Shown here piece by piece: positions 1 to 64,000 of a DNA stretch of 64,000 nucleotides; within the stretch, counting starts at the first letter, position 1; each line of letters opens with the position of its first letter. Source of the stretch: Methylacidiphilum caldifontis (GTDB lineage: Bacteria; Verrucomicrobiota; Verrucomicrobiia; Methylacidiphilales; CAMAQI01); NCBI GenBank assembly GCA_945877805.1, contig CAMCSM010000002.1, forward strand, positions 2,650 through 66,649, read 5' to 3'. A program made the position numbers and the translations under genes. The notes under the pieces were generated by a model that saw only the letters and a list, made by a program, of their open reading frames with translations, ran no database searches and was not told the origin of the DNA.

Positions 1-13
1 AATTGATCTATTC

Positions 14-643
14 ATGGTTTCTATTCCATGTCCCTCATGTGGTGCGCAGGTAAAGCTTCAGAGCAATCTTTCGGTTTTTGCTGTCTGTTCCTATTGCCAG
101 TCCTCGTTAGTTCGCAACGATCTCGACATTGAGAGTCTCGGTAAAATGAGTTTGCCGTTGAACGACGTGAGTCCTCTGCAGTTAGGAACCGAAGGAGTTT
201 ATCAAGGAAAACATTTCACCTTGATTGGTCGCGTCAAAAAAAAATGGAGCGATGGTTATTGGAATGAGTGGTATGCTTGGTTTGACTCAGGGGAAGCAGG
301 ATGGATTGCTGAGGCTCAAGGTTTCTATTCCATCTGCTTTGAGGTTGCTCACGAAGATTCCATTTTAAAAATAACGAATCTAAGACCGGGACAGCTTTAT
401 TCATTTTTGGAGATCGACTTTTACGTTGCCGACATCAAGAAAAATCATATTGAGTTTGCTGAGGGGGAGCTTCCGTATGTCGGACGAGCTGGAGTCGATT
501 CTGTTAGTATTGATTTGAATGCCGATGTAAATCAATTTGCTTGTATTGATCAGTCTGAAGCCAAAACCGTCTTTTATCGCGGTTTTTATCTGACATTCCC
601 AGAGTTTAAGTTTCAACGTCTTCGCGAAATCGAGGGATGGTAA
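14..643 (+). CDS. DUF4178-like protein with N-terminal zinc ribbon
   Basis: ATG ORF. It has a four-Cys ribbon (CPSC...CSYC). The core GKHFTLIGRVKKKWSDGYWNEWYAWFDSGEAGWI matches my recollection of the DUF4178 signature. Only a 3-nt gap separates it from the next gene. Confidence 0.65.
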   Translation: MVSIPCPSCGAQVKLQSNLSVFAVCSYCQSSLVRNDLDIESLGKMSLPLNDVSPLQLGTEGVYQGKHFTLIGRVKKKWSDGYWNEWYAWFDSGEAGWIAEAQGFYSICFEVAHEDSILKITNLRPGQLYSFLEIDFYVADIKKNHIEFAEGELPYVGRAGVDSVSIDLNADVNQFACIDQSEAKTVFYRGFYLTFPEFKFQRLREIEGW

Positions 644-646
644 GTT

Positions 647-1981
647 ATGGCAGCAGGAAAACTTCTATCCAATTTTCAATGCCCGAATTGCGGTTCTGCG
701 GTCTCTTTGAGAGCGACAGGGATATCCCTCTCCGTTTCATGTAAAAACTGTCGTTCAATCATCGGAGTTGAAAATGAAAATTATAAAATCCTGAGCCAGT
801 TTGAAGCTTCAAAAACCGTCACACCTCTTATTCCTATAGGTACTCGAGGGGAAATTGAAAGCATTCTATTTGAGGTGATCGGATTTTTGGAGAGAACCGA
901 TCATCTCGGTTATCATCCCTGGCGAGAATATCTTCTTTTTAATCCCTATCACGGGTTCCGCTGGTTAGTCGAGGCTAAGGGGCACTGGTCATATGTGACA
1001 ATGATCAAGAAAACTGTTTTTCAGAAGAATTCTAGTGGTGAAATTGATTATCAAGGTCGCTCCTATTCATTATTTGATGAGGGGTCGGCAAAAGTTCGCT
1101 ATGTTTGGGGGGAATTCTATTGGAGAATTAAGAGAAATCAGGAGCTCGTCACAAAGGATTATGTTTCTCCTCCTTACATGCTTTCACTCGAACAAGAAAA
1201 TAGTGAGATTGTCTGGTCTCAAGCAATTTATCAAAAAGCTGAATTCATTCAAAAGACATTTAACATTCAACAAGTGATGCCGTATTCTATTGGGATTGCC
1301 CCTCATCAGCCCTGTTTTTGGGGGACGGTTTGGGATGAGGTCAAATGGGTCTCACTCTGTTTTTTGATTGTTTTAACTCTCATTCACTGTTTTTTAAATT
1401 CTCTCAATACTCAAAGCCTCTCTCATACTCAATCAGCGACTTATATCGCTCTTCCGAAAGGGGCCGTTCCTTCAAAGGGGGCCTTCGGGATTCAGCCCAT
1501 AAGAGAAAAGGATGTGTTAAATTCTGAAATTGAGACCCCAACCTTCGAGTTAAAAAATAATTTTACGGGCTTAGAAGTTGGACTTTGGGCCGATATCTCC
1601 AACGCTTGGGTCGCCTCAACTTTTGAGCTGGTTAACTGTGATACTGACGAAACAATTCCTCTTGAATCAGAAGTGGCTAATTATAACGGTTACGACAGTG
1701 ATGGCTATTGGTCAGAGGGCAGCAATCGAGTCTCTAATACCATCTCTTCGGTTCCTAAAGGCAGGTATTTTCTTCGTGCGGATATTGACGCAGATCCGGC
1801 TTTAAAGAAATTTGATTACCAAATTATGATCAAAGATGGCATTATTCCTCTTTTTAATCTCATTCTTGCGCTTTTTCTCGTTCTTTGTATTCCGATTTTT
1901 GCTTATTGGAGAAAATGGTCTTTTGAAGTGGAACGTTGGTCAGAAAGCGATTACTCTCCCTTCTCAACTGGAGAAGATTAA
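647..1981 (+). CDS. DUF4178-like protein, zinc-ribbon N-terminus, C-terminal membrane segments
   Basis: CPNCGS...CKNC ribbon. The DUF4178-like core is ILFEVIGFLERTDHLGYHPWREYLLFNPYHGFRWLVEAKGHW. Hydrophobic helices WVSLCFLIVLTLIHCFL and IIPLFNLILALFLVLCIPIFAYW. Confidence 0.65.
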   Translation: MAAGKLLSNFQCPNCGSAVSLRATGISLSVSCKNCRSIIGVENENYKILSQFEASKTVTPLIPIGTRGEIESILFEVIGFLERTDHLGYHPWREYLLFNPYHGFRWLVEAKGHWSYVTMIKKTVFQKNSSGEIDYQGRSYSLFDEGSAKVRYVWGEFYWRIKRNQELVTKDYVSPPYMLSLEQENSEIVWSQAIYQKAEFIQKTFNIQQVMPYSIGIAPHQPCFWGTVWDEVKWVSLCFLIVLTLIHCFLNSLNTQSLSHTQSATYIALPKGAVPSKGAFGIQPIREKDVLNSEIETPTFELKNNFTGLEVGLWADISNAWVASTFELVNCDTDETIPLESEVANYNGYDSDGYWSEGSNRVSNTISSVPKGRYFLRADIDADPALKKFDYQIMIKDGIIPLFNLILALFLVLCIPIFAYWRKWSFEVERWSESDYSPFSTGED

Positions 1982-1983
1982 CA

Positions 1984-2118
1984 ATGAAGACCTATATTGC
2001 CTACTGTTTGCTCATCAGCTTTGGACTGTGGTATATCGATAGCCACGGTGTTAATTTTTTATCCTCAAATTCAGCGGCGAAGCGCGGCATGAATCAACCT
2101 CAACCTCACCACAAATAA
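1984..2118 (+). CDS. small single-TM protein (hypothetical)
   Basis: An internal ATG of the 1936..2118 ORF lies 2 nt after the preceding TAA stop. Product is MKTYIAYCLLISFGLWYI... with one hydrophobic helix and a basic, His-containing tail. Support is operon packing only. Confidence 0.3.
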   Translation: MKTYIAYCLLISFGLWYIDSHGVNFLSSNSAAKRGMNQPQPHHK

Positions 2119-2129
2119 AAAGGGCCCTT

Positions 2130-2348
2130 ATGGAATCATTCTTCACACTCAAAACAATCGGTGCATCGATCTTTTATTCCGTTCTTGGAATTGGGATTTT
2201 TATCCTCGGATTTATCGGGTTTGATAAATTCACCCCTTACAATCTTTGGAAAGAGATCGTGGAAGAAAAAAACATTGCTCTCGCCATTATTGTTGGGGCG
2301 GTTGCTATTGGAATCTCCTTGATTATCTCTTCGGCTATTCACGGTTAA
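2130..2348 (+). CDS. DUF350 (YjfL-like) small membrane protein
   Basis: 72 aa with two or three TM helices. FILGFIGFDKFTPYNLWKEIVEEKNIALAIIVGAVAIGISLII is typical of DUF350. Confidence 0.7.
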   Translation: MESFFTLKTIGASIFYSVLGIGIFILGFIGFDKFTPYNLWKEIVEEKNIALAIIVGAVAIGISLIISSAIHG

Positions 2349-2355
2349 TTTTTTC

Positions 2356-3852
2356 ATGCAATTCTTACTTTTGGCCTCGGCCTTTGTCGTCGCCACATGT
2401 GGTCTGATTTACGAGCTGATCGCAGGAACTCTTGCGAGCTATCTTCTCGGTGACTCGGTGACGCAGTTTTCTACGATTATCGGGGTTTACCTCTTTTCAA
2501 TGGGAATCGGAGCCTATCTCTCTCGTTTCTTTAATCGAAATTTGATACGTGTTTTTATTCAGGTTGAGTTTCTAATCGGTATCATTGGTGGATCTCTCGG
2601 AGCGGTCCTTTTTCTTCTTTTTCCATGGATCGAACATTTTAGGGTAGCCCTTTATGCCTTGGTCTCTATTGTCGGAATTTTTGTCGGGCTTGAGATCCCT
2701 CTGCTTTTGAGAATTCTTCAAGATCGTTTTGAGTTCAAAGAATTAGTTTCAAAGGTTTTAACCTTCGACTATATCGGAGCTCTCGTTGCCTCACTTCTTT
2801 TTCCATTAGTTCTTGTTCCTCAAATCGGGCTTATTCGCACGGGGTTTCTTTTTGGAGCTTTCAATGTTTTCGTTGCTCTTCTTAGTCTTTATATTTTTAA
2901 AAAAGAATTAAAGTGGGTCGTCTCGCTTAAGGTCACCGGATTTTTCTGTCTTACGGCTCTCATTGCAGGTTTTTTTCTTTCTGAAAAAATTACCTCTTAC
3001 GCTGAGCAATCGCAGTATCCAAGTCGCATCATCTATTCAAAATCGACTCCTTATCAGAGAATTGTCGTGACTGAAAATCATCAGGATTACCGGCTCTTTC
3101 TGAATAGCAATCTTCAGTTTAGTTCCAAAGATGAATATCGCTATCATGAAGCGCTTGTTCACCCTGCTGTCTCGGGGGTAAAATCACCTTGCCATGCTCT
3201 TGTGCTGGGAGGAGGGGATGGAATGGCGGTTCGCGAGCTCTTAAAATGGGAGTCTATTGAGAAAATTACTTTGGTTGATCTTGATCCAGAAATGACACAA
3301 CTTTTTTCAAGTAAAAATATCCTTAGAGAGCTCAATCAAAACGCTCTCTTGTCCCCGAAACTTCAAATCATCAACGCAGATGCCTTCACTTGGCTTAAAT
3401 CGAATCAAAGCTCGTTTGATATTGTCGTTCTCGATTTTCCAGACCCTTCGAATTATTCGTTGAGCAAGCTTTTTACAACGTCGTTTTTTAAAATTCTTTA
3501 TGAACGGCTTACTCCAGGAGGGGCGATAGCGATCCAATGTACCTCTCCTCTCGTTGCGCGAAAATCGTTCTGGTGCATTGATGCGACACTTAAAAGCGTG
3601 GGATTTATGACGACTCCCTATCACGCTTATGTTCCCTCCTTTGGGGAATGGGGATTCATCATCGCTTCTCATCAGCCCTTTCAGATCGTTAAACCGTTTT
3701 GTCCCAATCTTAGATTCGTTTCAGAAAAGTCATTTGCTTCGATGCTTCAATTTCCTGATGATATGAGCTCTATTCCTGTTAAAATAAACACGCTTAACAA
3801 TCATTGCTTAGTTCAGTATTTCGAAAGCGAGTGGTCGGAGTATTCACACTGA
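2356..3852 (+). CDS. speE: membrane-fused polyamine aminopropyltransferase (spermidine synthase-like)
   Basis: About 220 N-terminal residues of TM helices, followed by a SpeE fold with the motifs LVLGGGDGMAVRELLKW, LVDLDPEM and VLDFPDPSN. Confidence 0.85.
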   Translation: MQFLLLASAFVVATCGLIYELIAGTLASYLLGDSVTQFSTIIGVYLFSMGIGAYLSRFFNRNLIRVFIQVEFLIGIIGGSLGAVLFLLFPWIEHFRVALYALVSIVGIFVGLEIPLLLRILQDRFEFKELVSKVLTFDYIGALVASLLFPLVLVPQIGLIRTGFLFGAFNVFVALLSLYIFKKELKWVVSLKVTGFFCLTALIAGFFLSEKITSYAEQSQYPSRIIYSKSTPYQRIVVTENHQDYRLFLNSNLQFSSKDEYRYHEALVHPAVSGVKSPCHALVLGGGDGMAVRELLKWESIEKITLVDLDPEMTQLFSSKNILRELNQNALLSPKLQIINADAFTWLKSNQSSFDIVVLDFPDPSNYSLSKLFTTSFFKILYERLTPGGAIAIQCTSPLVARKSFWCIDATLKSVGFMTTPYHAYVPSFGEWGFIIASHQPFQIVKPFCPNLRFVSEKSFASMLQFPDDMSSIPVKINTLNNHCLVQYFESEWSEYSH

Positions 3853-3854
3853 AT

Positions 3855-5492
3855 ATGAATTCCTTTTTTTCGCGCAGGAGTTTTTTGAAGTTAGGGGCCG
3901 CTGGCATGGCCTCCTCCGCATGGGGAGGATGTTTCTCAAGTCCGAAGCCTATTCCTGGGAAAATTTTAGGAGCCTCGGTTAAAGTGGGGCATCTACTCCG
4001 CTCCGGTTCGTTTCCCATTCCGGAAGAGATTGGAGAAAAATCAGTGGTCATTGTTGGGGGTGGAATCGCGGGATTAAGTGCCGGATGGAAACTGCAAAAA
4101 GCTGGCTTTACCGATTTCACTCTTTTAGAGCTTGAAAACGAAGTGGGAGGGAATTCTCAATCGGGAGGAAACGACTATTCCGCTTATCCTTGGGGAGCCC
4201 ATTATCTCCCGATTCCAAATCCAGAATCTGCTTATGTTCGGGAGTTGCTTGAGGATCTTCATTTAATCGAAGGTTATGATTCAAATCATCTGCCGATTTA
4301 TGACGAGTACTCCCTTTGTCATCCTCCTCAAGATCGACTCTTTATCCATGGGCGTTGGCAGGATGGAATTGAGCCGAAGTCCTCACTTAGCGCAGAGGAT
4401 AAGCTTCAGTTTGAGCGGTTTTGGAAAATCGTAGACCGATTTAAGAAAGCAAAAGGATCGGATGGAAAGCGTGCTTTTGCGATTCCTCTTGTCCTGAGCT
4501 CCCGTGATCAACGGTTCTTAGCTCTCGATAAAATGAGCGCAGCACAGTTTTTAAGTGCCGAGCAGCTAAACTCTAAATATCTGATCTGGTATTTAAATTA
4601 TTGTTGCAAAGATGATTATGGTGCGACGATTGAAACAGTTTCCGCATGGGCCGCGATTCATTATTTTGCATCGAGAATCGGAGTAGGAGCTAATGCAGGG
4701 CCACAATCAGTGCTTACGTGGCCTGAGGGAAACGGACATCTTGTTGAGGCGTTGCGCGCAAAAATATCCCCCCATATTCATACCGGATCACTCGTCTATT
4801 CGATTGACTCACAACCGGATTTTTCACACGTCGACTTCTTCGATCTTGCTACGCAAAGAAGCTTTCGCATCCGAGCCCAAAATGTGATCTTTGCCGCACC
4901 CCGATTTATCGCCCAACAGACGATTCCAAAACTCCCTCGTATTCAAGGAGGAAAATATAGTCCGTGGATGATCGCTAACATTACCCTCAAGCAGCTTCCA
5001 GCGGAGATCATGGACTCTTTTTCTTGGGATAATGTCATTTATGAGAGTGAATCCCTCGGTTACGTCGTTGCCACCCATCAGCGTTTGGATCGTCTGCTTC
5101 GAGGAACCGTTCTGACTTACTATTGCCCCCTTGTAGATCCTGATATTTCTAAAAGCCGTAAAATGTTATTGGAACGAACCCATGAAGAGTGGGTCGACCT
5201 CATTCTGAAAGATCTTCAACGACCGCATCCTTCCATACGTCAATACATTGAAAATATCGATCTATGGCGTTGGGGGCATGGGATGATTATTCCAACTCCG
5301 GGTTATATCTGGGGAGAAACACAACAAGATCGACTTCGAACTTTTCAAAAAATACATTTTGCTCACTCAGATATGAGTGGGATCTCTATTTTTGAAGAGG
5401 CTCAATATCACGGAGTCCAAGCTGCCGAATCGATTCTACGAAACTTAAAAACAACTCATCACACACAGAACGCATATGAATTTCCCATTTAA
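3855..5492 (+). CDS. Tat-signal FAD-dependent amine oxidase-like oxidoreductase
   Basis: I chose the internal ATG that gives MNSFFSRRSFLKLGAAG (twin-arginine motif), followed by AWGGC. Dinucleotide-binding motif VVIVGGGIAGLSAG. The C-terminal FAHSDMSG..FEEAQYHG is typical of the flavin amine oxidase/NAD(P)-binding family. Confidence 0.75.
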   Translation: MNSFFSRRSFLKLGAAGMASSAWGGCFSSPKPIPGKILGASVKVGHLLRSGSFPIPEEIGEKSVVIVGGGIAGLSAGWKLQKAGFTDFTLLELENEVGGNSQSGGNDYSAYPWGAHYLPIPNPESAYVRELLEDLHLIEGYDSNHLPIYDEYSLCHPPQDRLFIHGRWQDGIEPKSSLSAEDKLQFERFWKIVDRFKKAKGSDGKRAFAIPLVLSSRDQRFLALDKMSAAQFLSAEQLNSKYLIWYLNYCCKDDYGATIETVSAWAAIHYFASRIGVGANAGPQSVLTWPEGNGHLVEALRAKISPHIHTGSLVYSIDSQPDFSHVDFFDLATQRSFRIRAQNVIFAAPRFIAQQTIPKLPRIQGGKYSPWMIANITLKQLPAEIMDSFSWDNVIYESESLGYVVATHQRLDRLLRGTVLTYYCPLVDPDISKSRKMLLERTHEEWVDLILKDLQRPHPSIRQYIENIDLWRWGHGMIIPTPGYIWGETQQDRLRTFQKIHFAHSDMSGISIFEEAQYHGVQAAESILRNLKTTHHTQNAYEFPI

Positions 5493-5859
5493 AGGGCGAC
5501 ATCTTCTCGTTACTTTTTACGACTGTAGTCTCTCCGCGCTCCTTGATGTCGAAACCCTTCAGAAACAACTCGAATTTTCGGCAAAGTGCGCAGGAGCCAA
5601 TCAGCTCGATCTAGCAATTCATCCTTTTCCAAATGGAGGATATACCTCTGTCCTCCTTCTTTCAGAAAGTCATGTGAGTATTCATACCTATCCCGAGCAT
5701 CGGTCTTGCTTTATGGACTTCTTTACGTGTGGGGAAAATGCCGATGGATCCCTTTTTTTTAAATTGATGCACGATTATTTAAAGCCAGAAAAAGTCGATC
5801 AAATGACAATACAACGGGGTTCTGGTTCCTTCCCGTTTGAAGGGGCATTGGATTTTTAG
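5476..5859 (+). CDS. speD: S-adenosylmethionine decarboxylase proenzyme (pyruvoyl, small bacterial class)
   Basis: GRHLLVTFYDC and LLLSESHVSIHTYPE (Glu-Ser self-cleavage site motif). It overlaps the upstream gene by 17 nt. Confidence 0.85.
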   Translation: MNFPFKGRHLLVTFYDCSLSALLDVETLQKQLEFSAKCAGANQLDLAIHPFPNGGYTSVLLLSESHVSIHTYPEHRSCFMDFFTCGENADGSLFFKLMHDYLKPEKVDQMTIQRGSGSFPFEGALDF

Positions 5860-5860
5860 G

Positions 5861-5930
5861 TTTAAATGGATTTAGGCTATCCAGCTTTCCAGCTTTCCAG
5901 CTTTTCAGCTAATGGGCTAATGGGCTATCC
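5861..5930 (+). repeat. intergenic repeat element: 22-nt head, octamer tandem repeats, GGCTATCC ends
   Basis: Head tttaaatggatttaggctatcc, then (ccagcttt)x3 at 5881-5904 and (aatgggct)x2 at 5911-5926, bounded by ggctatcc at 5875-5882 and 5923-5930. The head recurs 21/22 in reverse complement at 21791-21812. Confidence 0.6.
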
Positions 5931-6030
5931 AAAATGAATTATTAAAACAGTTAATATAATATGTGTTATCAATTAATTACTAATTATCGCATATTATTTT
6001 ACTTTTTAAATTTTAGAGTAGCTTCGTTAG

Positions 6031-6324
6031 ATGGCAATGTTTTTGGAGGATTATCTAAAATTAATGGGTCAACGATTTAAGGAGCTTCGGCTCGAGCGTG
6101 GCTATACGCAGCAAGAGATGTGCAAGAGAGCTGGAATTAAATTTGCGACGTACCAGATTTTTGAAAGAACCGGCAAAATATCGTTGGGGCGCTTTTATAA
6201 AATCGCCTCCGTGATTCATCGACAACAGGAATTGGAGGAGTTATTTAAACCGCTTCCGATTCAGTCTATTGCTCAATTAGTGGAGGTCAGACAGCGGCAA
6301 AGAGGACGTAGGAGGGTCAAATGA
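6031..6324 (+). CDS. XRE-family HTH antitoxin (HipB-like)
   Basis: The HTH is LRLERGYTQQEMCKRAGIKFATYQIFERTG. Its stop overlaps the start of the HipA-like remnant by 4 nt. Confidence 0.65.
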   Translation: MAMFLEDYLKLMGQRFKELRLERGYTQQEMCKRAGIKFATYQIFERTGKISLGRFYKIASVIHRQQELEELFKPLPIQSIAQLVEVRQRQRGRRRVK

Positions 6325-6880
6325 TTATTGAAGTCAGGATGGGAGAAAAAACAGTCGGACGATTGGCAGAGGATCTTCAGACAGGGCAGATTTATTTTCA
6401 ATATGAAAATGAATGGATGCAGAGCGGCGTCAATATTTCCCCCTTTCATCTGGAATTTTATACGATTGCACAAAGACATCTGAACGAAAAGTTTCATGGA
6501 TTACACGGGGTATTTGCGAATCAGCAAAGAAGGAACGAGTCCTTTTCGGAATAAAAAGATTTGATCGTCACGAGGGAAAAAAGATTCATATGCACTCTCT
6601 TTCCGGACTATTGCATATCAGCCATCAGGAGTTATCGATTTCCTACGAGGATTTTATTTTAAGAGGGGTGGAGCTGACGGAAAATCATGAAACCGCAAAA
6701 GAAATTTTCAGACGGTGTGTATTTAACAGAATTGTCGGAAATTGTGATGATCACGCAAAAAATTTCGCATTCCTTCTCAAAGGGAAAGAGTGGATTCTCT
6801 CACCCTCCATCTCTTGTGCTCCATGTCCAGTTTAGGGCGAATACCGATGGCTTGAAGCTGCTTAATAAAAGCAAGTTTAA
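6321..6880 (+). pseudogene. hipA-like kinase toxin remnant (internally deleted, frameshifted)
   Basis: Frame 1 gives a HipA N-terminal-like sequence, MIIEVRMGEKTVGRLAED..IYFQYENEWMQSGVNISPF. A second frame gives RFDRHEGKKIHMH...FNRIVGNCDDHAKNFAFLLKGKEWILSP (HipA C-terminal catalytic motif). A further frameshift follows ILSP. The total is far shorter than intact HipA. Confidence 0.6.
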
Positions 6881-6895
6881 AAAAATTGCTCTTAT

Positions 6896-6924
6896 TTGAC
6901 AATATCATTGGCAAGCGTTATTTT
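6896..6924 (+). promoter_or_regulatory. candidate sigma70-type promoter upstream of actA
   Basis: TTGACA at 6896-6901, a 17-nt spacer, then TATTTT at 6919-6924. It lies about 140 nt upstream of the actA start. Confidence 0.3.
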
Positions 6925-7063
6925 GTTATTTTTTAGCGTATTTTTGTGGAAAAAAGGTTGCCAGAATCGATTGTGTTGCATAAACAAAAAGGGCTCATGA
7001 GTTATTCGCAATATCAAATTTCGTATTCCTTCATCGGAAAAGCTTTCATCAAGGGGTTGCTCC

Positions 7064-7723
7064 ATGGCTAATCTATTTCCTAAAGAATCAAATATTGTCC
7101 CAATCAAAATTATCCTCTGTAAGATCATTACGGTGATTATGATCGTTTTGGGGATTACTTATTATTTCACTCCGAAGTACACCCGAGTCGGCTATAAACC
7201 TACTCAGCCGGTGGCCTTCGATCACTCCCTTCACGCTGGGCAACTCGGTTTGGATTGTCGCTATTGTCATAGCTTCGGAACGGTAAGCTCTCATTCTAAT
7301 GTTCCGACGACTCAAACTTGTATGAATTGTCACCGTCAGGTGAAATCAAACAGTCCTAAGCTCGCCCCGCTTCGCGAAAGCTGGGAGACGGGGAAGCCGA
7401 TGAAGTGGATCAAAATCCATCAAGCTCCTGATTATGTTTATTTCAATCACTCTGCTCACTTAAACCGTGGAATTAGCTGCGCAAGCTGTCACGGGAAGGT
7501 CAATGAGATGGAGGTTGTCTGGCACGATAAACCGCACAGCATGGGCTGGTGTTTAGAGTGTCATCGTAATCCTGAGTACCATATTCGTCCGCAAGAAGAG
7601 GTCTTTAATTTAAATTGGAAAGCCGGAGACGGCAGTACCAAAGCCCAAGTTGAACAAGGCCGTGAACTTGTCAAAAAGTGGGGTGTTAGTCCTCCTCAAA
7701 ACTGTCAAGCCTGTCACCGCTAA
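7064..7723 (+). CDS. actA: alternative complex III subunit ActA (pentaheme cytochrome c)
   Basis: N-terminal TM anchor and five CxxCH motifs (CRYCH, CMNCH, CASCH, CLECH, CQACH). It is the first gene of the act cluster. Confidence 0.9.
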   Translation: MANLFPKESNIVPIKIILCKIITVIMIVLGITYYFTPKYTRVGYKPTQPVAFDHSLHAGQLGLDCRYCHSFGTVSSHSNVPTTQTCMNCHRQVKSNSPKLAPLRESWETGKPMKWIKIHQAPDYVYFNHSAHLNRGISCASCHGKVNEMEVVWHDKPHSMGWCLECHRNPEYHIRPQEEVFNLNWKAGDGSTKAQVEQGRELVKKWGVSPPQNCQACHR

Positions 7724-7747
7724 ATCAATTTAAAGAGGTTCCTGATC

Positions 7748-10700
7748 ATGAAACGCAAGTGGCAACATCCAGAAAACACACAGAACGGCAAGCAATACTG
7801 GCGCAGCTTAGATGAGCTCTCCGGAACGCCTGCGTTTAGCAAATGGCTCCAACGCGAATTTCCCGCAGGGGCCGATGAACTCGAGCTCGATGCCGTCAGT
7901 CGTCGTAGCTTTCTCCGTCTCATGGGCGGATCGCTCGCGCTTGCTGGACTCGGAATGACCGGTTGCCGTCGTCCCGAAGGTTACATTGTCCCTTTCACCA
8001 ACTCTCCTGAGTGGATGGTTCCTGGAAAAACAACTCTTTACTCAACTGCAATGCCTCGTCGCCGCGGTGCCGTCTCTTTACATGCGACGACTTATGAAGG
8101 TCGTCCGACAAAGCTAGATGGAAATCCGCTATTAAACAACGGTCTCTCGGACTCACATGTTCAAGCGGCAATTCTTGATCTCTATGATCCAGACCGCACC
8201 CGTTTCTTTAAAAAAGGGAATAAGAAAGTCGATCTCGCTGCTTTTGCAACCTTTATCGAAGAGGTTTCAAAGAGTTATGCCTCGACTCAAGGGGAGGGGC
8301 TTGCTTTCCTCACAGAATCATCGACTTCGCCAACGCTCCAACGTCTTCGCGCTGAATTTAAATCAAAATTCCCCAAGGCGCTCATCTCTGCCTACGAAGC
8401 GATTTCGACCGATTCAGAGCTGAAAGCGACGGAGATTGCCTTTGGTCAACGTCTTCAACTCCTTCCTCAGTTTGATAAAGCCGATGTGATTCTTTCACTC
8501 GATTGCGATTTCTGCGCAACCGATGAAGGGGGAATTGGGGCGATTAAAGGATTTGCCTCCCGTCGTCGCGTTCGTAAATCAGGCGACACGATGAATCGTC
8601 TTTATGTCGCTGAAAGCCGGATCACCAGCACCGGCGGAATGGCCGATCATCGTCTTCGTCTCAAAGCCTCGCAACAGCCGGCCTTCCTCGCTTTAGTTGC
8701 TAAAGAGATGGCGGCTAACGGAGCCGGAGCCGATCTCATGACGCTTGCGAATAGTGTTTCTGGATCTGTCACCTTCACAGAAGTTCAACAGCGTTGGGCA
8801 CGTGAAACCGCCATTGATTTAATTAAGTATGGGAAGGGAATGGTCGTTGTCGGAAGTCAACAGCCGGTGGCCGTTCATTTGCTGGCGATTGCCATCAATC
8901 AAGCTCTGGGGGCTTATCGCAACGAAGTGATTCGAGTCACGGCCCCTGTTCAAATTCCAGCCGCTCCTTTTTCTGATCTCGTCACAGCAGTTAAAGCCGG
9001 TTCAGTCAAAACACTTTTCATCATTGGCGGAAATCCAGTTTACAATACTCCTGCCGATCTCGCTTGGGCTGATTTACAAAAATCGGTCGAGCAAGTGGTG
9101 CGCGTCGGTTCTTATGATGATGAGACGACTTCCGTTAAATCGGATTGGACGATTCCTCTCGCCCATTTCCTTGAAACTTGGGGAGATGCTCGTGCGGTTG
9201 ATGGAACCTACCTTGCGCTTCAGCCGATGATTCTCCCGCTCTTCGGTGCGGTTTCAGAGCTCCAAATTTTTGCTGCTCTCTTAGGTGAAAAAGAGTGTCT
9301 CATGCCGCTTCCGGTGGTTGCCCCTGCGAAAGTGGCGGCTCCAACAGTTCCAGGTCAAGTGAGCAATCTTCCGATTCCTCCAGAGTTGACGGTGGTTCAA
9401 AAAACCTTTGTCGAAGTGACTAAAGCAAACAACTGGAATAAGCTCCTTCACGACGGTTTCTGGGCCGGTTCCGCTTTTGCCCATGTAGCGGTCGCTTATC
9501 GCTCCGCAGCCGTGGTCGATTCGGTCAAACAAAATTTCCCAAGCTATCAAGAAGGACTCGAAGTCACTTTCTTTGCTTGTCCAAAAATTGATGACGGTCG
9601 CTATGCGAACAACGGATGGCTCCAAGAGCTGCCCGATGTTCAATCGAAGTTGACTTGGGATAACGCCGCTTACGTCAGCTATACCACCGCTCGCAAACTC
9701 GGATTAAGAATTGCGGAGATCAAGCCGCTCACGATTGCATTGGATCCGACTGAGGTCAAACGTCGCGAAGAGAATCCTACTTTGGAACTCGATGGGGATG
9801 ATGCCGATGTCGTGATCATTGAGGTCGATGGACGTTCGATTGAGATTCCGGTTTATGTGATGCCCGGTCAAGCCGACGATTCGATTGCGATTGCGCTCGG
9901 ATACGGAAGATCCTTTAACGGTTATGTCGGCAACAAGGTCGGATCAAATGCCTTTGCGATTCGAACCTCTGCGAATTTATTGGTCGCTCAAAACGTTAAA
10001 CTCAGTCGTGCGAATAAAGATTTTAGACTCGCTCAAACCCAACACCATTTCAGCATGGAAGGTCGTGCGATTGTTCGTGAGTTGACTTTGGAAGAGTTTA
10101 ATAAGAATGCGGGGATCGTGAAGGTCATGGGAATCGATGGTCACCAACCAGAAGATATGGCCTCTCTTTATGAAACCCAAATGGGAACGGGCCATCGTCC
10201 GCAACTCTCTGATCCTCATCAATGGGGAATGGTCATCGATTTAACGACCTGTGTCGGTTGTAATGCTTGCGTCGTTGCTTGCCAAAGTGAGAACAATATT
10301 CCGATCGTCGGAAAGAATCAAGTCGGACGCGGTCGATCGATGCATTGGATGCGAATCGATCGTTACTATTCCGAATCTCCTACCGATCCACAAATGGCCG
10401 TTCAACCGATGCTCTGTCAGCATTGCGAAAATGCACCGTGCGAAACGGTTTGCCCAGTGAATGCGACCGTTCACAGTGAAGATGGATTAAATGTGATGGC
10501 TTATAATCGTTGTATCGGAACTCGATATTGCGCGAACAACTGTCCGTATAAAGTTCGTCGTTTTAATTTCTTCGATTACAACAAGCGTAAAGTCAATAAA
10601 TCACATAAGCTACTTGGATTCGAAGTCGGCAATCTTTACTTTGGACCGTTCGGCGAGCAAAACGAAGATAAGATGGCCGAGATGCAAAAGAATCCGAATG

Positions 10701-11131
10701 TCACCGTGCGGATGCGTGGTGTCATGGAGAAGTGTACTTTTTGTATCCAACGCGTCGAAGAGGCAAAGATCAATTCCCTTCGCCTTTCGAAGAATACGGA
10801 AAAGCAGAAAGTTGCAACCGACTCCTTTAAATCAGCCTGTCAACAGGCCTGTCCCGCAGAGGCGATTGTCTTTGGTGATATCGCTAATCCGGAGAGCGAA
10901 GTGACCAAGCTTCGTGCTTTGGATCAAAACTACGGCGTTCTTTCCTATCTTGGAACTCGTCCTCGTGTGACTTACTTAGCGCGCGTTCGGAATCCAAATC
11001 CATTACTCCCGGATGACTATGAAAAAGTCGGACTTAAGAGTGATTGGGATAAACAAAGTCATCTCGGCGGACATGGAAATGGCCATGGCGAGGAACACGG
11101 AGCTCATAAAAGTGAGCCCGCACACCACTAA
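7748..11131 (+). CDS. actB: alternative complex III subunit ActB (molybdopterin-oxidoreductase-like plus 4Fe-4S ferredoxin domain)
   Basis: The YWRSLDEL...EFP leader and the Tat motif SRRSFLRLMGG. Cys clusters CVGCNACVVAC, CQHCENAPCETVCP and CIGTRYCANNCPYKVRRFN. 1127 aa. Confidence 0.9.
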   Translation: MKRKWQHPENTQNGKQYWRSLDELSGTPAFSKWLQREFPAGADELELDAVSRRSFLRLMGGSLALAGLGMTGCRRPEGYIVPFTNSPEWMVPGKTTLYSTAMPRRRGAVSLHATTYEGRPTKLDGNPLLNNGLSDSHVQAAILDLYDPDRTRFFKKGNKKVDLAAFATFIEEVSKSYASTQGEGLAFLTESSTSPTLQRLRAEFKSKFPKALISAYEAISTDSELKATEIAFGQRLQLLPQFDKADVILSLDCDFCATDEGGIGAIKGFASRRRVRKSGDTMNRLYVAESRITSTGGMADHRLRLKASQQPAFLALVAKEMAANGAGADLMTLANSVSGSVTFTEVQQRWARETAIDLIKYGKGMVVVGSQQPVAVHLLAIAINQALGAYRNEVIRVTAPVQIPAAPFSDLVTAVKAGSVKTLFIIGGNPVYNTPADLAWADLQKSVEQVVRVGSYDDETTSVKSDWTIPLAHFLETWGDARAVDGTYLALQPMILPLFGAVSELQIFAALLGEKECLMPLPVVAPAKVAAPTVPGQVSNLPIPPELTVVQKTFVEVTKANNWNKLLHDGFWAGSAFAHVAVAYRSAAVVDSVKQNFPSYQEGLEVTFFACPKIDDGRYANNGWLQELPDVQSKLTWDNAAYVSYTTARKLGLRIAEIKPLTIALDPTEVKRREENPTLELDGDDADVVIIEVDGRSIEIPVYVMPGQADDSIAIALGYGRSFNGYVGNKVGSNAFAIRTSANLLVAQNVKLSRANKDFRLAQTQHHFSMEGRAIVRELTLEEFNKNAGIVKVMGIDGHQPEDMASLYETQMGTGHRPQLSDPHQWGMVIDLTTCVGCNACVVACQSENNIPIVGKNQVGRGRSMHWMRIDRYYSESPTDPQMAVQPMLCQHCENAPCETVCPVNATVHSEDGLNVMAYNRCIGTRYCANNCPYKVRRFNFFDYNKRKVNKSHKLLGFEVGNLYFGPFGEQNEDKMAEMQKNPNVTVRMRGVMEKCTFCIQRVEEAKINSLRLSKNTEKQKVATDSFKSACQQACPAEAIVFGDIANPESEVTKLRALDQNYGVLSYLGTRPRVTYLARVRNPNPLLPDDYEKVGLKSDWDKQSHLGGHGNGHGEEHGAHKSEPAHH

Positions 11132-11153
11132 AGAAGCACAAGGGTAAACAATT

Positions 11154-12593
11154 ATGGCGCATGGCACGACATCAGTGAACGCGAATAGCCCCGACTACAT
11201 CGCTGCGGCGAAGCAGGTCGAACGTCCTCCTCTCGTAGGGGGAGGTCACGGCTTTCATTGGATCACCGAAAAAATTTGTTCAATCATCGAGTGTGATACC
11301 CCTCGTTGGTGGTGGATCGCATTTTTTATTACCGGAGCTATTTCGCTTCTCGTTCCGCTGAGTTTGATTTATCTCGTCTCCACCGGAATTGGAACTTGGG
11401 GATTAAATCATCCCGTCGGTTGGGCTTGGGATATTACGAACTTCGTTTTTTGGATCGGGATCGGACACGCTGGAACGCTGATTTCTGCGATTCTCTTTTT
11501 GACTCGTCAAAAATGGCGTACCTCAATTAATCGTGCGGCCGAAGCGATGACCCTTTTTGCGGTGATCTGTGCCGGAATCTTTCCGGCCTTTCACGTCGGA
11601 CGTGTCTGGTTTGCCTGGTTTTTGGCTCCCGTTCCTCAAGCGAATGCGATTTGGCCGAACTTCCGTAGTCCGTTGCTCTGGGACGTTTTTGCGGTCTCGA
11701 CCTACTTCACGGTTTCAGTTCTTTTTTGGTACACCGGTTTGATTCCTGATTTCGCTACCTTACGGGATCGCGAAGTGAAGGTCTGGAAAAAGAAACTTTA
11801 TCATATCCTCTCCTTTGGCTGGCGCTCTTCGAATCGTCAATGGAAGCATTATGAAATGGCTTATCTCTGTCTCGCCGGTTTAAGTACCCCGTTGGTGCTT
11901 TCGGTTCACTCCATCGTTTCCTTTGACTTTGCGACCTCAATCGTTCCTGGTTGGCATACGACGATTTTCCCTCCCTACTTTGTGGCGGGAGCGATCTTCG
12001 GAGGATTTGCGATGGTGTTGACGGTGATGCTTCCGTTCCGAAAGATTTTCGGATTGGAGGATTTGATCACGGAAAAGCATATCGATAATATGTGTAAGAT
12101 CATTTTGTTGACTGGCTCGATCGTCGGTTATGCCTATTTGATGGAGCTTTTTATTGCTTGGTATAGCGGCAATCCGTACGAAAAATATGCTTTCTGGAAT
12201 CGTGCTTTAGGGCCGTATTGGTGGTCCTATTGGGGGATGATGATTTGTAACGTCTTGATTCCACAGCTTTTCTGGGTGAACAAATTCCGTAAAAATGTGG
12301 TGGCGGTTTGGATTATCGTTTGGGGTCCGAACATTGGAATGTGGTACGAGCGTTTCGTGATCATCGTGACCTCGATTCATCGCGACTTCCTTCCCTCCTC
12401 GTGGGGAATGTTTAAGCCTGCGCTGAATGACATCACCCTCTTTGTCGGAACTTGTGGTTTATTTACGTGGCTGTTTTTGGTCTTTATCCGATTCCTTCCG
12501 GTGATTGCGATTGCGGAGGTGAAAGGGGTGGTTCCTGAAGCGGATCCCCACTTCCATGGAAAAGAGGATCCTAAGGGAGGTCATCATGTCTAA
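11154..12593 (+). CDS. actC: alternative complex III subunit ActC (NrfD/PsrC-like quinol-interacting membrane subunit)
   Basis: Polytopic membrane protein containing [31 protein letters not shown] (NrfD-like). Its position after actB supports the call. Confidence 0.9.
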
Positions 12594-13173
12594 TGCACCG
12601 GTTTATGGCGTAGGGGCTGAGTTTAAGTCGGCAACAGATCTTTATCATGCGGCAGAGGTTGTCCGTGATAAAGGATTCAAATGGTGGGATACCTATTCCC
12701 CTTATCCGATCCACGGCATGGAGAATGCCATGGGCACAGGCAAGTCATGGGTCTCGATGTTTGTTTTGGGTGGAGGAATGACGGGGTTTACCCTCGGTAT
12801 TTCTTTGGAGTCGTTGACTTCGATCCCTCGTCCTGAGTTTCTCAAAGATATTCAGAGCGGTTGGTTACTCGATCTTTTTTATCCGCTCATTGTGAATGGA
12901 AAGCCGTATTGGGCCTTACCGGCTTTCTTCCCGGTGATGTTTGAGCTGACGATTTTGCTCTCGGCATTTGGGGCGATTATCGGAATGTTGATTTGTAACA
13001 TTTTACCTCGATTGAACCACCCGGTTTTCAATTGGGAGCTTTTCTGCAAAAGAGCGAGCGATGATAGCTTCTTTTTAATCATTGAAGCGGCCGATCCTCT
13101 TTATGCGGAAGAAGAGACGAAGAAGCTATTGGAAGAACTGGGTGGAACCCAAATCACGGTGATTTCAAAATGA
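12586..13173 (+). CDS. actD: alternative complex III subunit ActD (DUF3341)
   Basis: An internal ATG preceded by AAGGGAGG overlaps the actC stop. [45 protein letters not shown] is typical of ActD. Confidence 0.8.
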
Positions 13174-13787
13174 GATACTACCTTCTAGGATTATTTGTAG
13201 CGGTCACAGCGATTCTCTGTGTCGTCGGTTTTCGTGGTCAAAAGACAGAGCGAACACCGATCGAGATCTTTGATGACATGGATCGCCAGGCCAAAGTGAA
13301 ATATCAAAAGCCAAGTGAATTCTTTGCGAATGGTCAAGGGTCACGGATGCCGATTACGGGAACAGTTCCTGCGACGATTCCGATTGATGATGACTATTTC
13401 GTCACCGGAGCGATCGGAAATCAGTGGGGAGATGGAATGCCAAAAAGCGTGACGGTTTCCACTAAGTTTATGGTCGCTGGTAAGGAGCGTTATGAGATTA
13501 ACTGTCGTGTCTGTCACGGATCGACGGGAGTGGGCAACGGCATTGTGACTCAGTACGGATTGGCGGGAGTCGCTAATTTGACGGATGATCGTATTCGAGC
13601 GATGTCCGATGGAGAGCTCTTTAATACCATTACCAAGGGTAAAGGGCAAATGATGGGCTACGGGGCGAATATCACCCCTCAGGATCGATGGGCGATTGTC
13701 GCTTATGTGCGGGCACTTCAACGAAGCCAAAAAACTTCATTGAATGACGTTCCAGAAACTGAACGTGAAAAGTTGCTGAAAAAATAA
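13170..13787 (+). CDS. actE: alternative complex III subunit ActE (monoheme cytochrome c)
   Basis: N-terminal TM helix and a single CRVCHG heme motif. ATGA overlap with actD. Confidence 0.8.
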   Translation: MRYYLLGLFVAVTAILCVVGFRGQKTERTPIEIFDDMDRQAKVKYQKPSEFFANGQGSRMPITGTVPATIPIDDDYFVTGAIGNQWGDGMPKSVTVSTKFMVAGKERYEINCRVCHGSTGVGNGIVTQYGLAGVANLTDDRIRAMSDGELFNTITKGKGQMMGYGANITPQDRWAIVAYVRALQRSQKTSLNDVPETEREKLLKK

Positions 13788-13800
13788 CAGGTTAAAAGTC

Positions 13801-15027
13801 ATGGAAGCAAAAGTTCAAGATCGAGTCAGTTTAAAGAAAGAGGACCTAGGGGGGACGATTACCGCCCTTTGGGCCATTGGTATTGTCGGATTGATTGGGG
13901 CGGCGATTGGCTGTCACCTGAATCCGAAGGCCTTTAATTTTTCTTGGTTATTTTCTTTCATGGTATTTTATACGATGGCGGCCGGTTCCTTTTTCTGGCT
14001 CGTTGTTCAACATGCGACGAATTCCGGATGGAATACCTTGGTGCGTCGTCAATTGGAGAATGTTGTCGGGGTATTTCCTTATTTGGCCTTATTCTTTATT
14101 CCGTTATTGCCGATTGTCGGCGGGGATCGACTTCATTCACTCTGGCCTTGGTTGAATCCAGCGGTGACGGATCATGATCCGCTATATCATGCAAAAGCCG
14201 GTTATTTTACGATGGGTTTTGATTGGCCTGCTTTTTTTTATCTGCGTTTGGCCATTTACTTTACGACTTTTGTGTTGGTGGGCTCATGGTTCCGTCGTCG
14301 GTCGCTGCAGCAAGATAGCGATGGTCATCCGATTCACTCGGTGGTGATGAGAAAGACCTCCTACGGCGTGATTGCGCTCTTTGCAATCAGTATCAGTTTC
14401 TCTGCGATCGATTGGATGATGACTATGGACTATCGTTGGTATTCAACGATGTGGGGAGTTTATATCTTTGCAGGCTGTGCGGGATCGGCCATGGCGTTGT
14501 TGGCGATTATTCTTCATTCTTTGAAAGCAAAGGGGTATCTCCAGCTCGTCACCGAGGAGCATTTTCATATTGTCGGTAAATTGATGTTTGCCTTCACGAT
14601 TTTCTGGTCCTATGTCGCTTTCAGTCAATTTATGTTGATCTGGTACGCGAACATTCCGGAAGAGACGATCTTTTATAAAATCCGTAATACCCCTGAATGG
14701 TTTCCGTTAAGTATTGGAATGCTTTTCGGGCATTTTATTATTCCGTTTCTTTGGTTAATCGGACAAGCGGCAAAGAAAACTCCTTGGCGTTTAATTGCAG
14801 GGGCTTCGTGGATGATTTTCATTCATATCTGTGATCTTTATTGGATTATTATGCCCGTCTATCAAAAGAGTCCGATTCCGGATTGGAAGCACTTCCTTCT
14901 CAATGCGAGTTGTTTCTTGGGAATTGGCTGTATTATTGCGGCGGTATTCCTGAGAAATCTGACAAAAGCAAACCTTTACCCGGTGAAGGATCCTCGTCTG
15001 GACGAATCCATTCATTTGAAGAACTAA
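13801..15027 (+). CDS. actF: alternative complex III subunit ActF (second NrfD-like membrane subunit)
   Basis: Polytopic membrane protein at the position after actE. It contains MLIWYANIPEETIFY, typical of ActF/quinol:cytochrome c oxidoreductase membrane proteins. Confidence 0.85.
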   Translation: MEAKVQDRVSLKKEDLGGTITALWAIGIVGLIGAAIGCHLNPKAFNFSWLFSFMVFYTMAAGSFFWLVVQHATNSGWNTLVRRQLENVVGVFPYLALFFIPLLPIVGGDRLHSLWPWLNPAVTDHDPLYHAKAGYFTMGFDWPAFFYLRLAIYFTTFVLVGSWFRRRSLQQDSDGHPIHSVVMRKTSYGVIALFAISISFSAIDWMMTMDYRWYSTMWGVYIFAGCAGSAMALLAIILHSLKAKGYLQLVTEEHFHIVGKLMFAFTIFWSYVAFSQFMLIWYANIPEETIFYKIRNTPEWFPLSIGMLFGHFIIPFLWLIGQAAKKTPWRLIAGASWMIFIHICDLYWIIMPVYQKSPIPDWKHFLLNASCFLGIGCIIAAVFLRNLTKANLYPVKDPRLDESIHLKN

Positions 15028-15035
15028 GGAAATTT

Positions 15036-15368
15036 ATGACAGATACCCATCACTCTTCAGAATCAAAAGGGGGCTTCGGTTCTTTTTTAAAGATCTCCTT
15101 AGGGATTGTTTTTTTTGGTCTTGTGACCGGTTCGATCCTTTGCGCTTATCGTGCAGAGAATAAGACCTATGATCAAACTCGTGCGATTGAGAGAACGAAA
15201 AAGTTAACGGAACTCCGAGTAAAAGAGGCGGCTGTTTTGGATTCTTATGCGGTTGTGGATGAGGCGAAAGGAATTTATCAAATTCCGGTTTCGAGATCGA
15301 TGGAGCTCGAAATAGAGGCGCTTAAGAATAAGCCCCTTCGGCCCGCTGGAGTGATCGTCGTTAAATAA
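15036..15368 (+). CDS. small single-TM protein between the act and cco-like genes
   Basis: An internal ATG 6 nt after the actF stop. One TM helix (ISLGIVFFGLVTGSILCAY) followed by a soluble tail. I recognised no family. Confidence 0.5.
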   Translation: MTDTHHSSESKGGFGSFLKISLGIVFFGLVTGSILCAYRAENKTYDQTRAIERTKKLTELRVKEAAVLDSYAVVDEAKGIYQIPVSRSMELEIEALKNKPLRPAGVIVVK

Positions 15369-15378
15369 AAGGTTTTAT

Positions 15379-16854
15379 ATGAATTGCTCAACAGATATTC
15401 AGTTAGAGGGATGTGGCGATGAGAGCTTAGACCGTTCTTTGCAGGGACCGTTAAGTCTTCTTTTTGTTTGCTCTGCCTTGTGGTTAGTGGTTTCCAGTCT
15501 TTTAGGAGCAGTCGCTTTTTGGCAGCTTAAATTTCCTGGGTTCATTGATTTCCAGGCCGGAATTCAGACGCCGTATATAGGATGGTTTTTTGACCTCATT
15601 CATCAGGCCTTGAATTATGGACGTGCGGTTGCAGCGACGAAGAGCGTGATGATTTACGGGTGGTTGTTACAAGGATTCTTAGGTGTGGCGCTTTGGCTCA
15701 CCGGTCGTTTGACAAAGAAGATGGCTTGTAAAACCGGCAACTATTTTTTACACGGGGCGATTGCGCTTTGGAATATTGGAGTTCTCGTTGGAGTCATTGG
15801 AATTTTTTCTGGTGAAGCGAGTGGCTTTGCGGGATTTGACTTTCCGAAGTATGCGGCTGCGATTCTTTTTGTTGCCTACGCTTTTATTGGTTTAGGGATG
15901 GGAATGCGATTTGCGAAGAAGAGCTGTTCGGTGTCGAAGCCATCGGAATGGTATTTGATCGGGGCAATCTTCTGGTTTCCTTGGTTTTTTGCGGTCGCCT
16001 ACTATTTTGTTTTTTGTAAGGTCATTTTCGGAGTGATGCCTGCCCTCGTCCATGCTTGGTATATCGGAGGACTCGAAGTTCTGGTGTTAGGATCGGTAGC
16101 GGTATCGATTCTTTACTATTTAGTCCCTTCGATTTTGGGAGTGGCTTTAAATCGTGAGCAATCGGCAAAAACTGCTTTTTGGTTTTTTGCCTTTTTAGGG
16201 GCTTGGTCAGGGGTTCGACATCTGGTGGGAGGACCGCTTCCGGCATGGATGATTAGCTCCAGTGTTGTTGCGGGGGTATTGCTTTTAATTCCAGGAACGA
16301 TCAACGCCAACAATCAAATGGTTCCGCTTTGGTCAAACTGGTGCAAGGTTAAGTCGACCCCTGTGCTTTGGTATTTGGCAACGGGTGGGGTTTCCCTTTT
16401 AGTTTGGATCGTGCTTGAGGCCTTTATGTCGCTGAGAGGAGTGAGCGCGGCGCTTCGATTCAGTTATTTTGAAATGGGAGTCTCGGCGGTTTTTGAATAT
16501 GCCTTCTTATCGATGGTTTTATTCGGATCGATCTATGCGATTCTTCCGACGTTGACTGGAAAGGAACTGCCGTGCTGCGTGAAGTGCTGTTCTAAGTGTC
16601 AATTTTGGTGGGGTTTTTGTGGAGTGATTACCTTTTTTACCGGGACTTTTTTTGCGGGGACTTTTATGGGATTGGGAATTAACTTTGCGCCGATGGCCTT
16701 TGTAGCGACGATGAATTTAGCGAGTCCTTTTTTCTGGCTCTCGGTGGTGGGAGGAACGATGGTTCTTCTTGCAAATTTAATCTTCGTTAAAAACGTAGTG
16801 GCAACGCTGTTGGCTGCTTGTTGTGAATCGAATAAGGAAGGATGTTGCTCATGA
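15379..16854 (+). CDS. CcoN-like (cbb3 oxidase subunit I family) membrane protein lacking most metal-ligand histidines
   Basis: Homology blocks to CcoN: YGRAVAATKSVMIYGW, VHAWYIGG..ILYYLVP, WSGVRHLVGGPLPAWM and LLIPGTINANNQM. The whole 491-aa protein contains only 4 His. Cys-rich motifs PCCVKCCSKC and AACCESNKEGCCS. Confidence 0.75.
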   Translation: MNCSTDIQLEGCGDESLDRSLQGPLSLLFVCSALWLVVSSLLGAVAFWQLKFPGFIDFQAGIQTPYIGWFFDLIHQALNYGRAVAATKSVMIYGWLLQGFLGVALWLTGRLTKKMACKTGNYFLHGAIALWNIGVLVGVIGIFSGEASGFAGFDFPKYAAAILFVAYAFIGLGMGMRFAKKSCSVSKPSEWYLIGAIFWFPWFFAVAYYFVFCKVIFGVMPALVHAWYIGGLEVLVLGSVAVSILYYLVPSILGVALNREQSAKTAFWFFAFLGAWSGVRHLVGGPLPAWMISSSVVAGVLLLIPGTINANNQMVPLWSNWCKVKSTPVLWYLATGGVSLLVWIVLEAFMSLRGVSAALRFSYFEMGVSAVFEYAFLSMVLFGSIYAILPTLTGKELPCCVKCCSKCQFWWGFCGVITFFTGTFFAGTFMGLGINFAPMAFVATMNLASPFFWLSVVGGTMVLLANLIFVKNVVATLLAACCESNKEGCCS

Positions 16855-17504
16855 ATGGTTACGGACGTCTTTTTGTCGGAATCTTGCTTGCCTTTGTTTT
16901 TTCTTGGGCGGCGTTGATTTTAGTTCCTTTAAATCAGGTTGGAAATTTAATGCCTTTGGAGGATCAAACCAGTGGGGATCTGAACCCTCCGGCGTTGAGT
17001 GGTTTAGCGAAACGGGGATCTCAAGTCTATGCGGCCAATGGGTGTGCCAGTTGCCATACGCAACAGGTTCGCTCGGAGAGCGGGGGATCGGATATCGCTC
17101 GTCAATGGGGAGCGCGTCAAACAGTTGCCCGTGATTATTTATATCAATCGAATCCGAATTTAGGCTCGATGCGGTTAGGGCCTGATCTTGCCAATTTAGG
17201 GGTAGAGCGTCCTGATTTAAATGCGAATGCAGGGCCGAAGAAAAAATATGAACCGGCCTCGCTTCATCAACTTTTTTATGCTCCTCGATCGATTATGGGA
17301 TCAAGCCATCCGAGTTATTCCTTTTTATATGAGAAACGGGCAATTAAGGGGGTCAATGCAGAGGGCTCTTTGATTCTTCCTGTCGGATTTGAAACAGAAG
17401 AGGGGAAAGAGGTTGTTCCTTCCGAAGATGCTAAAGCGTTGGTCGCTTATCTTCTCTCTTTAAATCGTATGTATGCGCTGCCTGAAGCGCCGGTGAAACC
17501 ATAA
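16851..17504 (+). CDS. CcoO-like monoheme cytochrome c subunit
   Basis: I chose the ATG at 16851 because AAGGAAGG lies about 9 nt upstream and it forms an ATGA overlap with the previous stop. TM anchor, the heme motif GCASCHTQQVR, and GSMRLGPDLANLG, which matches the CcoO GPDL motif. Confidence 0.75.
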   Translation: MNGYGRLFVGILLAFVFSWAALILVPLNQVGNLMPLEDQTSGDLNPPALSGLAKRGSQVYAANGCASCHTQQVRSESGGSDIARQWGARQTVARDYLYQSNPNLGSMRLGPDLANLGVERPDLNANAGPKKKYEPASLHQLFYAPRSIMGSSHPSYSFLYEKRAIKGVNAEGSLILPVGFETEEGKEVVPSEDAKALVAYLLSLNRMYALPEAPVKP

Positions 17505-17518
17505 AGAGGAACGGGTGT

Positions 17519-18118
17519 ATGTCTGATCATTCTTCAAATCAATCGAACGAAAATTCTCATCAAGAATCGATGCTTCCAACGTGGATGTATTGGGTTTTTG
17601 CAGCCCTTCTTATTTGGGGGGGAGCTTATTTAATGCGCTATTCCGGTGGGTTTAGTGGTGAGGTTTATGATGAGTCGACGGTGACTTATGGCCCGGTAAA
17701 AGGGGGGGCAGCGGCAGTCGAGGATCCTAAGGCTTTGGGAGCCCGAGTATTTAAAGCGAATTGTGCACAGTGCCATCAATTGACTGGGCTTGGAGTAGAG
17801 GGACAGTATCCTCCTTTGGCCGGTGCGGAGTATGTATTGGGCAGCGAGGCTCATGTGATTCGTATTTTGCTTCATGGTTTAGTTGGTCCTGTGACGGTGA
17901 AGGGAAAACCTTACAATGGAAATATGGCCCCTTGGAAAGATGTTTTGGATGACAAAAAGATTTCTCAAGTGCTGACTTATATTCGATCGGATTGGGGAAA
18001 TAATGCCTCGGCGATTACTCCCGAGATGGTAGCGGCTGTTCGTAAAGAAGAGACAGCACGTTCAGCCTCATGGACTGAAAAAGAGCTTGAGGCGGCCCCT
18101 AAGGTACTTCCGAAATAG
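17519..18118 (+). CDS. membrane-anchored monoheme class I c-type cytochrome
   Basis: TM helix WMYWVFAALLIWGGAYL, the heme motif CAQCHQ and the distal GNMAPW motif. Confidence 0.75.
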   Translation: MSDHSSNQSNENSHQESMLPTWMYWVFAALLIWGGAYLMRYSGGFSGEVYDESTVTYGPVKGGAAAVEDPKALGARVFKANCAQCHQLTGLGVEGQYPPLAGAEYVLGSEAHVIRILLHGLVGPVTVKGKPYNGNMAPWKDVLDDKKISQVLTYIRSDWGNNASAITPEMVAAVRKEETARSASWTEKELEAAPKVLPK

Positions 18119-18123
18119 AGTAG

Positions 18124-18158
18124 AGTCTTTTTCATACGCGATTTTTATCGCGAAGACT
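18124..18158 (+). terminator. hairpin downstream of the cytochrome c gene
   Basis: AGTCTT..CGCGAT tttt ATCGCG AAGACT, a compound stem 6 nt after the stop. No clear T-run follows. Confidence 0.3.
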
Positions 18159-18350
18159 GGCTCCTTCTCTCCCCTATTCAAACCTTTCAGATTCCATGGG
18201 TTTGATTTCGTTTCACGAATGGTATTCCCTGCGTACCAAAATTATTTCCGCTTCCAGCGTAGTGGGCTTATCGCTTTGCGATCCTTTTCCTAAGAGATCA
18301 CCGATTTTTTTATCATTTCCTTAAGTTGACACGGTTGGAAAAAAAATAAG

Positions 18351-19790
18351 CTACTGATTCTTCAGATTCTTAAATGCCTCGAGAGCTGCAGTGCGGCTCT
18401 CGCTGAGGCTGAGGAGCGGAAGGGGATAGTGAATCCCTAAAGTGACCTTGGCTCTTTGAAGGACCTCGGCAGGGGCCTCCCAAGGATGGTGAATCCAATC
18501 GGAGGGAAGTGCTGAGAGCTCTGGAATCCAGCGACGAACGTAGGTTCCCTCGGAATCAAATTTTTCCCCTTGGGTGACGGGATTGAAAATCCGAAAATAG
18601 GGGGCGGCATCGGCTCCGCAGCCGGCACTCCATTGCCAGCCTAAGGTGTTGGCCGCAAGATCGGCATCGACAAGGGTATCCCAAAACCATTGAGCCCCTT
18701 CGATCCAAGAGTAGCGAAGGTTCTTCACTAAAAAAGAGGCCGTGATCATGCGGACTCGATTGTGCATCCATCCCGTCGTCCATAGCTCACGCATTCCCGC
18801 ATCGACGATGGGAATTCCGGTGGTTCCCTTTTTCCAGGCATCGAGCATTTCAGGATTTATTTTATTCCACGCAAATTTTTCAAAGGCGGGACGTAAGGGA
18901 TGAAGTGGGGTTTGAGGAAAGTGATAAAGTAAATGGTGCGCGAACTCTCGCCAGCCGATCTCTGAGAGATACTGCGACGATTGCCAGTTGCTCGTTGCGG
19001 GAAATGCTTTCGAAAAGGTATGCCATAGTTGACGGGGGGAGAGCTCTCCAAAATGGAGATGAGGAGAAAGTCGTGAAGTTCCCTTTTCACTCGGAATATT
19101 TCTTCCCTCTTGATAATCAGAAAAGGCTCTTTGAATAAAATCCTCTAGATTTCGATGAGCTCCCTCTTCCCCTGGTTTCCAAGTCGTGTAGAACTGTTGA
19201 TCCCAAGGAATCTGAGGAAGGAGCTGAAGTGCATCAAGCTGAACTGATTTTGGTAAATGGTGAGGGAGCGGAATCAAATCAGGAACCGTCAAAGGAGGCG
19301 AGGGATGGGTAATCGCAAGGGCGGTTTTCCAAAACGGGGTGAAGACTTGGAATGGAAGACCGGATTTGTTCTGAATCGTCCACGGTTCATGCAAAAGAGA
19401 TCCGTTAAAAGAGTCGACCTCAACTCCTTGGGATTTGATCACTTCTTTGATGTTTTTATCGCGAATAAGGATCTCTGGCTCGTATCGACGATTCCAAAAA
19501 ACGGCGCTCGCTTTGGTTTCTTGAATCAGAGAGAGAAGGGTGGTGAGGCTACGTCCTTGAAAGAGAAAAAGTTGTGAGCCGTGAGCTTGAAGTGATTCGT
19601 CAAGGGAGGCTAAAGAGTGATGGAGCCACCAACAGGAGGCCTTCCCTGTTTTCCAAGTGAGGTTCTCCTCTTCGGAATGAATATAAATCGGGAGAACGGT
19701 ATAGCCAAGGGAGAGGGCATGATGCAGTGCAGGATTGTCTTCGAGTCGAAGATCGTTCCGAAACCAAACCAGAGCAACTCGTTGCGACAT
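18351..19790 (-). CDS. phrB: deoxyribodipyrimidine photolyase (class I CPD photolyase/cryptochrome family)
   Basis: LVWFRNDLRLEDNPAL, TGWMHNRVRMITASFLVKNL and WQWSAGCGADAAPYFRIFNPVTQGEKFD. Confidence 0.9.
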   Translation of the reverse strand: MSQRVALVWFRNDLRLEDNPALHHALSLGYTVLPIYIHSEEENLTWKTGKASCWWLHHSLASLDESLQAHGSQLFLFQGRSLTTLLSLIQETKASAVFWNRRYEPEILIRDKNIKEVIKSQGVEVDSFNGSLLHEPWTIQNKSGLPFQVFTPFWKTALAITHPSPPLTVPDLIPLPHHLPKSVQLDALQLLPQIPWDQQFYTTWKPGEEGAHRNLEDFIQRAFSDYQEGRNIPSEKGTSRLSPHLHFGELSPRQLWHTFSKAFPATSNWQSSQYLSEIGWREFAHHLLYHFPQTPLHPLRPAFEKFAWNKINPEMLDAWKKGTTGIPIVDAGMRELWTTGWMHNRVRMITASFLVKNLRYSWIEGAQWFWDTLVDADLAANTLGWQWSAGCGADAAPYFRIFNPVTQGEKFDSEGTYVRRWIPELSALPSDWIHHPWEAPAEVLQRAKVTLGIHYPLPLLSLSESRTAALEAFKNLKNQ

Positions 19791-19831
19791 CAGATAATCA
19801 GGGGGAAGAAGGTTTAAAAGTCAAATAAAGA

Positions 19832-21652
19832 TTAAATCTCGTAGTTCGGAATCATCTCTCTCGAGGTCGGAGAGTCGGTAAAGATTCGAATCACCGGATT
19901 TTTATCTCCGAGAAGTTTTATCGCCTGGTGAAGGGCTAATTTAGTGGCAAGAGTTGGATTGTGAGGGATTTCCCGTAAAACATGATCGACGCCAATACGA
20001 AAGAGTAATCCGGATCGACGAAAGACATGGAAAGTGGCTCGATTGACTCCGCTGACGATCATAAAACGGTTTGTTTTATTGAGGTAGACTAAAAGATCTT
20101 CAATCGCCATGACGCTCGAGGCATCGATATGCCGAGCATTTTTAAGGCGGATGATCACGACTTTCAAGAGGGGGTCACGACAGGCACGGCCGATTTCATC
20201 TCGAAAGACATCCGAGGCCCCGAAAAAAAGATCCCCTTCAACGTGAATAATAGAAATTTGAGGGTGATCTCGTTCCTCAGGATTTTGCATTTCCCTGAGG
20301 ATTCCACTGTCATCAAAGTGGTATTCCGAGAGTTTGGGCTGAGCCGCTTTTTTGAGAAATAGAATTACCGAGGTAGCGACACCCATGAAAATCGCAAAAG
20401 AAAGCGGGGCTAAAAGGGAGACGACAAAGGTAACGATCAATACAGCGGCGTCTGATTTGGTCGCCCGAAAACAGATGCGAATCGCATGAAAATCGATGAC
20501 GTTTAATGCAACGATCGTCACCAGAGTCGCGAGGGCGGAAATCGGAATCAATCCAATCCAGTTTCCCAGAAAAGAGAAGGCGATCAGGCAAATGAGTCCG
20601 CTATACAGTCCGGACATAAAAGTAGCCGCGCCACTTTTCCAGTTGAGCCCCGATCGTGTTACAGAGCCAGAAGCGACCATTCCTCCTGTAAAGGAGCAGG
20701 CTAAATTCGCCATTCCGAGGCCGTAGAACTCCTGATGAACATCGACCTGCTGCCCTGTTTTATTTCCTAACGATTTTGCCATGAAGGTATTTTCGAGCAT
20801 CGAGAGAAAAGCACAGGCCATCGCAGAGGAGAGCACCGCATTAATCCCGGTAAAGGAAAAATTCGGCATCTGCAATTGAAAATCGCTTAGTGAAACGGAG
20901 GAGAGACAGATTAAGGTGTATCCTTGATCCTTGAGAAAAGAGGCAAAAAAAGAGGCGAGGAGCAACGCTGTCGCTGCTGCCGGTATTTTTTGGAATCGGA
21001 ATCGAACGGCCCAATAGATCAAAAAAGTAATTGTGCTCACGAGCAACGCGGGAAGTTGGATCTGATCGAGACGCGAAAGAGTCAGTTGACTAATTTTAAA
21101 AAAAGTAGTCGACTCAGGAACCGTATAACCGAAAAGATGATGAAGTTGATTCATGGCGATCAAGGCCGAGGCAGCAGTCACATAGCCAACGATGACGCTT
21201 CGGGAGATAAATCGGGTCAGGCTGGCAATTTGAAGAAAAGCTCCCACCACCTGAAAAAGTCCAATCAGAAAAATCATCAGGCAGACATTTTGGATTCGAT
21301 CCTCTCCCGCTGGAAGTGACATAAATCCACTAAGGAGAAGAATGGCGGTGGCATTGGTCGGACCTAAGACTGTATTCCTGGAGCCTGTGAAAAGTCCGCC
21401 AATAATCGGAGCGACGATCGCTCCATAGATTCCGTATTGAATCGGAAGTCCCGCGATCAGGGAGCAGGCCATCCCTTGGGCGAAAGCAAGAGCTGCCACA
21501 TTGAGGCCGGCTTTCCAGTCATGTCGAAAATCAGTAACGGAATATTTTTTAAGAATCGAGGCAGCGGGAAAGAGGGAGATCGGAAATTGACCAAAAAAAT
21601 CAATGATCGGCTGTCGTAAGCGAAGAATTGATAAATAATGCTTAATTTTCAT
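19832..21652 (-). CDS. SulP-family anion transporter with C-terminal STAS domain
   Basis: AGLNVAALAFAQGMACSLIAGLPIQYGIYGA plus a polytopic core. The C-terminal IIHVEGDLFFGASDVF is STAS-like. Confidence 0.85.
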   Translation of the reverse strand: MKIKHYLSILRLRQPIIDFFGQFPISLFPAASILKKYSVTDFRHDWKAGLNVAALAFAQGMACSLIAGLPIQYGIYGAIVAPIIGGLFTGSRNTVLGPTNATAILLLSGFMSLPAGEDRIQNVCLMIFLIGLFQVVGAFLQIASLTRFISRSVIVGYVTAASALIAMNQLHHLFGYTVPESTTFFKISQLTLSRLDQIQLPALLVSTITFLIYWAVRFRFQKIPAAATALLLASFFASFLKDQGYTLICLSSVSLSDFQLQMPNFSFTGINAVLSSAMACAFLSMLENTFMAKSLGNKTGQQVDVHQEFYGLGMANLACSFTGGMVASGSVTRSGLNWKSGAATFMSGLYSGLICLIAFSFLGNWIGLIPISALATLVTIVALNVIDFHAIRICFRATKSDAAVLIVTFVVSLLAPLSFAIFMGVATSVILFLKKAAQPKLSEYHFDDSGILREMQNPEERDHPQISIIHVEGDLFFGASDVFRDEIGRACRDPLLKVVIIRLKNARHIDASSVMAIEDLLVYLNKTNRFMIVSGVNRATFHVFRRSGLLFRIGVDHVLREIPHNPTLATKLALHQAIKLLGDKNPVIRIFTDSPTSREMIPNYEI

Positions 21653-21758
21653 CCAAGCCCAAGACTAACATAAAAAAGAGGGGAAGGACAAAGCAATTAC
21701 AAACGAGGTCAAAATAAGGACCGGAGCTCTCCCTTTCAAACGGGAAGTCCTAATCGCG

Positions 21759-21812
21759 GGATAGCCGGCAAGCTAAATAGCCTATTAGCCGGATCGCCTA
21801 AATCCATTTAAA
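21759..21812 (-). repeat. second copy of the intergenic repeat element seen at 5861-5930
   Basis: On the minus strand it reads tttaaatggatttaggcgatcc ... ggctaataggct ... ggctatcc. The head matches 5861-5882 at 21/22 positions, with the same GGCTATCC end and gctaat/agct-type internal repeats. Confidence 0.55.
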
Positions 21813-21889
21813 ATGCAGGGGATTGCCTCACACAAAGGCGCAAAGGGCACAAAGGTTTTAAATTGTGTTGATCTGTGAAAACAGATTGA

Positions 21890-23158
21890 TTATTGCGGAT
21901 CGCTTTTTTCTTGATGGCCTCGTGCGACGACCGCAGCACAGACGAGATCCCCTGCGACGTTGACGGTGGTTCGACACATATCCAGAAAGCGATCAACGCC
22001 GAGAATCAGGGTGACGCCCTCAAGAGGAATTCCGACCCCAGCCCCCACCGCTGCAATAAACGGAATCGAGGCGCTTGGCACCCCAGCGGTTCCGACCCCT
22101 GCAAGGATGCAAAGCCCTGCGACTTGGAGTTGTTGCGCAAAAGTGAGATCGATTCCGTAGACTTGAGCGAGAAAGAGAATCGTCACTCCTTCGAAAAGAG
22201 CCGTTCCATTTTGATTCGCACTCGCCCCGATCGTCAGAACAAACCGGGAGACTGAGGGAGGAAGTTTGAGGTTTTTTTCCGCCACTTCGAGCGATTTAGT
22301 GAGCGTGGCATTGCTGGAAGAGGTGGAGAAGGCCATCAGGAGGGCCTCACTTATTTTTTTGAAAAAATGAATCGGATGATGTCTTGCCCCGATGATCAGA
22401 ACCAATGAATAGACCCCTACTCCATGAATCAGGAGAGCAGCGAGAACCACGGCCACGTAGGCCCCGATCAGACGGAATCCCTCTACCCCCAGTTGGGCAC
22501 CAAGATTAAAGAGAAAGCAGCCGACCGCCAACGGCGCCATTTTAAGGATCAGTTGAAGTCCTTTTTGAGAGATCGTAAAAAGCGATTGAAAGAAATCACG
22601 TACCGGTCTCGCCTCTGCTTCCGGAACCCCAAGCATCGCAATTCCGATAAACAGAGCGAAGAACATCACCGCAAGAATTCCCCCGCCACTATTTTTCGGA
22701 TCAAAAGCAAAAGCGGCCTCTTTTAACGGATTCAGGGGGACGATCTGAAGCAGACTTTCCCAGCCGCCCTGAGACTCAGAGACCGGCGGTGGGGTGTGAT
22801 TCATCGCTTGAATCGCCTCTTTCGGAACCCATTGCCCCGGTTGGATCCAGTTGACCAAACCGAGTCCGATCAAGACACTGATACTGGAAAGGAGAACGAC
22901 AATGAACAACGTCCGGAGTCCCATTTTACCCAAGTTTTTCCCTGAGCCGGCCTCGAGTACCCCGACGATCAAGGCACTGACCAGAAGGGGAATGACCAAC
23001 ATGAGAATCAGCCGAATAAAAAGAGTGCCGATCGGCTTTGTCACCCCCTCAATCCAAGGGAGCAGGACCTCCGGCGAAGAGACGAGCCCACGAGCGATCA
23101 ACCCAGCGGAGAGGCCGATGATCATCGCATAGAGAAGACGTGAAGGGGAGCTCTTCAT
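21890..23158 (-). CDS. dicarboxylate/amino acid:cation symporter (DAACS/GltP family)
   Basis: FSTSSSNATLTKSLE, IGASANQNGTALFEG and GVDRFLDMCRTTVNVAGD are hallmark DAACS motifs. Confidence 0.85.
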   Translation of the reverse strand: MKSSPSRLLYAMIIGLSAGLIARGLVSSPEVLLPWIEGVTKPIGTLFIRLILMLVIPLLVSALIVGVLEAGSGKNLGKMGLRTLFIVVLLSSISVLIGLGLVNWIQPGQWVPKEAIQAMNHTPPPVSESQGGWESLLQIVPLNPLKEAAFAFDPKNSGGGILAVMFFALFIGIAMLGVPEAEARPVRDFFQSLFTISQKGLQLILKMAPLAVGCFLFNLGAQLGVEGFRLIGAYVAVVLAALLIHGVGVYSLVLIIGARHHPIHFFKKISEALLMAFSTSSSNATLTKSLEVAEKNLKLPPSVSRFVLTIGASANQNGTALFEGVTILFLAQVYGIDLTFAQQLQVAGLCILAGVGTAGVPSASIPFIAAVGAGVGIPLEGVTLILGVDRFLDMCRTTVNVAGDLVCAAVVARGHQEKSDPQ

Positions 23159-23171
23159 AGGAGGGGCTAAA

Positions 23172-23492
23172 CTATTTCGTTCGAAGAACGGAATAGTTTT
23201 TCATGAGTATTTTTTCTGTCTCTTCGTCAGAAAGGACTTTCCCATTTTCTGCCCAGATTCGTAGGGCATCAGAGGCAATATCAGCGCCATTTGGCCACTC
23301 GATTGTTCCCCATTCTGAAATATGAAATTGAGAAAACTGGTGGGGCTCTTTCAAGGGTTCGAAGAGTTCTCCAGAGAGGAGTGGTTCTAAATCAATTTTA
23401 CAACGAAATTGATCTTGAAACTCCAAACGAAGACTATAGCCAGCATCTAATTCGATGCTTTTTAGTCTCGAGTTAAACAGGGTGTCACTCAA
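23172..23492 (-). CDS. DUF2442 domain protein
   Basis: 106 aa containing YSLRLEFQDQF...ISEWGTIEWPNGADIASDAL, typical of DUF2442. 4-nt overlap with the upstream DUF4160 gene. Confidence 0.6.
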   Translation of the reverse strand: MSDTLFNSRLKSIELDAGYSLRLEFQDQFRCKIDLEPLLSGELFEPLKEPHQFSQFHISEWGTIEWPNGADIASDALRIWAENGKVLSDEETEKILMKNYSVLRTK

Positions 23493-23752
23493 GGTAAACC
23501 CTCAATTTGTATTAAAGGTTTTTGCTCGCGGGCAAGGGTCCAGTTTTTAAGGAGAACTTCTTGATGAAGAAGTGTCCATTCGATGACCATTCCCGCAAGA
23601 CGAGGGGGAAGTGATCCTTGCAAAAGACCAGCGGGAGATATCTGAACTAAAGCCTCCATTTCTCCGTATGTGGCGTGAAAATGAGGAGGATTATGTTCTC
23701 CTCTATAGTTAAAAATAATTTTAATTCCGTAGAATTCACTGACTTTTGGCAT
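23489..23752 (-). CDS. DUF4160 domain protein
   Basis: MPKVSEFYGIKIIFNYRGEHNPPHFHATYGE is the characteristic DUF4160 N-terminus. It is paired with DUF2442, as commonly observed. Confidence 0.65.
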   Translation of the reverse strand: MPKVSEFYGIKIIFNYRGEHNPPHFHATYGEMEALVQISPAGLLQGSLPPRLAGMVIEWTLLHQEVLLKNWTLAREQKPLIQIEGLP

Positions 23753-23811
23753 TCATTAAAATTAAGGGAAAATTAACTAGAAGCAAGTTTGAAACAGCAA
23801 TTCCAGCAATT

Positions 23812-23905
23812 CCGAAAACTAAAGTTTTCGGAAGTTCCCATCCCTTTAGGGATGGATTGAATGCATAGGGGAGCGCATCGAATCCTTTAGGATTCGAAAT
23901 GCGCT
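23812..23905. repeat. three consecutive perfect hairpins
   Basis: Hairpin 1: CCGAAAACT-aa-AGTTTTCGG (23812-23831). Hairpin 2: CCATCCCT-tt-AGGGATGG (23838-23855). Hairpin 3: AGCGCAT CGAATCCT-tt-AGGATTCG aa ATGCGCT (23872-23905). Confidence 0.5.
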
Positions 23906-24073
23906 GGGGATTGGGGGGGAGTCAATGGAGGGAGAAACTAAGCGAATCGTGTTCTACACCACGGGGAATCAGTGATCGGGACGGAGTCGGATTTGAGCGA
24001 CTCGGGGGATCGGCTCCGTGAAGACGTTGCGGGCAAAGGCTTCGGAAAGAAGCTTTGCGAGACTTTTCATCGA

Positions 24074-24826
24074 TTATGATTTATTCCAGTGCTCAATAAG
24101 TTCTCCCAGCGATTTTGATTGAGGGCTGTAGGCTTGAATTGCGTATCCCGTAGTGACAAAAATGAATCCTAATACAAAGAATGGAAGGGCAGTTCGACGG
24201 AGTGCTGTTTCGAGCCAGTGACGTGTTGGGATCTTTCTGAGGTGACGATAAAGTCCAACGGATAATGCGCCATCAAGAAGAAGTTCGGCAAATAAAATGG
24301 GGGCGGAGGAGATAATCCAGAACGAGCAAAGAAGAAGAGAGATAAAAAGAATGATCACAAAGAGAGGAATCGCAAAATCATCAACATCAACATCGATGAG
24401 CGAAGGAATCTCTGGGATGGGATCAAGCTCTTTAGAGTCAAAAGAATCAACGAAACCCTCTGAATGATAAGATCCGCCCGCCCCGCTTTGAAAGGGGGCG
24501 ATAGGAGTTAATGAAGGAGAGGAGGAGCCACAAGGAATGTCAGGCATAAAGTCCAGATTGATCGAGGAATCATGAGGTTCACTTTTGCTTTGGATCCAGA
24601 GCCATAGGAGAAAAATAAAGGTGAGATAAGCGATTAGAAAGGAACAGAAATAGCGAAGAGGAAGTGAGGTCATCCCCCACTGCAGAAACCAGTAAGAGGC
24701 TAAAAATCCAGCTCCTCCTGTAATCGAAACAATGAAAAGCATTTGAAGTCGTGGAGATCCTGTCTTTTCAAGGTGAAATTTTATTTCAATTATTTTTTTA
24801 AGACGATTTTTCTGAAGCGACATCAA
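24074..24826 (-). CDS. hypothetical polytopic membrane protein
   Basis: 250-aa ORF with 4-5 hydrophobic helices and a Ser/Pro-rich loop. I recognised no family. Confidence 0.45.
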   Translation of the reverse strand: MMSLQKNRLKKIIEIKFHLEKTGSPRLQMLFIVSITGGAGFLASYWFLQWGMTSLPLRYFCSFLIAYLTFIFLLWLWIQSKSEPHDSSINLDFMPDIPCGSSSPSLTPIAPFQSGAGGSYHSEGFVDSFDSKELDPIPEIPSLIDVDVDDFAIPLFVIILFISLLLCSFWIISSAPILFAELLLDGALSVGLYRHLRKIPTRHWLETALRRTALPFFVLGFIFVTTGYAIQAYSPQSKSLGELIEHWNKS

Positions 24827-24983
24827 TCTGTCATAACAGTGGTAAGATTTGATACAATAGACAATTATTTTGAAGGTTTTAAATAACCTGTCATATTATT
24901 GATCGTGCAAATAAATGTCAGTGGATTGTTGAGGGATTTTCCAAAGGCAAAAAAAGAGGCCTTACGGGGAGGTCGCGTCATTA

Positions 24984-25260
24984 TTACTGACCAGTTAGTG
25001 GGATAGGCTACAAACTGCGAAGGGAAGGGAAAGCGGAGACGAGGAGCGAGATCCGCACGATCCCCGCTGCGGGCTCGAAGGATCGAGCGACAAAGTCTTC
25101 CGCTTTCAAAGACCTTCGCCCTCTGGGAAGCTCCCCCCTTGGCTTGGAGCTGTGTTGCTCGTTCGTCGGTTATCTCGCTCGATAGCCTCCTCACTCTCGC
25201 CTTGCTCCAAACCAAGGGGGATGCTTCAGTTTGTAGCCTATCCCACTAACTGGTCAGTAA
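24984..25260. mobile_element. G+C-rich imperfect-palindrome element with perfect 34-bp terminal inverted repeats (MITE/ERIC-like)
   Basis: ttactgaccagttagtgggataggctacaaactg (24984-25017) is the exact reverse complement of 25227-25260. The 209-nt interior is visibly richer in G+C than its flanks and is itself partly self-complementary. CGCGTC at 24974-24979 and GACGCG at 25261-25266 extend the stem. Confidence 0.45.
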
Positions 25261-25285
25261 GACGCGTGAGGGGAATTTAGTCCTC

Positions 25286-25408
25286 ATGTCGGAGCATGGC
25301 TCTGAGGAAAAAATATTGGGTTCGATGAAGGGGACTTTTCAGATATCAGAGGGAGTTGATTTGACCTTACCGACCACTCTCGATTCAGAGTGGAGGGCGG
25401 AATGCTAA
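25286..25408 (+). pseudogene. possible antitoxin C-terminal remnant
   Basis: 40-codon ORF ending ..GSMKGTFQISEGVDLTLPTTLDSEWRAEC, which resembles the C-terminal tail of small VapB/DUF2281-type antitoxins. It overlaps the next ORF start by 7 nt. Confidence 0.3.
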
Positions 25409-25536
25409 GACATCTTTTGGATACCCCGCGATTCTTTGATCGAGTGATTGTTGCAACGGCACGGAGTCAGGGATTGTCTTTATTGACGAAAGATCAAGCG
25501 ATCACCGATTCAGGGCTCGTTCCCGTGATTTGGTAA
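25402..25536 (+). pseudogene. truncated PIN-domain (VapC-like) toxin C-terminus
   Basis: The 44-aa MLRHLLDTPRFFDRVIVATARSQGLSLLTKDQAITDSGLVPVIW matches the C-terminal DPFDR-LIAQA...LVT-D...W pattern of a PIN toxin family. The N-terminal two-thirds are absent. Confidence 0.45.
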
Positions 25537-25615
25537 GAGACTTTTCGTTAACTTCTTTTTTTCTCCTTAACTTATCTCTTGTAATGAAAAACCTTGAAGA
25601 TCTAATATAAGATCG

Positions 25616-25867
25616 ATGATTTTTTCAATATTAGGTTTAGGGGTTCAAGAGCTGGTACTTGCCTTTATCTCCTTTTTAATCATGTTCTTGTTTCTTGGCT
25701 TAATTTGTTGGGCAGCGAGTTGTTTCTTTAAGAAAAACAAGTCGAATCCTCCCGGAGAATCATCGACGGAGGAGCGACTCAAAAACCTAGATCGAATGCT
25801 TCAAAATAAAGTCATTACTTCCGAAGAGTTTCAGTCGCAAAGAAATAAAATTATTTCTGAAATTTGA
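25616..25867 (+). CDS. small membrane protein with C-terminal SHOCT domain
   Basis: One TM helix, then EERLKNLDRMLQNKVITSEEFQSQRNKIISEI (SHOCT-like). Confidence 0.55.
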   Translation: MIFSILGLGVQELVLAFISFLIMFLFLGLICWAASCFFKKNKSNPPGESSTEERLKNLDRMLQNKVITSEEFQSQRNKIISEI

Positions 25868-25906
25868 GAAAAAAAGAGCTCTCTGTGACTACACGTAAGA
25901 GCTCTT
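25868..25906 (-). terminator. rho-independent terminator for sucB (also closes the convergent + gene)
   Basis: AAGAGCTCT (25874-25882) pairs with AGAGCTCTT (25898-25906). On the minus strand the stem is followed by a T-run (the A-run at 25868-25875 on the plus strand). Confidence 0.55.
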
Positions 25907-25932
25907 CTTTATATGTATTTCACTTCTCAGGA

Positions 25933-27141
25933 TCAAAGATCCATGACGGCAATGCCCGGATTCTCAATAAACTCTTTAATCCGTACCAAGAATGTGACTG
26001 CCCCTTTACCATCAACGACGCGATGATCATAAGAGAGGGCGAGGTACATCATCGGCCGGATTTCGACGCGACCGTTAATGGCGACGGGACGTTCCTGAAT
26101 CGAGTGCATCCCTAAGATTCCACTTTGCGGAGGATTGATGATCGGAGTGGAGAGTAAGGAGCCAAAGGTTCCGCCGTTCGTAATCGTGAAGGAGCCCCCT
26201 TCCATATCCGGAAGGGTGATCTTTCCATTGCGGGCTTTGAGCGCATAGTCGCCGATCGCTTTTTCAATTCCAGCAAAGGTGAGTTGATCGGTATTCCGAA
26301 TGATCGGAACCATCAATCCTTTTTCCGTCGAGACGGCAACGCCGATATCGTAGTAATGATTTTCGACAAGCTCATCATTTTCAATTCGTGAATTTAAAGC
26401 CGGAATCTCCTTGAGAGAGGCGGTGACCGCTTTGACAAAAAAGGACATAAATCCGAGTTTCACCCCGTGTTTGGCGGTGAATCGATCTTGAATTTTAGAG
26501 CGGAGGGCCATCACTGAGGACATATCGACTTCGTTAAAAGTCGTGAGAATCGCATTCTCCTGTTGTGCGGAGAGAAGTCGTTGAGCGATTTTACGACGGA
26601 TCGGAGAGAGTGGTTTGCGGCTTTGTCGGGGACCTCCGTTCGTTGTTGCGATCGGTGTAGCAGCGGAGACGGAGGCGGGTGGAGTTGGAGCGGGGCTATG
26701 GCCGAGGACATCCCCCTTCGTGATTCGTCCCCCTTTGCCTGTTCCTGAAATTTCAGCTGGATTGACTCCCTTGTCCTCGACATGAAAACGGGCGGCAGGG
26801 GTGAGTGGAGCGCTCTCTGAAGAGGATTTCTTCAGCTGGGGAGAAGCTGGGGAGGCCACCGCAACGGAAGCGGCTTGAACGACAGCGGCTCCTGCAGGGG
26901 CGGGAACGCTGGTGTCGATTTGTGCGACGACTTGGCCAATTTCGATCGTGGCTCCTTGAGCGACGAGTTGTTTGAGTTGCCCCGATTTTTCGGCAAAAAC
27001 TTCTGAGGTCACTTTGTCGGTTTCGACTTCAAAAAGGATCTCCCCTTCTTTGACATACTCTCCCTCTTTCTTGTGCCATGCGCCGAGAACGCCTGAGGTG
27101 ATCGATTCGCCGACGGGAGGGACTTTAACTTCGAGTGACAT
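25933..27141 (-). CDS. sucB: 2-oxoglutarate dehydrogenase E2, dihydrolipoyllysine-residue succinyltransferase
   Basis: Lipoyl domain ([11 protein letters not shown]), an Ala/Pro linker, a PSBD-like segment and the catalytic core ending [20 protein letters not shown] chose the start at MSLEVKVP, which has AAGGA upstream. Confidence 0.9.
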
Positions 27142-27190
27142 ATCATTTCCTTTTTTCGAGATTACCAATTGAATAGTAAATGCGGTTTAT

Positions 27191-30013
27191 TTATTTTGAA
27201 AAAGCTTTTTGAACGAGTTCTGCTTGTTCGAGCTCATGGATGCTATGATATCCCGTCGCAGGACTCGCCGATTCATCGCGGCCGACATAGAGGACCTCTT
27301 TTTTGAAGAGGGCACGCAAGCGGGGCTCCATAAAGAACCAGGCCCCCATATTGACTGGCTCCTCTTGGCACCAGAGGAACTCTGTCGCCTTCGGGTGCTT
27401 TGCGGCGATCGCTTGAATTTTTTCCGTGTGGAGCGGATACATCTGTTCGACTCGAATCAGGGCGGTATCGGTGATCGCGTTGGCTTTTTGATAGTCTTGA
27501 AGATCGAAAAATACCTTGCCGGTACAAAATACAAGACGTTTGGCATTTTGAGTCACGATTGGATCAGGCAGAATTTCCTCAAACTTTCCTGTGGAGAGAT
27601 CCTCAATCGTGGAGACGCATCGTTTATCGCGCAGGAGTCCTTTCGGAGTCATGATGATTAACGGTTTTTTAATTTTACGAATCGCTTGTCGTCGCAGCGC
27701 ATGGAAATATTGCGCCGGGGTGGAGCAATTTGTGACAAAAATATTGTCCTCAGCACAGGCTTGCAGAAACCGTTCAAAGCGGGCGCTCGAATGTTCCGGT
27801 CCTTGTCCATGATAGCCGTGAGGAAGAAGGAGAACGATGTTGGATCTCGTTCCCCATTTCGTTTCTGCGCTGGTAAGATATTGATCGATGATGATTTGAG
27901 CCCCGTTGATGAAATCTCCGAACTGAGCCTCCCACATGATCAGGATTTCGGGGTAATCGATCGAATACCCGTAATCGAAACCAAGAACGGCATATTCTGA
28001 AAGAGGACTGTTATAAACACAGTAGCGCTCCTGTTTTGGCTGAATATTCATCAGCGGTGTGTAGGAGTTACGGTTCGTCGTATCGTAAATCACGGAGTGA
28101 CGCTGACTGAAAGTTCCTCGACGGCAATCTTGTCCTGAGAGGCGAATCGGAATTTGTTGAACGAGAAGAGAGCCGAAAGAAAGAGCCTCTGCCATCGACC
28201 AATCGATCGGGAGTTTTCCTTCCGTCATTTGTTTGCGCTGATCGAGCCATTTGATCAACTTGGGGTTGACGCTAAAGTTTTGGGGAGGAGTGGAGATTGC
28301 GAATCCAATTTTTTGAATCGTCTCGACAGCAACGGCGGTATCGACCGGTTTGAGGAGGTCGGGGCATTTCAGGGGAGGACGAATCGCGACTTTGAAATCT
28401 TTATGGTCGGCTTTCGTTTGATTTAAAGCGACCGTGAGCCGTTCTTCAAAACTCTTTTTGTAGTTTTGAACTTTTTCTTCAGAGGATTGATTTTTTTGGA
28501 TCATCTCGCGAAGGAAAATTTCGCTCACCAAAGGATGTTTATCGACGCTTTGATAAAGAGTCGGTTGGGTGAAGTTCGGTTCATCCCCTTCATTATGCCC
28601 GTGACGACGGTAGCAATAGATATCGATAATAATATCTTTCTTAAAAGTTTGACGGAACTCGAGGGCAATTTCAATCGCTCGAACCGCAGAGACGGGATCG
28701 TCGCCATTGACGTGGAAGATAGGAAGTCCGAACGACTTTCCAAAAGCGGTGCAATAAACGGCGGAGCGGGAATCCTCTGGAATCGTTGTAAATCCGATTT
28801 GATTATTGACGATCAGATGGATCGTTCCCCCTGTGCGATAGCCTTCCAGTTGAGACATATTGAAGGTCTCGGCAACGACCCCTTGACCGATGAAGGCGGC
28901 ATCGCCATGGATTAAAATCGGAAGCACTCGGCTTCGTTGTTCCGTATCTCCGAGGAGACGTTGCCAGGCACGAGCTTTTCCTTCGACGACCGGATTGACC
29001 GTTTCAAGATGACTTGGATTCGGGGCGAGAGTGACGCCGACTTGCGTTCCTGAGGAGGTCACGACCGAGGAGTCGTAGCCGAGGTGATATTTCACATCGC
29101 CATCGCCGACATTGGCGGGAATTGAAAAACCGGCGAACTCCGCAAAGACGAGTTTGAAATCTTTTCCGAGAATATTCGCCATGACGTTAATCCGTCCGCG
29201 ATGAGCCATTCCCATGACGAGCTGTGATATTCCAAATTTTTGACAATTCTCCAGAATCGCATCAAGCATCGGAATGAGGGTCTCTCCCCCCTCTAAGGAA
29301 AAGCGTTTAAGTCCGACAAATCGAGTGTGGAGAAATCGTTCGAGTTGTTCGGCATCGATCAGACGATTGAGGATTCGCTCTTTTTTAGCAACTGGAAGGT
29401 CGGTTTGAGGAGCCTCGATTCGATCTCGAACCCAACGACGGACTTCGAAATCTTGGATGTGCATGTACTCCGTTGCGAGATTTCCGCAGTAAGATTCCTT
29501 TAAAATACGAAGAATCTCTCGAAGAGTCCGAGGGCCGCCTCCTGCCAAGGTCATGCTATCGAAAGTGGTCTCAAAATCGGATTCCGTCAGTTTAAAATTA
29601 TGAAGATCTAAATCAGGAAGCGTTGATTTATTAAATCCGAGCGGATCGAGATTTGAGATGTGGTGACCGAGCGTTCGATAGGCGAAAAGAAGATCGTGAA
29701 TTTTTCCCTGTTTATAAAGAAAGTCGGCAGAGGTTCCAGGGAGAGAGGAGGTGGGGGAACTGTTTTTTGTTGAGGAGGAATGGACGGGGATTGGGGCGTT
29801 TTGACAACCGAGGCTGAACCCTTCAAAGAAAGAGCGCCAGGTGATATCGATCGATTCCGGGTTTGTCCTCCACTGCTCGTAGAGTTCCTCGATCAAGAGG
29901 GCATTGTCACCGCTTCCCAGTGTTCCCAAAGGGGTGGAGATTGATTTTTCAGAGGCTTTCGCACTGAGTCGTTTCGCTTCTGTGGAGGAGATATTTTGGG
30001 GCAGGATACTCAT
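27191..30013 (-). CDS. sucA: 2-oxoglutarate dehydrogenase E1 component
   Basis: 940 aa with the motifs RGHNEGDEP (here HGHNEGDEPNFTQP), WEAQFGDFINGAQ and LLPHGYHGQGPEHSSAR. Confidence 0.92.
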   Translation of the reverse strand: MSILPQNISSTEAKRLSAKASEKSISTPLGTLGSGDNALLIEELYEQWRTNPESIDITWRSFFEGFSLGCQNAPIPVHSSSTKNSSPTSSLPGTSADFLYKQGKIHDLLFAYRTLGHHISNLDPLGFNKSTLPDLDLHNFKLTESDFETTFDSMTLAGGGPRTLREILRILKESYCGNLATEYMHIQDFEVRRWVRDRIEAPQTDLPVAKKERILNRLIDAEQLERFLHTRFVGLKRFSLEGGETLIPMLDAILENCQKFGISQLVMGMAHRGRINVMANILGKDFKLVFAEFAGFSIPANVGDGDVKYHLGYDSSVVTSSGTQVGVTLAPNPSHLETVNPVVEGKARAWQRLLGDTEQRSRVLPILIHGDAAFIGQGVVAETFNMSQLEGYRTGGTIHLIVNNQIGFTTIPEDSRSAVYCTAFGKSFGLPIFHVNGDDPVSAVRAIEIALEFRQTFKKDIIIDIYCYRRHGHNEGDEPNFTQPTLYQSVDKHPLVSEIFLREMIQKNQSSEEKVQNYKKSFEERLTVALNQTKADHKDFKVAIRPPLKCPDLLKPVDTAVAVETIQKIGFAISTPPQNFSVNPKLIKWLDQRKQMTEGKLPIDWSMAEALSFGSLLVQQIPIRLSGQDCRRGTFSQRHSVIYDTTNRNSYTPLMNIQPKQERYCVYNSPLSEYAVLGFDYGYSIDYPEILIMWEAQFGDFINGAQIIIDQYLTSAETKWGTRSNIVLLLPHGYHGQGPEHSSARFERFLQACAEDNIFVTNCSTPAQYFHALRRQAIRKIKKPLIIMTPKGLLRDKRCVSTIEDLSTGKFEEILPDPIVTQNAKRLVFCTGKVFFDLQDYQKANAITDTALIRVEQMYPLHTEKIQAIAAKHPKATEFLWCQEEPVNMGAWFFMEPRLRALFKKEVLYVGRDESASPATGYHSIHELEQAELVQKAFSK

Positions 30014-30167
30014 AAATTAGACTAATAGTATCCGATTTTAAGAGGAGAATGTCAAACAGGAGGAGAATATTTCCTAGGATCGATCGGTTGAATTAGGATA
30101 ACTTATTAAGATTTATTTGATCAAAAAGCATCATATTCTGTAAGTTACTGTTAGTGTGTTTGTTATG

Positions 30168-30207
30168 TATAATATAATAAATTCATTGAATTCATTATTA
30201 TATTATA
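30168..30207. promoter_or_regulatory. AT-rich inverted repeat in the sucA upstream region
   Basis: TATAATATAATAA (30168-30180) and TTATTATATTATA (30195-30207) flank attcattgaattca. TATAAT hexamers occur on both strands. The repeat lies about 155-195 nt upstream of the sucA start. Confidence 0.3.
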
Positions 30208-30282
30208 AATTTTCATCTTGATAAAAGAGATTGCTGATAGGATGAAAGAAAATCATCAAAAAGGAAAGGGATAAAAGTTCAT

Positions 30283-30609
30283 TTATGCGGCTTTGCGAAT
30301 TGTTTTTGGATGAGGAGAGTCCCCCTCTGGCTCTAGAATCACACGAACACGGGCATGAAGTGCTTTGGCGGCTCGTCGAAGCATACTCAAAGAGTGACCC
30401 TCGTAGGCCGGGGATTCTAAGCGACTGATTTGCTGTTGGGTCGTTTTGAGTCGGCGTGCTAATTCCTTTTGAGAGATTCCCGCCTGTTCCCGGAGCTTGG
30501 AGAGTTGAATAGAGACTTCCCATGCCTCTCCGGCCTCCTTGAAACGGAGAGCAAAGGAGGGGTCTTTCATCTGTTTCTCTAGGTAATCATCAAAATTTGT
30601 TTTTTTCAT
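30283..30609 (-). CDS. XRE-family HTH antitoxin (HigA-like)
   Basis: The start at MKKTNFDDYL is preceded by GGGAGAAA. The HTH is LSKLREQAGISQKELARRLKTTQQQISRLE. Confidence 0.7.
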   Translation of the reverse strand: MKKTNFDDYLEKQMKDPSFALRFKEAGEAWEVSIQLSKLREQAGISQKELARRLKTTQQQISRLESPAYEGHSLSMLRRAAKALHARVRVILEPEGDSPHPKTIRKAA

Positions 30610-30660
30610 AGTTCGTTTCTCCCTTGTCTCATAAAACTCTACGGTAAAATTCATAAACAT
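30610..30660 (-). pseudogene. stub of a Gp49/HigB-like toxin fused in-frame upstream of the antitoxin
   Basis: The in-frame upstream codons MFMNFTVEFYETREKRT resemble the conserved N-terminus (..W.VEFYE..) of Gp49-like RelE/HigB toxins. Only about 17 codons remain. Confidence 0.3.
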
Positions 30661-30697
30661 TCAACATCAAATTTGATGTAATTATAAATCATTGAGT

Positions 30698-30880
30698 TCA
30701 TTTTCTCTCCTTGGGAGAGGAGTTGCGTGTCGTCAAGCTCTGCTCTTTTGAATGCTTCCAAACAATTGAATCCGGGGATGCATCAAATCCAAGGAGACGG
30801 ACGTGGGAGGATTCAGGAAAAGATCATGCCAGAATGGAGGTCAGCTTATGGCTTAAGTTGTGATCAAAAAGCAACTTCAT
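30698..30880 (-). pseudogene. DUF5615 (PIN-like) toxin remnant with in-frame TGA
   Basis: My own translation is MKLLFDHNLSHKLTSILA*SFPESSHVRLLGFDASPDSIVWKHSKEQSLTTRNSSPKERK*. It matches the DUF5615 pattern MKLLFDENLS...FP.S.HV..LG....D..IW up to about codon 50 and then diverges. ATGA overlap with the DUF433 stop. Confidence 0.5.
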
Positions 30881-31126
30881 GCTGAGACGGGATGAGAGCG
30901 AGTCTCACGTTCAGCGGCAAAGGAGAGAGCGGCTCGAATATCTTCTTCCGTCAAATCAGGATAATCTTCAAGAATTTCTGAAACATTCATTCCGACGGCC
31001 AACCAACCTAAAATATCGCCGACCGTAATCCGCATTCCACGGATGCAGGGGCGTCCCCCCCCGTTTTCTAGGCTCAATCGTGATGATTTTTTCAGCAGCT
31101 TCGGAAATCGAACCCAAGTTCGCCAT
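30877..31126 (-). pseudogene. DUF433 antitoxin-like gene split by a frameshift in a C8/G8 homopolymer
   Basis: Frame A gives MANLGSISEAAEKIITIEPRKRGG. Frame B gives GGRPCIRGMRITVGDILGWLAVGMNVSEILEDYPDLTEEDIRAALSFAA (DUF433 core). The two frames join at the C-run at 31055-31062. Confidence 0.6.
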
Positions 31127-31144
31127 AGCCTTGGCGAAGGCGAA

Positions 31145-31165
31145 TGCGGGTAGAGGGAATCGAAC
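31145..31165 (-). repeat. 21-bp duplicate of the tRNA-Gly 3' end (att-like)
   Basis: tgcgggtagagggaatcgaac at 31145-31165 is identical to 31300-31320 (T-loop through discriminator of the tRNA on the minus strand). Confidence 0.6.
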
Positions 31166-31299
31166 TACAAAATGAGTCGAGGACTTCTCATTTTGGTTGC
31201 GCCCCCGTGGACCCCTGCGCCAAACAAATAGGTCTCCGACAGGGAGAATTTTCATTTCATGAAGGGTATTCGCTTAACGCTCGGGTTCGATGGGGAAAT

Positions 31300-31370
31300 T
31301 GCGGGTAGAGGGAATCGAACCCTCGCTAGAGGCTTGGGAAGCCCCCGTTCTACCACTGAACTACACCCGC
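31300..31370 (-). tRNA. tRNA-Gly (anticodon CCC)
   Basis: The reverse complement folds manually as GCGGGTG TA GTTC AGTGGTA GAAC G GGGGC TTCCCAA GCCTC TAGC GAGGG TTCGATT CCCTC TACCCGC A. This is a cloverleaf with a 7-bp acceptor stem, a GTTCGATT T-loop and anticodon CCC. CCA is not encoded. Confidence 0.85.
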
Positions 31371-31434
31371 TAAAATCCGCTGACGTAACCAACTTTCGAA
31401 TCGACGGGCAACGTGGAAGTTGCCCCTCCCAGTT

Positions 31435-31464
31435 AAAAATCAATAAGACTAGAAATCAAGTCTT
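31435..31464 (-). terminator. candidate terminator downstream of acs
   Basis: AAGACT (31445-31450) pairs with AGTCTT (31459-31464). On the minus strand the stem is followed by ATTGATTTTT. Confidence 0.4.
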
Positions 31465-31516
31465 AATCTCTTTTTTCGACGAATGTCGAAATTCCTAATT
31501 TCGGAGTCCCCCGAAA

Positions 31517-33466
<1,950 letters not shown>

Positions 33467-33563
33467 AAAGGTGTTTTTGTTCTTTTGCAGATTAATGGAG
33501 ATAAATTATCGCTGTATTTTGTCGACTGTATTTTAAAAGTATAAGTATTTATGCTTAATGCTA

Positions 33564-35342
33564 TTAGATAGTTTCTCGCAATAAGGTGGAGACCTGAGCT
33601 TCGCAAAGACGCGCATAAAGCCCTTTTTGAGAGAGAAGGGAGGCATGTGATCCCTCCTCTTTAATCTCTCCCGATTGAAGGACAAGGATCCGATCTGCGC
33701 TTTGGACGGTGGAAAGGCGATGGGCGATAATGAGGGCGGTTCGATTATGTAAAAGGAGTTGGAGGGCATTTTGGATCAGCTTTTCGGTCTCCGTATCGAC
33801 GCTGGCAGTGGCCTCATCTAAAATGAGGATCGGTGGATTTTTAAGAATTGCGCGGGCGATCGAGAGACGTTGTCGCTCTCCCCCACTGAGTTTCACCCCA
33901 CGTTCACCGACGATCGTTTCATATTTTTGAGGGAGTTTCATCACAAACTCATGGGCATGGGCTTGTCGAGCGGCTGATTCAATTTGCTCTTGAGTCGCTT
34001 GAGGCATCCCGAATTTAAGATTTTCGAGGATCGAGGTATTAAAAAGAAAGTTCTCCTGACTCACGATTCCAATTTGTTCACGAAGGAAGGAGAGGGGTAT
34101 TTGAGCAAGAGCGATTCCATCTAATTTAATCAATCCAGATGTCGGCTCGTAAAATCGGGGAATGAGATTCACAAGCGTTGATTTCCCTGCTCCCGTAGGG
34201 CCGACGATCGCGACGGTTTCGCCGGCTTGAATCTCTAAATTAATCTGATGAAGAACCGGAAGACTATCGCGATATTCAAAGGAGACGTTCTGAAAACTAA
34301 TTCTCCCAGTGATTGCGGAGGGGAGGGGAACGGTCGCGGTCGGCGCATCGTTTTCAGGGGTCGCATCTAAAATTTCAAAGATTCGCTCTCCAGCAGCTCT
34401 TCCGGATTGATAGATTTGATTGAGTTGATGGAGTCGTCCGATCGGATCATAAAACATCTGAACATAAAGCAGAAAGGTAACGAGTTCCCCGGTGGTAAAT
34501 TGGGAGTCGCGAAGGGCATCTTGGCCTCCAAACCAAAGGACAGCAATGTAGCCTAAGGAGCCGATAAAGGCCATGGAGGGGGAGTAGGTTGCCCAATAGC
34601 GCATGACGATGAGAGTGGCGGTTCGGAGTCGCTCTGCAATTTTTGCAAAGTGAGCCGACTCCTCTTTTTCCCTGGAAAAAGATTTAATTTGTCGAATTCC
34701 TTGAAGATTATCGAGCAAGAGCGATTGCATGGCACTTGCGGCCTTACGTTGAATCCGGTAGCGCTCATGAGCGGTGAGGGTGTACCAAAGGGCCCCTGCA
34801 ATAAGAAAAGGGATTGGAATAAAGGCATAGAGCGTGAGCTGGGGATTGAGATAATAAAGATAACAGCCGACCCCCACAAGCTGGAGGAGAGCGACGGTTC
34901 CCTGTTCGATTCCATCGATGAGAACCCGCTCAAGACTTTGGACATCCTCGCCAACGCGAGTCATGAGATCGCCACTGGAGCGGTTATCAAACCATCGGAG
35001 CGGAAGTTTTTGAATCGTGTCGTAAAGATCCTGGCGGATTTTAAGAATCACTTTTTGTTCAAAAGTGTTGTTGAGGATGATCCGTAAGCCGTTGAGCAGA
35101 TCACGAAGAAAAAAGGAGCCGAGGACCATGAAGACAAAGGGCAGGAGGAGCGCCGGTTTTTGAGGGACAATGACCTGATCAATGATTTTACCGGCTACCG
35201 AGGGATAGACGAAGCCAAAGAGCGTTGTTCCAATCGCACAGAGAAAAGTTCCCCAAGCTAAAGAGGGATATTGGCTGGCATACTTCCAGACCCGTCCCAT
35301 GGGGAATTTTTTCTTCGTTTTTTCGTAAGAGCCAGTGCGCAT
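33564..35342 (-). CDS. ABC exporter, fused permease/ATPase (MsbA/multidrug type)
   Basis: Six-TM N-terminal domain, Walker A GPTGAGKST, signature LSGGERQR and Walker B ILILDEATS. Confidence 0.85.
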   Translation of the reverse strand: MRTGSYEKTKKKFPMGRVWKYASQYPSLAWGTFLCAIGTTLFGFVYPSVAGKIIDQVIVPQKPALLLPFVFMVLGSFFLRDLLNGLRIILNNTFEQKVILKIRQDLYDTIQKLPLRWFDNRSSGDLMTRVGEDVQSLERVLIDGIEQGTVALLQLVGVGCYLYYLNPQLTLYAFIPIPFLIAGALWYTLTAHERYRIQRKAASAMQSLLLDNLQGIRQIKSFSREKEESAHFAKIAERLRTATLIVMRYWATYSPSMAFIGSLGYIAVLWFGGQDALRDSQFTTGELVTFLLYVQMFYDPIGRLHQLNQIYQSGRAAGERIFEILDATPENDAPTATVPLPSAITGRISFQNVSFEYRDSLPVLHQINLEIQAGETVAIVGPTGAGKSTLVNLIPRFYEPTSGLIKLDGIALAQIPLSFLREQIGIVSQENFLFNTSILENLKFGMPQATQEQIESAARQAHAHEFVMKLPQKYETIVGERGVKLSGGERQRLSIARAILKNPPILILDEATASVDTETEKLIQNALQLLLHNRTALIIAHRLSTVQSADRILVLQSGEIKEEGSHASLLSQKGLYARLCEAQVSTLLRETI

Positions 35343-35358
35343 TAATTTCTTTCTTGAA

Positions 35359-35802
35359 TTACAATCGATTCAAAATTTGATCGAGGATCTTTTCTTGGAT
35401 TTTTTGCATCTGTTTGAACTCTCGGGGTGTGTGATCCTCATAGCCCTTGAGATGAACGAGGGCATGAATTCCGTAGAGCAACACCTCTTCGTAGAGTTTG
35501 CGCTGATACTCTTTGCGCTGTGTTTCGGCAACGGCGGGGCAGATGAAGATCTCTCCGTAGGGAAAGGTGATCACATCGGTCGGGGACTCCTCTTGAAGAA
35601 AATCGAGATGAATGCGTTGAATCGTCTTGGCGGTGACCAGATGAAACTCAATCTGAGGAGGAAGTGCGACTTGAGGACGAGGCAGAAGAGCGACGGCTCG
35701 CATCCAATCACGCTGCAGCCGCTGAATCGGAAGCGGATGTCTTTTTTGATGATTGTGCACTTGGATGAGATCGGTCTTCTTTGGGGTAGGCAATACGGAC
35801 AT
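35359..35802 (-). CDS. ybeY: rRNA maturation endoribonuclease YbeY
   Basis: SPTDVITFPYG and the zinc motif HALVHLKGYEDH. It sits in the conserved phoH-HD-ybeY gene order. Confidence 0.8.
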   Translation of the reverse strand: MSVLPTPKKTDLIQVHNHQKRHPLPIQRLQRDWMRAVALLPRPQVALPPQIEFHLVTAKTIQRIHLDFLQEESPTDVITFPYGEIFICPAVAETQRKEYQRKLYEEVLLYGIHALVHLKGYEDHTPREFKQMQKIQEKILDQILNRL

Positions 35803-37291
35803 GGAGCATGCTCTTAAGGGTTAAGGTGAAGCTTTCTTTGAGGAGATTAATCTCTTGAAGGCTGATCGGACATTCATCGAGTTGATGGGTCAACATTTTA
35901 TGCTCAACGATATCTTTGACGAGACTCTCTACTCGTTGCGGGGTCGGTTTTTCTAGCGAGCGAGAGGCACTTTCGATCGCATCGGCGAGCATGAGAATCG
36001 CAACCTCTTTGGTTTGAGGACGAGGCCCTGGATAACGGAAAGAGCTTTCACAGACCGCGGGGATATCCTCTTCGTGCATGTGGAGGATTTTACTTCCGGC
36101 TTTAGCATCTCCTTCTTGTTGTTTGGCCCGTTTATAGAAGTAATAAACCAGAGAGTCTCCATGATGCTGTTGAATGGCATCGATGATCGGCTTCTTAAGA
36201 CGATTTTTATAAGCAAGGCTGATCCCTTCTTTGACGTGGGAGATAATAATCAAGGCGCTCATCGAAGGGGAAAGATCAGCGTGCGGATCTTCTCCTTGAG
36301 GAATATTTTCGATGAAGTATTCGGCCTTAGGAATTTTTCCGATATCATGAAAATAGGAGATGACGCGACATTGTGTGGCATTGGCTCCGATTGCGGTTGC
36401 CGCCGATTCGGCAAGGTTAGCGACCATCAGACTATGATGATAGGTTCCGGGGGCCTCTAAGGTGAGTTGACGGAGCAGAGGGTGATTGAGATCTGCGGTT
36501 TCGACCCAGGAGATTTCAGGGGTAATATTAAAAAGGGTTTCGAAAATCGGGAGAGTCGAATTCACAAACATCGCCGTCGCCAGTCCGATCACGATATTGA
36601 TCGACCCGTGTTGGATGAGGGCATTCATCGATCGATCGGAGAGGGCCCCAAAAATAATCGCACAAACCATACTACAGATCCCGATGGCGAACCCGGCATT
36701 GAGGAGGTGCGATCGTTTACGAACGTTTCGAGTGAAGAGAACAGCGGTGAGTCCGGCGATCAGACTCACGAGCATCAAGGGGAAACTTTTATTAAAAAGG
36801 AGGGCATCCAGGAGGCTTGGAATAATAACAGCGAAAAGCCCGACTCTTGTTCCCATCAGAATACTTAAAACTAAGGGGGCAAAAGTCATTGGAATCAAAT
36901 AGTAGCTGGTGGGATAGTAAATCGCCTCTTGATGTTGAGAAAAATAATGAATTCCGCGAGTGATGAGAATATTGACGGCGAGGGTCCCGTAAACGAGAAA
37001 GGTCTTTGAGTTCGAGCGCCACACTTCCGGAAGATCGAGAGAGAGAATCAGAATCGAGTATCCGAGAACAATACTCAAAAGAATATAAACCTCTCGTTGG
37101 AGGGGCTTAGTCGTAGTTAAGGCAAGAAGGGCAATGACTCCCGCGAATCCGACAAAGATCGACAGTCGGACCAGAGGATGCTCCTCCAAAATAGCAACCC
37201 AATCCGATCGCTGGGAGGAGTGTCGTGTTTTGTCACAAGCGAGTCCTTTTTTGACTAACTTTTTGCGATGTAACCAATTAAAGAGGGACAT
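35708..37291 (-). CDS. 7TM-receptor HD-domain (HDIG) phosphohydrolase, YqfF-like
   Basis: Multi-TM central region followed by HHSLMVANLAE...YFHDIGK...QQHHG. The C-terminal tail overlaps ybeY by 95 nt. Confidence 0.8.
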   Translation of the reverse strand: MSLFNWLHRKKLVKKGLACDKTRHSSQRSDWVAILEEHPLVRLSIFVGFAGVIALLALTTTKPLQREVYILLSIVLGYSILILSLDLPEVWRSNSKTFLVYGTLAVNILITRGIHYFSQHQEAIYYPTSYYLIPMTFAPLVLSILMGTRVGLFAVIIPSLLDALLFNKSFPLMLVSLIAGLTAVLFTRNVRKRSHLLNAGFAIGICSMVCAIIFGALSDRSMNALIQHGSINIVIGLATAMFVNSTLPIFETLFNITPEISWVETADLNHPLLRQLTLEAPGTYHHSLMVANLAESAATAIGANATQCRVISYFHDIGKIPKAEYFIENIPQGEDPHADLSPSMSALIIISHVKEGISLAYKNRLKKPIIDAIQQHHGDSLVYYFYKRAKQQEGDAKAGSKILHMHEEDIPAVCESSFRYPGPRPQTKEVAILMLADAIESASRSLEKPTPQRVESLVKDIVEHKMLTHQLDECPISLQEINLLKESFTLTLKSMLHVRIAYPKEDRSHPSAQSSKKTSASDSAAAA

Positions 37292-37302
37292 GGGGGAGGG
37301 GG

Positions 37303-38316
37303 TTAAAGGGTCAAACTCGTCATTTTACCGCCACGATGTTGGCGGTAGGAGGTAATGATTCGCTGGACGAGTTCGTGGCGAACGACGTCCATTTCGTCGA
37401 ATTTACAAAACTTAATCCCTTCGGTCTCACTTAAGGCTTGAATCGCCTCAATAAGGCCCGACTTTCGAGAATGGGGAAGATCGATCTGCGTCGGATCTCC
37501 GGTGATCACGCATTTAGAGTCCTGTCCAAGACGGGTGAGGAACATGAACATCTGTTCCGTCGTTGTGTTTTGGCTTTCATCGAGAATAATGAAACTGTTG
37601 CTCAGAGTCCGGCCTCGCATGTAGGCCAGCGGAGCAATTTCGATCACCGAGCGTTCCATGTAACGTTGAATCTCTTCCGGCTCGAGCATTTTATCTAAGG
37701 CATCATAAAGGGGACGGAGATACGGGGCAATTTTCTCTTTAAAATCTCCAGGAAGGAAGCCGAGGGCCTCTCCCGCCTCGACCGCCGGCCGAGTCAAAAC
37801 GATCTTTGAGATCTTCTCCGCTTTGAGCGCGGCGACGGCAACCGCCATCGCTAAATAGGTCTTTCCGGTTCCTGCAGGGCCGACTCCAAAAACGAGGTCA
37901 TTATTTTCGATCGCTTCAATGTACTCTTTTTGATGGATCGTTTTAGGAAGGATGAACCCTTTTTTCGTGGAGAAATCGATCCGTTTTTTATGAAGATCGG
38001 TGAGAGAAATTCCCGTGGAATTTGCGACTGATTGCAGAGCAAAATTAAACTCCGGCTTGCGAAGAATCGCCCCTTTTTTATGGGCCTCATGAAGCTGATT
38101 AAAAACGATGGTCGCTTTTTGAATCCCCTCTTTGGTTCCTTCGATTTTAAGCCAAGCATCCCGTGAGGTGATCTTGACGTCAAAGGTGATTTCAACGCGT
38201 TGGAGGATGAGGGGATCGTTTAAGTAGAGGGCTTGAGCGATCCGAGCATTTTCAAAGTTTAGTGTTTCAGAGCTAGGCATGTTCTTTAATGGTAGGGGCT
38301 CTTGGTCATTCGTCAA
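37303..38316 (-). CDS. phoH: PhoH-like ATPase (YbeZ)
   Basis: Walker A GPAGTGKTYLAMAVA, FIILDESQNTT and TGDPTQIDLP. Confidence 0.88.
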   Translation of the reverse strand: MTNDQEPLPLKNMPSSETLNFENARIAQALYLNDPLILQRVEITFDVKITSRDAWLKIEGTKEGIQKATIVFNQLHEAHKKGAILRKPEFNFALQSVANSTGISLTDLHKKRIDFSTKKGFILPKTIHQKEYIEAIENNDLVFGVGPAGTGKTYLAMAVAVAALKAEKISKIVLTRPAVEAGEALGFLPGDFKEKIAPYLRPLYDALDKMLEPEEIQRYMERSVIEIAPLAYMRGRTLSNSFIILDESQNTTTEQMFMFLTRLGQDSKCVITGDPTQIDLPHSRKSGLIEAIQALSETEGIKFCKFDEMDVVRHELVQRIITSYRQHRGGKMTSLTL

Positions 38317-38379
38317 TTCTCCTCCCCTGATTTTAAATCTTTAGTTTTTTCCCCGTTTAGCCGATACTAGACTACTATT

Positions 38380-38964
38380 ATGTCGAGTCATCCCCCTACC
38401 TCAGACCCTAAATCAGCAACCGTTCCGATTCGTATGGATCCGATTGCCGAGGATACTCTTTCCGATGATGACCTTGAGCCCACACAGGAATCGCGCAAAG
38501 AGCGTCTCTTTGGATTATTAAAATGGTTGTTATTTGTAGGAGGGGTAGGAGCGGCCCTGTATTTCGGGGGAAGCGCTCTTCGGGGCTACTGGGTTTCCGA
38601 CTTAGAGCAAAAATTGATCGAAAAAAATCAAGAACTCGAACTTTTAAAGCATGCGGAGCCTAAGGGGTCTGGCACCGTTGTTTTTGATGTCTCCATCAAA
38701 CAGGTGACCTCCTCTCCTCGGGGAAAGGCTTATTTGGCGATCGATTCGATGGGGCAACCTTGGTTTGTGATCAGTGGATTAGAATTTAAAGTGGGGGATA
38801 AGGTTTTATTAGAGCTGAAGATCGAGTCTCAATCGAAGTCCGCCCAAGTCTCTTTTCGAAAATCAAAAAAAGCGCAGTCTCCCGAAAGTCAGGAGGCGAC
38901 ACACGATTCCCACTCAGTGGATCATGGTCATTCCCATGAGGCGCCAAAGCCCGCCCATCCGTAA
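38380..38964 (+). CDS. hypothetical membrane-anchored protein with His-rich C-terminus
   Basis: One TM helix (LFGLLKWLLFVGGVGAALYFGG) and a C-terminal HDSHSVDHGHSHEAPKPAHP. No family recognised. Confidence 0.45.
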   Translation: MSSHPPTSDPKSATVPIRMDPIAEDTLSDDDLEPTQESRKERLFGLLKWLLFVGGVGAALYFGGSALRGYWVSDLEQKLIEKNQELELLKHAEPKGSGTVVFDVSIKQVTSSPRGKAYLAIDSMGQPWFVISGLEFKVGDKVLLELKIESQSKSAQVSFRKSKKAQSPESQEATHDSHSVDHGHSHEAPKPAHP

Positions 38965-39143
38965 TCTATCATAGTCCTCTTGGTTAATGTAAGTTATTCT
39001 TAAGTAATATCTTACAAAATAAATAAGACAACGAACATGGCTTTTTTGTAAATCGAAGATTTTGCTGTGCTTCTCTACCTCCTCGCACCAAACCATTCGA
39101 CCTTGATTAATGAGTGGTGGGTTTTCTAAAATATCGATCTATT

Positions 39144-39169
39144 TTTAAAGTTAATAGATTAACTTTAAA
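39144..39169. promoter_or_regulatory. perfect 12-bp-arm palindrome upstream of the FucP-like gene (candidate operator)
   Basis: TTTAAAGTTAAT-AG-ATTAACTTTAAA, 41 nt upstream of the ATG at 39210. Its core AGTTAATAGATTAACT matches the AGTTAAACGTTTTACT 16-mer at 55865 and 61191 at 12/16 positions. Confidence 0.4.
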
Positions 39170-39209
39170 AATTAGTTGATTTTATTGCGAGGTCGATTAT
39201 CTTTTTTCT

Positions 39210-40667
39210 ATGGCATCAATTCCTTCACAATCCAATTCATCATGCTCTTCAGTTAATGACGGTAAAAACTATCGTGCTCCCTTTGCACTCATGACTGCCC
39301 TCTTTTTTTTATGGGGATTTATGACGGTTTGGAATGATATCTTGATACCGCGATTCAAAGAGGCGTTTGAACTTAGCTATTTTCAAGCAATGCTCGTTCA
39401 ATTTGCATTTTTTGGGGCCTACGGGGTTGGTTCATTGATTTATTATATCATCTCGATGACATCAGGGGATCCGATCAATCGAATTGGCTATAAGAACGGA
39501 GTTATTTTAGGGCTTCTTATTGCCGCTGTGGGGAGTTTTCTTTTTTATCCTGCGGCATCGCTTTCCTCTTATCCCCTCTTTCTGATCGCTCTCTTTGTTG
39601 TCGGCTTAGGATTTGCAATGCTTCAAATTGCGGCCAATCCCTATGTGACCATTCTGGGTTCGGAGAAAACGGCTTCCAGCCGACTTAATTTATCTCAGGC
39701 ATTTAACTCTTTCGGTACTGCGTTGGGGCCCATTATTGGGGGATGGTTGATTTATGAAGTGTTTAGCTCAACGACCGGTCATGGTGCGGAATCTGTTAAG
39801 GTCCCATATTTGTGCTTTGGCGGTGTATTTATTCTCATGGCGATTCTTTTTAAGGTCGCTCATCTTCCTGACTTTAGTAATAACGATAAAGTTGAAGGGG
39901 GTTTGGGGGCATTGAAGCATCCCCATACAGCATTGGGAATGCTTGCGATCTTTATGTACGTCGGCGGAGAGGTTTCAATAGGAAGCGCCGTTGTGAATTT
40001 ATTAGAATCTCCGCAACTAGGATCCCTTTCACTTCAGACCGCCAGTGCCTTTTTGGCTTTTTTCTGGGGTGGACTGATGATCGGTCGATTCATGGGGGCG
40101 ATTGCCTTGAGTGAACTTTCTCCGAGGAATAAGCATTTGATCATGGCTGGAATTCCTGTCGTTTGTTTTTTGATCATCCTGGCGTTACCGGAAATTGCCT
40201 CACTCTTAAATCTGAGCTGGGCAGATCAAGCTGCGGAGATTTGTAGTTTTTCATCGATTATGCCTTATGGGATTTGTCTGATTCTATTACTTATTGCTTT
40301 CTTTCTAGGGGAGGCAAGTCCTCAACGGATGATTGCACTTTTTAGCGGAATTATTATTGCCCTTCTGATTACTGGAGTAATCACACAAGGAGAGACTGCA
40401 AAATGGGCGATCCTCGGGATCGGTCTTTTTTGCTCAGTGATGTGGTCTAATATTTTTTCCCTAGCGATCGAAGGTCTTGGAGCTTTAAAAAGCCAAGCCT
40501 CTTCGCTGCTTGTCATGGCGATTCTAGGGGGGGCGATCCTTCCTCCGATCCAAGGGGCAATTGCGGATCATTTCGGAATACAAATCTCCTTTATTGTTCC
40601 GATGATCGCCTTCGCCTACGTCGCCTTTTACGGTCTTTACGGTTATCGTGTTGGACGTAAAGCTTAA
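39210..40667 (+). CDS. FucP/GluP-family sugar:H+ symporter (MFS)
   Basis: LFFLWGFMTVWNDILIPRFKEAFELSYFQAMLVQFAFFGAY is the signature N-terminal block of the L-fucose / glucose-galactose permease family. 12 TM helices. Confidence 0.8.
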   Translation: MASIPSQSNSSCSSVNDGKNYRAPFALMTALFFLWGFMTVWNDILIPRFKEAFELSYFQAMLVQFAFFGAYGVGSLIYYIISMTSGDPINRIGYKNGVILGLLIAAVGSFLFYPAASLSSYPLFLIALFVVGLGFAMLQIAANPYVTILGSEKTASSRLNLSQAFNSFGTALGPIIGGWLIYEVFSSTTGHGAESVKVPYLCFGGVFILMAILFKVAHLPDFSNNDKVEGGLGALKHPHTALGMLAIFMYVGGEVSIGSAVVNLLESPQLGSLSLQTASAFLAFFWGGLMIGRFMGAIALSELSPRNKHLIMAGIPVVCFLIILALPEIASLLNLSWADQAAEICSFSSIMPYGICLILLLIAFFLGEASPQRMIALFSGIIIALLITGVITQGETAKWAILGIGLFCSVMWSNIFSLAIEGLGALKSQASSLLVMAILGGAILPPIQGAIADHFGIQISFIVPMIAFAYVAFYGLYGYRVGRKA

Positions 40668-40728
40668 GATTTAATCAGTGAACTTAGGAATAAGATAAAA
40701 ATACAGTTACATGAAATGGTAAATATCT

Positions 40729-42930
40729 ATGAAAAATAAACTTCTTGTGATCTCCTTACTTTGTCCTTTTTTTCTCTCGGGACAGGTTGATTTAGTAGAC
40801 CCAACAATTGGGGGGGTCGGTTTTCTTTTGGAACCCACTCGACCTACGGTTCATCTTCCGAATAGCATGGTTCGCATGTATCCAGTAAGAAAGGATCAAC
40901 TCGATGACCAAATTTCATTTTTTCCCTTAACGATTATCTCTCATCGAATGGGCGAACTTTTCTCGATCATGCCAGGGGAAAATAAACGAGCGACCTGGGA
41001 TCAAGAGGTTACAACTCCTTATTATTACTCAACCTACTTTGACGAGTCCCTCATTCAAACCGAGTTTACTCCAGAGGAAAGAAGTGGGTACTTTCGATTC
41101 AGTTTTCCATCTAATAATGCTGAGATTCATCTCAAAAATCTCTACAAAGGAGAATTGAATCTAGGGGCTGGAAATTCTGTAAGTGGATTCGAAGAGTTTA
41201 AAGGAAATAAGTCAGTCCAACCCATGCGAGCCTATGTTTATGGGGAATTCAGTACTTCGTTTAAAAGCGAACGTAAGGAAAAAGAGGGAAAGAAATATCT
41301 TTTTCTTAAGTTATCAAAAAAGACCATCGAATTTCGATATGGGATTTCACTGATTAGTGTCGAACAAGCCAAGAAGAATCTTTATCATGAAATTCCAAAT
41401 TGGGGTTTTGATCTGATGAAAAATAATGCAAAGGCTCGTTGGAATAAAACATTAGGTCAAATCTCAATCAAGGGAGGAACGGAGGCTCAACAACGTGTTT
41501 TTTACACCTCTCTTTATCGTACCTATGAGCGGATGATTAATATTACTGAAGACGGTAAATATTATAGTGCTTTCGATCATAAAGTTCATGAAGATGCTCG
41601 CCCGTTTTATACGGACAATTGGATCTGGGACAGTTTTCGTGCGCATACCCCGCTCAAAACCATTCTTAATCCCGAAATGTCAGCAGACCAACTTCAATCG
41701 TATGTTCGGATGTACGAACAGTCCGGCTGGGTGCCCTCATTTGCGGTTCTTTGGGGAGACCATGCATGTATGAACGGCAACCATGCTGCCGCTTGGTTTG
41801 CCGATTCATGGTTCAAGGGAATTCGAAACTTTAATATGTTAAAAGCCCTAGAAGGGGTTCGAAAGAACTCATTGGAAGCGACTCTGCTCCCTTGGCGAAA
41901 TGGACCTAAGGGGCCGCTCGATGATTTCTATAACGAAAAAGGTTTTTTTCCTGCTCTTCCTGAAGGGAAAAAAGAGACGGATCCGATGGTTTGCCCATTA
42001 GAATTTCGTCAATCCGTTGCAGTCACTCTTGGAAATAGTTACGACGACTGGTGTATTGCTCAACTTTCTCGAAGTGCGGGGAATAAAAATGATTACAACC
42101 TCTTTATGAAGCGAGCTCAGTTTTACAAAAATCTCTGGAATTCGAAGGAGGGATTCATGTGGCCCAAAGATGCTCATGGTAATTGGATCGAAGGGATTGA
42201 TCCGAAATTCGGAGGGGGTCGAGGGGGTCGCGCCTACTATGCTGAAAATAATGCTTACACTTATAATTGGGATGTGATGCATGATTTCGAAGGACTTTTT
42301 TCTATCATGGGAGGAGCTAAGGAGGCCGAGATGAAGCTCGACCAACTCTTTCGAGAAGGAAATGGAAGAAGTAAATTCGATTTCTTTGCTAAATTTCCTG
42401 ACGCATCTGGGCAAGTAGGCCAGTTTTCGATGGGTAATGAACCAAGCTTCAGTATTCCTTACCTCTACAATCAATTTGGGGCGCCTTGGAAAACACAAAA
42501 AAGAATTCGTAGTCTTCTGGATCAATGGTTCAACGACGATATTCATGGAATTCCAGGTGACGAAGATGGTGGAGGAATGACCGCGTGGGTTGTTTTTTCG
42601 ATGATCGGTTTCTACCCCACGACTCCAGGTCTTCCTGTATATGATTTTGGTAGCCCTCTGTTTGATCAGGTCATCATAAATCTCCGTAACGGTAAAAAAA
42701 TACAGATTGATGCTAAAAATAATTCTAAAGAGAACAAATATATTCAAAAAGTAAAAATCAATGGAAAAGCATGGAATAAAGCTTGGTTTCATCACGAAGT
42801 GATCGCCAATGGCGCTCTCATTGAAATTGAAATGGGAAATCATCCGAACCGCCAATGGGGTACAAGACCTGAAGATCTTCTGCGTCGTTCTGCGGAACTG
42901 AATCCCGACGATTTAGCGGTTGTACGCTAA
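40729..42930 (+). CDS. GH92-family alpha-mannosidase-like glycoside hydrolase
   Basis: Signal peptide. GNEPSFSIPYLYNQFGAPWKTQ and PGDEDGGGMTAWVVFSMIGFYP are characteristic GH92 blocks. 733 aa. Confidence 0.8.
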   Translation: MKNKLLVISLLCPFFLSGQVDLVDPTIGGVGFLLEPTRPTVHLPNSMVRMYPVRKDQLDDQISFFPLTIISHRMGELFSIMPGENKRATWDQEVTTPYYYSTYFDESLIQTEFTPEERSGYFRFSFPSNNAEIHLKNLYKGELNLGAGNSVSGFEEFKGNKSVQPMRAYVYGEFSTSFKSERKEKEGKKYLFLKLSKKTIEFRYGISLISVEQAKKNLYHEIPNWGFDLMKNNAKARWNKTLGQISIKGGTEAQQRVFYTSLYRTYERMINITEDGKYYSAFDHKVHEDARPFYTDNWIWDSFRAHTPLKTILNPEMSADQLQSYVRMYEQSGWVPSFAVLWGDHACMNGNHAAAWFADSWFKGIRNFNMLKALEGVRKNSLEATLLPWRNGPKGPLDDFYNEKGFFPALPEGKKETDPMVCPLEFRQSVAVTLGNSYDDWCIAQLSRSAGNKNDYNLFMKRAQFYKNLWNSKEGFMWPKDAHGNWIEGIDPKFGGGRGGRAYYAENNAYTYNWDVMHDFEGLFSIMGGAKEAEMKLDQLFREGNGRSKFDFFAKFPDASGQVGQFSMGNEPSFSIPYLYNQFGAPWKTQKRIRSLLDQWFNDDIHGIPGDEDGGGMTAWVVFSMIGFYPTTPGLPVYDFGSPLFDQVIINLRNGKKIQIDAKNNSKENKYIQKVKINGKAWNKAWFHHEVIANGALIEIEMGNHPNRQWGTRPEDLLRRSAELNPDDLAVVR

Positions 42931-42988
42931 AATAGAGGATTGATCTCCCTAGGTTGTTTCCTAAGGAATTGAATTGAATCTATTTTAG

Positions 42989-43020
42989 CGATTTAAAATG
43001 ATATCTTTCATTTTAAATCG
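42989..43020 (+). terminator. hairpin downstream of the GH92 gene
   Basis: CGATTTAAAATGA-tatctt-TCATTTTAAATCG, perfect 13-bp arms, followed by GATTTTG. Confidence 0.4.
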
Positions 43021-43046
43021 GATTTTGTCTCTCCTGTTTTAAAAAA

Positions 43047-43070
43047 GGTTTTTATTTTAAAATAAAAACC
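43047..43070. promoter_or_regulatory. perfect 24-bp palindrome 30 nt upstream of the GntR-PBP regulator gene
   Basis: GGTTTTTATTTT|AAAATAAAAACC with no spacer. Confidence 0.3.
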
Positions 43071-43099
43071 GCATGATTGCTTAGAATCCCATTTTAATC

Positions 43100-44224
43100 A
43101 TGAAACAGATCAGACTTTCTAAAAGCGCGCATATTTACAAAATCCTTAAAGCGGAGATTTTTTCTGGAAAATATAAGCCAGATGAATACTTTTACAGCGA
43201 AACAGAGGTGATGCAACGTTTTGAGGTCTCACGTCCGACTGCTATTCGGGTTCTGAAAGATTTACAACAGGATAAACTTCTTGTTCGTCGAGTAGGATCG
43301 GGGACCTATGTGAGTTCTCCCACTCAAGAAAAAAACTCCCCTTGGGGGGTGATGATGTCAACGGGGGAGTCGAGTCACTCGCTTCACCCCATGATCAGTC
43401 AGCTTTTGATTGCTACACGTAAAATCAATAAAACTCTCATCATCGGTGATCATAAATGGAGCGAACTCGAATCTCTTTCTCAAGAGGATCAGCGGTCAAT
43501 TCTCTTCAGACCTTTTCTTCAGGGACAAATTGAAGGGCTTTTTTTTGTACCTTTTTATGACAGCCCTCGTCAAAGCGAACGCAATTGCTATGATGATCTT
43601 TTAAATCCCTTTAATCGACTCTTTCTTGATCATCTTCAGCTCTTAAAAATTCCGGTTGTTTTGCTTGATTATGGGATGAATCCTTTTCCTTACCAATCTG
43701 ATCACGATCTTGTTTCGACAGATCACTTTCAGGGAGGCTATTTACAAGGACAACATCTTCTGCAAAATCCAGCGGGATCAATCCACTTTCTTTGTTCTGA
43801 ATCCCATGAATTTATCCCTTCTATCCAAGCCCGTCGCGAAGGAGTTCAATTTGCCCTTAGAGAAAAGGGGCTTTCGTTGAAAATCCATAAATTAGATCCT
43901 CATAATATCGAAGAGATCAACTGTTTTCTTAAAAAAGAAAAGCCGGATTATCTTATCGCTTCAAATGATGACTATGCGGCGAAGATCATTAATACGCTTT
44001 ATCAACTTCAAATTGCGATTCCAGATCAGATCAGAGTCATCGGCTTTGACAACAGCCCTGCCTCTGAAAATAGCGTTATCCCCATTACTACAGTACAACA
44101 GCCTTTCGCTGAGATTGCTGAAGTTGCTACAAAGATCCTTTCGGATCGCATCGCAGGAAACTCCCTTCCTCAGATAACGATTCTTTTGAAGCCTCAAATG
44201 ATCGTCAGAAGATCCTCTCCTTAG
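43100..44224 (+). CDS. GntR-type winged-HTH regulator fused to a LacI/PBP1-type sugar-binding domain
   Basis: N-terminus SETEVMQRFEVSRPTAIRVLKDLQQDKLLVRRVGSGTYV (GntR HTH). C-terminus IASNDDYAAKIINTL...IRVIGFDNSP (periplasmic-binding-protein type 1 fold). Confidence 0.75.
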   Translation: MKQIRLSKSAHIYKILKAEIFSGKYKPDEYFYSETEVMQRFEVSRPTAIRVLKDLQQDKLLVRRVGSGTYVSSPTQEKNSPWGVMMSTGESSHSLHPMISQLLIATRKINKTLIIGDHKWSELESLSQEDQRSILFRPFLQGQIEGLFFVPFYDSPRQSERNCYDDLLNPFNRLFLDHLQLLKIPVVLLDYGMNPFPYQSDHDLVSTDHFQGGYLQGQHLLQNPAGSIHFLCSESHEFIPSIQARREGVQFALREKGLSLKIHKLDPHNIEEINCFLKKEKPDYLIASNDDYAAKIINTLYQLQIAIPDQIRVIGFDNSPASENSVIPITTVQQPFAEIAEVATKILSDRIAGNSLPQITILLKPQMIVRRSSP

Positions 44225-44277
44225 TTTTGCTCCCTATCCATTCATTTAAAAAGTGAACAGCGAGATTGAGTGATTAA

Positions 44278-44305
44278 TTGACTTATTGATAAAACGATTT
44301 ACCTT
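44278..44305 (+). promoter_or_regulatory. promoter-operator module, class A (upstream of acetoacetyl-CoA synthetase)
   Basis: TTGACT-tatt-GATAAAACGATTTACC-tt. TTGACT is a -35-like hexamer and TACCTT is -10-like at 16-nt spacing. The module matches 48639-48666 at 24/28 positions. Confidence 0.45.
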
Positions 44306-44401
44306 ACATCTTATGATGGACCTACATTCAACTTATTTGTTTTCCCTCTTTTTGTTATTCGCGTTTAATTTCTATTCAACCATGCAAGTATTCGGAGTCT
44401 A

Positions 44402-46417
44402 ATGATGAGCCAATCTCTTTGGAGTCCTTCTTCGGAATTTATCTCTAAAACAAACCTGACTCATTATACCCAATGGCTATCAGACCAAAGAAATCTGAGA
44501 TTTTCTGATTATTCCGAACTTTGGAGTTGGTCGACGACTGAACCCCGAGATTTTTGGAAATCGATTGCGGATTATTATCAGGTCAAGTTTTATACACCTC
44601 CTGTGGAAGTTCTGACTGTTGATAAAATGCCGAATCATCAGTGGTTTGTTGGGGCCACCTTAAACTATGCCGAACATGCGTTGAGATCGAATTCGCTTCA
44701 GCCTGCAATTTTATTTGAGTCTGAATCAATCGATGGAGATCGAAAAACCATTGAAATTTCAAGAAAGGAGTTAAATCGTCAGGTAGCGTCGCTCGTCGAT
44801 AACTTACGTCAAATGGGAATAAAAAAGGGGGATTGTGTCGCCGGATTTCTTTTGAATACCCCTGAAACCGTCGTTGCTTTTTTAGCCACCGTCAGTCTCG
44901 GGGCGATCTGGACGAATTGTCCCTCAGAAATTGGAGTCAAGGGGGTCCTTGATCGTTTGACTCAAATCTCTCCGAAAATTCTCTTTGCAACGCCAACGCA
45001 TCGATATGGCGGGAAGTCCTATCAACATATTGAGGCTCTCCAAGAGATAGTTGAGGGTCTTCCGTCGTTGACTGACTTTGTCTACGTTCCTGTTCCCGTA
45101 TCCGACTTTGTTGACGTCATTATGGTGACCTCATATCTTGAAGTTCATCATTGGAGTTCATTAATAAGTTCTCCAAATCCTCCGGCGATTGTTTTTGAAG
45201 CCGTTTCGTTTGAGCATCCTCTTTGGATTCTTTATTCCTCTGGAACCACGGGAAAACCGAAGGCCATTGTCCACGGACATGGGGGAGTGCTTCTCGAACA
45301 TCTTAAGTCGCTCTCGTTGCATCTTGATATTCGTGCAGGGGATCGTTATTTTTGGTACACAACCTCTGGATGGATGATGTGGAATTTCCTCGTTTCCGGT
45401 CTTTTACTTGAAGAGGTGACGATTGTTTTGTATGACGGTAGTCCTAAGTACCCTGACTTTGCCGCACTTTGGGATTTAGTCGATCGACATGAAATTGACT
45501 ACTTTGGAACCAGTGCCCCTTATCTTGCTGCCTGTATGAAGGCCGAAATCTCACCTAAAAAGAATCTCGCTTTCAAAAATCTCCGCAGTATCGGCTCAAC
45601 AGCAGCTCCTTTGTCTTCAGAGGTTTTTGTATGGATTTATGAAAATGTCAAAAAAGAGCTGATGCTTGGTTCCGTAAGCGGAGGGACCGATATCTGTTCT
45701 GCCTTTGTTCTCTCCAATCCGCACCTTCCTGTTGATGCGGGAAAGTTACAATGTCTGGCATTAGGGGCGAAAATCGAGGCGTGGAATGAAAATCAAGAGG
45801 CCGTTTTCGGAGCTGTGGGGGAATTAGTTCTTACGGTGCCATATCCCTCGATGCCGGTTTTCTTTTGGGGAGATGATTCCGGAGAACGATTAAAAAGCAG
45901 TTATTTTGAAAAATTTCCAGAGATTTGGGTTCATGGTGATTGGATTGAAATTGAATCATTGTGCGGGCCCTGTGTGATTCATGGACGTTCCGATGCGACT
46001 CTCAATCGGGGAGGGGTTCGAATGGGAACTTCTGAGTTCTACTCAATTGTTGAAGAGCTTCCTCAAATTGTCGAAGCCTTAGTGATTGATACGGGCGGTT
46101 TTGGCCGAGAAGATAAGTTGCTTCTCTTCGTTGTAACCATTGAAGCGAATGTATTAGATGATTCATTAAAAGCGATCATTCACAAGAAGTTAAGAACCTT
46201 GGCCTCACCACGACATCTTCCTGATGCCATTTATGAAGTTCCAGCAATTCCGCGAACATTAACGGGAAAGAAAATTGAGATACCGATCAAAAAAATATTT
46301 TCCGGTCTCCCCGTAGATCAGGTCGTTCAACGGAACTCCTTATCCAACCCTGAATCTCTCGATTATTTTATCCACTTTTACGAGAACCAATTATCAAAGG
46401 AGTTAACTCATGTCTGA
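44402..46417 (+). CDS. acetoacetyl-CoA synthetase (acetoacetate-CoA ligase)
   Basis: N-terminus LWSPS..FI..TNL..Y..WL......F.DY.ELW.WS....FW is typical of AACS. AMP-binding motif YSSGTTGKPKAIVH. C-terminal RTLTGKKIEIPIKK. Confidence 0.85.
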   Translation: MMSQSLWSPSSEFISKTNLTHYTQWLSDQRNLRFSDYSELWSWSTTEPRDFWKSIADYYQVKFYTPPVEVLTVDKMPNHQWFVGATLNYAEHALRSNSLQPAILFESESIDGDRKTIEISRKELNRQVASLVDNLRQMGIKKGDCVAGFLLNTPETVVAFLATVSLGAIWTNCPSEIGVKGVLDRLTQISPKILFATPTHRYGGKSYQHIEALQEIVEGLPSLTDFVYVPVPVSDFVDVIMVTSYLEVHHWSSLISSPNPPAIVFEAVSFEHPLWILYSSGTTGKPKAIVHGHGGVLLEHLKSLSLHLDIRAGDRYFWYTTSGWMMWNFLVSGLLLEEVTIVLYDGSPKYPDFAALWDLVDRHEIDYFGTSAPYLAACMKAEISPKKNLAFKNLRSIGSTAAPLSSEVFVWIYENVKKELMLGSVSGGTDICSAFVLSNPHLPVDAGKLQCLALGAKIEAWNENQEAVFGAVGELVLTVPYPSMPVFFWGDDSGERLKSSYFEKFPEIWVHGDWIEIESLCGPCVIHGRSDATLNRGGVRMGTSEFYSIVEELPQIVEALVIDTGGFGREDKLLLFVVTIEANVLDDSLKAIIHKKLRTLASPRHLPDAIYEVPAIPRTLTGKKIEIPIKKIFSGLPVDQVVQRNSLSNPESLDYFIHFYENQLSKELTHV

Positions 46418-47588
46418 CGTCGTGATTACTAGTGCCGTTCGTACTTCAATTGGTCGACTAGGAGGCGGACTCAGTTCTCGCTCTTCTTGGGAGCTTGGAG
46501 GGACCGTTATTGCAGAGGTTCTTAAGCGATCGGGGGTTCATCCGAATGAAGTTTCTGAAGTGATTCTAGGGCAGGTCTTAACGGCGGGTGCAGGACAGAA
46601 TCCGGCCCGTAAAGCAGCTGTCTCTGCTGGGATTCCATTCGAAGTTCCTGCTTTTTTAATTAATCAACTTTGCGGATCGGGACTTCGTGCTGTTGCTCTG
46701 GGAGGGCAAGCGGTCAAGCTGGGGGACTCTGAGATTGTGGTGGTAGGGGGACAAGAAAGCATGAGTCAGGCCCCACACTGTTCTTTGCTTCGGAAAGGGA
46801 ATAAACTGGGGGATATCTCCTTTGTGGACACCTTAATTCACGATGGATTATGGGATGCCTTTGGGAATTGTCACATGGGAAAAACCGCAGAGAACATTGC
46901 TCAAAAATGGAACATTGATCGAGCCCAACAAGATCTGTATGCCTTGAATTCACAAAATAAAGCCATTGCCGCAAAAAATTCCGGACGCTTTATCGAGGAA
47001 GTTGTTCCTGTCTCGATCTACAATCCAAAGGGAGAGACAAGAGTCTGTGAAGATGAAGAAATCCGCATCGATACCACTCTTGAACGATTGGGGAATCTTA
47101 GACCTGTTTTTCAGAAAGAGGGAGGGAGCGTCACGGCAGGAAATTCCAGTGGAATTAGCGACGGAGCGGCGGCGCTTGTCTTAATGAGTTCAAAGAGTGC
47201 GTTAGCACGGGGGATAGAGCCCTTAGGTCGAATTGTTTCTTGGGCGAGTACCGGTCTCAGTCCCGAGATCATGGGGATGGGGCCTGTCTCTGCAACGAGG
47301 TTGGCTTTAAATAAAGCAGGATGGAAAATGGAAGATCTCGACTTGATTGAGGCCAATGAAGCTTTCGCATCACAATCCTGTGCCATTGCTGGGGAGTTGC
47401 GCTGGGATCTAGAGAAAGTGAATGTTAACGGTGGGGCGATCGCTTTGGGGCATCCGATCGGAGCCTCAGGAGCAAGAATTCTGGTGACATTACTCCATGA
47501 ACTCAAACGACGCCAGGGGCGACGTGGACTGGCGACGCTTTGTATCGGTGGCGGAATGGGAATTGCTCTTTGTGTTGAAAGAAATTAA
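46410..47588 (+). CDS. acetyl-CoA C-acetyltransferase (thiolase II)
   Basis: Active-site Cys context NQLCGSGLRA, the C-terminal NVNGGAIALGHPIGASGARI and CIGGGMGIAL. Confidence 0.92.
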   Translation: MSDVVITSAVRTSIGRLGGGLSSRSSWELGGTVIAEVLKRSGVHPNEVSEVILGQVLTAGAGQNPARKAAVSAGIPFEVPAFLINQLCGSGLRAVALGGQAVKLGDSEIVVVGGQESMSQAPHCSLLRKGNKLGDISFVDTLIHDGLWDAFGNCHMGKTAENIAQKWNIDRAQQDLYALNSQNKAIAAKNSGRFIEEVVPVSIYNPKGETRVCEDEEIRIDTTLERLGNLRPVFQKEGGSVTAGNSSGISDGAAALVLMSSKSALARGIEPLGRIVSWASTGLSPEIMGMGPVSATRLALNKAGWKMEDLDLIEANEAFASQSCAIAGELRWDLEKVNVNGGAIALGHPIGASGARILVTLLHELKRRQGRRGLATLCIGGGMGIALCVERN

Positions 47589-48548
47589 ATGAAATCAAAT
47601 TCTATCGAGAAAGTAGCCGTCATCGGCCTAGGAAACATGGGGCATGGAATTGCTCAGGCTTTCGCTTTTGGTGGTTATGAGGTTTTTGGATATGATGAAG
47701 TGAAGAGTTTTAGAGATTCTGCCCAAACACGAATTAAGGCGAATCTCCTGAATTTGAATGCCCTAGGTCTACTTCCCCGCAGAGAGATAGAGCTGATTTT
47801 ATCAAGAATTCATATCGTGGAGAGAGAAGAGGAAGCGGTTCAAGAGGTTCAGTTTGTGACAGAAGCGGTGAGGGAGGATCTAGCGATCAAGCAGGCATTG
47901 TTTGAACGGATTGAAAAAAACGTTTCACCTGAAACGATTTTTGCGAGTAATTCATCGACCTTTCCGATCACGCAATCGGCATTGAATTTGAATCATCCGG
48001 AGCGGGCAATTGTGACGCATTGGTTTAATCCTCCGCATATTGTCCCTGTTGTCGAAATCGTTCCTGGATTAAAGACCTCTCTGGAGACGACCAATAAAAC
48101 AAAAGCGTTGCTTTTAAAAATTGGCAAAGATCCGATTTTAATTCGGAGAGAAATCCCGGGGTTTTTAGTGAATCGAGTCCAAACGGCGATGCTGAGAGAG
48201 GTGTGGGATTTAGTGGATCAAGGAGTCGCAAGTCGTGAAGATATCGATCGGGCAATTTCCGGAACCCTCGGATTTCGCCTAGCCGCTTTTGGACCGCTCC
48301 AAATCAGTGATTTTGGAGGTCTCGATATCTTGCGGGCGATGTACGCAGGGTTAGCTCCAGAAATCCGCTCGACTTCAGAACTCCCTACGGTCGTAAAGGA
48401 TCTTGTCGAAAAGGGTCATTATGGAGTGAAAACCGGCGAGGGATTTTACGCCTATCAGCCGGAAGTGATTGCCGACTTAAACGCCAAGAGAGATGTACGA
48501 TTATTGGCACTCCGTCAGCTCATTTCGCAATGGGCGCAATGCGATTAA
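47589..48548 (+). CDS. 3-hydroxyacyl-CoA dehydrogenase family protein
   Basis: Rossmann motif VAVIGLGNMGHGIAQAFA, SNSSTFPIT, HWFNPPHIVPVVEIV and PGFLVNRVQ. The ATG directly abuts the thiolase stop. Confidence 0.85.
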   Translation: MKSNSIEKVAVIGLGNMGHGIAQAFAFGGYEVFGYDEVKSFRDSAQTRIKANLLNLNALGLLPRREIELILSRIHIVEREEEAVQEVQFVTEAVREDLAIKQALFERIEKNVSPETIFASNSSTFPITQSALNLNHPERAIVTHWFNPPHIVPVVEIVPGLKTSLETTNKTKALLLKIGKDPILIRREIPGFLVNRVQTAMLREVWDLVDQGVASREDIDRAISGTLGFRLAAFGPLQISDFGGLDILRAMYAGLAPEIRSTSELPTVVKDLVEKGHYGVKTGEGFYAYQPEVIADLNAKRDVRLLALRQLISQWAQCD

Positions 48549-48638
48549 GCTGAATATTGATCTCACCTTCTGAATTCAATCGGAATTTTCAGAGCAAGAC
48601 GACAATGAAAAAATTAGAATAAAATGAAGATTCAACTA

Positions 48639-48666
48639 TTGACAAATTGATAAAACGATTTATCAT
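48639..48666 (+). promoter_or_regulatory. promoter-operator module, class A (upstream of the PEP-CTERM protein gene)
   Basis: TTGACA-aatt-GATAAAACGATTTATC-at. The 16-mer is a 7/8-pair palindrome centred on CG. TATCAT is -10-like at 16-nt spacing from TTGACA. Confidence 0.5.
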
Positions 48667-48672
48667 TTGTAT

Positions 48673-49761
48673 ATGAGAAAAATAAATTCAGTCAAATTTA
48701 TGAAAGCAAATTATAATGCACTTATCTTAGCCGCGTTATTCTGGATGAATTACGGAGAGATGGGGGTGCAAGCACAAAACGCCACATGGACTGGACTGTT
48801 GGGTCCGGACGGTACCGTTGCTGCAAATTATACGGGAGGAATTGCGCCTTCAGTGGGAGGTACTCTGACAGTTTCTGGAAATATGACGATCGGAGCGGAT
48901 AGTGCATCCAAAGTTTCGGCAACAGGAATCACACTATCGGGAGATACAACGATTAGTGGGCCAGGCTTCATGGTCTTAGATAGTGGGAACAATAACGGAC
49001 GATTTGGAAATTTAAATGGCAGGACTTTAACTTTGAATACGGGGTTAAGATCCGAGGTTTCTGGTGTTATTACTGGCGTACAGGATATCGTTTGGTCGGG
49101 AGCGGGGGGGGGCCTTGTTTTGAGTGGATCGAGTAGTATCATTCCTTATGTATTGGGGACATCGACAACAGCGGGTGTCGGATATAATTATGTGAGTGGT
49201 ATGACTATTTCAACGACTTCTGCGGCTGCGATTGGCGGAGGTGCCTATGTTGCTTATGGTAATACTACAATTCAATTAAATGGCAATTCAGCCACTCTGA
49301 ATGGATTAGGAGCAAGAAATGCGACAACGATGACTGTTGATATGGGAGTAAACACGATATCGCAGACGACTACTATCACAACGGCTGTGAATGGGTTACT
49401 TTCAGCATCGAACACTAATTTAGCGGGTAACGTTGTATTTACGAACGTTAACATTTCAGGATCAGTTCTCGATCAATTTAACTTTAATTTTGCAACGAAT
49501 AGTAGCACCTCCGAGGTCGATTATGCTCTGGGTAAATATAGTTTTGTTGATGCAACTTCGGGTCTTACTTACTCCTATTCCAATAGCTTAAGAAGTACAG
49601 GGAATGCTGTTGCTGGAACGTTTGGTTTCGCCTCAGGTTCAAACGCTCTAGTCTTTTCTGCTATTCCAGAGCCTTCGACTTACGTTTTTGTCTTGATGGG
49701 TTCCCTATTGCTGTTTATTTTTCATAAAAATCGTAATCGAAAAATCACGGTAAGTTCTTAA
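48673..49761 (+). CDS. PEP-CTERM-anchored secreted repeat protein
   Basis: The C-terminus is IPEPSTYVFVLMGSLLLFIFHKNRNRK (PEP motif + TM + basic tail). The body is a Gly/Thr/Ser/Asn-rich beta-helix-like repeat. The start is uncertain: the TTG at 48667 is the track start, with ATGs at 48673 and 48700. Confidence 0.7.
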   Translation: MRKINSVKFMKANYNALILAALFWMNYGEMGVQAQNATWTGLLGPDGTVAANYTGGIAPSVGGTLTVSGNMTIGADSASKVSATGITLSGDTTISGPGFMVLDSGNNNGRFGNLNGRTLTLNTGLRSEVSGVITGVQDIVWSGAGGGLVLSGSSSIIPYVLGTSTTAGVGYNYVSGMTISTTSAAAIGGGAYVAYGNTTIQLNGNSATLNGLGARNATTMTVDMGVNTISQTTTITTAVNGLLSASNTNLAGNVVFTNVNISGSVLDQFNFNFATNSSTSEVDYALGKYSFVDATSGLTYSYSNSLRSTGNAVAGTFGFASGSNALVFSAIPEPSTYVFVLMGSLLLFIFHKNRNRKITVSS

Positions 49762-49871
49762 GATCCTTACGCGGTGTAAGGGAAAACAGTTAAACTTCAG
49801 GGATTGTTTTCTATCAAAATCGTCTTTTTTCTCAGTCTAAAATTTGAGTGACTTGCCTAAGGAAATAATTA

Positions 49872-50822
49872 ATGAAAAAAATCTTCTCATGCTTAAATGG
49901 GCTCTGTTTCGGATTGCTTCTCTCCTCTCTCCTAGGGGGGATTCTGATGACTGATGCAGATAAGAAAGTTTTAGAGGAGAAACAAAAACAGATCGCTGCG
50001 CTTCCGAAAGGAACGCAGGTGATCTTAGATCAATCGTATAGTGAATCGAATTTCGCTGGAACGAAGTTTGGATCAGCACAAAATCTCGATCTTTATGTTC
50101 CTCCAGGAGAGGGTCCCTTCCCTCTGATTCTTTGGATCCATGGCGGGGGATGGCATTCAGGAGCCAAGGATCTTTGTTCTGTGGGTCGATGGATTCCGGC
50201 AGGGTTCGCCATTGCTTCGGTCAATTACCGCTTAACGGTTGATACCCCCTTTCCTGCCCAGATTGAAGACTGTTTTTCAGCCTTAATATGGCTTCGTCAG
50301 AATTCAAATAAATATAAAATTGATCCGAATAAGGTTGTCGTATCAGGACATTCCGCAGGGGCTCATTTAGCTGCTTTAGTTGCCTTTACGGGTAATACTG
50401 AGGCATTCGTTAAGAAATCGGATGTTTCGACGCAAGTTCAGGCGGCCTCCCTTTGGTCCGGTCCCTATGATTTTGACCGTGATAATGGCTGCTGGCCGAA
50501 AACCACTATGGTATGGAATCCCAGTGACCTTTTTGCAAAGTGCTTTTTCCCAAGCGGAGCCTATGAAATTGAGTTCGCCAAAAAAGCTAGCCCGATTAAC
50601 TACGTTCGTTCCGGCCTCCCTCCGATCATGATCCTTCATGGTGAGAAAGATGATATCGTCACGCAGAAGCATGCGACTCTTCTTCATGAAGCGCTCACGA
50701 AACAAGGGAATCAGGTCTTGCTTGATATTCAACCAGGAAAAGATCACTCGACGGTTTTCAATGACGCGACCTTTCAAAAAACAATCGATTTTTTTAAAAA
50801 ATCGCTTCAGGATAAAAAATAA
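49872..50822 (+). CDS. alpha/beta-hydrolase esterase (HGGG-type)
   Basis: Signal peptide. Oxyanion motif IHGGGWHSG, nucleophile elbow GHSAGAH and HGEKDDIV. It is a paralogue of 55894-56859. Confidence 0.8.
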   Translation: MKKIFSCLNGLCFGLLLSSLLGGILMTDADKKVLEEKQKQIAALPKGTQVILDQSYSESNFAGTKFGSAQNLDLYVPPGEGPFPLILWIHGGGWHSGAKDLCSVGRWIPAGFAIASVNYRLTVDTPFPAQIEDCFSALIWLRQNSNKYKIDPNKVVVSGHSAGAHLAALVAFTGNTEAFVKKSDVSTQVQAASLWSGPYDFDRDNGCWPKTTMVWNPSDLFAKCFFPSGAYEIEFAKKASPINYVRSGLPPIMILHGEKDDIVTQKHATLLHEALTKQGNQVLLDIQPGKDHSTVFNDATFQKTIDFFKKSLQDKK

Positions 50823-50957
50823 AAGCATCTCAGTTTACAAATCACTCTTCCGTTGTAATGATCATTTGATCGATTTGATTTGTTTCTGAGTCGGTATTGC
50901 CGATTGACATTGGATAGTTTTGCGAAATGATGAGAGGATCTTAGAGAGCGTTAATTA

Positions 50958-53900
50958 ATGAAACACACCTCCCTCAAGCCTCAGCGAGCCTTTACGATTA
51001 TCTTAACGCTTCTGATTGTCAGTTTAGCCTCTGGCTTAATTTTAGCTTTTTTAGTCAAGACACAGCAGCAGAGAGGAGTCTCTGAACTTTATGTCCAAAA
51101 TATCGTTGTGGATCTTGAGCTCATTAGTGCCACGGATATGGCCATTGCGACCGTTCAAGAAAAAATTAGAAAATCAAGTCAAATTCTATCGCAAGAAAAT
51201 GCTCCCACCCATTTGCGATATCGACCTTCGACCCCCAAAATGACCGCGGCAAGCTCCCTGCTTTCTTTTCCGGTTTCAGTTCCCGAACTCCTGACGGAAG
51301 GGGAGGATCAGCACTGGACTCGAGTTAACTTAACAGACTTAGCTCAATTTATGTCGATTGGGTGGGGGAGAATCGGTTTAAATAAACAAGATATCAAGAC
51401 AGAAAAGGGGATCTATCAGAAAATTTATCCAGAAAAGGAAAAATCGAAAAGTATCTTTCTTCAGGGTCATATTTATGATTTAGGGGGATTGTGTGACGCT
51501 AATGTGATCCCGTGGGGGAGCCTCATGGAAGCGGAGGATCGAAAGTATAAAGCCTATTCCTACTCCTTAAATCCAGAAAAAATCACGGGACTGAACAATG
51601 TTGAAATGAAGCGGATCGGTCAATGGCTTGCGGGGTCGGGATCATCTGATGGAAATACGCTTCGCACTCGGATCAAAGAGATGCATAAAACCGGATTTTT
51701 AACGATCGATAATAAAGCAAACGTATTTCTTTCCAGAGAGGAGTTACTCGACTTTATAGATGATTATGAAATCTCTTCACTGAGCACTGAAGTACTAGGA
51801 ACTTTTTCAAGGGAGATCAATGCACCGAGTTTCCGTCCCACTTTTAATGGAACGACTTTCTCCACATTTAATGCCAGTAGTCTCTATACCTTTAAGTATT
51901 TGGAGGAATGTGATGATTCTTGGTCGGGGGTAAAACCGAGAAAATTTAACAGAGATTTTACCCTTCTTCCGGCAATGAGTTCGAATAAGGAGGGGATCTC
52001 TGTCCTGAGTCGTCGATTTGCTTTGCGGAAATTGGATCTTCTGGAAAAGGCCTCTGGGACGATTGGAGTCGATTCAGAGATCTATCGGTATTTTGGGCTG
52101 ACTCGGACCGGTGATGGGGAGCCGTGGCTCTATTCCGCAGGAGCCTTAGATGAGTCGGGGAATACAAAGATTTACCAGCTCAATGATCCTGCTTTCCTTG
52201 CTCTTAATCGTGAACCAAATTTTTTTGAGCTTCTTCAGGCCGGTATTCTTGCCGGTTCTCTCGGTCAAAACTCGAAGTCGAATGATCAAACCAGCATTGG
52301 AGAAATGATCTTTTGTCAAACTCCCGAGAATGAAATTTCTACCCCTTATCATATTTTTAAAATCGGCTTAAATATTATCGATCAGTGGGATCAGGACAGT
52401 TATCCAACAATGCTTCAGTTGATCGGAAGGAAAGTTATCCAGCCTCCTCCTGATTCCACCAATATCTCTCAGGAAGGACAAGTCATGGTTTTGATTGGTC
52501 AGGAAGGGTTGCCCCAGATTTCAGAACTCAACTATTTCCTTTTTAGACCGCCCTCAGGGTCCACGGTTCGAACGCCTGTCCCCGTTTCTGGGGGAGTCCT
52601 GACGACTTATACTCAGCCCGCTACTTTAGACTATATATTTACATGGTTTGTTCCGGAGTTTTGGGCGATAGAAAATCTGACGACTTCTGTTGTGAATGGT
52701 CCGCAGAAATTCCGATTTTCAACGCGGAACGGACGATCTTATCTGATTCCAACACTTAATCAAAATGGAAGGACCTCTTTTCACATCGATTATGCCTCTA
52801 CTCCTTGTAAGATGGATTTTAATTTGAACCGAACGAACGTTACTTCTCCCCGTATTGCGGATACAAGTGTGACTTCCGTGACTTCGACAACCCCGACAGA
52901 CCTCAATCAAAATGGAAGTGCGACGATCCCATCAGTTTCTTGGTTTGGGATTCCGAGTTCCTTTAACCTAGCTCAAGACTATAGATCGACCGGAGCGCTG
53001 CTCGTTCCAGCCGTCAATCCAGCACGTGCACAGTGGGGATTTTTTAAGTTTGGAAGTGGAAGTAGTAATTTTACATTTGCTTGGTCCTACTTAAAAAATG
53101 GAAAATCAGGCGCAATTGATTCGGATTGGCAAGATATCCAGTTACTTCAAGGACTCCTCTATAGTAATGGAGTGGCTAATACTTCCCCAGGAGATGCAGG
53201 GCTCTATACGAATAATATGACTGGAAATGTCGCCAATAACTTGGCAACAATTTCTAGCCCTTATTCGACAACAAATCCTGCTTTTTCGATGTCCTTTTCC
53301 CCTGTGGATCCTCGTGGAGCAAGAGTCGGATGGACAAATTTTGAAATGACCACTACAAACACCCAACCGAGCCCCAATACTCACCCTTGGTTTGGGATGA
53401 ATACCGCTTGGCAAATGCTCGCTTCATTATGGGGAAACCCCACGGGGGCTTTATTTTTCCCTTTTAACATTACCTCTGCAAAAAGTAATTCATGGTGGAC
53501 CGTGAATACAAGTGTCGTTGATTACGTGGATAATCGCAGTACAGGAGTAAACCCTCATTCCTCAATAAGCACACTTCGGTATTACAAAGATAATGATGGC
53601 ATTGTGCGTCGTGGAGATGGAAATGCAAATTATGGGGTCTATCCGAATCGTCCCGATACTGATTTATCAGCGCGCCCGATTATTTTAAATCGGGCTTTCA
53701 AAAATATTGCTGAAATGGGGTACGCCTACCGAGATCTCCCTTGGAAAACAATCGATTTTGCCTCAGGGAATAGTGGAGATCGAGCCCTTCTCGATCTTTT
53801 TACACTCGAAGAGGAACCTGAGGTTGTTGCTGGAAAAATAAATTTTCACTCCGCTTCCAAAGAGATTCTTCAGGCATTGCTCGACGGAACGGAGATTGAT

Positions 53901-54266
53901 CCTTTGTCCGGCTCAACGCTTTCAAATAGTTCCGGAATCAATGCGTCAACCGTCGTTGATTCGCTCTTTCAGTTGAAGGAGAAGGTTGAGAATAAGTCCG
54001 ATTTAGTCACGCAGATGATCACGGCCCTCCCGGAGAGCAATCAGTTGGATACTGCGATTAAATGGAGACGTGAATCAACAATTCGAGCGTTGATTCCCTC
54101 CGTTCAAACGCGGACCTGGAATCTTTGTCTCGACCTGAATTGCCAAGTTGCGACGCTTCAGAAAAATAGTCAGGAAAAGGGATCGCGCGCTAGGGTTTGG
54201 GTGAGTGTTGCCATCGATCGCTTTACAGGACATGTAGTCGACCGACAAGTGGAGTGGATTCAGTAA
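50958..54266 (+). CDS. giant secreted protein with pseudopilin/GspK-like N-terminal anchor
   Basis: 1102 aa. The N-terminus KPQRAFTIILTLLIVSLASGLILAFLV resembles the minor-pseudopilin (GspK/PilX-like) hydrophobic segment. The rest is Ser/Thr/Asn-rich with no domain I can name. It may belong to the family I recall being named Verru_Chthon cassette protein A. Confidence 0.55.
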   Translation: MKHTSLKPQRAFTIILTLLIVSLASGLILAFLVKTQQQRGVSELYVQNIVVDLELISATDMAIATVQEKIRKSSQILSQENAPTHLRYRPSTPKMTAASSLLSFPVSVPELLTEGEDQHWTRVNLTDLAQFMSIGWGRIGLNKQDIKTEKGIYQKIYPEKEKSKSIFLQGHIYDLGGLCDANVIPWGSLMEAEDRKYKAYSYSLNPEKITGLNNVEMKRIGQWLAGSGSSDGNTLRTRIKEMHKTGFLTIDNKANVFLSREELLDFIDDYEISSLSTEVLGTFSREINAPSFRPTFNGTTFSTFNASSLYTFKYLEECDDSWSGVKPRKFNRDFTLLPAMSSNKEGISVLSRRFALRKLDLLEKASGTIGVDSEIYRYFGLTRTGDGEPWLYSAGALDESGNTKIYQLNDPAFLALNREPNFFELLQAGILAGSLGQNSKSNDQTSIGEMIFCQTPENEISTPYHIFKIGLNIIDQWDQDSYPTMLQLIGRKVIQPPPDSTNISQEGQVMVLIGQEGLPQISELNYFLFRPPSGSTVRTPVPVSGGVLTTYTQPATLDYIFTWFVPEFWAIENLTTSVVNGPQKFRFSTRNGRSYLIPTLNQNGRTSFHIDYASTPCKMDFNLNRTNVTSPRIADTSVTSVTSTTPTDLNQNGSATIPSVSWFGIPSSFNLAQDYRSTGALLVPAVNPARAQWGFFKFGSGSSNFTFAWSYLKNGKSGAIDSDWQDIQLLQGLLYSNGVANTSPGDAGLYTNNMTGNVANNLATISSPYSTTNPAFSMSFSPVDPRGARVGWTNFEMTTTNTQPSPNTHPWFGMNTAWQMLASLWGNPTGALFFPFNITSAKSNSWWTVNTSVVDYVDNRSTGVNPHSSISTLRYYKDNDGIVRRGDGNANYGVYPNRPDTDLSARPIILNRAFKNIAEMGYAYRDLPWKTIDFASGNSGDRALLDLFTLEEEPEVVAGKINFHSASKEILQALLDGTEIDPLSGSTLSNSSGINASTVVDSLFQLKEKVENKSDLVTQMITALPESNQLDTAIKWRRESTIRALIPSVQTRTWNLCLDLNCQVATLQKNSQEKGSRARVWVSVAIDRFTGHVVDRQVEWIQ

Positions 54267-54281
54267 CGAAGCTGTTATTCT

Positions 54282-54309
54282 TTGATCATTCAGATAAAAC
54301 GATTAACTT
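54282..54309 (+). promoter_or_regulatory. promoter-operator module, class A variant (upstream of GntP permease)
   Basis: TTGATC-attca-GATAAAACGATTAAC-tt. The layout matches 44278 and 48639 with a 1-nt offset. TAACTT is -10-like. Confidence 0.4.
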
Positions 54310-54359
54310 AAATGCCCTCTAATCCTCTCAGGAATCCATAGGAAAATAAGCAGAATCGT

Positions 54360-55748
54360 ATGATTGATATTTTAGTACTCGTTTTCGCTCTTGGGCTTTT
54401 AATGTTGGCCGCCTACCGGGGATGGAGCGTCATCCTTTTTTCCCCTATTTGTGCCTTAGCAGCAATTTGTATGACCGATGTCTCACGGATACTACCGTTA
54501 TTTAGCGAAGTTTTTATGGAGAAGGTGGCCTCCTTTCTTAAGCTCTATTTCCCTGTATTTATGCTTGGGGCGCTATTCGGAAAGATGATTGAACTGTCAG
54601 GATTTTCTAAATCGATCGTCGTTTCTGTGATTCGATTATTTGGCGTGAACCAAGTCATGTTTGCAGTCGTATTTGTCGGGGCTTTATTGACCTATGGCGG
54701 AGTTTCCCTTTTCGTTGTTGTCTTTGCGATTTATCCCTTCGCTGCAGAGTTATTTCGAAAAAGCAATATTCCCAAACGATTGATTCCCGCAACAATTGCT
54801 TTGGGGGCCTTTACCTTTACCATGGATTCCCTTCCCGGCACTCCGCAACTTCAAAATATTATCCCGACTACTTTTTTTAAAACAACGACCTGGGCCGCCC
54901 CCATTTCCGGAATTTTAGGATCTATTTTTATTTTAGTTTGTGGACTGAGTTATCTTCAGTGGAGAGGTCGAGTCGCATTCAATCGAGGCGAGGGCTATGG
55001 TACCGGGCACCGAAATGAGCCAGAACGATTACCGGAAACCGCAATGCCCTCTCCGTTTTTAGCGATCCTTCCTCTCCTCCTTGTCGCCTTTCTGAACAAA
55101 TATTTTACATTTGCGATTCCCCAATATTTTGGTTCTCATTTCGAATTAGCGATTTTAAAAAAAGTGGTCATTATTGATATTGAGAAATGGACGGCAATTT
55201 GGGCCGTCGAAGGGGCCCTCGTTGTAGGAATTATTTTTGTCATCTGTACTGGTTTTAAGCAAATCGCCCCAAAATGGGCTGACGGTTCTCATAGTGCTGT
55301 TACAGGATCGCTCGTTGCCTCAATGAATACTGCCTCGGAATATGGATTTGGATCGGTAATCGCCGGTCTCCCGGGATTTACATTAATTTTGAACAGTTTA
55401 AACGGGATTTCTAATCCACTGATCCACCAGGCGATCTCCGTGACGACACTGGCGGGAATTACCGGGTCGGCCTCTGGGGGATTGAGCATTGCCTTGGCCG
55501 CGATGGGGGACTCCTTTATTGAGGCAGCCTCTCTCCATCAAATCCCCCTCGAAGTTCTTCATCGTGTCGCCTCAATGGCGAGTGGGGGAATGGATACTCT
55601 TCCCCATAATGGAGCCGTAATCACCCTTCTTTTAGTGACCGGATTAACTCACAAGTCCTCCTACGGGGATATTTTTGTCCTGACCCTGATCAAAACAACG
55701 GCCGTATTTGTCGTGATCGGCCTATACGTACTTTTTAACATCTACTAA
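54360..55748 (+). CDS. GntP-family organic-anion permease
   Basis: Polytopic membrane protein. MLGALFGKMIELSGFSKSIVVSVIRLFG matches the GntP block GA.LGK....SG.....I. The C-terminal SGGMDTLPHNGAVIT is also typical. Confidence 0.7.
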   Translation: MIDILVLVFALGLLMLAAYRGWSVILFSPICALAAICMTDVSRILPLFSEVFMEKVASFLKLYFPVFMLGALFGKMIELSGFSKSIVVSVIRLFGVNQVMFAVVFVGALLTYGGVSLFVVVFAIYPFAAELFRKSNIPKRLIPATIALGAFTFTMDSLPGTPQLQNIIPTTFFKTTTWAAPISGILGSIFILVCGLSYLQWRGRVAFNRGEGYGTGHRNEPERLPETAMPSPFLAILPLLLVAFLNKYFTFAIPQYFGSHFELAILKKVVIIDIEKWTAIWAVEGALVVGIIFVICTGFKQIAPKWADGSHSAVTGSLVASMNTASEYGFGSVIAGLPGFTLILNSLNGISNPLIHQAISVTTLAGITGSASGGLSIALAAMGDSFIEAASLHQIPLEVLHRVASMASGGMDTLPHNGAVITLLLVTGLTHKSSYGDIFVLTLIKTTAVFVVIGLYVLFNIY

Positions 55749-55864
55749 TCCATCGGCTTTGGTGAAGAGAGTATTGAGCCAGCGATCGCTTTTGGCATTA
55801 AGTGAGTTTTTGAGAGAGATTAAATTCGTACTGGACAAATGATAAATCTGGTTTATTTTAAATT

Positions 55865-55880
55865 AGTTAAACGTTTTACT
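55865..55880. promoter_or_regulatory. class B CG-centred palindrome (LacI-type operator-like)
   Basis: AGTTAAACGTTTTACT lies 14 nt upstream of the ATG at 55894. It is identical to 61191-61206. Confidence 0.45.
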
Positions 55881-55893
55881 AAAAAGGATCATT

Positions 55894-56859
55894 ATGAAAA
55901 ACAGAGATAACGGTAATTTTTGGCTCTATTTGAGCTGCTTCTTCATCAATTTAATAATGACGACCGTTTTTGCTGAAATTCAGTTGACGGAGGAGGAGAG
56001 AAAAAGCGTTGCTGTAAAAAAAGAATTTATCGCCAAACTCCCGAAGGGGACGGTCTCGGTTATTGATCAACCTTATGTGGAGCCGATGTTTGTCGGGACA
56101 AAGTTTGGATCGACACAAGATCTAGATCTCTATGTTCCTGCCGGAAAGGGGCCTTTCCCAGTGATTCTCTGGATGCATGGAGGAAGTTGGCACTCCGGAA
56201 ATAAAGAGTCGTGTGGTTTTGTTTCTTTTATTTTTTCTGGCTTTGCAGTCGCTTCAGTTAACTATCGACTAACTGGAGATGCCCCTTTTCCTGCTCAAAT
56301 CGAAGACGTTTTTTCTGCCTTGGAATGGATTCGTGTCAATTCAGGCCAATACAACCTAGATCCTGATAAAATTGGGGTCATGGGCTATTCGGCAGGGGCA
56401 TTGTTAGCTGCTTTAGTCGTGCAAACGGAAGTGACGGGGGAGTTCGTTAACTCTTCTGGTCGCTTTCCTCGAGTGAAGGCGGCGGCGGTTTGGGCAGGGG
56501 TGAGCGATCTGAATCGAGAGACAGGGGATTGGCCGAAGTCCTCATTCATCTGGAATCCTCAAGATACTTTTAATAAGACCTTTTTTCAAGGAGGGGTAAA
56601 TGATCCTAAAACTGCAAAAAGAGCCAGTCCGATGAGTTATGTGCGTCCGGGACTTCCGCCTATTATTATTGTCCATGGTGAAAAAGATGAAATTGTACCG
56701 CAAGGACATGCGATTTCATTCTCAGAGGCTCTTGCCAAAGAAGGAAACAAGGTCTCTCTTTTATTGGAAGCAGGGAGGGGACATGGAAACATTTCAACAG
56801 AGGTGACCTTTAGAAAAACGATCGAGTTTTTTAAGGAAGCATTTGGGGAAAAGAAATGA
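55894..56859 (+). CDS. alpha/beta-hydrolase esterase (HGGG-type), paralogue
   Basis: MHGGSWHSG, GYSAGAL and HGEKDEIV. It aligns along its whole length with the 49872-50822 product. Confidence 0.8.
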   Translation: MKNRDNGNFWLYLSCFFINLIMTTVFAEIQLTEEERKSVAVKKEFIAKLPKGTVSVIDQPYVEPMFVGTKFGSTQDLDLYVPAGKGPFPVILWMHGGSWHSGNKESCGFVSFIFSGFAVASVNYRLTGDAPFPAQIEDVFSALEWIRVNSGQYNLDPDKIGVMGYSAGALLAALVVQTEVTGEFVNSSGRFPRVKAAAVWAGVSDLNRETGDWPKSSFIWNPQDTFNKTFFQGGVNDPKTAKRASPMSYVRPGLPPIIIVHGEKDEIVPQGHAISFSEALAKEGNKVSLLLEAGRGHGNISTEVTFRKTIEFFKEAFGEKK

Positions 56860-57755
56860 CAAATTTAAAAAACGGAGCACAATACGTCGCTATGAAAAAT
56901 AATCTAAATTTTATTTTAAGATTTCTTCTTGTCGTTGCATTTCAATTCATGTTGGCCTTTACGGAGGACCCCCCCTTTCCTAAAAAAACCGGATTTCTTA
57001 TTTTTGAAGAAAACTTTACTGCTGGCGAAAAGGGTCCGCTTAATCAATATGAATATTCCATGCGAGCTAAAATGCTTAAGGCCGAGGGGAATTATACATT
57101 AGGACTCCCTAAGGACTTTGAAGTTGTTGATAAAGGGATGGGAATGACGAGTGAAGTGGAAAGTCATGTTGTTTGGGCGGCCAAAACCCCTCAATTAAAT
57201 GAAAATCACGAAGGATTTGCTGCCCATTTTTGGGTTGAAATACATGGTGCAATCAAAAAAATTGGCGGCATGTCGGTCGGTTTCTTTGGAAGCGCAAAGG
57301 GAGGAGTCACAGGCAAGTTTCAAGTGGGTCTGACAGGCTTTCCGGTGAATTCGATTCTATCGATCTCGGGAGGTCCTGAGCATCCTGCGGGACTCTTTGT
57401 CAGGGGCGAAAAGAATAAACTCCTCTACAGTGCTCTCCCGAAAATGAAAGGGGAGGCCCTTGAATTGCCGATGGTCGTTTCAATTATTCTCTCTCATTCC
57501 GGAAAAGCAGCGGTTTGGGTTAATTTAAAAAAAGAATGGGAAGGAACGACCCGCTTTAACTATATCGAATCTTCGGAACTTGAGGATACGAATGACGCCA
57601 CTCGCGTTTCAGGTTTGACGACTACTTTTTTAGGTGACAATAAAAAGGTAAGCGATAGCGGCAATGAGGTTTCAGTGATTAAGGCTTATCGATTTGAAGG
57701 GCTCACTGAAAAGGAATTTGAAAGCTATATTCAAACAGATGAGCTTGAAAAATGA
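56856..57755 (+). CDS. hypothetical secreted protein (beta-sandwich-like by composition)
   Basis: ATGA overlap with the esterase stop, and a hydrophobic leader FILRFLLVVAFQFMLAF. No family recognised. Confidence 0.5.
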   Translation: MTNLKNGAQYVAMKNNLNFILRFLLVVAFQFMLAFTEDPPFPKKTGFLIFEENFTAGEKGPLNQYEYSMRAKMLKAEGNYTLGLPKDFEVVDKGMGMTSEVESHVVWAAKTPQLNENHEGFAAHFWVEIHGAIKKIGGMSVGFFGSAKGGVTGKFQVGLTGFPVNSILSISGGPEHPAGLFVRGEKNKLLYSALPKMKGEALELPMVVSIILSHSGKAAVWVNLKKEWEGTTRFNYIESSELEDTNDATRVSGLTTTFLGDNKKVSDSGNEVSVIKAYRFEGLTEKEFESYIQTDELEK

Positions 57756-57768
57756 AGCGGCGAGGACT

Positions 57769-59049
57769 TTACCTTTTATGGGGATGAAGGGCTTTCTTGA
57801 GCTTTTGATGATCTAATTCCCCCTCTGATTTTGCAATAACAATCATCGCAACTGAATTTCCAATTAGATTCGTAATCGCTCTTGCTTCAGACATAAAGCG
57901 ATCAACTCCCAAGATAAGGGCCAATCCAGCAACGGGAATTTTTCCGAAGGAAGAAAGAGTCGCTGCAAGTGTAATAAATCCTCCTCCCGAAACCGCAGCA
58001 GATCCTTTGGATGTCACCAAAAGGAGACCGAGGATACAAAACTCATCACGAAACGTTAATGAGGTGTTTGTTGCTTGGGCAATGAATAGCGCCGCCATTG
58101 TGAGATAGATCGAGGTTCCATCAAGATTGAAAGAATATCCGGCGGGAAGAACAAGTCCTACGACTGATTTTGAGCAGCCTAAGTGCTCCATTTTTGTCAT
58201 GAGTTGAGGTAAAGCGGATTCAGAGGAGGAGGTTCCAAGAACGATGAGTATCTCCTCTTTAAGATAGACGAGGAGGCTCCAAAGGTTGAATCCATTAAAC
58301 CACGCAATGATTACTAAAACAATAAAGATGAAGCAGCCACAGGTTAGATAGACACAGGCGAGCAGTTTTCCAAGCGACCAAAGGGTCTGGATGCCATACT
58401 TTCCAATCGTGAAGGCCATCGACCCAAAGGCAGCGAGAGGGGCAAGCTTCATGACCATTCCGACGATTCCTAAGAGCGCTTTTGAAGTTTGCTGAAGAAG
58501 ATCAATGATCGGTTTTGATGTGTCATGAAAAGTGGCTAATGAGAGTCCAAAGAGAATCGAGAAAAAGAGGATTTGAAGGATATCTCCATGAGCAAAGGCA
58601 TCGATAATATTATGAGGAATGAGATTCAGAATAAAACCACTGACATCTTGGGGTGGGGAATGTTGATATTGTGAAATTGCGGAGGAATCAAGTAAAGCGA
58701 TATTCGCATTAATACCCTCTCCTGGCTTTACGTATTTAACGACGAGATACCCGATGATCAGGGCAAGTGTGGTCAGAACTTCAAAATAGAGGAGAGCTTT
58801 GAATCCAATTCTTTTAATCCGCTTCAGATCTCCCATTTCCGCAATTCCGACGACGATGGTGACGAAAATAATTGGTCCAATGACCATTTTTATTAATTTA
58901 ACAAATATATCCCCTAAAAGTTTGAATTCAACAGCGAGGGCTGGGGAGTAGTTACCGAGAAAAGCCCCTATGAGAATGGCAATGAGGACATGAAAATAGA
59001 GAGCGTTATACCAACGGGAGGGGGGAGCTCCTTGAGAGTTACTCGTCAT
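57769..59049 (-). CDS. dctA: C4-dicarboxylate transport protein DctA (DAACS family)
   Basis: LYFHVLIAILIGAFLGNYSP...LGDIFVKLIKMVIGPIIFVTIVVGIA closely parallels E. coli DctA as I recall it. DAACS motifs SSSESALP and GVDRFMSEARAITNLIGN. Confidence 0.88.
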   Translation of the reverse strand: MTSNSQGAPPSRWYNALYFHVLIAILIGAFLGNYSPALAVEFKLLGDIFVKLIKMVIGPIIFVTIVVGIAEMGDLKRIKRIGFKALLYFEVLTTLALIIGYLVVKYVKPGEGINANIALLDSSAISQYQHSPPQDVSGFILNLIPHNIIDAFAHGDILQILFFSILFGLSLATFHDTSKPIIDLLQQTSKALLGIVGMVMKLAPLAAFGSMAFTIGKYGIQTLWSLGKLLACVYLTCGCFIFIVLVIIAWFNGFNLWSLLVYLKEEILIVLGTSSSESALPQLMTKMEHLGCSKSVVGLVLPAGYSFNLDGTSIYLTMAALFIAQATNTSLTFRDEFCILGLLLVTSKGSAAVSGGGFITLAATLSSFGKIPVAGLALILGVDRFMSEARAITNLIGNSVAMIVIAKSEGELDHQKLKKALHPHKR

Positions 59050-59082
59050 AATCCTAATTCTTTAAAAAACAAATCAACCCGA

Positions 59083-59910
59083 TTAGGGGGAGTTATCGTT
59101 CCTGAGGAATCCTTGTTCCACTAAAGTTTGAAAAGCAATTTCTTTGAGCGATTTAATTAATTTGGGATCAAGGGCTTTATTTTTATATTGAGGGGTTGGG
59201 ATTGATATCTCTTTGGGATTTTTATTAAATAGAATTCCATAAAAAAGATAGGTATTCAGCATTTTTCCGTAGACAGAAGGGTGCTTCTCGTCGTCAAAAA
59301 GAATATTAGTTGATGGATCTGTATCCTGGAGTCCTGAAAATTTTATCCAAGCTAATCCAACGGGAGCAACGACGACATTGAGTTCCATTCCAATCTTGGT
59401 ATAGTTTTCATGAATAATCGAGGAGAGGGAGAGTTTCTTTTTATCCGGAGGCGTCGTACTAAAGAGAATTATTTTACAAGAATGGTTGTGCTGCTTAATT
59501 TTGTCATGAAGGATTCGAAGGGAGGGAGAAAAGGTATTAAAATGAGGATCCGTGGGGATTGCTTCTGAAGTATTTCCTTGTAAAACAACATAGTCCCAGA
59601 GACCTATTTTTAAGACGGTCTCTAGGTTCTTATTCTCGGCATGCTGAAAGAAAAAGCGCCCACCCTCGGTATGCTCTTGAATGTTCGTTTTAATCTTCAT
59701 CGAGAGGGTCAAATCCCTAAGTGCCTCGGGAAGTCCTCCGCTCCAAAAGGTGATGCTATTTCCGACAAAAAGAATGTTGTAGGGGCGAGTTTTTTCAGTG
59801 GGAGGATTTAAAAAGTGGGCTTCATTATAGAGGTGGGCGCATAATGGATTTGAGAAAATTGTAAAATAAAATAGAAAAAGATAAAGCAATCGGATGAAGC
59901 TGATATTCAT
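59083..59910 (-). CDS. SGNH/GDSL-like hydrolase
   Basis: Signal peptide. Block I ILFVGNSITF (Ser nucleophile context) and block V DDEKHPS (D-x-x-H). Confidence 0.55.
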   Translation of the reverse strand: MNISFIRLLYLFLFYFTIFSNPLCAHLYNEAHFLNPPTEKTRPYNILFVGNSITFWSGGLPEALRDLTLSMKIKTNIQEHTEGGRFFFQHAENKNLETVLKIGLWDYVVLQGNTSEAIPTDPHFNTFSPSLRILHDKIKQHNHSCKIILFSTTPPDKKKLSLSSIIHENYTKIGMELNVVVAPVGLAWIKFSGLQDTDPSTNILFDDEKHPSVYGKMLNTYLFYGILFNKNPKEISIPTPQYKNKALDPKLIKSLKEIAFQTLVEQGFLRNDNSP

Positions 59911-59951
59911 AATCTAAAAGATTAACATGGAATGTGGAAATATCAAGAAAA

Positions 59952-59967
59952 GATTAAACGTATTACC
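59952..59967. promoter_or_regulatory. weaker class B-like site in the divergent SGNH/lacI intergenic region
   Basis: GATTAAACGTATTACC matches AGTTAAACGTTTTACT at 12/16 positions when aligned on the central CG. Confidence 0.25.
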
Positions 59968-60125
59968 ATTTTTATGCAATAGCTATTTTGTATTGGATAA
60001 TTCAAGGATTTACGTGCATTTTAAGACTCATCCATTGATAAATTTAGGGCAATCAGATTCGGAACGGTAGTCATCGCGAAAAGATTGCTTTGCTCTTTTA
60101 GGTTTTAATTCTACGATTTCACTCG

Positions 60126-61151
60126 ATGAAGCCAGTTATCACCATTCATGATATCGCAAAAAAAGCTAAAGTTTCATTAGCGACTGTTTCTCTTGTTTTA
60201 AATCGAAAGGGAAGAATCAGTGAAAAGACTCAAGAAAGAGTAAGAAAAGCGGTTCGCGAGATGAATTATTCACCAAATTATTCCGGTCGAATACTCCGTC
60301 GCAAATGTTCTCAACAGATTGCACTTCTCTATTATCCTAGGGCTTCTGCGATATTTAATAATCCATTTTACTCAAAAATTATTGAGGGTTTGCTGGAACG
60401 CCTTTCGCAGAATAAATATAATATTGTGCTTGGAAATTGTGATCTTTCTGAGGAGAGCTTCACGATCCCCGATTATCTTCAAAATGGATCGGTGGATGCG
60501 TTAATTTTAACGGGAGACCTGCCGGAAAAAGCTGCGCTCCATTTTTCTGATCTACGAATCCCGATTTTGCTTTTGGATTCTTTTTCAAAGCATTTAGCTG
60601 CCGATTCTTTGACTTCTGATGGGTTTCAAGGAGTGATGGATTCGATCGATCATTTGGTTTCATTGGGACATCGTCACATTGCTTATGTGACCCATGAATT
60701 AGATCTTTATAATGTACAGACTCGAATAAACGGTTTTAAAGCGGCAATTCAAAAAAACTCACTTCCATTGCTCGGTTGTCCTTTGATTCGTATGCCCGTG
60801 GGGAAAAATGTTGAATGGTTAGCTCAGGAGGTGCTAAAGGCGACCCGATCTAAAGCCCCCATTACCGCCTTTGTTGCGGTCAACGATACCATTGCATTTT
60901 GGGTTTCCCATTTTCTTCAGAAAGAGGCGATCCAGCTGCCTCGGTTCTTGAGTTTTATCGGTTTTGATGATGATGAGGAGTACAGCCAGAGGGATATTCC
61001 GATGACGACCATTTCTGTTCCTAAGCGGGAGATTGGAATTCGCGCAGCGGAGATTATTTTAACACGCATTTCAAACAGTGACTTGCCATTGCAAAAAGTC
61101 GTCATTCCTGTTTCCCTCGTTCGCCGCAATTCAACGGTTGTCGTTAAATAA
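60126..61151 (+). CDS. LacI-family transcriptional regulator
   Basis: N-terminal HTH TIHDIAKKAKVSLATVSLVLNRKG..SEKTQERVRKAVREMNYSPN plus a PBP1 effector domain (VAVNDTIAFWV, IGFDD). Confidence 0.88.
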   Translation: MKPVITIHDIAKKAKVSLATVSLVLNRKGRISEKTQERVRKAVREMNYSPNYSGRILRRKCSQQIALLYYPRASAIFNNPFYSKIIEGLLERLSQNKYNIVLGNCDLSEESFTIPDYLQNGSVDALILTGDLPEKAALHFSDLRIPILLLDSFSKHLAADSLTSDGFQGVMDSIDHLVSLGHRHIAYVTHELDLYNVQTRINGFKAAIQKNSLPLLGCPLIRMPVGKNVEWLAQEVLKATRSKAPITAFVAVNDTIAFWVSHFLQKEAIQLPRFLSFIGFDDDEEYSQRDIPMTTISVPKREIGIRAAEIILTRISNSDLPLQKVVIPVSLVRRNSTVVVK

Positions 61152-61190
61152 CAGGTCAATACCGTTCTTTTAAGTTCTGGAAAGGATTTA

Positions 61191-61206
61191 AGTTAAACGT
61201 TTTACT
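61191..61206. promoter_or_regulatory. class B CG-centred palindrome (LacI-type operator-like)
   Basis: AGTTAAACGTTTTACT is identical to 55865-55880. It lies immediately downstream of lacI and 15-40 nt upstream of the next gene's candidate starts. Confidence 0.45.
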
Positions 61207-61247
61207 TTTGTTTTGACTTTTTGATGGATGATGATAGTATTCATTAC

Positions 61248-62564
61248 ATGAGTTGGTTTTTAATTTTCCTCTCCTTCTTTTTATTGATCTTTGTCTGCGG
61301 GGAGGCTGGGGAGCCTTCCTATCCTCAGATAAGGAATTCGGTGACATGCGGATATCAAGGATGGTTCTCGGCTTCACGAGACGTGGATATTAAAAATTGG
61401 CGACACTATTCCGCCAATCATCGTGCTTTTGAAGAGGGATCACTCGGAATTGAACTTTGGCCCGACATGACGGAGATGGATGCGGATGAAAAGTTTGTAA
61501 CAAATTTTAAGAATTCAAAAGGGGAGCCTCAGTTTGTTTATAGCTCTGAGAACAAAAAGACGATCAATCGTCATTTTAAATGGATGAAGCAATATAATAT
61601 AGATGGGGTTTATCTTCAACGATTTGGAACTGAAATCAAAAACAGCAACAGTGCCAATGCACAGTTTGTAGACAGCGTCCTTCGATCCTCTCTAGAAGCC
61701 GCTATTGAGCATAAGCGAGGGATCAGTATTACTTACGATTTATCAGGTCTTGAATCGGGTGAGCTAATGAGTGTCATTGCTCAGGATTGGAAACGACTTT
61801 GCGATCAATACCGAATTCGTGAGCAGTCCTGTTTTTTTCATGATGCAAAGAAGCCAGTGGTGATGATTTGGGGGGTTGGATTTAATGATGGACGTAAATA
61901 TACCTTAAAGGAGACCTCAGAGCTCCTTGAGTTCTTTCAAAATGACCCTCTCTATGGAGGCAATCGAGTGATTTTTGGGGTTCCCACTTTTTGGAGAGAA
62001 ATGAAAGCGGATGCAATCAGTGATCCATTATTGCATGATATGATTCGTCGCTCTGGAATGGTGAGTCCTTGGTTTGTTGGTCGTTATAAAACAATTTTGG
62101 AGGTTACGAAGCATACCGAAAGAAATGTGAAGGCTGATATTGAATGGTGTCAAAGAAATGGGGTGGAGTATCTTCCAGTTTGTTTTCCTGGATTTAGCTG
62201 GAGAAATCTCATGGAATCTCGAGGGAAGGTAGAGTCGTGGAATTATATTCCACGTTTGCAAGGGAGTTTTTTTTGGTCTCAAGCAAGTCAATATTATAAA
62301 GCGGGGGCGAAGATGCTTTATATTGCGATGTTCGATGAAATGGATGAAGGGACTGCAATTTTTAAATGTACCAACGATGTTCCCGTTGGAAAGGCGGGAA
62401 GAGAGCTCTTTTTGACTTATGAAGGACTCCCTTCGGATCATTATCTTTGGTTATCTGGAAAAATTAATGAAATGTTTAAAGGTAAATTGCCCATAAGTGA
62501 GAATCAGCCAGAGCGAAAATCTGACGATCGACGGTTATTCGATAAATTAGCTCCCTCTAAGTAG
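61248..62564 (+). CDS. putative secreted glycoside hydrolase-like protein (family unassigned)
   Basis: ORF with a signal-like MSWFLIFLSFFLLIFVCG. The blocks CGYQGWF, HFKWMKQYNIDGVYLQRF and IAMFDEMDEGTAIFK recur in TIM-barrel glycosidase-like proteins of PVC bacteria, as far as I recall. The start is uncertain: the track start at 61221 is TTG, with ATGs at 61224 and 61248. Confidence 0.5.
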   Translation: MSWFLIFLSFFLLIFVCGEAGEPSYPQIRNSVTCGYQGWFSASRDVDIKNWRHYSANHRAFEEGSLGIELWPDMTEMDADEKFVTNFKNSKGEPQFVYSSENKKTINRHFKWMKQYNIDGVYLQRFGTEIKNSNSANAQFVDSVLRSSLEAAIEHKRGISITYDLSGLESGELMSVIAQDWKRLCDQYRIREQSCFFHDAKKPVVMIWGVGFNDGRKYTLKETSELLEFFQNDPLYGGNRVIFGVPTFWREMKADAISDPLLHDMIRRSGMVSPWFVGRYKTILEVTKHTERNVKADIEWCQRNGVEYLPVCFPGFSWRNLMESRGKVESWNYIPRLQGSFFWSQASQYYKAGAKMLYIAMFDEMDEGTAIFKCTNDVPVGKAGRELFLTYEGLPSDHYLWLSGKINEMFKGKLPISENQPERKSDDRRLFDKLAPSK

Positions 62565-62660
62565 TTTTAGTCTTAGTAGGGTTCGTTAGGAATTTTTAAA
62601 TTAAAAACTTCTTTTTAAATGAATAATCGTTATCTTCATCGCTAGGTTTCTCTCGATCCT

Positions 62661-63149
62661 ATGATAAAAAATAAATATTCATCTGGCTTTTCTTTAGTTG
62701 AGGTCATGATGTCTATTTTTATTGTTTCTGTTGCTTTAATTCCCCTGATGGGATTAATCCCTGTCGGCTTAAAAAATGCTCAGATTTCTTCAGAGGAAAC
62801 TCATGCGGTCCACCTTTTGTCAGCGGTCGTGCAGGATTTAAAATATACAAAGAGTTCAAGTGAGAAATCTTATCTTTTTAAAATTGATCAAACCCCTTAC
62901 CGCACCGTAAAAGAGGGGACTGTCAATCGAGTTTGGATCGATTCTTTTTGGAATGTTTACTCCCAAAAAAAAACTAATGGGATGTATTATGAATTGGAAT
63001 GGGTATACACCCAAGTTCCGGATATCAATAGTTTTCTTCCTGTTATTGGAAGGTTCACGGTCAAATGGCCTCCCCCAAAAAAAAGTGAAAATAATTCTAA
63101 TAAGGCGGGGGAAGTTTCGGTATTAATTGCTTTTAAAAAAGCCGCCTAA
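62661..63149 (+). CDS. prepilin-type N-terminal cleavage/methylation domain protein (pseudopilin-like)
   Basis: N-terminus KYSSGFSLVEVMMSIFIVSVALIPLMGL, i.e. a G|FSLVE processing motif followed by a hydrophobic helix. Confidence 0.7.
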   Translation: MIKNKYSSGFSLVEVMMSIFIVSVALIPLMGLIPVGLKNAQISSEETHAVHLLSAVVQDLKYTKSSSEKSYLFKIDQTPYRTVKEGTVNRVWIDSFWNVYSQKKTNGMYYELEWVYTQVPDINSFLPVIGRFTVKWPPPKKSENNSNKAGEVSVLIAFKKAA

Positions 63150-63163
63150 ATCATTTAAATCAG

Positions 63164-64000
63164 ATGTATTCTTCTAAAACAATATTTAAGCATTCCTTTA
63201 CCCTTATCGAGTTGATGTTCGCTATGGCGATTTCTACAGCAATTGTGTGTATTTTAATTTCTATCGTTGGCTTAATTGAGAAATCAATGAAACGCAGCAG
63301 TCAAATTATGACGACAAGTGCGAAAGCGAGATTTGTTTTTGACCGTATTGGAAATGATCTTAAAAAGATGCCCCAAAGAACGGATATTGACTATCGAATG
63401 ACAAATAATGTGACGAGAGAAGATTTTTTGCGTTTCATCACTCAGATTAAAAGTCCTGAGGCTGATCGAAATCTTTCTTTAGTTGGCTATAAGATTCAAT
63501 CTGATACCAATGGTGTTTTTGGAATTTATCGGGGAGTTCATGGCTACCACTGGAGTGATATCGGTTTTATGGGGATCAACGCTCAAGGAACAGTCCCTAA
63601 TCTTATGAAACTCCCATCAGTTCTTAACTTGAGCGATGATGAGTACGAGTTGATCATGCCCGGAGTTCTAAAAGTAGGACTTGCTTTTCAATACAAAAAC
63701 GACGGAATAATTTATCGTGCACCCCCGTTTTATCCACGAGGAACTAACACATCTATCACATTTTTACAAATTACTAATATTTCCTCGATCGTGCTCGGAA
63801 TGGTGGTGATGGACTTAAAAAATGAACGCCCCTTGACTGAAGATATTTCAAATCAATTAGCAAACGTATTTACGGGGGCCCCTGAAGGGATTACCCCTCT
63901 TCCCCATTGGAATACTAATTTAGAACTTCAACTTTCGAAGCATTCAGATGAGATTATAAAATCATTCGCTAAATCGATCCAAATTTATCAACGTTTTTAT
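63164..64000 (+). CDS. prepilin-type N-terminal domain protein, 3'-truncated by the window end
   Basis: My own translation from the ATG at 63164 is open for 279 codons to the window edge. N-terminus MYSSKTIFKHSFTLIELMFAMAISTAIVCILISIVG (FTLIE motif). It is absent from the ORF track because no stop falls inside the window. Confidence 0.65.
   Translation, partial: MYSSKTIFKHSFTLIELMFAMAISTAIVCILISIVGLIEKSMKRSSQIMTTSAKARFVFDRIGNDLKKMPQRTDIDYRMTNNVTREDFLRFITQIKSPEADRNLSLVGYKIQSDTNGVFGIYRGVHGYHWSDIGFMGINAQGTVPNLMKLPSVLNLSDDEYELIMPGVLKVGLAFQYKNDGIIYRAPPFYPRGTNTSITFLQITNISSIVLGMVVMDLKNERPLTEDISNQLANVFTGAPEGITPLPHWNTNLELQLSKHSDEIIKSFAKSIQIYQRFY

Follow-up and report, generated by a model that had tools for sequence, protein, structure and literature searches.

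The genes at positions 14 to 5859 of the window, by which we mean the whole 64,000-nucleotide stretch of Methylacidiphilum caldifontis DNA analyzed here, form, together with one gene directly upstream, one intact eight-gene operon of a widespread and previously published type. We favor, with moderate confidence, the reading that this operon is a bacterial "membrane aminopropyl-transfer" envelope module, a PspA-free SPFH/SHOCT variant, that works through the series of steps proposed below. The first-pass annotation had placed a tightly packed module of seven to eight genes at 14 to 5859; seven same-strand genes (g1 to g7) do lie there, while the first gene of the operon (g0) starts upstream, outside the window. 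An ORF check gave gaps of 3, 2, 11, 7, 2, and -17 nt, in agreement with the packing of -17 to +11 nt reported at first, and corrected the starts of g3 (to 1984) and g6 (to 3855). The assignments made in that annotation (two DUF4178 proteins, a DUF350 protein, SpeE, an oxidase, and SpeD) were borne out by Pfam and NCBIfam profile searches, in which all of them exceeded the curated cut-offs. Promoter- and terminator-like sites occurred in the operon region at chance frequency in a consensus scan.

Orthologs of g5 were found in at least 598 species, and the 80 closest g5 loci of these were surveyed, 46 of them fully flanked (4.5 kb or more to either side of g5). Within these 46 loci, g6 followed g5 in 45, whereas DUF4178 (g2) was present in 42, DUF350 (g4) in 38, and g7 in 31; g0 headed the operon in 17. 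The operon genes are found together in more than 10 phyla, with a gene order common to unrelated phyla, and co-occur in hundreds of species, so the association is not confined to a single genome. A ninth membrane gene, usual in such operons, is missing from the M. caldifontis copy.

The products of g0, g4, and the DUF4178 pair g1/g2 would be noncatalytic scaffold or sensor parts, holding or gating the enzymes in a membrane patch. The g0 protein (329 aa; contig positions 1662-2651, + strand, with the final two stop-codon bases at window positions 1..2, 11 nt 5' of g1) has an SPFH/Band_7_1 domain and, after a hydrophobic stretch rich in Gly and Ala, a SHOCT domain at its C-terminus (profile search: Band_7_1, 244.3 bits; Band_7, 53.7 bits; SHOCT, 28.0 bits); the stretch between band-7 and SHOCT, AAANPGGLGAIGAGLGAGLAVSQAM, falls below the Kyte-Doolittle TM threshold used. 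The pair that follows matches the initial description of two zinc-ribbon DUF4178-like proteins, one of them membrane anchored. The first, g1 (209 aa; 14..643, +), is a soluble, predicted cytoplasmic protein with a zinc ribbon and DUF4178 (28.9 bits; cut-off, 25), in which no TM segment was predicted. The second, g2 (444 aa; 647..1981, +), consists of a zinc ribbon, DUF4178 (72.2 bits), a TM helix, a beta-sandwich of ~145 aa, a second TM helix, and a C-terminal tail, with the two helices at residues 224-254 and 402-431 of the AF2 model (pLDDT, 85.8). By this modeled topology, the DUF4178 part is predicted to be cytoplasmic and the beta-sandwich extracytoplasmic. Foldseek matched the beta-sandwich to generic jelly-roll folds only, the RWSxSDYSP tail is conserved, and g2 has 1347 homolog clusters. 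Both N-termini are CxxC...CxxC zinc ribbons, kept across 59 homologs, and in many species g1 and g2 are joined as a single protein; g1 shares 42% identity with the N-terminal half of such natural fusions (e.g., P0025). Finally, g4 (72 aa; 2130..2348, +) encodes a small membrane protein with a single DUF350 repeat (YjfL family; 54.6 bits) and adjoins g5 in 38 of the 46 fully flanked loci.

The central enzyme, g5 (498 aa; 2356..3852, +), joins a 7-TM domain (residues 2-207) to a spermidine synthase-like aminopropyltransferase domain (residues 224-440), as the original description of an aminopropyltransferase with a large membrane domain had it. It matched Spermine_synth at 123 bits, NCBIfam PRK03612 at 661 bits (cut-off, 472), and the NCBIfam "fused MFS/spermidine synthase" model (MFS_SpdSyn) at 48 bits (cut-off, 40), and the AF2 model (pLDDT, 89.6) contains seven TM helices. 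The best fold matches were thermospermine synthase and Thermus SpeE (Foldseek E value, 4e-17; target TM score, 0.68-0.78). With Thermus thermophilus SpeE (1UIR/3ANX) and Medicago thermospermine synthase (6BQ2), g5 has in common the fold and the GGG(D/E)G and D-x-x-D-P motifs; its GGGDG (285-289) and D-x-x-D-P (D360/D363) align with those of Thermus SpeE, and G285-G289, D308/D310, D355, D360, and D363 are invariant across 49 orthologs. However, those enzymes are soluble, cytoplasmic proteins of ~290-310 aa, whereas g5 is a seven-TM fusion with a predicted periplasmic orientation and another operon context; with its catalytic domain predicted to lie outside, g5 was not assigned to the soluble cytoplasmic SpeE type. 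Membership of the MFS transporter class was likewise rejected, given the seven TM helices of the AF2 model and the lack of any MFS match besides the MFS_SpdSyn model; with either a 35-domain profile or the single sequence as query, no PDB or Pfam family, MFS included, was found for the TM domain. This domain contains four acidic residues (E20, D33, E113, and D138) that are invariant in the 49 orthologs, in which alternate loops also differ in their mean number of K+R (9.3 versus 2.1). Judged only by the positive-inside charge rule, the N-terminus is predicted to be inside and the SpdSyn domain outside the cytoplasm.

At the end of the operon, overlapping g6 by 17 nt, g7 (127 aa; 5476..5859, +) encodes a class 1b pyruvoyl S-adenosylmethionine decarboxylase proenzyme, the activity originally ascribed to it (AdoMet_dc, 96.8 bits; TIGR03330, 95.6 bits; cut-off, 75.65), with the self-cleavage motif E64-S65-H66 and without a signal peptide. 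One could suppose that g7 and g5 are simply the SpeD/SpeE pair with which this organism makes spermidine and that the neighbors are unrelated envelope genes, co-transcribed by chance: g5, present in a single copy, and g7 are the sole aminopropyltransferase and AdoMetDC detected in the 96%-complete genome, the catalytic motifs of g5 are intact, and putrescine-pathway genes, for an arginine decarboxylase (SpeA)-like 647-aa protein and an agmatine deiminase, lie elsewhere in the genome. Nevertheless, we consider this very unlikely, since the neighbors keep their order with g5 across more than 10 phyla, for which chance adjacency is no explanation. In addition, g2 or an orthologous g5 was present in 0 of 40 relatives of the same order, which argues against a housekeeping pathway in this lineage. 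Orthologous bacterial fusions, moreover, are reported in PMC12803844, citing Li et al. 2019, to be uninvolved in spermidine or spermine synthesis.

Between these two genes lies g6 (545 aa; 3855..5492, +), which encodes an extracytoplasmic protein of the flavin amine oxidase superfamily with a Tat signal; it matched Amino_oxidase at 40.4 bits over residues 71-528 (cut-off, 19.8) and NAD_binding_8 at 46.3 bits. Translation starts at the ATG preceding SRRSFLK, and the signal region, SRRSFLKLGAAGMASSAWGGC, comprises a twin-arginine motif, a hydrophobic region, and a lipobox cysteine. The RR motif was found in 53 of 72 orthologs, with RK/KR variants in most others, and a lipobox-like Cys follows it in most; going by these signals, g6 is probably a Tat-exported lipoprotein, anchored via Cys26. 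The twin-arginine export proposed at first thus stands, as does the amine oxidase-like character. Relatives in the PDB match the FAD-binding N-terminus only, and the best NCBIfam match, PigB (68 bits), is far under its cut-off of 850; g6 resembles the amine oxidase superfamily only weakly outside the FAD-binding site, and a polyamine substrate is putative. A location outside the cytoplasm is well supported, and the oxidation chemistry would follow from the family resemblance.

Under the reading that we favor, cytoplasmic g7 would first decarboxylate SAM to dcAdoMet, as expected because of its family membership and intact Glu-Ser-His site. Subsequently, g5, in which the dcAdoMet-binding and catalytic Asp motifs are kept, would aminopropylate an acceptor other than free putrescine. 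The latter restriction is drawn from literature experiments on homologs; the isolated SpdSyn-like domain of one homolog reportedly did not complement E. coli lacking speE in the 2019 work of Li et al. If, as the positive-inside rule suggests, the catalytic domain of g5 lies on the periplasmic side of the inner membrane, dcAdoMet would have to pass through the membrane by way of the 7-TM domain, which is acidic and highly conserved; we know of no precedent for such a passage. Were the topology reversed, the 7-TM domain would carry the cationic product instead. In the last step, periplasmic g6 would oxidize the aminopropylated product or its remnant. The functional outline offered in the first-pass annotation (dcAdoMet synthesis, aminopropyl transfer at the membrane, and amine oxidation outside the cytoplasm) is thereby supported, including by the Tat signal kept in g6 orthologs, and its remark that the association lacks a biochemical explanation agrees with the literature searched, in which none was found.

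The reversed orientation would fit a different scheme: the SpdSyn-like domain, facing the cytoplasm, would produce an aminopropylated small molecule or unusual polyamine that is exported by the 7-TM domain and then trimmed or recycled by the oxidase in the periplasm, so that surface polyamines stabilize the envelope. We regard this scheme as possible but somewhat doubtful. It would agree with dcAdoMet being made in the cytoplasm by g7, which has no signal peptide, with the fact that, to our knowledge, all characterized aminopropyltransferases are cytoplasmic, and with the invariant E20, D33, E113, and D138, which suit a cationic cargo; since the g6 oxidase is outside, something must cross the membrane under any model. 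Seven TM helices with a cytoplasmic C-terminus would, however, put three K/R-rich loops (mean, 9.3) in the periplasm, in violation of the positive-inside rule, and the reported noninvolvement of homologous fusions in spermidine/spermine synthesis (PMC12803844, citing Li et al. 2019) weighs against this scheme too, as does the complementation failure mentioned above. Its surface-polyamine logic can be compared with that of speD2/speE2 in Pseudomonas aeruginosa, genes under PmrAB control (Johnson et al. 2012, as cited in PMC11107197).

With aminopropyl transfer at the membrane retained as the preferred reading, its most concrete candidate acceptor or cofactor would be, speculatively, the product of g3 (44 aa; 1984..2118, +; ATG start), a microprotein whose TM segment is N-terminal and whose basic tail ends in PHHK-COOH; no Pfam family was matched. 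A small TM ORF occupies the g3 slot at 65 of 75 loci, and 62 of these 65 ORFs end in Lys, 60 of them in His-Lys; by this sequence comparison, g3 is one member of a conserved family of microproteins with a His-Lys end. The charges of the microprotein (net, +2.1 for the N-flank, +0.9 for the C-flank, and +3.1 for the whole tail) leave its orientation ambiguous, and the lysine may be on a different side of the membrane from the enzyme domain of g5, which would speak against an acceptor role.

Clusters combining an AdoMetDC, a membrane/SpdSyn-like fusion, and DUF350 were reportedly described in 2019 by Li, Kurihara, Kim, Liang, and Michael (Biochem J 476:2579). The operon likewise contains, clustered, a class 1b AdoMetDC (TIGR03330, 95.6 bits), an N-terminal membrane/C-terminal SpdSyn-like fusion (PRK03612, 661 bits), and DUF350 (54.6 bits), but the membrane domain of g5 has seven TM helices, and no likeness to MFS, or to entries of Pfam or the PDB, was detectable in it. 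Ravi et al. 2024 (mSystems, PMC11237479, section 19) describe 7TM-SpdSyn/DUF350/DUF4178 operons, with the Shewanella oneidensis SO_3765 neighborhood as an example, and a variant of the polyamine-linked PSP operons with AdoMetDC and polyamine oxidase in which band-7 (SPFH) plus a C-terminal SHOCT, with two TM segments between these domains, replaces a CesT/Tir-PspA dyad. Here, 7TM-SpdSyn, DUF350, DUF4178, AdoMet decarboxylase, and amine oxidase are encoded on one strand; the SPFH-SHOCT gene upstream, g0, identifies the operon as this PspA-free band-7/SHOCT variant (Ravi et al. 2024, PMC11237479), and no PF04012 (PspA_IM30) match was found in the 96%-complete genome. A classical Psp system was rejected on the latter ground. 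Since the clusters of both Ravi et al. 2024 and Li et al. 2019 match, the gene association was already known and is not new.

In Ravi et al. 2024, the Shewanella string "LipoSIG+Ctha_1186 -> YjfL" also has a small gene directly 5' of DUF350, as here. Compared with the operons in that work, the present one has two separate DUF4178 genes, not one or a fusion, and no PspA was found anywhere in the genome. Ravi et al. (PMC11237479) do not treat the microprotein with the His-Lys end, the oxidase as a Tat lipoprotein, or the membrane side on which the enzymes act. The E. coli yjfIJKLMC genes ("third group" of Ravi et al. 2024) similarly unite the DUF350 protein YjfL, a polyamine-type enzyme, and a membrane-stress scaffold; however, they include the PspA-like YjfJ instead of SPFH, their enzyme, YjfC, is an ATP-grasp, glutathionylspermidine synthetase-like ligase and not an aminopropyltransferase, and DUF4178, oxidase, and AdoMetDC are lacking.

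In this genome, the operon is located at a hisI-actA site that also holds a degraded hipBA pair, whereas in a sister genome the corresponding site is occupied by a PIN gene and Zorya I (a ZorABCD-like set). These surroundings and the patchy occurrence among relatives might suggest the cargo of a defense-island hotspot, i.e., an anti-phage or other conflict system that acts, for example, through a change of the envelope or through polyamine chemistry. We give this hardly any credence, as no component matched a PADLOC model, generic Rossmann-fold matches aside, and the operon is located among housekeeping genes in most other genomes; in the literature, such operons are linked to PspA/SPFH envelope stress systems (Ravi et al. 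2024, PMC11237479). The operon, still best read as an envelope module, is an accessory, probably horizontally acquired island here: g2 and orthologous g5 are missing from the 40 relatives, the site is occupied differently in the sister genome, its GC content (42.7%, versus 46.1% for the genome) ranks among the lowest 5% for 7-kb windows, and its g5 groups apart from other Verrucomicrobiota copies.

The first-pass annotation described window positions 14 to 5859 as a polyamine-linked envelope operon of seven to eight co-directional, tightly packed genes, and both the packing and the family calls held up. An ORF check recovered seven genes on the forward strand, separated, from g1 to g7, by 3, 2, 11, 7, 2, and −17 nt, and in an HMM check every family called scored above its curated threshold. 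The operon opens with two DUF4178 genes, g1 (14 to 643; 209 aa, 28.9 bits) and g2 (647 to 1981; 444 aa, 72.2 bits), followed by a microprotein gene, g3 (1984 to 2118; 44 aa), and a DUF350 gene, g4 (2130 to 2348; 72 aa, 54.6 bits). Next come g5 (2356 to 3852; 498 aa), matching Spermine_synth with 123 bits and NCBIfam PRK03612 with 661 bits, the flavin oxidase gene g6 (3855 to 5492; 545 aa), with a full-length Amino_oxidase match of 40.4 bits and an FAD-binding Rossmann domain, and the decarboxylase gene g7 (5476 to 5859; 127 aa; AdoMet_dc, 96.8 bits; TIGR03330, 95.6 bits). The operon is, however, longer by one gene than the window shows: g0 (G000:C2:1662-2651 in the source genome, in which the window spans G000:C2:2650-66649) encodes a 329-aa protein that combines an SPFH domain (Band_7_1, 244 bits) with a SHOCT domain (28 bits) at its C terminus. 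The last base of the g0 stop codon is window position 2, leaving 11 nt to g1. Upstream of g0 lie glpX and hisI, about 120 nt from the operon. A scan for promoter and terminator consensus sequences returned sites only at chance frequency and thus says nothing on transcription units.

The module is not limited to the source genome. With g2 as the query, 1,347 homologue clusters were found, and a g5 alignment search that took a single genome for each species gave matches in at least 598 species, among them cultivated carriers such as Labrys okinawensis DSM 18385, Pedobacter ureilyticus, and Dyadobacter endophyticus. The operon family occurs in representative genomes of at least about 600 species from more than 10 phyla. 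Six neighborhoods (Bdellovibrio-like, Nitrospiraceae, Obscuribacterales, Opitutaceae, Deltaproteobacteria, and GCA_003131385.1) share one gene order: (Band_7_1-SHOCT), DUF4178 (two copies or fused), an ORF of ~45 aa, DUF350, a 498-aa Spermine_synth protein, amine oxidase, (a membrane protein of ~370 aa), and (AdoMet_dc). The best 80 of the at least 598 g5 loci were annotated with HMMs derived from the window plus these six neighborhoods, and genes were counted in the 46 loci where both flanks of g5 extended for at least 4.5 kb. Since the annotated loci are those closest to the query, the counts hold for the g5 subfamily rather than for every membrane SpdSyn fusion: g6 was present in 45/46 loci, g2 in 42, g4 in 38, an additional membrane gene (gX) in 33, g7 in 31, g1 or a g1-g2 fusion in 29, and g0 in 17. 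In Solitalea agri (L018:6446-9919), the pair formed by a DUF4178-TM gene and a DUF350 gene is present as a tandem duplicate upstream of the membrane SpdSyn gene.

The gene composition is the same as that of an operon type described by Ravi et al. (2024; PMC11237479), whose source for the link to AdoMetDC is Li et al. (2019; Biochem J 476:2579). The first-pass annotation called the association biochemically unexplained, and a literature search for newer functional work on DUF4178, DUF350, membrane SpdSyn, or Rv2597-Rv2601 returned none; the association itself had already been reported. The system is thus already known and the present copy is a further member. The interest lies less in this copy than in the family, whose chemistry is unsolved: an aminopropyltransferase predicted to be catalytically intact and its dedicated dcAdoMet supply have no known product. 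Solving that chemistry would yield a new envelope modification or polyamine-derived molecule, as well as first functions for DUF4178 and DUF350.

Several lines of evidence point to horizontal acquisition of the operon as an accessory island at a variable chromosomal site. No g2 homologue or orthologous g5 was found in any of 40 relatives (3 from the same genus, 1 from the same family, and 36 from the same order). In one genome of the same genus (G002), which shares 96% identity with the source genome in both HisI and ActA, the hisI-actA interval (L095:2298-11396; syntenic to window 1 to 7063) holds a PIN-domain gene and a ZorA/ZorB/EH_Signature/SNF2-Mrr set. This set of four genes, encoding a 640-aa coiled-coil membrane protein, a MotB_plug/OmpA protein, an EH_Signature protein, and an SNF2-plus-Mrr protein, looks like Zorya type I, and its presence together with the PIN gene marks the site as a variable island hotspot. 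Additionally, the GC content of the operon (42.7%, versus 46.1% for the genome) is among the lowest 5% of 7-kb windows, and in a phylogeny of g5 the copy from the window forms a long branch that falls outside the supported clade of other Verrucomicrobiota sequences, its exact position not being fixed. While location at an island site would suit a defense function, screening the eight proteins with PADLOC yielded nothing beyond generic Rossmann-fold matches, and we rejected this assignment as extremely improbable.

On its 3' side, the operon is followed by a spacer rich in repeats, then by a decayed hipBA pair and the ACIII cluster. Tandem repeats (ccagcttt three times, then gctaatgg twice) start right after the speD stop codon (5861 to 5935) and may mark the island boundary. 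The hipBA remnant (6031 to 6880) retains one intact ORF, which is HTH_3 antitoxin-like; downstream of it, HipA_C survives as fragments that lie in different frames.

The AlphaFold2 model of g5 (pLDDT, 89.6) contains seven TM helices (residues 2 to 31, 34 to 58, 63 to 88, 95 to 121, 127 to 157, 159 to 180, and 188 to 207) and then a complete SpdSyn fold, whose closest solved counterparts are thermospermine synthase and the Thermus triamine/agmatine aminopropyltransferase. The GGGDG motif and the D-x-x-D-P aspartates do not vary across 49 orthologues, and conservation of the TM domain, in which E20, D33, E113, and D138 are invariant, equals that of the catalytic domain. Profile and single-sequence searches of PDB and Pfam detected no relative of the 7-TM domain, which leaves the label "MFS-like" unsupported at the sequence level. 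Loops 2-3, 4-5, and 6-7 carry on average 9.3 Lys and Arg residues in these orthologues, versus 2.1 for loops 1-2, 3-4, and 5-6; given seven helices, the positive-inside rule would put the N terminus in the cytoplasm and the SpdSyn domain outside. A distant homologue in a same-order relative (L092; G023:C23:17382-19912) contains the 7-TM domain twice (query residues 5 to 182 and 6 to 185), followed by one SpdSyn-like domain. Its sequence suggests a 14-TM inverted-repeat form of the membrane part, in which the catalytic domain would face the opposite side of the membrane.

Class 1b AdoMetDCs generate their pyruvoyl group at a Glu-Ser-His motif, and g7 has this motif (Glu64-Ser65-His66). Because g7 lacks a signal peptide, membrane passage of one or more cationic intermediates is required in either orientation of g5. 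Synthesis of an unusual polyamine in the cytoplasm, with subsequent export through the 7-TM domain, is one way to accommodate this, albeit a somewhat unlikely one. The source genome (96% complete) encodes one SpdSyn and one AdoMetDC, as well as an arginine-decarboxylase-like protein and an agmatine deiminase, so that putrescine is probably available; PspA was not found in it. Ordinary spermidine synthesis is, in our judgment, a very improbable role for the operon.

The explanation that we consider probable, and which agrees with the overall functional reading of the first-pass annotation, is that of a known envelope module in which g7 would supply cytoplasmic dcAdoMet as the donor for g5, which would act on an acceptor other than putrescine, probably at the outer face, with the periplasmic flavoenzyme g6 acting thereafter and the SPFH protein, the DUF4178 pair, and DUF350 serving as scaffold or sensor. 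A more specific proposal, which we regard as unlikely, is extracytoplasmic aminopropylation: the 7-TM domain of g5 would pass dcAdoMet to a periplasm-facing SpdSyn domain, the acceptor would be an amine of the envelope, either the epsilon-amine of the C-terminal Lys of g3 (...HHK) or, for example, a lipid head group, and g6 would oxidize the adduct. If true, this would be the first periplasmic use of a SAM-derived donor, and it would parallel in bacteria the polyaminopropylation of silaffin lysines in diatoms. A small TM ORF between DUF4178 and DUF350 was found in 65/75 loci (62 with a terminal Lys and 60 with a terminal His-Lys); g3 ends in ...PHHK, and an HHK or YHK ending is common to the aligned microproteins. 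Its charge pattern is ambiguous as to membrane orientation, so this Lys cannot be placed on g5's side.

As for the DUF4178 pair, g1 and g2 each have a CxxC...CxxC zinc ribbon at the N terminus, which is kept in 59 homologues. The 42% identity of g1 to the N-terminal half of 635-aa fused proteins and, more generally, the existence of g1-g2 fusions (Rosetta stone) argue that the two function together. In the AlphaFold2 model of g2 (pLDDT, 85.8), the zinc ribbon and a beta-rich DUF4178 domain come first, two TM helices then flank a 140-aa beta-sandwich, and a conserved tail ends the protein; in this predicted arrangement, the beta-sandwich must be extracytoplasmic, and the zinc ribbon, DUF4178 domain, and tail would be cytoplasmic. 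The g2 sequence had no match in PDB and its model gave only generic jelly-roll/beta-sandwich matches in Foldseek (TM score, about 0.15 to 0.35), providing no functional lead for either DUF4178 or the periplasmic domain.

The N terminus of g6 reads MNSFFSRRSFLKLGAAGMASSAWGGC. An RR motif is present in 53 of 72 orthologues and an RK or KR variant in most others, followed in most by a lipobox-like Cys, which makes g6 very probably a Tat-exported lipoprotein. Between this signal peptide and the FAD-binding GxGxxG (g6, window 3855 to 4060), the orthologues share a conserved I/L-x-G-A-S-x-x-x-G-H-x-L-R stretch, of which we found no description. An apparent oxidase-SpeD fusion in locus L009 is an artifact of an ORF bridged by masked N's and has no bearing on topology.

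Finally, gX, found downstream of the oxidase gene in most related operons (e.g., L006:13155-14306, L010:6567-7742, and L026:13050-14201), encodes a polytopic membrane protein of ~360 to 380 aa with the conserved motif QPW...IDV(A/S)HVY(S/A)TLFRTY and without a match in Pfam or PDB. It was not found in the 96%-complete source genome, and the other Verrucomicrobiota copies likewise lack it. The present copy is mainly confirmatory, adding little beyond island transfer and persistence without gX: g6 and g7 overlap at the very slot where gX stands in other copies, and the module can thus work, or at least stay intact, without it.

Follow-up and report, generated by a model that had tools for sequence, protein, structure and literature searches.

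The window, by which we mean the whole 64-kb stretch of DNA that was analysed, comes from Methylacidiphilum caldifontis (GCA_945877805.1, CAMCSM010000002.1 positions 2,650-66,649, forward strand). It contains a complete ActABCDEF set of ACIII genes in one operon, followed by a small membrane protein, a homologue of heme-copper oxidase subunit I that we call pseudo-CcoN, and two cytochromes c. The neighbours are as a sequence-only reading of the locus had described them. ActA to ActF lie upstream, and a CcoO-like protein (CASCH) and a monoheme cytochrome c (CAQCH) downstream. The genes are as follows.

7064..7723, + strand: ActA, pentaheme cytochrome c with five CxxCH (Pfam Cytochrome_C7/c3)
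7748..11131, + strand: ActB, fused molybdopterin-like and 4Fe-4S protein, 1127 aa (Fer4_7, Fer4_11; dN/dS 0.03-0.04)
11154..12593, + strand: ActC, NrfD-like quinol-binding membrane subunit (Pfam NrfD, E=9.6e-21)
12556..13173, + strand: ActD (Pfam PF11821, E=1.1e-55)
13170..13787, + strand: ActE, monoheme cytochrome c, CRVCH (one CxxCH; Pfam Cytochrome_CBB3, Cytochrom_C)
13801..15027, + strand: ActF, second NrfD-like membrane subunit (phmmer against R. marinus ActF 6f0k_F, E=9.6e-67)
15036..15368, + strand: small single-TM protein, 110 aa (dN/dS 0.10-0.13)
15379..16854, + strand: pseudo-CcoN, predicted 12-TM heme-copper oxidase subunit I fold without the ligands of heme b, heme b3 and CuB
16842..17504, + strand: CcoO-like membrane-anchored monoheme cytochrome c, CASCH (FixO E=1.8e-11; 3mk7_B E=1e-5)
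17519..18118, + strand: protein in the CcoP position, FixP_N-like TM anchor and one c552-type heme c, CAQCH (Pfam)

ActA occupies the same position in all related loci. The 110-aa ORF had no relative in Pfam, NCBIfam or the PDB; it aligns with the equivalent ORFs of three other loci (L003, L004 and L005) and is kept between ActF and CcoN in canonical and ligand-less operons alike. Scans of the operon for promoters and terminators gave counts no higher than the shuffled expectation, and a TTGACA-17-TATTTT at 6896-6924, upstream of actA, is suggestive only.

The pseudo-CcoN frame is intact from its ATG start and encodes 491 aa. Its match to the COX1 model PF00115 scores 93.4 bits against a cut-off of 34.8 (E=1.8e-26, Pfam) and runs from residue 27 to 461, or model positions 5-436 of 436, which is full length. 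The best solved relatives are the cbb3 CcoN chains 9g6b_A and 3mk7_A (E about 1e-9, phmmer). Judged by its sequence, the protein is thus a full-length homologue of heme-copper oxidase subunit I, closest to cbb3 CcoN. It scores 66.6 bits against the NCBIfam ccoN equivalog model TIGR00780, below the cut-off of 583.15. Because a canonical verrucomicrobial CcoN (P0012) also falls under this cut-off, at 243.7 bits, the model is narrow; the score of pseudo-CcoN is nevertheless far under that of its canonical relative.

Subunit I of heme-copper oxidases has six invariant histidines, two binding the low-spin heme, one the high-spin heme and three CuB/FeB. Pseudo-CcoN has only four histidines in total (H75, H125, H225 and H281), as had been counted before. 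We located the ligand columns, numbered as in P. stutzeri CcoN, in three ways: by phmmer against 3mk7_A, by MAFFT with 11-15 canonical CcoN sequences, and by profile-profile comparison with hhalign (probability 100, E=1e-116, 471 columns). The three methods concur at all ligand columns, and one of the six ligand histidines is left, H281. The profile check of the six columns that the sequence-only reading had called for therefore bears out its manual alignment: the blocks of CcoN that it had matched are correct, and the one His at a ligand position is the second of the HH pair, within a COX1 match that is full length. The substitutions are listed below.

15637..15639, + strand: T87 at the position of His60, a ligand of low-spin heme b (MAFFT, hhalign)
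16066..16068, + strand: G230 at the position of the CuB ligand His207 (phmmer, MAFFT, hhalign)
16198..16200, + strand: G274 at the position of the cross-linked Tyr251 (phmmer, MAFFT, hhalign)
16216..16221, + strand: R280-H281 at the CuB ligands His257 and His258, of which only His258 is kept (three alignments)
16480..16488, + strand: V368-S369-A370, with V368 at His345 (heme b3) and A370 at His347 (heme b) (three alignments)

The loss extends beyond the metal ligands. The cross-linked active-site Tyr of the O2-reducing A, B and C families is absent (Tyr251 to G274), and three polar columns that are invariant in 11 canonical sequences have changed: Thr215 to G238, Ser240 to A263, and Tyr317 to L340/341. 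We take these three to be residues of the single proton pathway of CcoN (Buschmann et al. 2010). With five of the six ligands gone and no replacement set conserved, a redox active site is unlikely, and pseudo-CcoN probably carries no cofactor at all.

Public records name the relatives of this protein 'cbb3-type cytochrome c oxidase subunit I', and the label would be right if the alignments had simply misplaced the histidines of a working cbb3 oxidase. This is barely credible. There are four histidines in all, of which H125 is already lost in an orthologue at 93% identity and H75 lies beside a periplasmic insertion; the three alignment methods are in accord, as is a structural match over the full length, and the protein falls far short of the TIGR00780 cut-off (66.6 bits where 583 are required).

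Another independent check is the behaviour of the gene in other genomes. A scan of genome contigs returned two close orthologues only, at 93% and 83% identity, from two independent MAGs. Both have the same residues as the window at the ligand columns, and the 491-aa ORF is intact in all three genomes. Against these two orthologues, the dN/dS of pseudo-CcoN is 0.08-0.09 at a dS of 0.46-1.2; by the same measure the ACIII subunits give 0.02-0.04, the CcoO-like gene 0.07-0.10 and the c552-like gene 0.04. Pseudo-CcoN is under purifying selection and is not a pseudogene, and the survey of orthologues shows no decay. The earlier view that the ORF is intact and retained thus holds. Sequencing error was ruled out as a source of the missing histidines, because identical substitutions appear in the two independent MAGs. 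That the gene is decaying, or that its histidines were lost to sequencing or assembly errors, would fit a non-synonymous rate 2-4 times that of the ACIII genes; set against the intact frame in the window and both orthologues, the low dN/dS, the identical substitutions in independent assemblies and the hundreds of diverse full-length relatives that also lack the ligands, it is highly improbable.

We gathered these relatives by an exhaustive search of cluster representatives; a second search, of a word-indexed protein database with the family alignment, added almost nothing. Two or more ligand histidines are missing from 139 of the 143 best full-length cluster representatives. Clustered at 50% identity, the family has at least 139 clusters; at 90%, one sub-clade alone has 541. 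A neighbor-joining tree places the ligand-less sequences in a single clade, with canonical verrucomicrobial CcoN as its sister; as far as the sequences tell, this clade is old (deep) and very diverse, which likewise speaks against a pseudogene. No substitute ligand is conserved family-wide. The residues at the ligand columns are mostly A/F/Q, N/G/Q, G/A/S, P/Q/R, R/A, L/Q/V and Q/L, and the column of the cross-linked Tyr holds G, A or S. In the Verrucomicrobiales sub-clade, the ligand columns often hold bulky Phe, and the sub-clade of L003 and L011 has a conserved Tyr in place of the proximal heme b3 His. The only residues invariant across the family are Trp, Gly and Pro, and these are structural. 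Among the source records of family members, we found no cultured organism that carries the family, and its members are routinely mis-annotated as oxygen reductases.

The predicted fold was compared with solved structures. The AF2 model of pseudo-CcoN has a pLDDT of 86 and a pTM of 0.88. In Foldseek, this predicted model matches cbb3 CcoN with a TM of 0.84-0.88 and an rmsd of 2.3-3.0, and subunit I of NOR, ba3 and aa3 with a TM of 0.70-0.79. The 12-TM fold of subunit I is thus predicted to be kept despite the loss of ligands, and the overlay on cbb3 that had been proposed as a check agrees with the profile alignment.

The small clade to which the query belongs has features of its own, three of which can be placed on the sequence.

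15553..15600, + strand: 16-residue clade-specific insertion between TM1 and TM2 (hhalign insertion state and clade alignment)
16573..16599, + strand: Cys-rich CCVKCCSKC in the TM10-TM11 loop, predicted cytoplasmic (kept in the query clade, alignment)
16819..16848, + strand: C-terminal CCESNKEGCC, predicted cytoplasmic (kept in the query clade, alignment)

The insertion is periplasmic, and the conserved His75 directly follows it. The motifs CCxxCC (residues 399-404) and CCx6CC (481-490) are kept across the query clade down to 63% identity, although the C-terminal tail has an AF2 pLDDT below 50. All five members of the clade keep His75 and His225, and four of the five keep His281. The clade also keeps charged residues, K88, E233, R280, R360 and E365, in the former active-site region. 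Together, the charged residues and the two Cys clusters hint at a function beyond that of a scaffold.

Two explanations build on these features. The first is that pseudo-CcoN is an ion- or proton-conducting module, or a module for conformational coupling, whose new hydrophilic core adds charge translocation to ACIII. K88, E233, R280, H281, R360 and E365 do lie in helices 2, 6, 7 and 10, in the former place of the hemes and CuB, and the gene is under purifying selection. Moreover, ACIII has cofactor-less NrfD-like subunits that are thought to move protons, and there is precedent in other complexes for cofactor-less antiporter-like or NrfD-like subunits. The charged residues, however, are specific to the query clade, the family-wide invariants being only Trp, Gly and Pro, and the canonical polar residues are gone (T215 to G, S240 to A, Y317 to L). 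We consider this explanation unlikely. A proton channel was also one of three roles offered by the sequence-only reading; the loss of the three polar residues disfavours it, and the other two, a docking scaffold and an electron relay, fit best.

The second explanation is an unconventional cofactor with a new catalytic or sensing activity, located either at the Cys clusters, as a metal or Fe-S centre, or at a site made up of His75, His225 and His281. The conservation of both Cys motifs and of these histidines within the query clade would fit such a centre, as would the Tyr that L003, L011 and the rest of their sub-clade keep at the position of the proximal heme b3 His. On the other hand, the Cys and His features are not family-wide, the query has Thr, Val and Ala at the heme axial positions, its C-terminal Cys tail has a model pLDDT below 50, and the heme/Cu insertion genes found beside canonical ccoN are missing from its neighbourhood. 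This explanation seems to us rather improbable. The same doubt attaches to the broader proposal that ligand-less CcoN is a neofunctionalised module of ACIII, acting either as a charged-core ion translocator or as the carrier of a CCxxCC/CCx6CC metal centre; if true, Verrucomicrobiota would possess a quinol-oxidising supercomplex that works by a mechanism unseen in characterised respiratory enzymes.

More can be learned from the gene neighbourhoods. In all nine ligand-less loci examined, ActABCDEF, the small TM protein, pseudo-CcoN, the CcoO-like heme c protein and an anchored monoheme c552-like protein follow one another in this order. The linkage of pseudo-CcoN to ACIII is therefore real and invariant, and the earlier description of a protein retained next to ACIII applies to every locus. 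This gene order, together with overlapping reading frames, suggests a physical association with ACIII. In the window, the stop of pseudo-CcoN overlaps the start of the CcoO-like gene by 13 nt, which suggests translational coupling.

The canonical sister genes P0012 (in L005) and P0009 (in L010) sit in the same operon slot as pseudo-CcoN. Each of the three canonical loci has an ORF of 67-82 aa that overlaps the ccoN start and for which FixS/CcoS is the top or second Pfam match, below threshold (E 1.7e-4 to 0.02). Each also has an adjacent P1B heavy-metal ATPase, and the two that were scored reach 415 and 407 bits against the TIGR01525 cut-off of 346. Neither the FixS/CcoS-like ORF nor the ATPase is present at any of the nine ligand-less loci, including the window operon, a count that applies to the loci and not to whole genomes.

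The two cytochromes downstream differ from their canonical counterparts as well. In the window, L001 and L002, the column of the sixth heme ligand of the CcoO-like protein holds His156 (SSHPSY) where the canonical CcoO of L005 has Met (SIMPPF). Across the family, the sequence columns show this ligand varying between Met, His and possibly Cys. The protein in the CcoP position matches Cytochrom_C, Cytochrome_CBB3 and FixP_N in Pfam, and its best PDB matches are the cytochrome c domain of a Ralstonia Cu nitrite reductase and Thermus c552. Cytochrome c552 serves CuA oxidases as a physiological electron donor. Three of the nine ligand-less loci have an A-type COX1 within 10 kb. For example, in L008 a complete aa3 operon directly follows; no ligand motif is missing from its COX1, and no CxxCH occurs in its COX2 of 281 aa, which implies that this aa3 oxidase needs an external cytochrome c donor.

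We favour, with a probability of roughly 55%, the reading that the locus encodes a fossil cbb3 oxidase, in which subunit I has become a cofactor-free scaffold holding two c-type cytochromes as the output of ACIII, probably to aa3. An ancestor within the Verrucomicrobiota would have encoded ACIII together with a canonical CcoN, CcoO and monoheme CcoP. In one descendant lineage, subunit I would have kept its 12 helices while the cross-linked Tyr, the polar pathway residues and all three cofactors (heme b, heme b3 and CuB) disappeared. Pseudo-CcoN would now be a redox-inert membrane scaffold that places the CcoO-like and c552-like proteins beside ACIII. Electrons may pass from menaquinol to ActB, to ActA/ActE, to the CcoO-like heme and to the c552-like heme, and then leave; their separate acceptor would most likely be CuA in an A-type (aa3) oxidase that lacks a cytochrome c domain of its own. 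Three points count against parts of this scheme. Why selection should maintain 491 aa for no more than holding two cytochromes, each with a single helix, is hard to explain. A variable sixth ligand in the CcoO-like protein is not what a simple high-potential relay would lead one to expect. As to the acceptor, an A-type oxidase is near only three of the nine loci, and a Pfam search of 37 of the 40 ORFs of at least 200 aa, up to 62.5 kb, found no other terminal oxidase in the 64-kb window.

Among known systems, cbb3 CcoNOP (3MK7/5DJQ of P. stutzeri, 8SMR of P. aeruginosa) gives the best match to subunit I in both sequence and fold, and shares the gene order N-O-P, the CxxCH of the CcoO-like protein and the FixP_N-type anchor of the third subunit. 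The query differs from these enzymes by the loss of the cross-linked Tyr, of three polar pathway residues and of five metal ligands out of six; its CcoO-like protein has His, not Met, at the sixth-ligand column, its third subunit carries a single heme in place of two, and no ccoS- or ccoI-type genes adjoin it. The ACIII-linked verrucomicrobial cbb3 (P0012, P0009) has an identical architecture of ActABCDEF, small TM protein, CcoN, FixO and monoheme c. Its CcoN is about 29% identical to the query (profile match E=1e-116), and it differs in having six His and the Tyr, a FixS-like ORF, a P1B ATPase and the CcoO Met. According to PMC8498564, which cites Refojo 2010, ACIII adjoins a C-type oxidase in Opitutaceae and in methanotrophic Verrucomicrobiota.

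According to Murali et al. 2024 (PMC11214002), the active-site histidines are wholly conserved in all families of the superfamily except gNOR. The gNOR and other new heme-copper families described there resemble ours in having altered active sites and members found in metagenomes; in gNOR, unlike the query, one active-site His is replaced by Asp. In the Flavobacterium johnsoniae ACIII-aa3 (6BTM) and Rhodothermus marinus ACIII-caa3 supercomplexes, a tethered heme c domain leads to an A-type oxidase, as outlined in PMC8552683. Its role is analogous to that proposed here for the CcoO-like and c552-like pair, but the tethered heme belongs to the sixth heme domain of ActA or to the caa3 oxidase itself. 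In the window, by contrast, ActA is pentaheme, and a degenerate oxidase scaffold would carry the candidate relay hemes. ActF, ActC and other NrfD-like proteins also provide a large cofactor-less polytopic subunit within a quinol-oxidising complex, going by the title and abstract of PMC8076601; these families, unlike the query, are not derived from a heme-copper catalytic subunit.

In the openly accessible full-text literature, we found no published description of a ligand-less CcoN. With this family, which is large and environmentally common in Verrucomicrobiota, the heme-copper oxidoreductase superfamily would have its first clear branch of pseudo-enzymes. Since its members are labelled 'cbb3-type', inferences of high-affinity microaerobic respiration that are based on ccoN may be systematically wrong in this phylum. 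The locus is also relevant to the route by which electrons leave ACIII for its partners, an open question according to PMC8552683, and it offers a natural experiment in which a catalytic respiratory subunit would have been recycled as a structural part of a supercomplex. Beyond the sequence-only reading go the family of hundreds of clusters, the histidine-complete sister in the same operon slot, and the Met-to-His change at the sixth-ligand column of the CcoO-like protein.

The CcoN homologue behind the ACIII genes (pseudo-CcoN) matches the entire Pfam COX1 model (93.4 bits, E = 1.8e-26). The solved proteins closest to it are the cbb3 CcoN chains 9g6b_A, 3mk7_A and 8smr_E (E 1e-8 to 1e-10), and on the NCBIfam ccoN equivalog it stays below threshold, with 66.6 bits against a cut-off of 583. 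It contains four histidines (H75, H125, H225 and H281). The ligand columns were assigned in three ways: by phmmer alignment to 3mk7_A, by MAFFT alignments with 11-15 His-complete CcoN sequences, and by hhalign of a ligand-less profile against a canonical profile (probability 100, E = 1e-116, 471 columns).

15379-16854, +, pseudo-CcoN, intact ORF of 491 aa
Columns in P. stutzeri numbering and the corresponding pseudo-CcoN residues:
His60, T87
His207, G230
Tyr251 (Tyr column), G274
His257, R280
His258, H281
His345, V368
His347, A370

Because the three methods agree on all assignments, the ligand loss claimed by the sequence-only reading is correct in detail, and it is exceedingly improbable that pseudo-CcoN is a genuine oxidase and the alignment is wrong. 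The canonical-invariant columns Thr215, Ser240 and Tyr317, which we take to be part of the proposed cbb3 proton pathway, hold G238, A263 and L340/341.

The majority of homologues found in a first protein search also lacked the ligands, with many different residue patterns. In a neighbor-joining tree the ligand-less sequences all group in one clade, whose sister is the His-complete CcoN of other Verrucomicrobiota. This points to a single ancient loss, although the evidence from neighbor joining is weak when sequences diverge this far. When 1.84 billion cluster representatives were searched exhaustively with a profile, 4092 matched at E<1e-3, 841 of them at E<1e-30. Of the 150 best matches, 143 are full-length, and on these we scored the ligand columns: two or more of the six histidines are missing from 139, 124 keep one or none, and only four are canonical. 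Canonical verrucomicrobial CcoN scores 570-600 bits on the ligand-less family profile, so it would appear among the best matches if it were numerous. A second search, seeded with a Verrucomicrobiales member, gave 541 clusters at 90% identity; among the 120 matches listed, all 118 full-length sequences are ligand-less and 104 lack His at every ligand column, with Phe frequent at the heme positions. Ligand-less CcoN is a common, misannotated family in Verrucomicrobiota rather than a one-off.

An AlphaFold2 model of pseudo-CcoN, built on 38 family sequences, has a mean pLDDT of 86 and a pTM of 0.88. The sequence-only reading had proposed an overlay on cbb3. Superposition of the predicted model on cbb3 CcoN structures gives TM 0.84-0.88 and rmsd 2.3-3.0 Å, with 18% identity; NOR, ba3 and aa3 subunit I superpose less well. 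As modeled, the protein retains the oxidase scaffold but not the ligands. The charged residues K88, E233, R280, R360 and E365, specific to the clade of the window's protein, would suit a cofactor-free ion or proton module, but they lack family-wide support and we consider this reading unlikely. The same clade conserves two cysteine clusters, both on the cytoplasmic side going by CcoN topology:

16573-16599, CCVKCCSKC, TM10-11 loop of pseudo-CcoN
16819-16848, CCESNKEGCC, C-terminus of pseudo-CcoN

Pseudo-CcoN has 17 cysteines, against 0-4 in His-complete relatives, and a metal or Fe-S site on the clusters is possible. That the protein has a new cofactor site, for example at these conserved CCxxCC and CCx6CC motifs or at His75/His225/His281, is nevertheless rather improbable; we found no replacement ligand conserved family-wide in the 143 full-length sequences, and the residues invariant throughout the family are Trp, Gly and Pro. 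A 16-residue insertion between TM1 and TM2 (residues 59-74, window 15553-15600) is also confined to this clade, with a predicted periplasmic helix at 68-77 in its region; His75, immediately after it, is conserved in five of five clade members.

Syntenic operons occur in two lake MAGs, whose pseudo-CcoN orthologues are 93% and 83% identical to that of the window and each 491 aa long. Nei-Gojobori comparison with these orthologues gave dN/dS of 0.08-0.09 for pseudo-CcoN (dS 0.46-1.23), 0.02-0.04 for ActA, B, C, D and F, 0.07-0.10 for the CcoO-like gene, 0.04 for the c552-like gene and 0.10-0.13 for the small ORF upstream of pseudo-CcoN. Pseudo-CcoN is clearly under purifying selection, with constraint somewhat weaker than on ACIII: it is a retained gene, as had been proposed, and a pseudogene or artefact is very improbable. 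The contigs of these two lake operons, whose proteins are 83-98% identical to those of the window, bear the titles 'Methylacidiphilum sp. Phi' and 'Akkermansia muciniphila', mutually incompatible names that are probably placeholder or erroneous taxonomy.

A complete ACIII operon lies upstream of pseudo-CcoN in the window:

ActA, five CxxCH motifs
ActB, ACIII subunit
ActC, NrfD
ActD, PF11821
ActE, monoheme
ActF, match to 6f0k_F (E=1e-66)
after ActF, a conserved 110-aa single-TM protein

These genes, followed by pseudo-CcoN, the CcoO-like gene and the monoheme cytochrome c gene, keep the same order in all nine ligand-less loci inspected (the window, L003, L004, L006, L007, L008, L011, the P0028 locus and L012). 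Pseudo-CcoN at the other eight is only ~30% identical to the query. The proposed linkage to ACIII is therefore upheld. Two His-complete sister genes, P0012 (locus L005) and P0009 (L010), occupy the same slot behind ActF, and canonical P0024 (L009) is standalone. At all three canonical loci an ORF of 67-82 aa overlaps the ccoN start, with FixS/CcoS as its top or second Pfam match (below threshold, E 1.7e-4 to 0.02), and a P-type ATPase adjoins ccoN; the two ATPases scored, at L005 and L009, reach 415 and 407 bits on the heavy-metal P1B model, above its cut-off of 346. Neither gene was found at any of the nine ligand-less loci, so the cofactor-insertion genes vanish together with the ligands.

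The CcoO-like gene, with a CASCH motif, overlaps the pseudo-CcoN stop codon by 13 nt on the downstream side, and is followed by a gene for a FixP_N-type anchor with one c552-like heme domain. CxxCH is present in every CcoO-like protein compared. The sixth-ligand Met is kept in canonical L005 (SIMPPF) and in ligand-less L003 and L007; the column is His in the window (SSHPSY, His156; 17307-17309), in the lake operons L001 and L002 and in L004, and apparently Cys in L006 and L008. From this variation, the heme c potential seems to have been retuned separately in different lineages. Both canonical and ligand-less operons encode a monoheme third subunit; its nearest relatives of solved structure are the cytochrome c domain of Ralstonia Cu nitrite reductase and Thermus c552.

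The best-supported reading, to which we give a probability of roughly 55%, is a fossil cbb3 oxidase, whose subunit I would now be a redox-inert 12-helix scaffold, devoid of cofactors, physically tethering the CcoO-like and c552-like cytochromes to ACIII, where they would form its electron-output module. That module would relay electrons, probably to an aa3-type oxidase or another periplasmic acceptor. No other oxidase was found within the window; three of the nine ligand-less loci have an A-type COX1 no more than 10 kb downstream. At L008 a full aa3 operon directly follows the pseudo-cbb3 genes: its COX1 has GAMHG, AHPEVY, WAHHMY and AHFHY, and its COX2 (281 aa) has the CuA motif and no CxxCH, and would thus need an external cytochrome c donor. 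The repurposed pseudo-oxidase of the sequence-only reading is supported, on a scope much wider than the window could reveal.

In earlier reports ACIII adjoins a C-type oxidase in verrucomicrobial methanotrophs and Opitutaceae, taken as genuine cbb3 (PMC8498564, PMC6688271), and Limisphaera genomes are reported to carry both ACIII and a cbb3-type oxidase (PMC13608581). Murali et al. 2024 describe gNOR as the first family replacing one active-site His, active-site residues being otherwise completely conserved (PMC11214002). We found no description of ligand-less CcoN in the openly readable full-text literature; there is a small but real chance that it has been noted somewhere, for example in subscription literature. 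By homology and predicted fold pseudo-CcoN belongs to the heme-copper superfamily, but its sequence lacks the cofactor features by which an oxidase or NO reductase is defined, and so we classify it within the C-family as a new, cofactor-less variant rather than as a cbb3 oxidase.

The L003/L011 sub-clade of pseudo-CcoN has the pattern N-S-Q-R-Y-H/Q, with Tyr in place of the proximal heme b3 His in at least 13 sequences and His or Gln at the second heme b position; its fate may differ from that of the query clade. ActC and ActD are fused in the canonical ACIII-cbb3 operon of L005 (5559-7559; 666 aa, NrfD + ActD domains). In three of the nine loci the pseudo-cbb3 genes are followed immediately by a CCG/4Fe-4S oxidoreductase, which may be a recurrent neighbor feeding the quinone pool:

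L003 13129-15961, -, with FAD-oxidase domains too (GlcD/GlcF- or D-lactate-dehydrogenase-like)
L011 13254-16079, -, with the same FAD-oxidase domains
L012 12877-14202, +, CCG/4Fe-4S oxidoreductase

Just 5' of the ACIII operon in the window, a 140-aa ORF (6413-6835, +) ends in an GNCDDHAKNFAF motif resembling the HipA kinase C-terminal domain and may be a truncated toxin remnant. Two DUF4178 proteins, a 498-aa spermidine-synthase-domain protein and a flavin amine oxidase-like protein (14-5492, +) look like a polyamine-related cluster unrelated to pseudo-CcoN.
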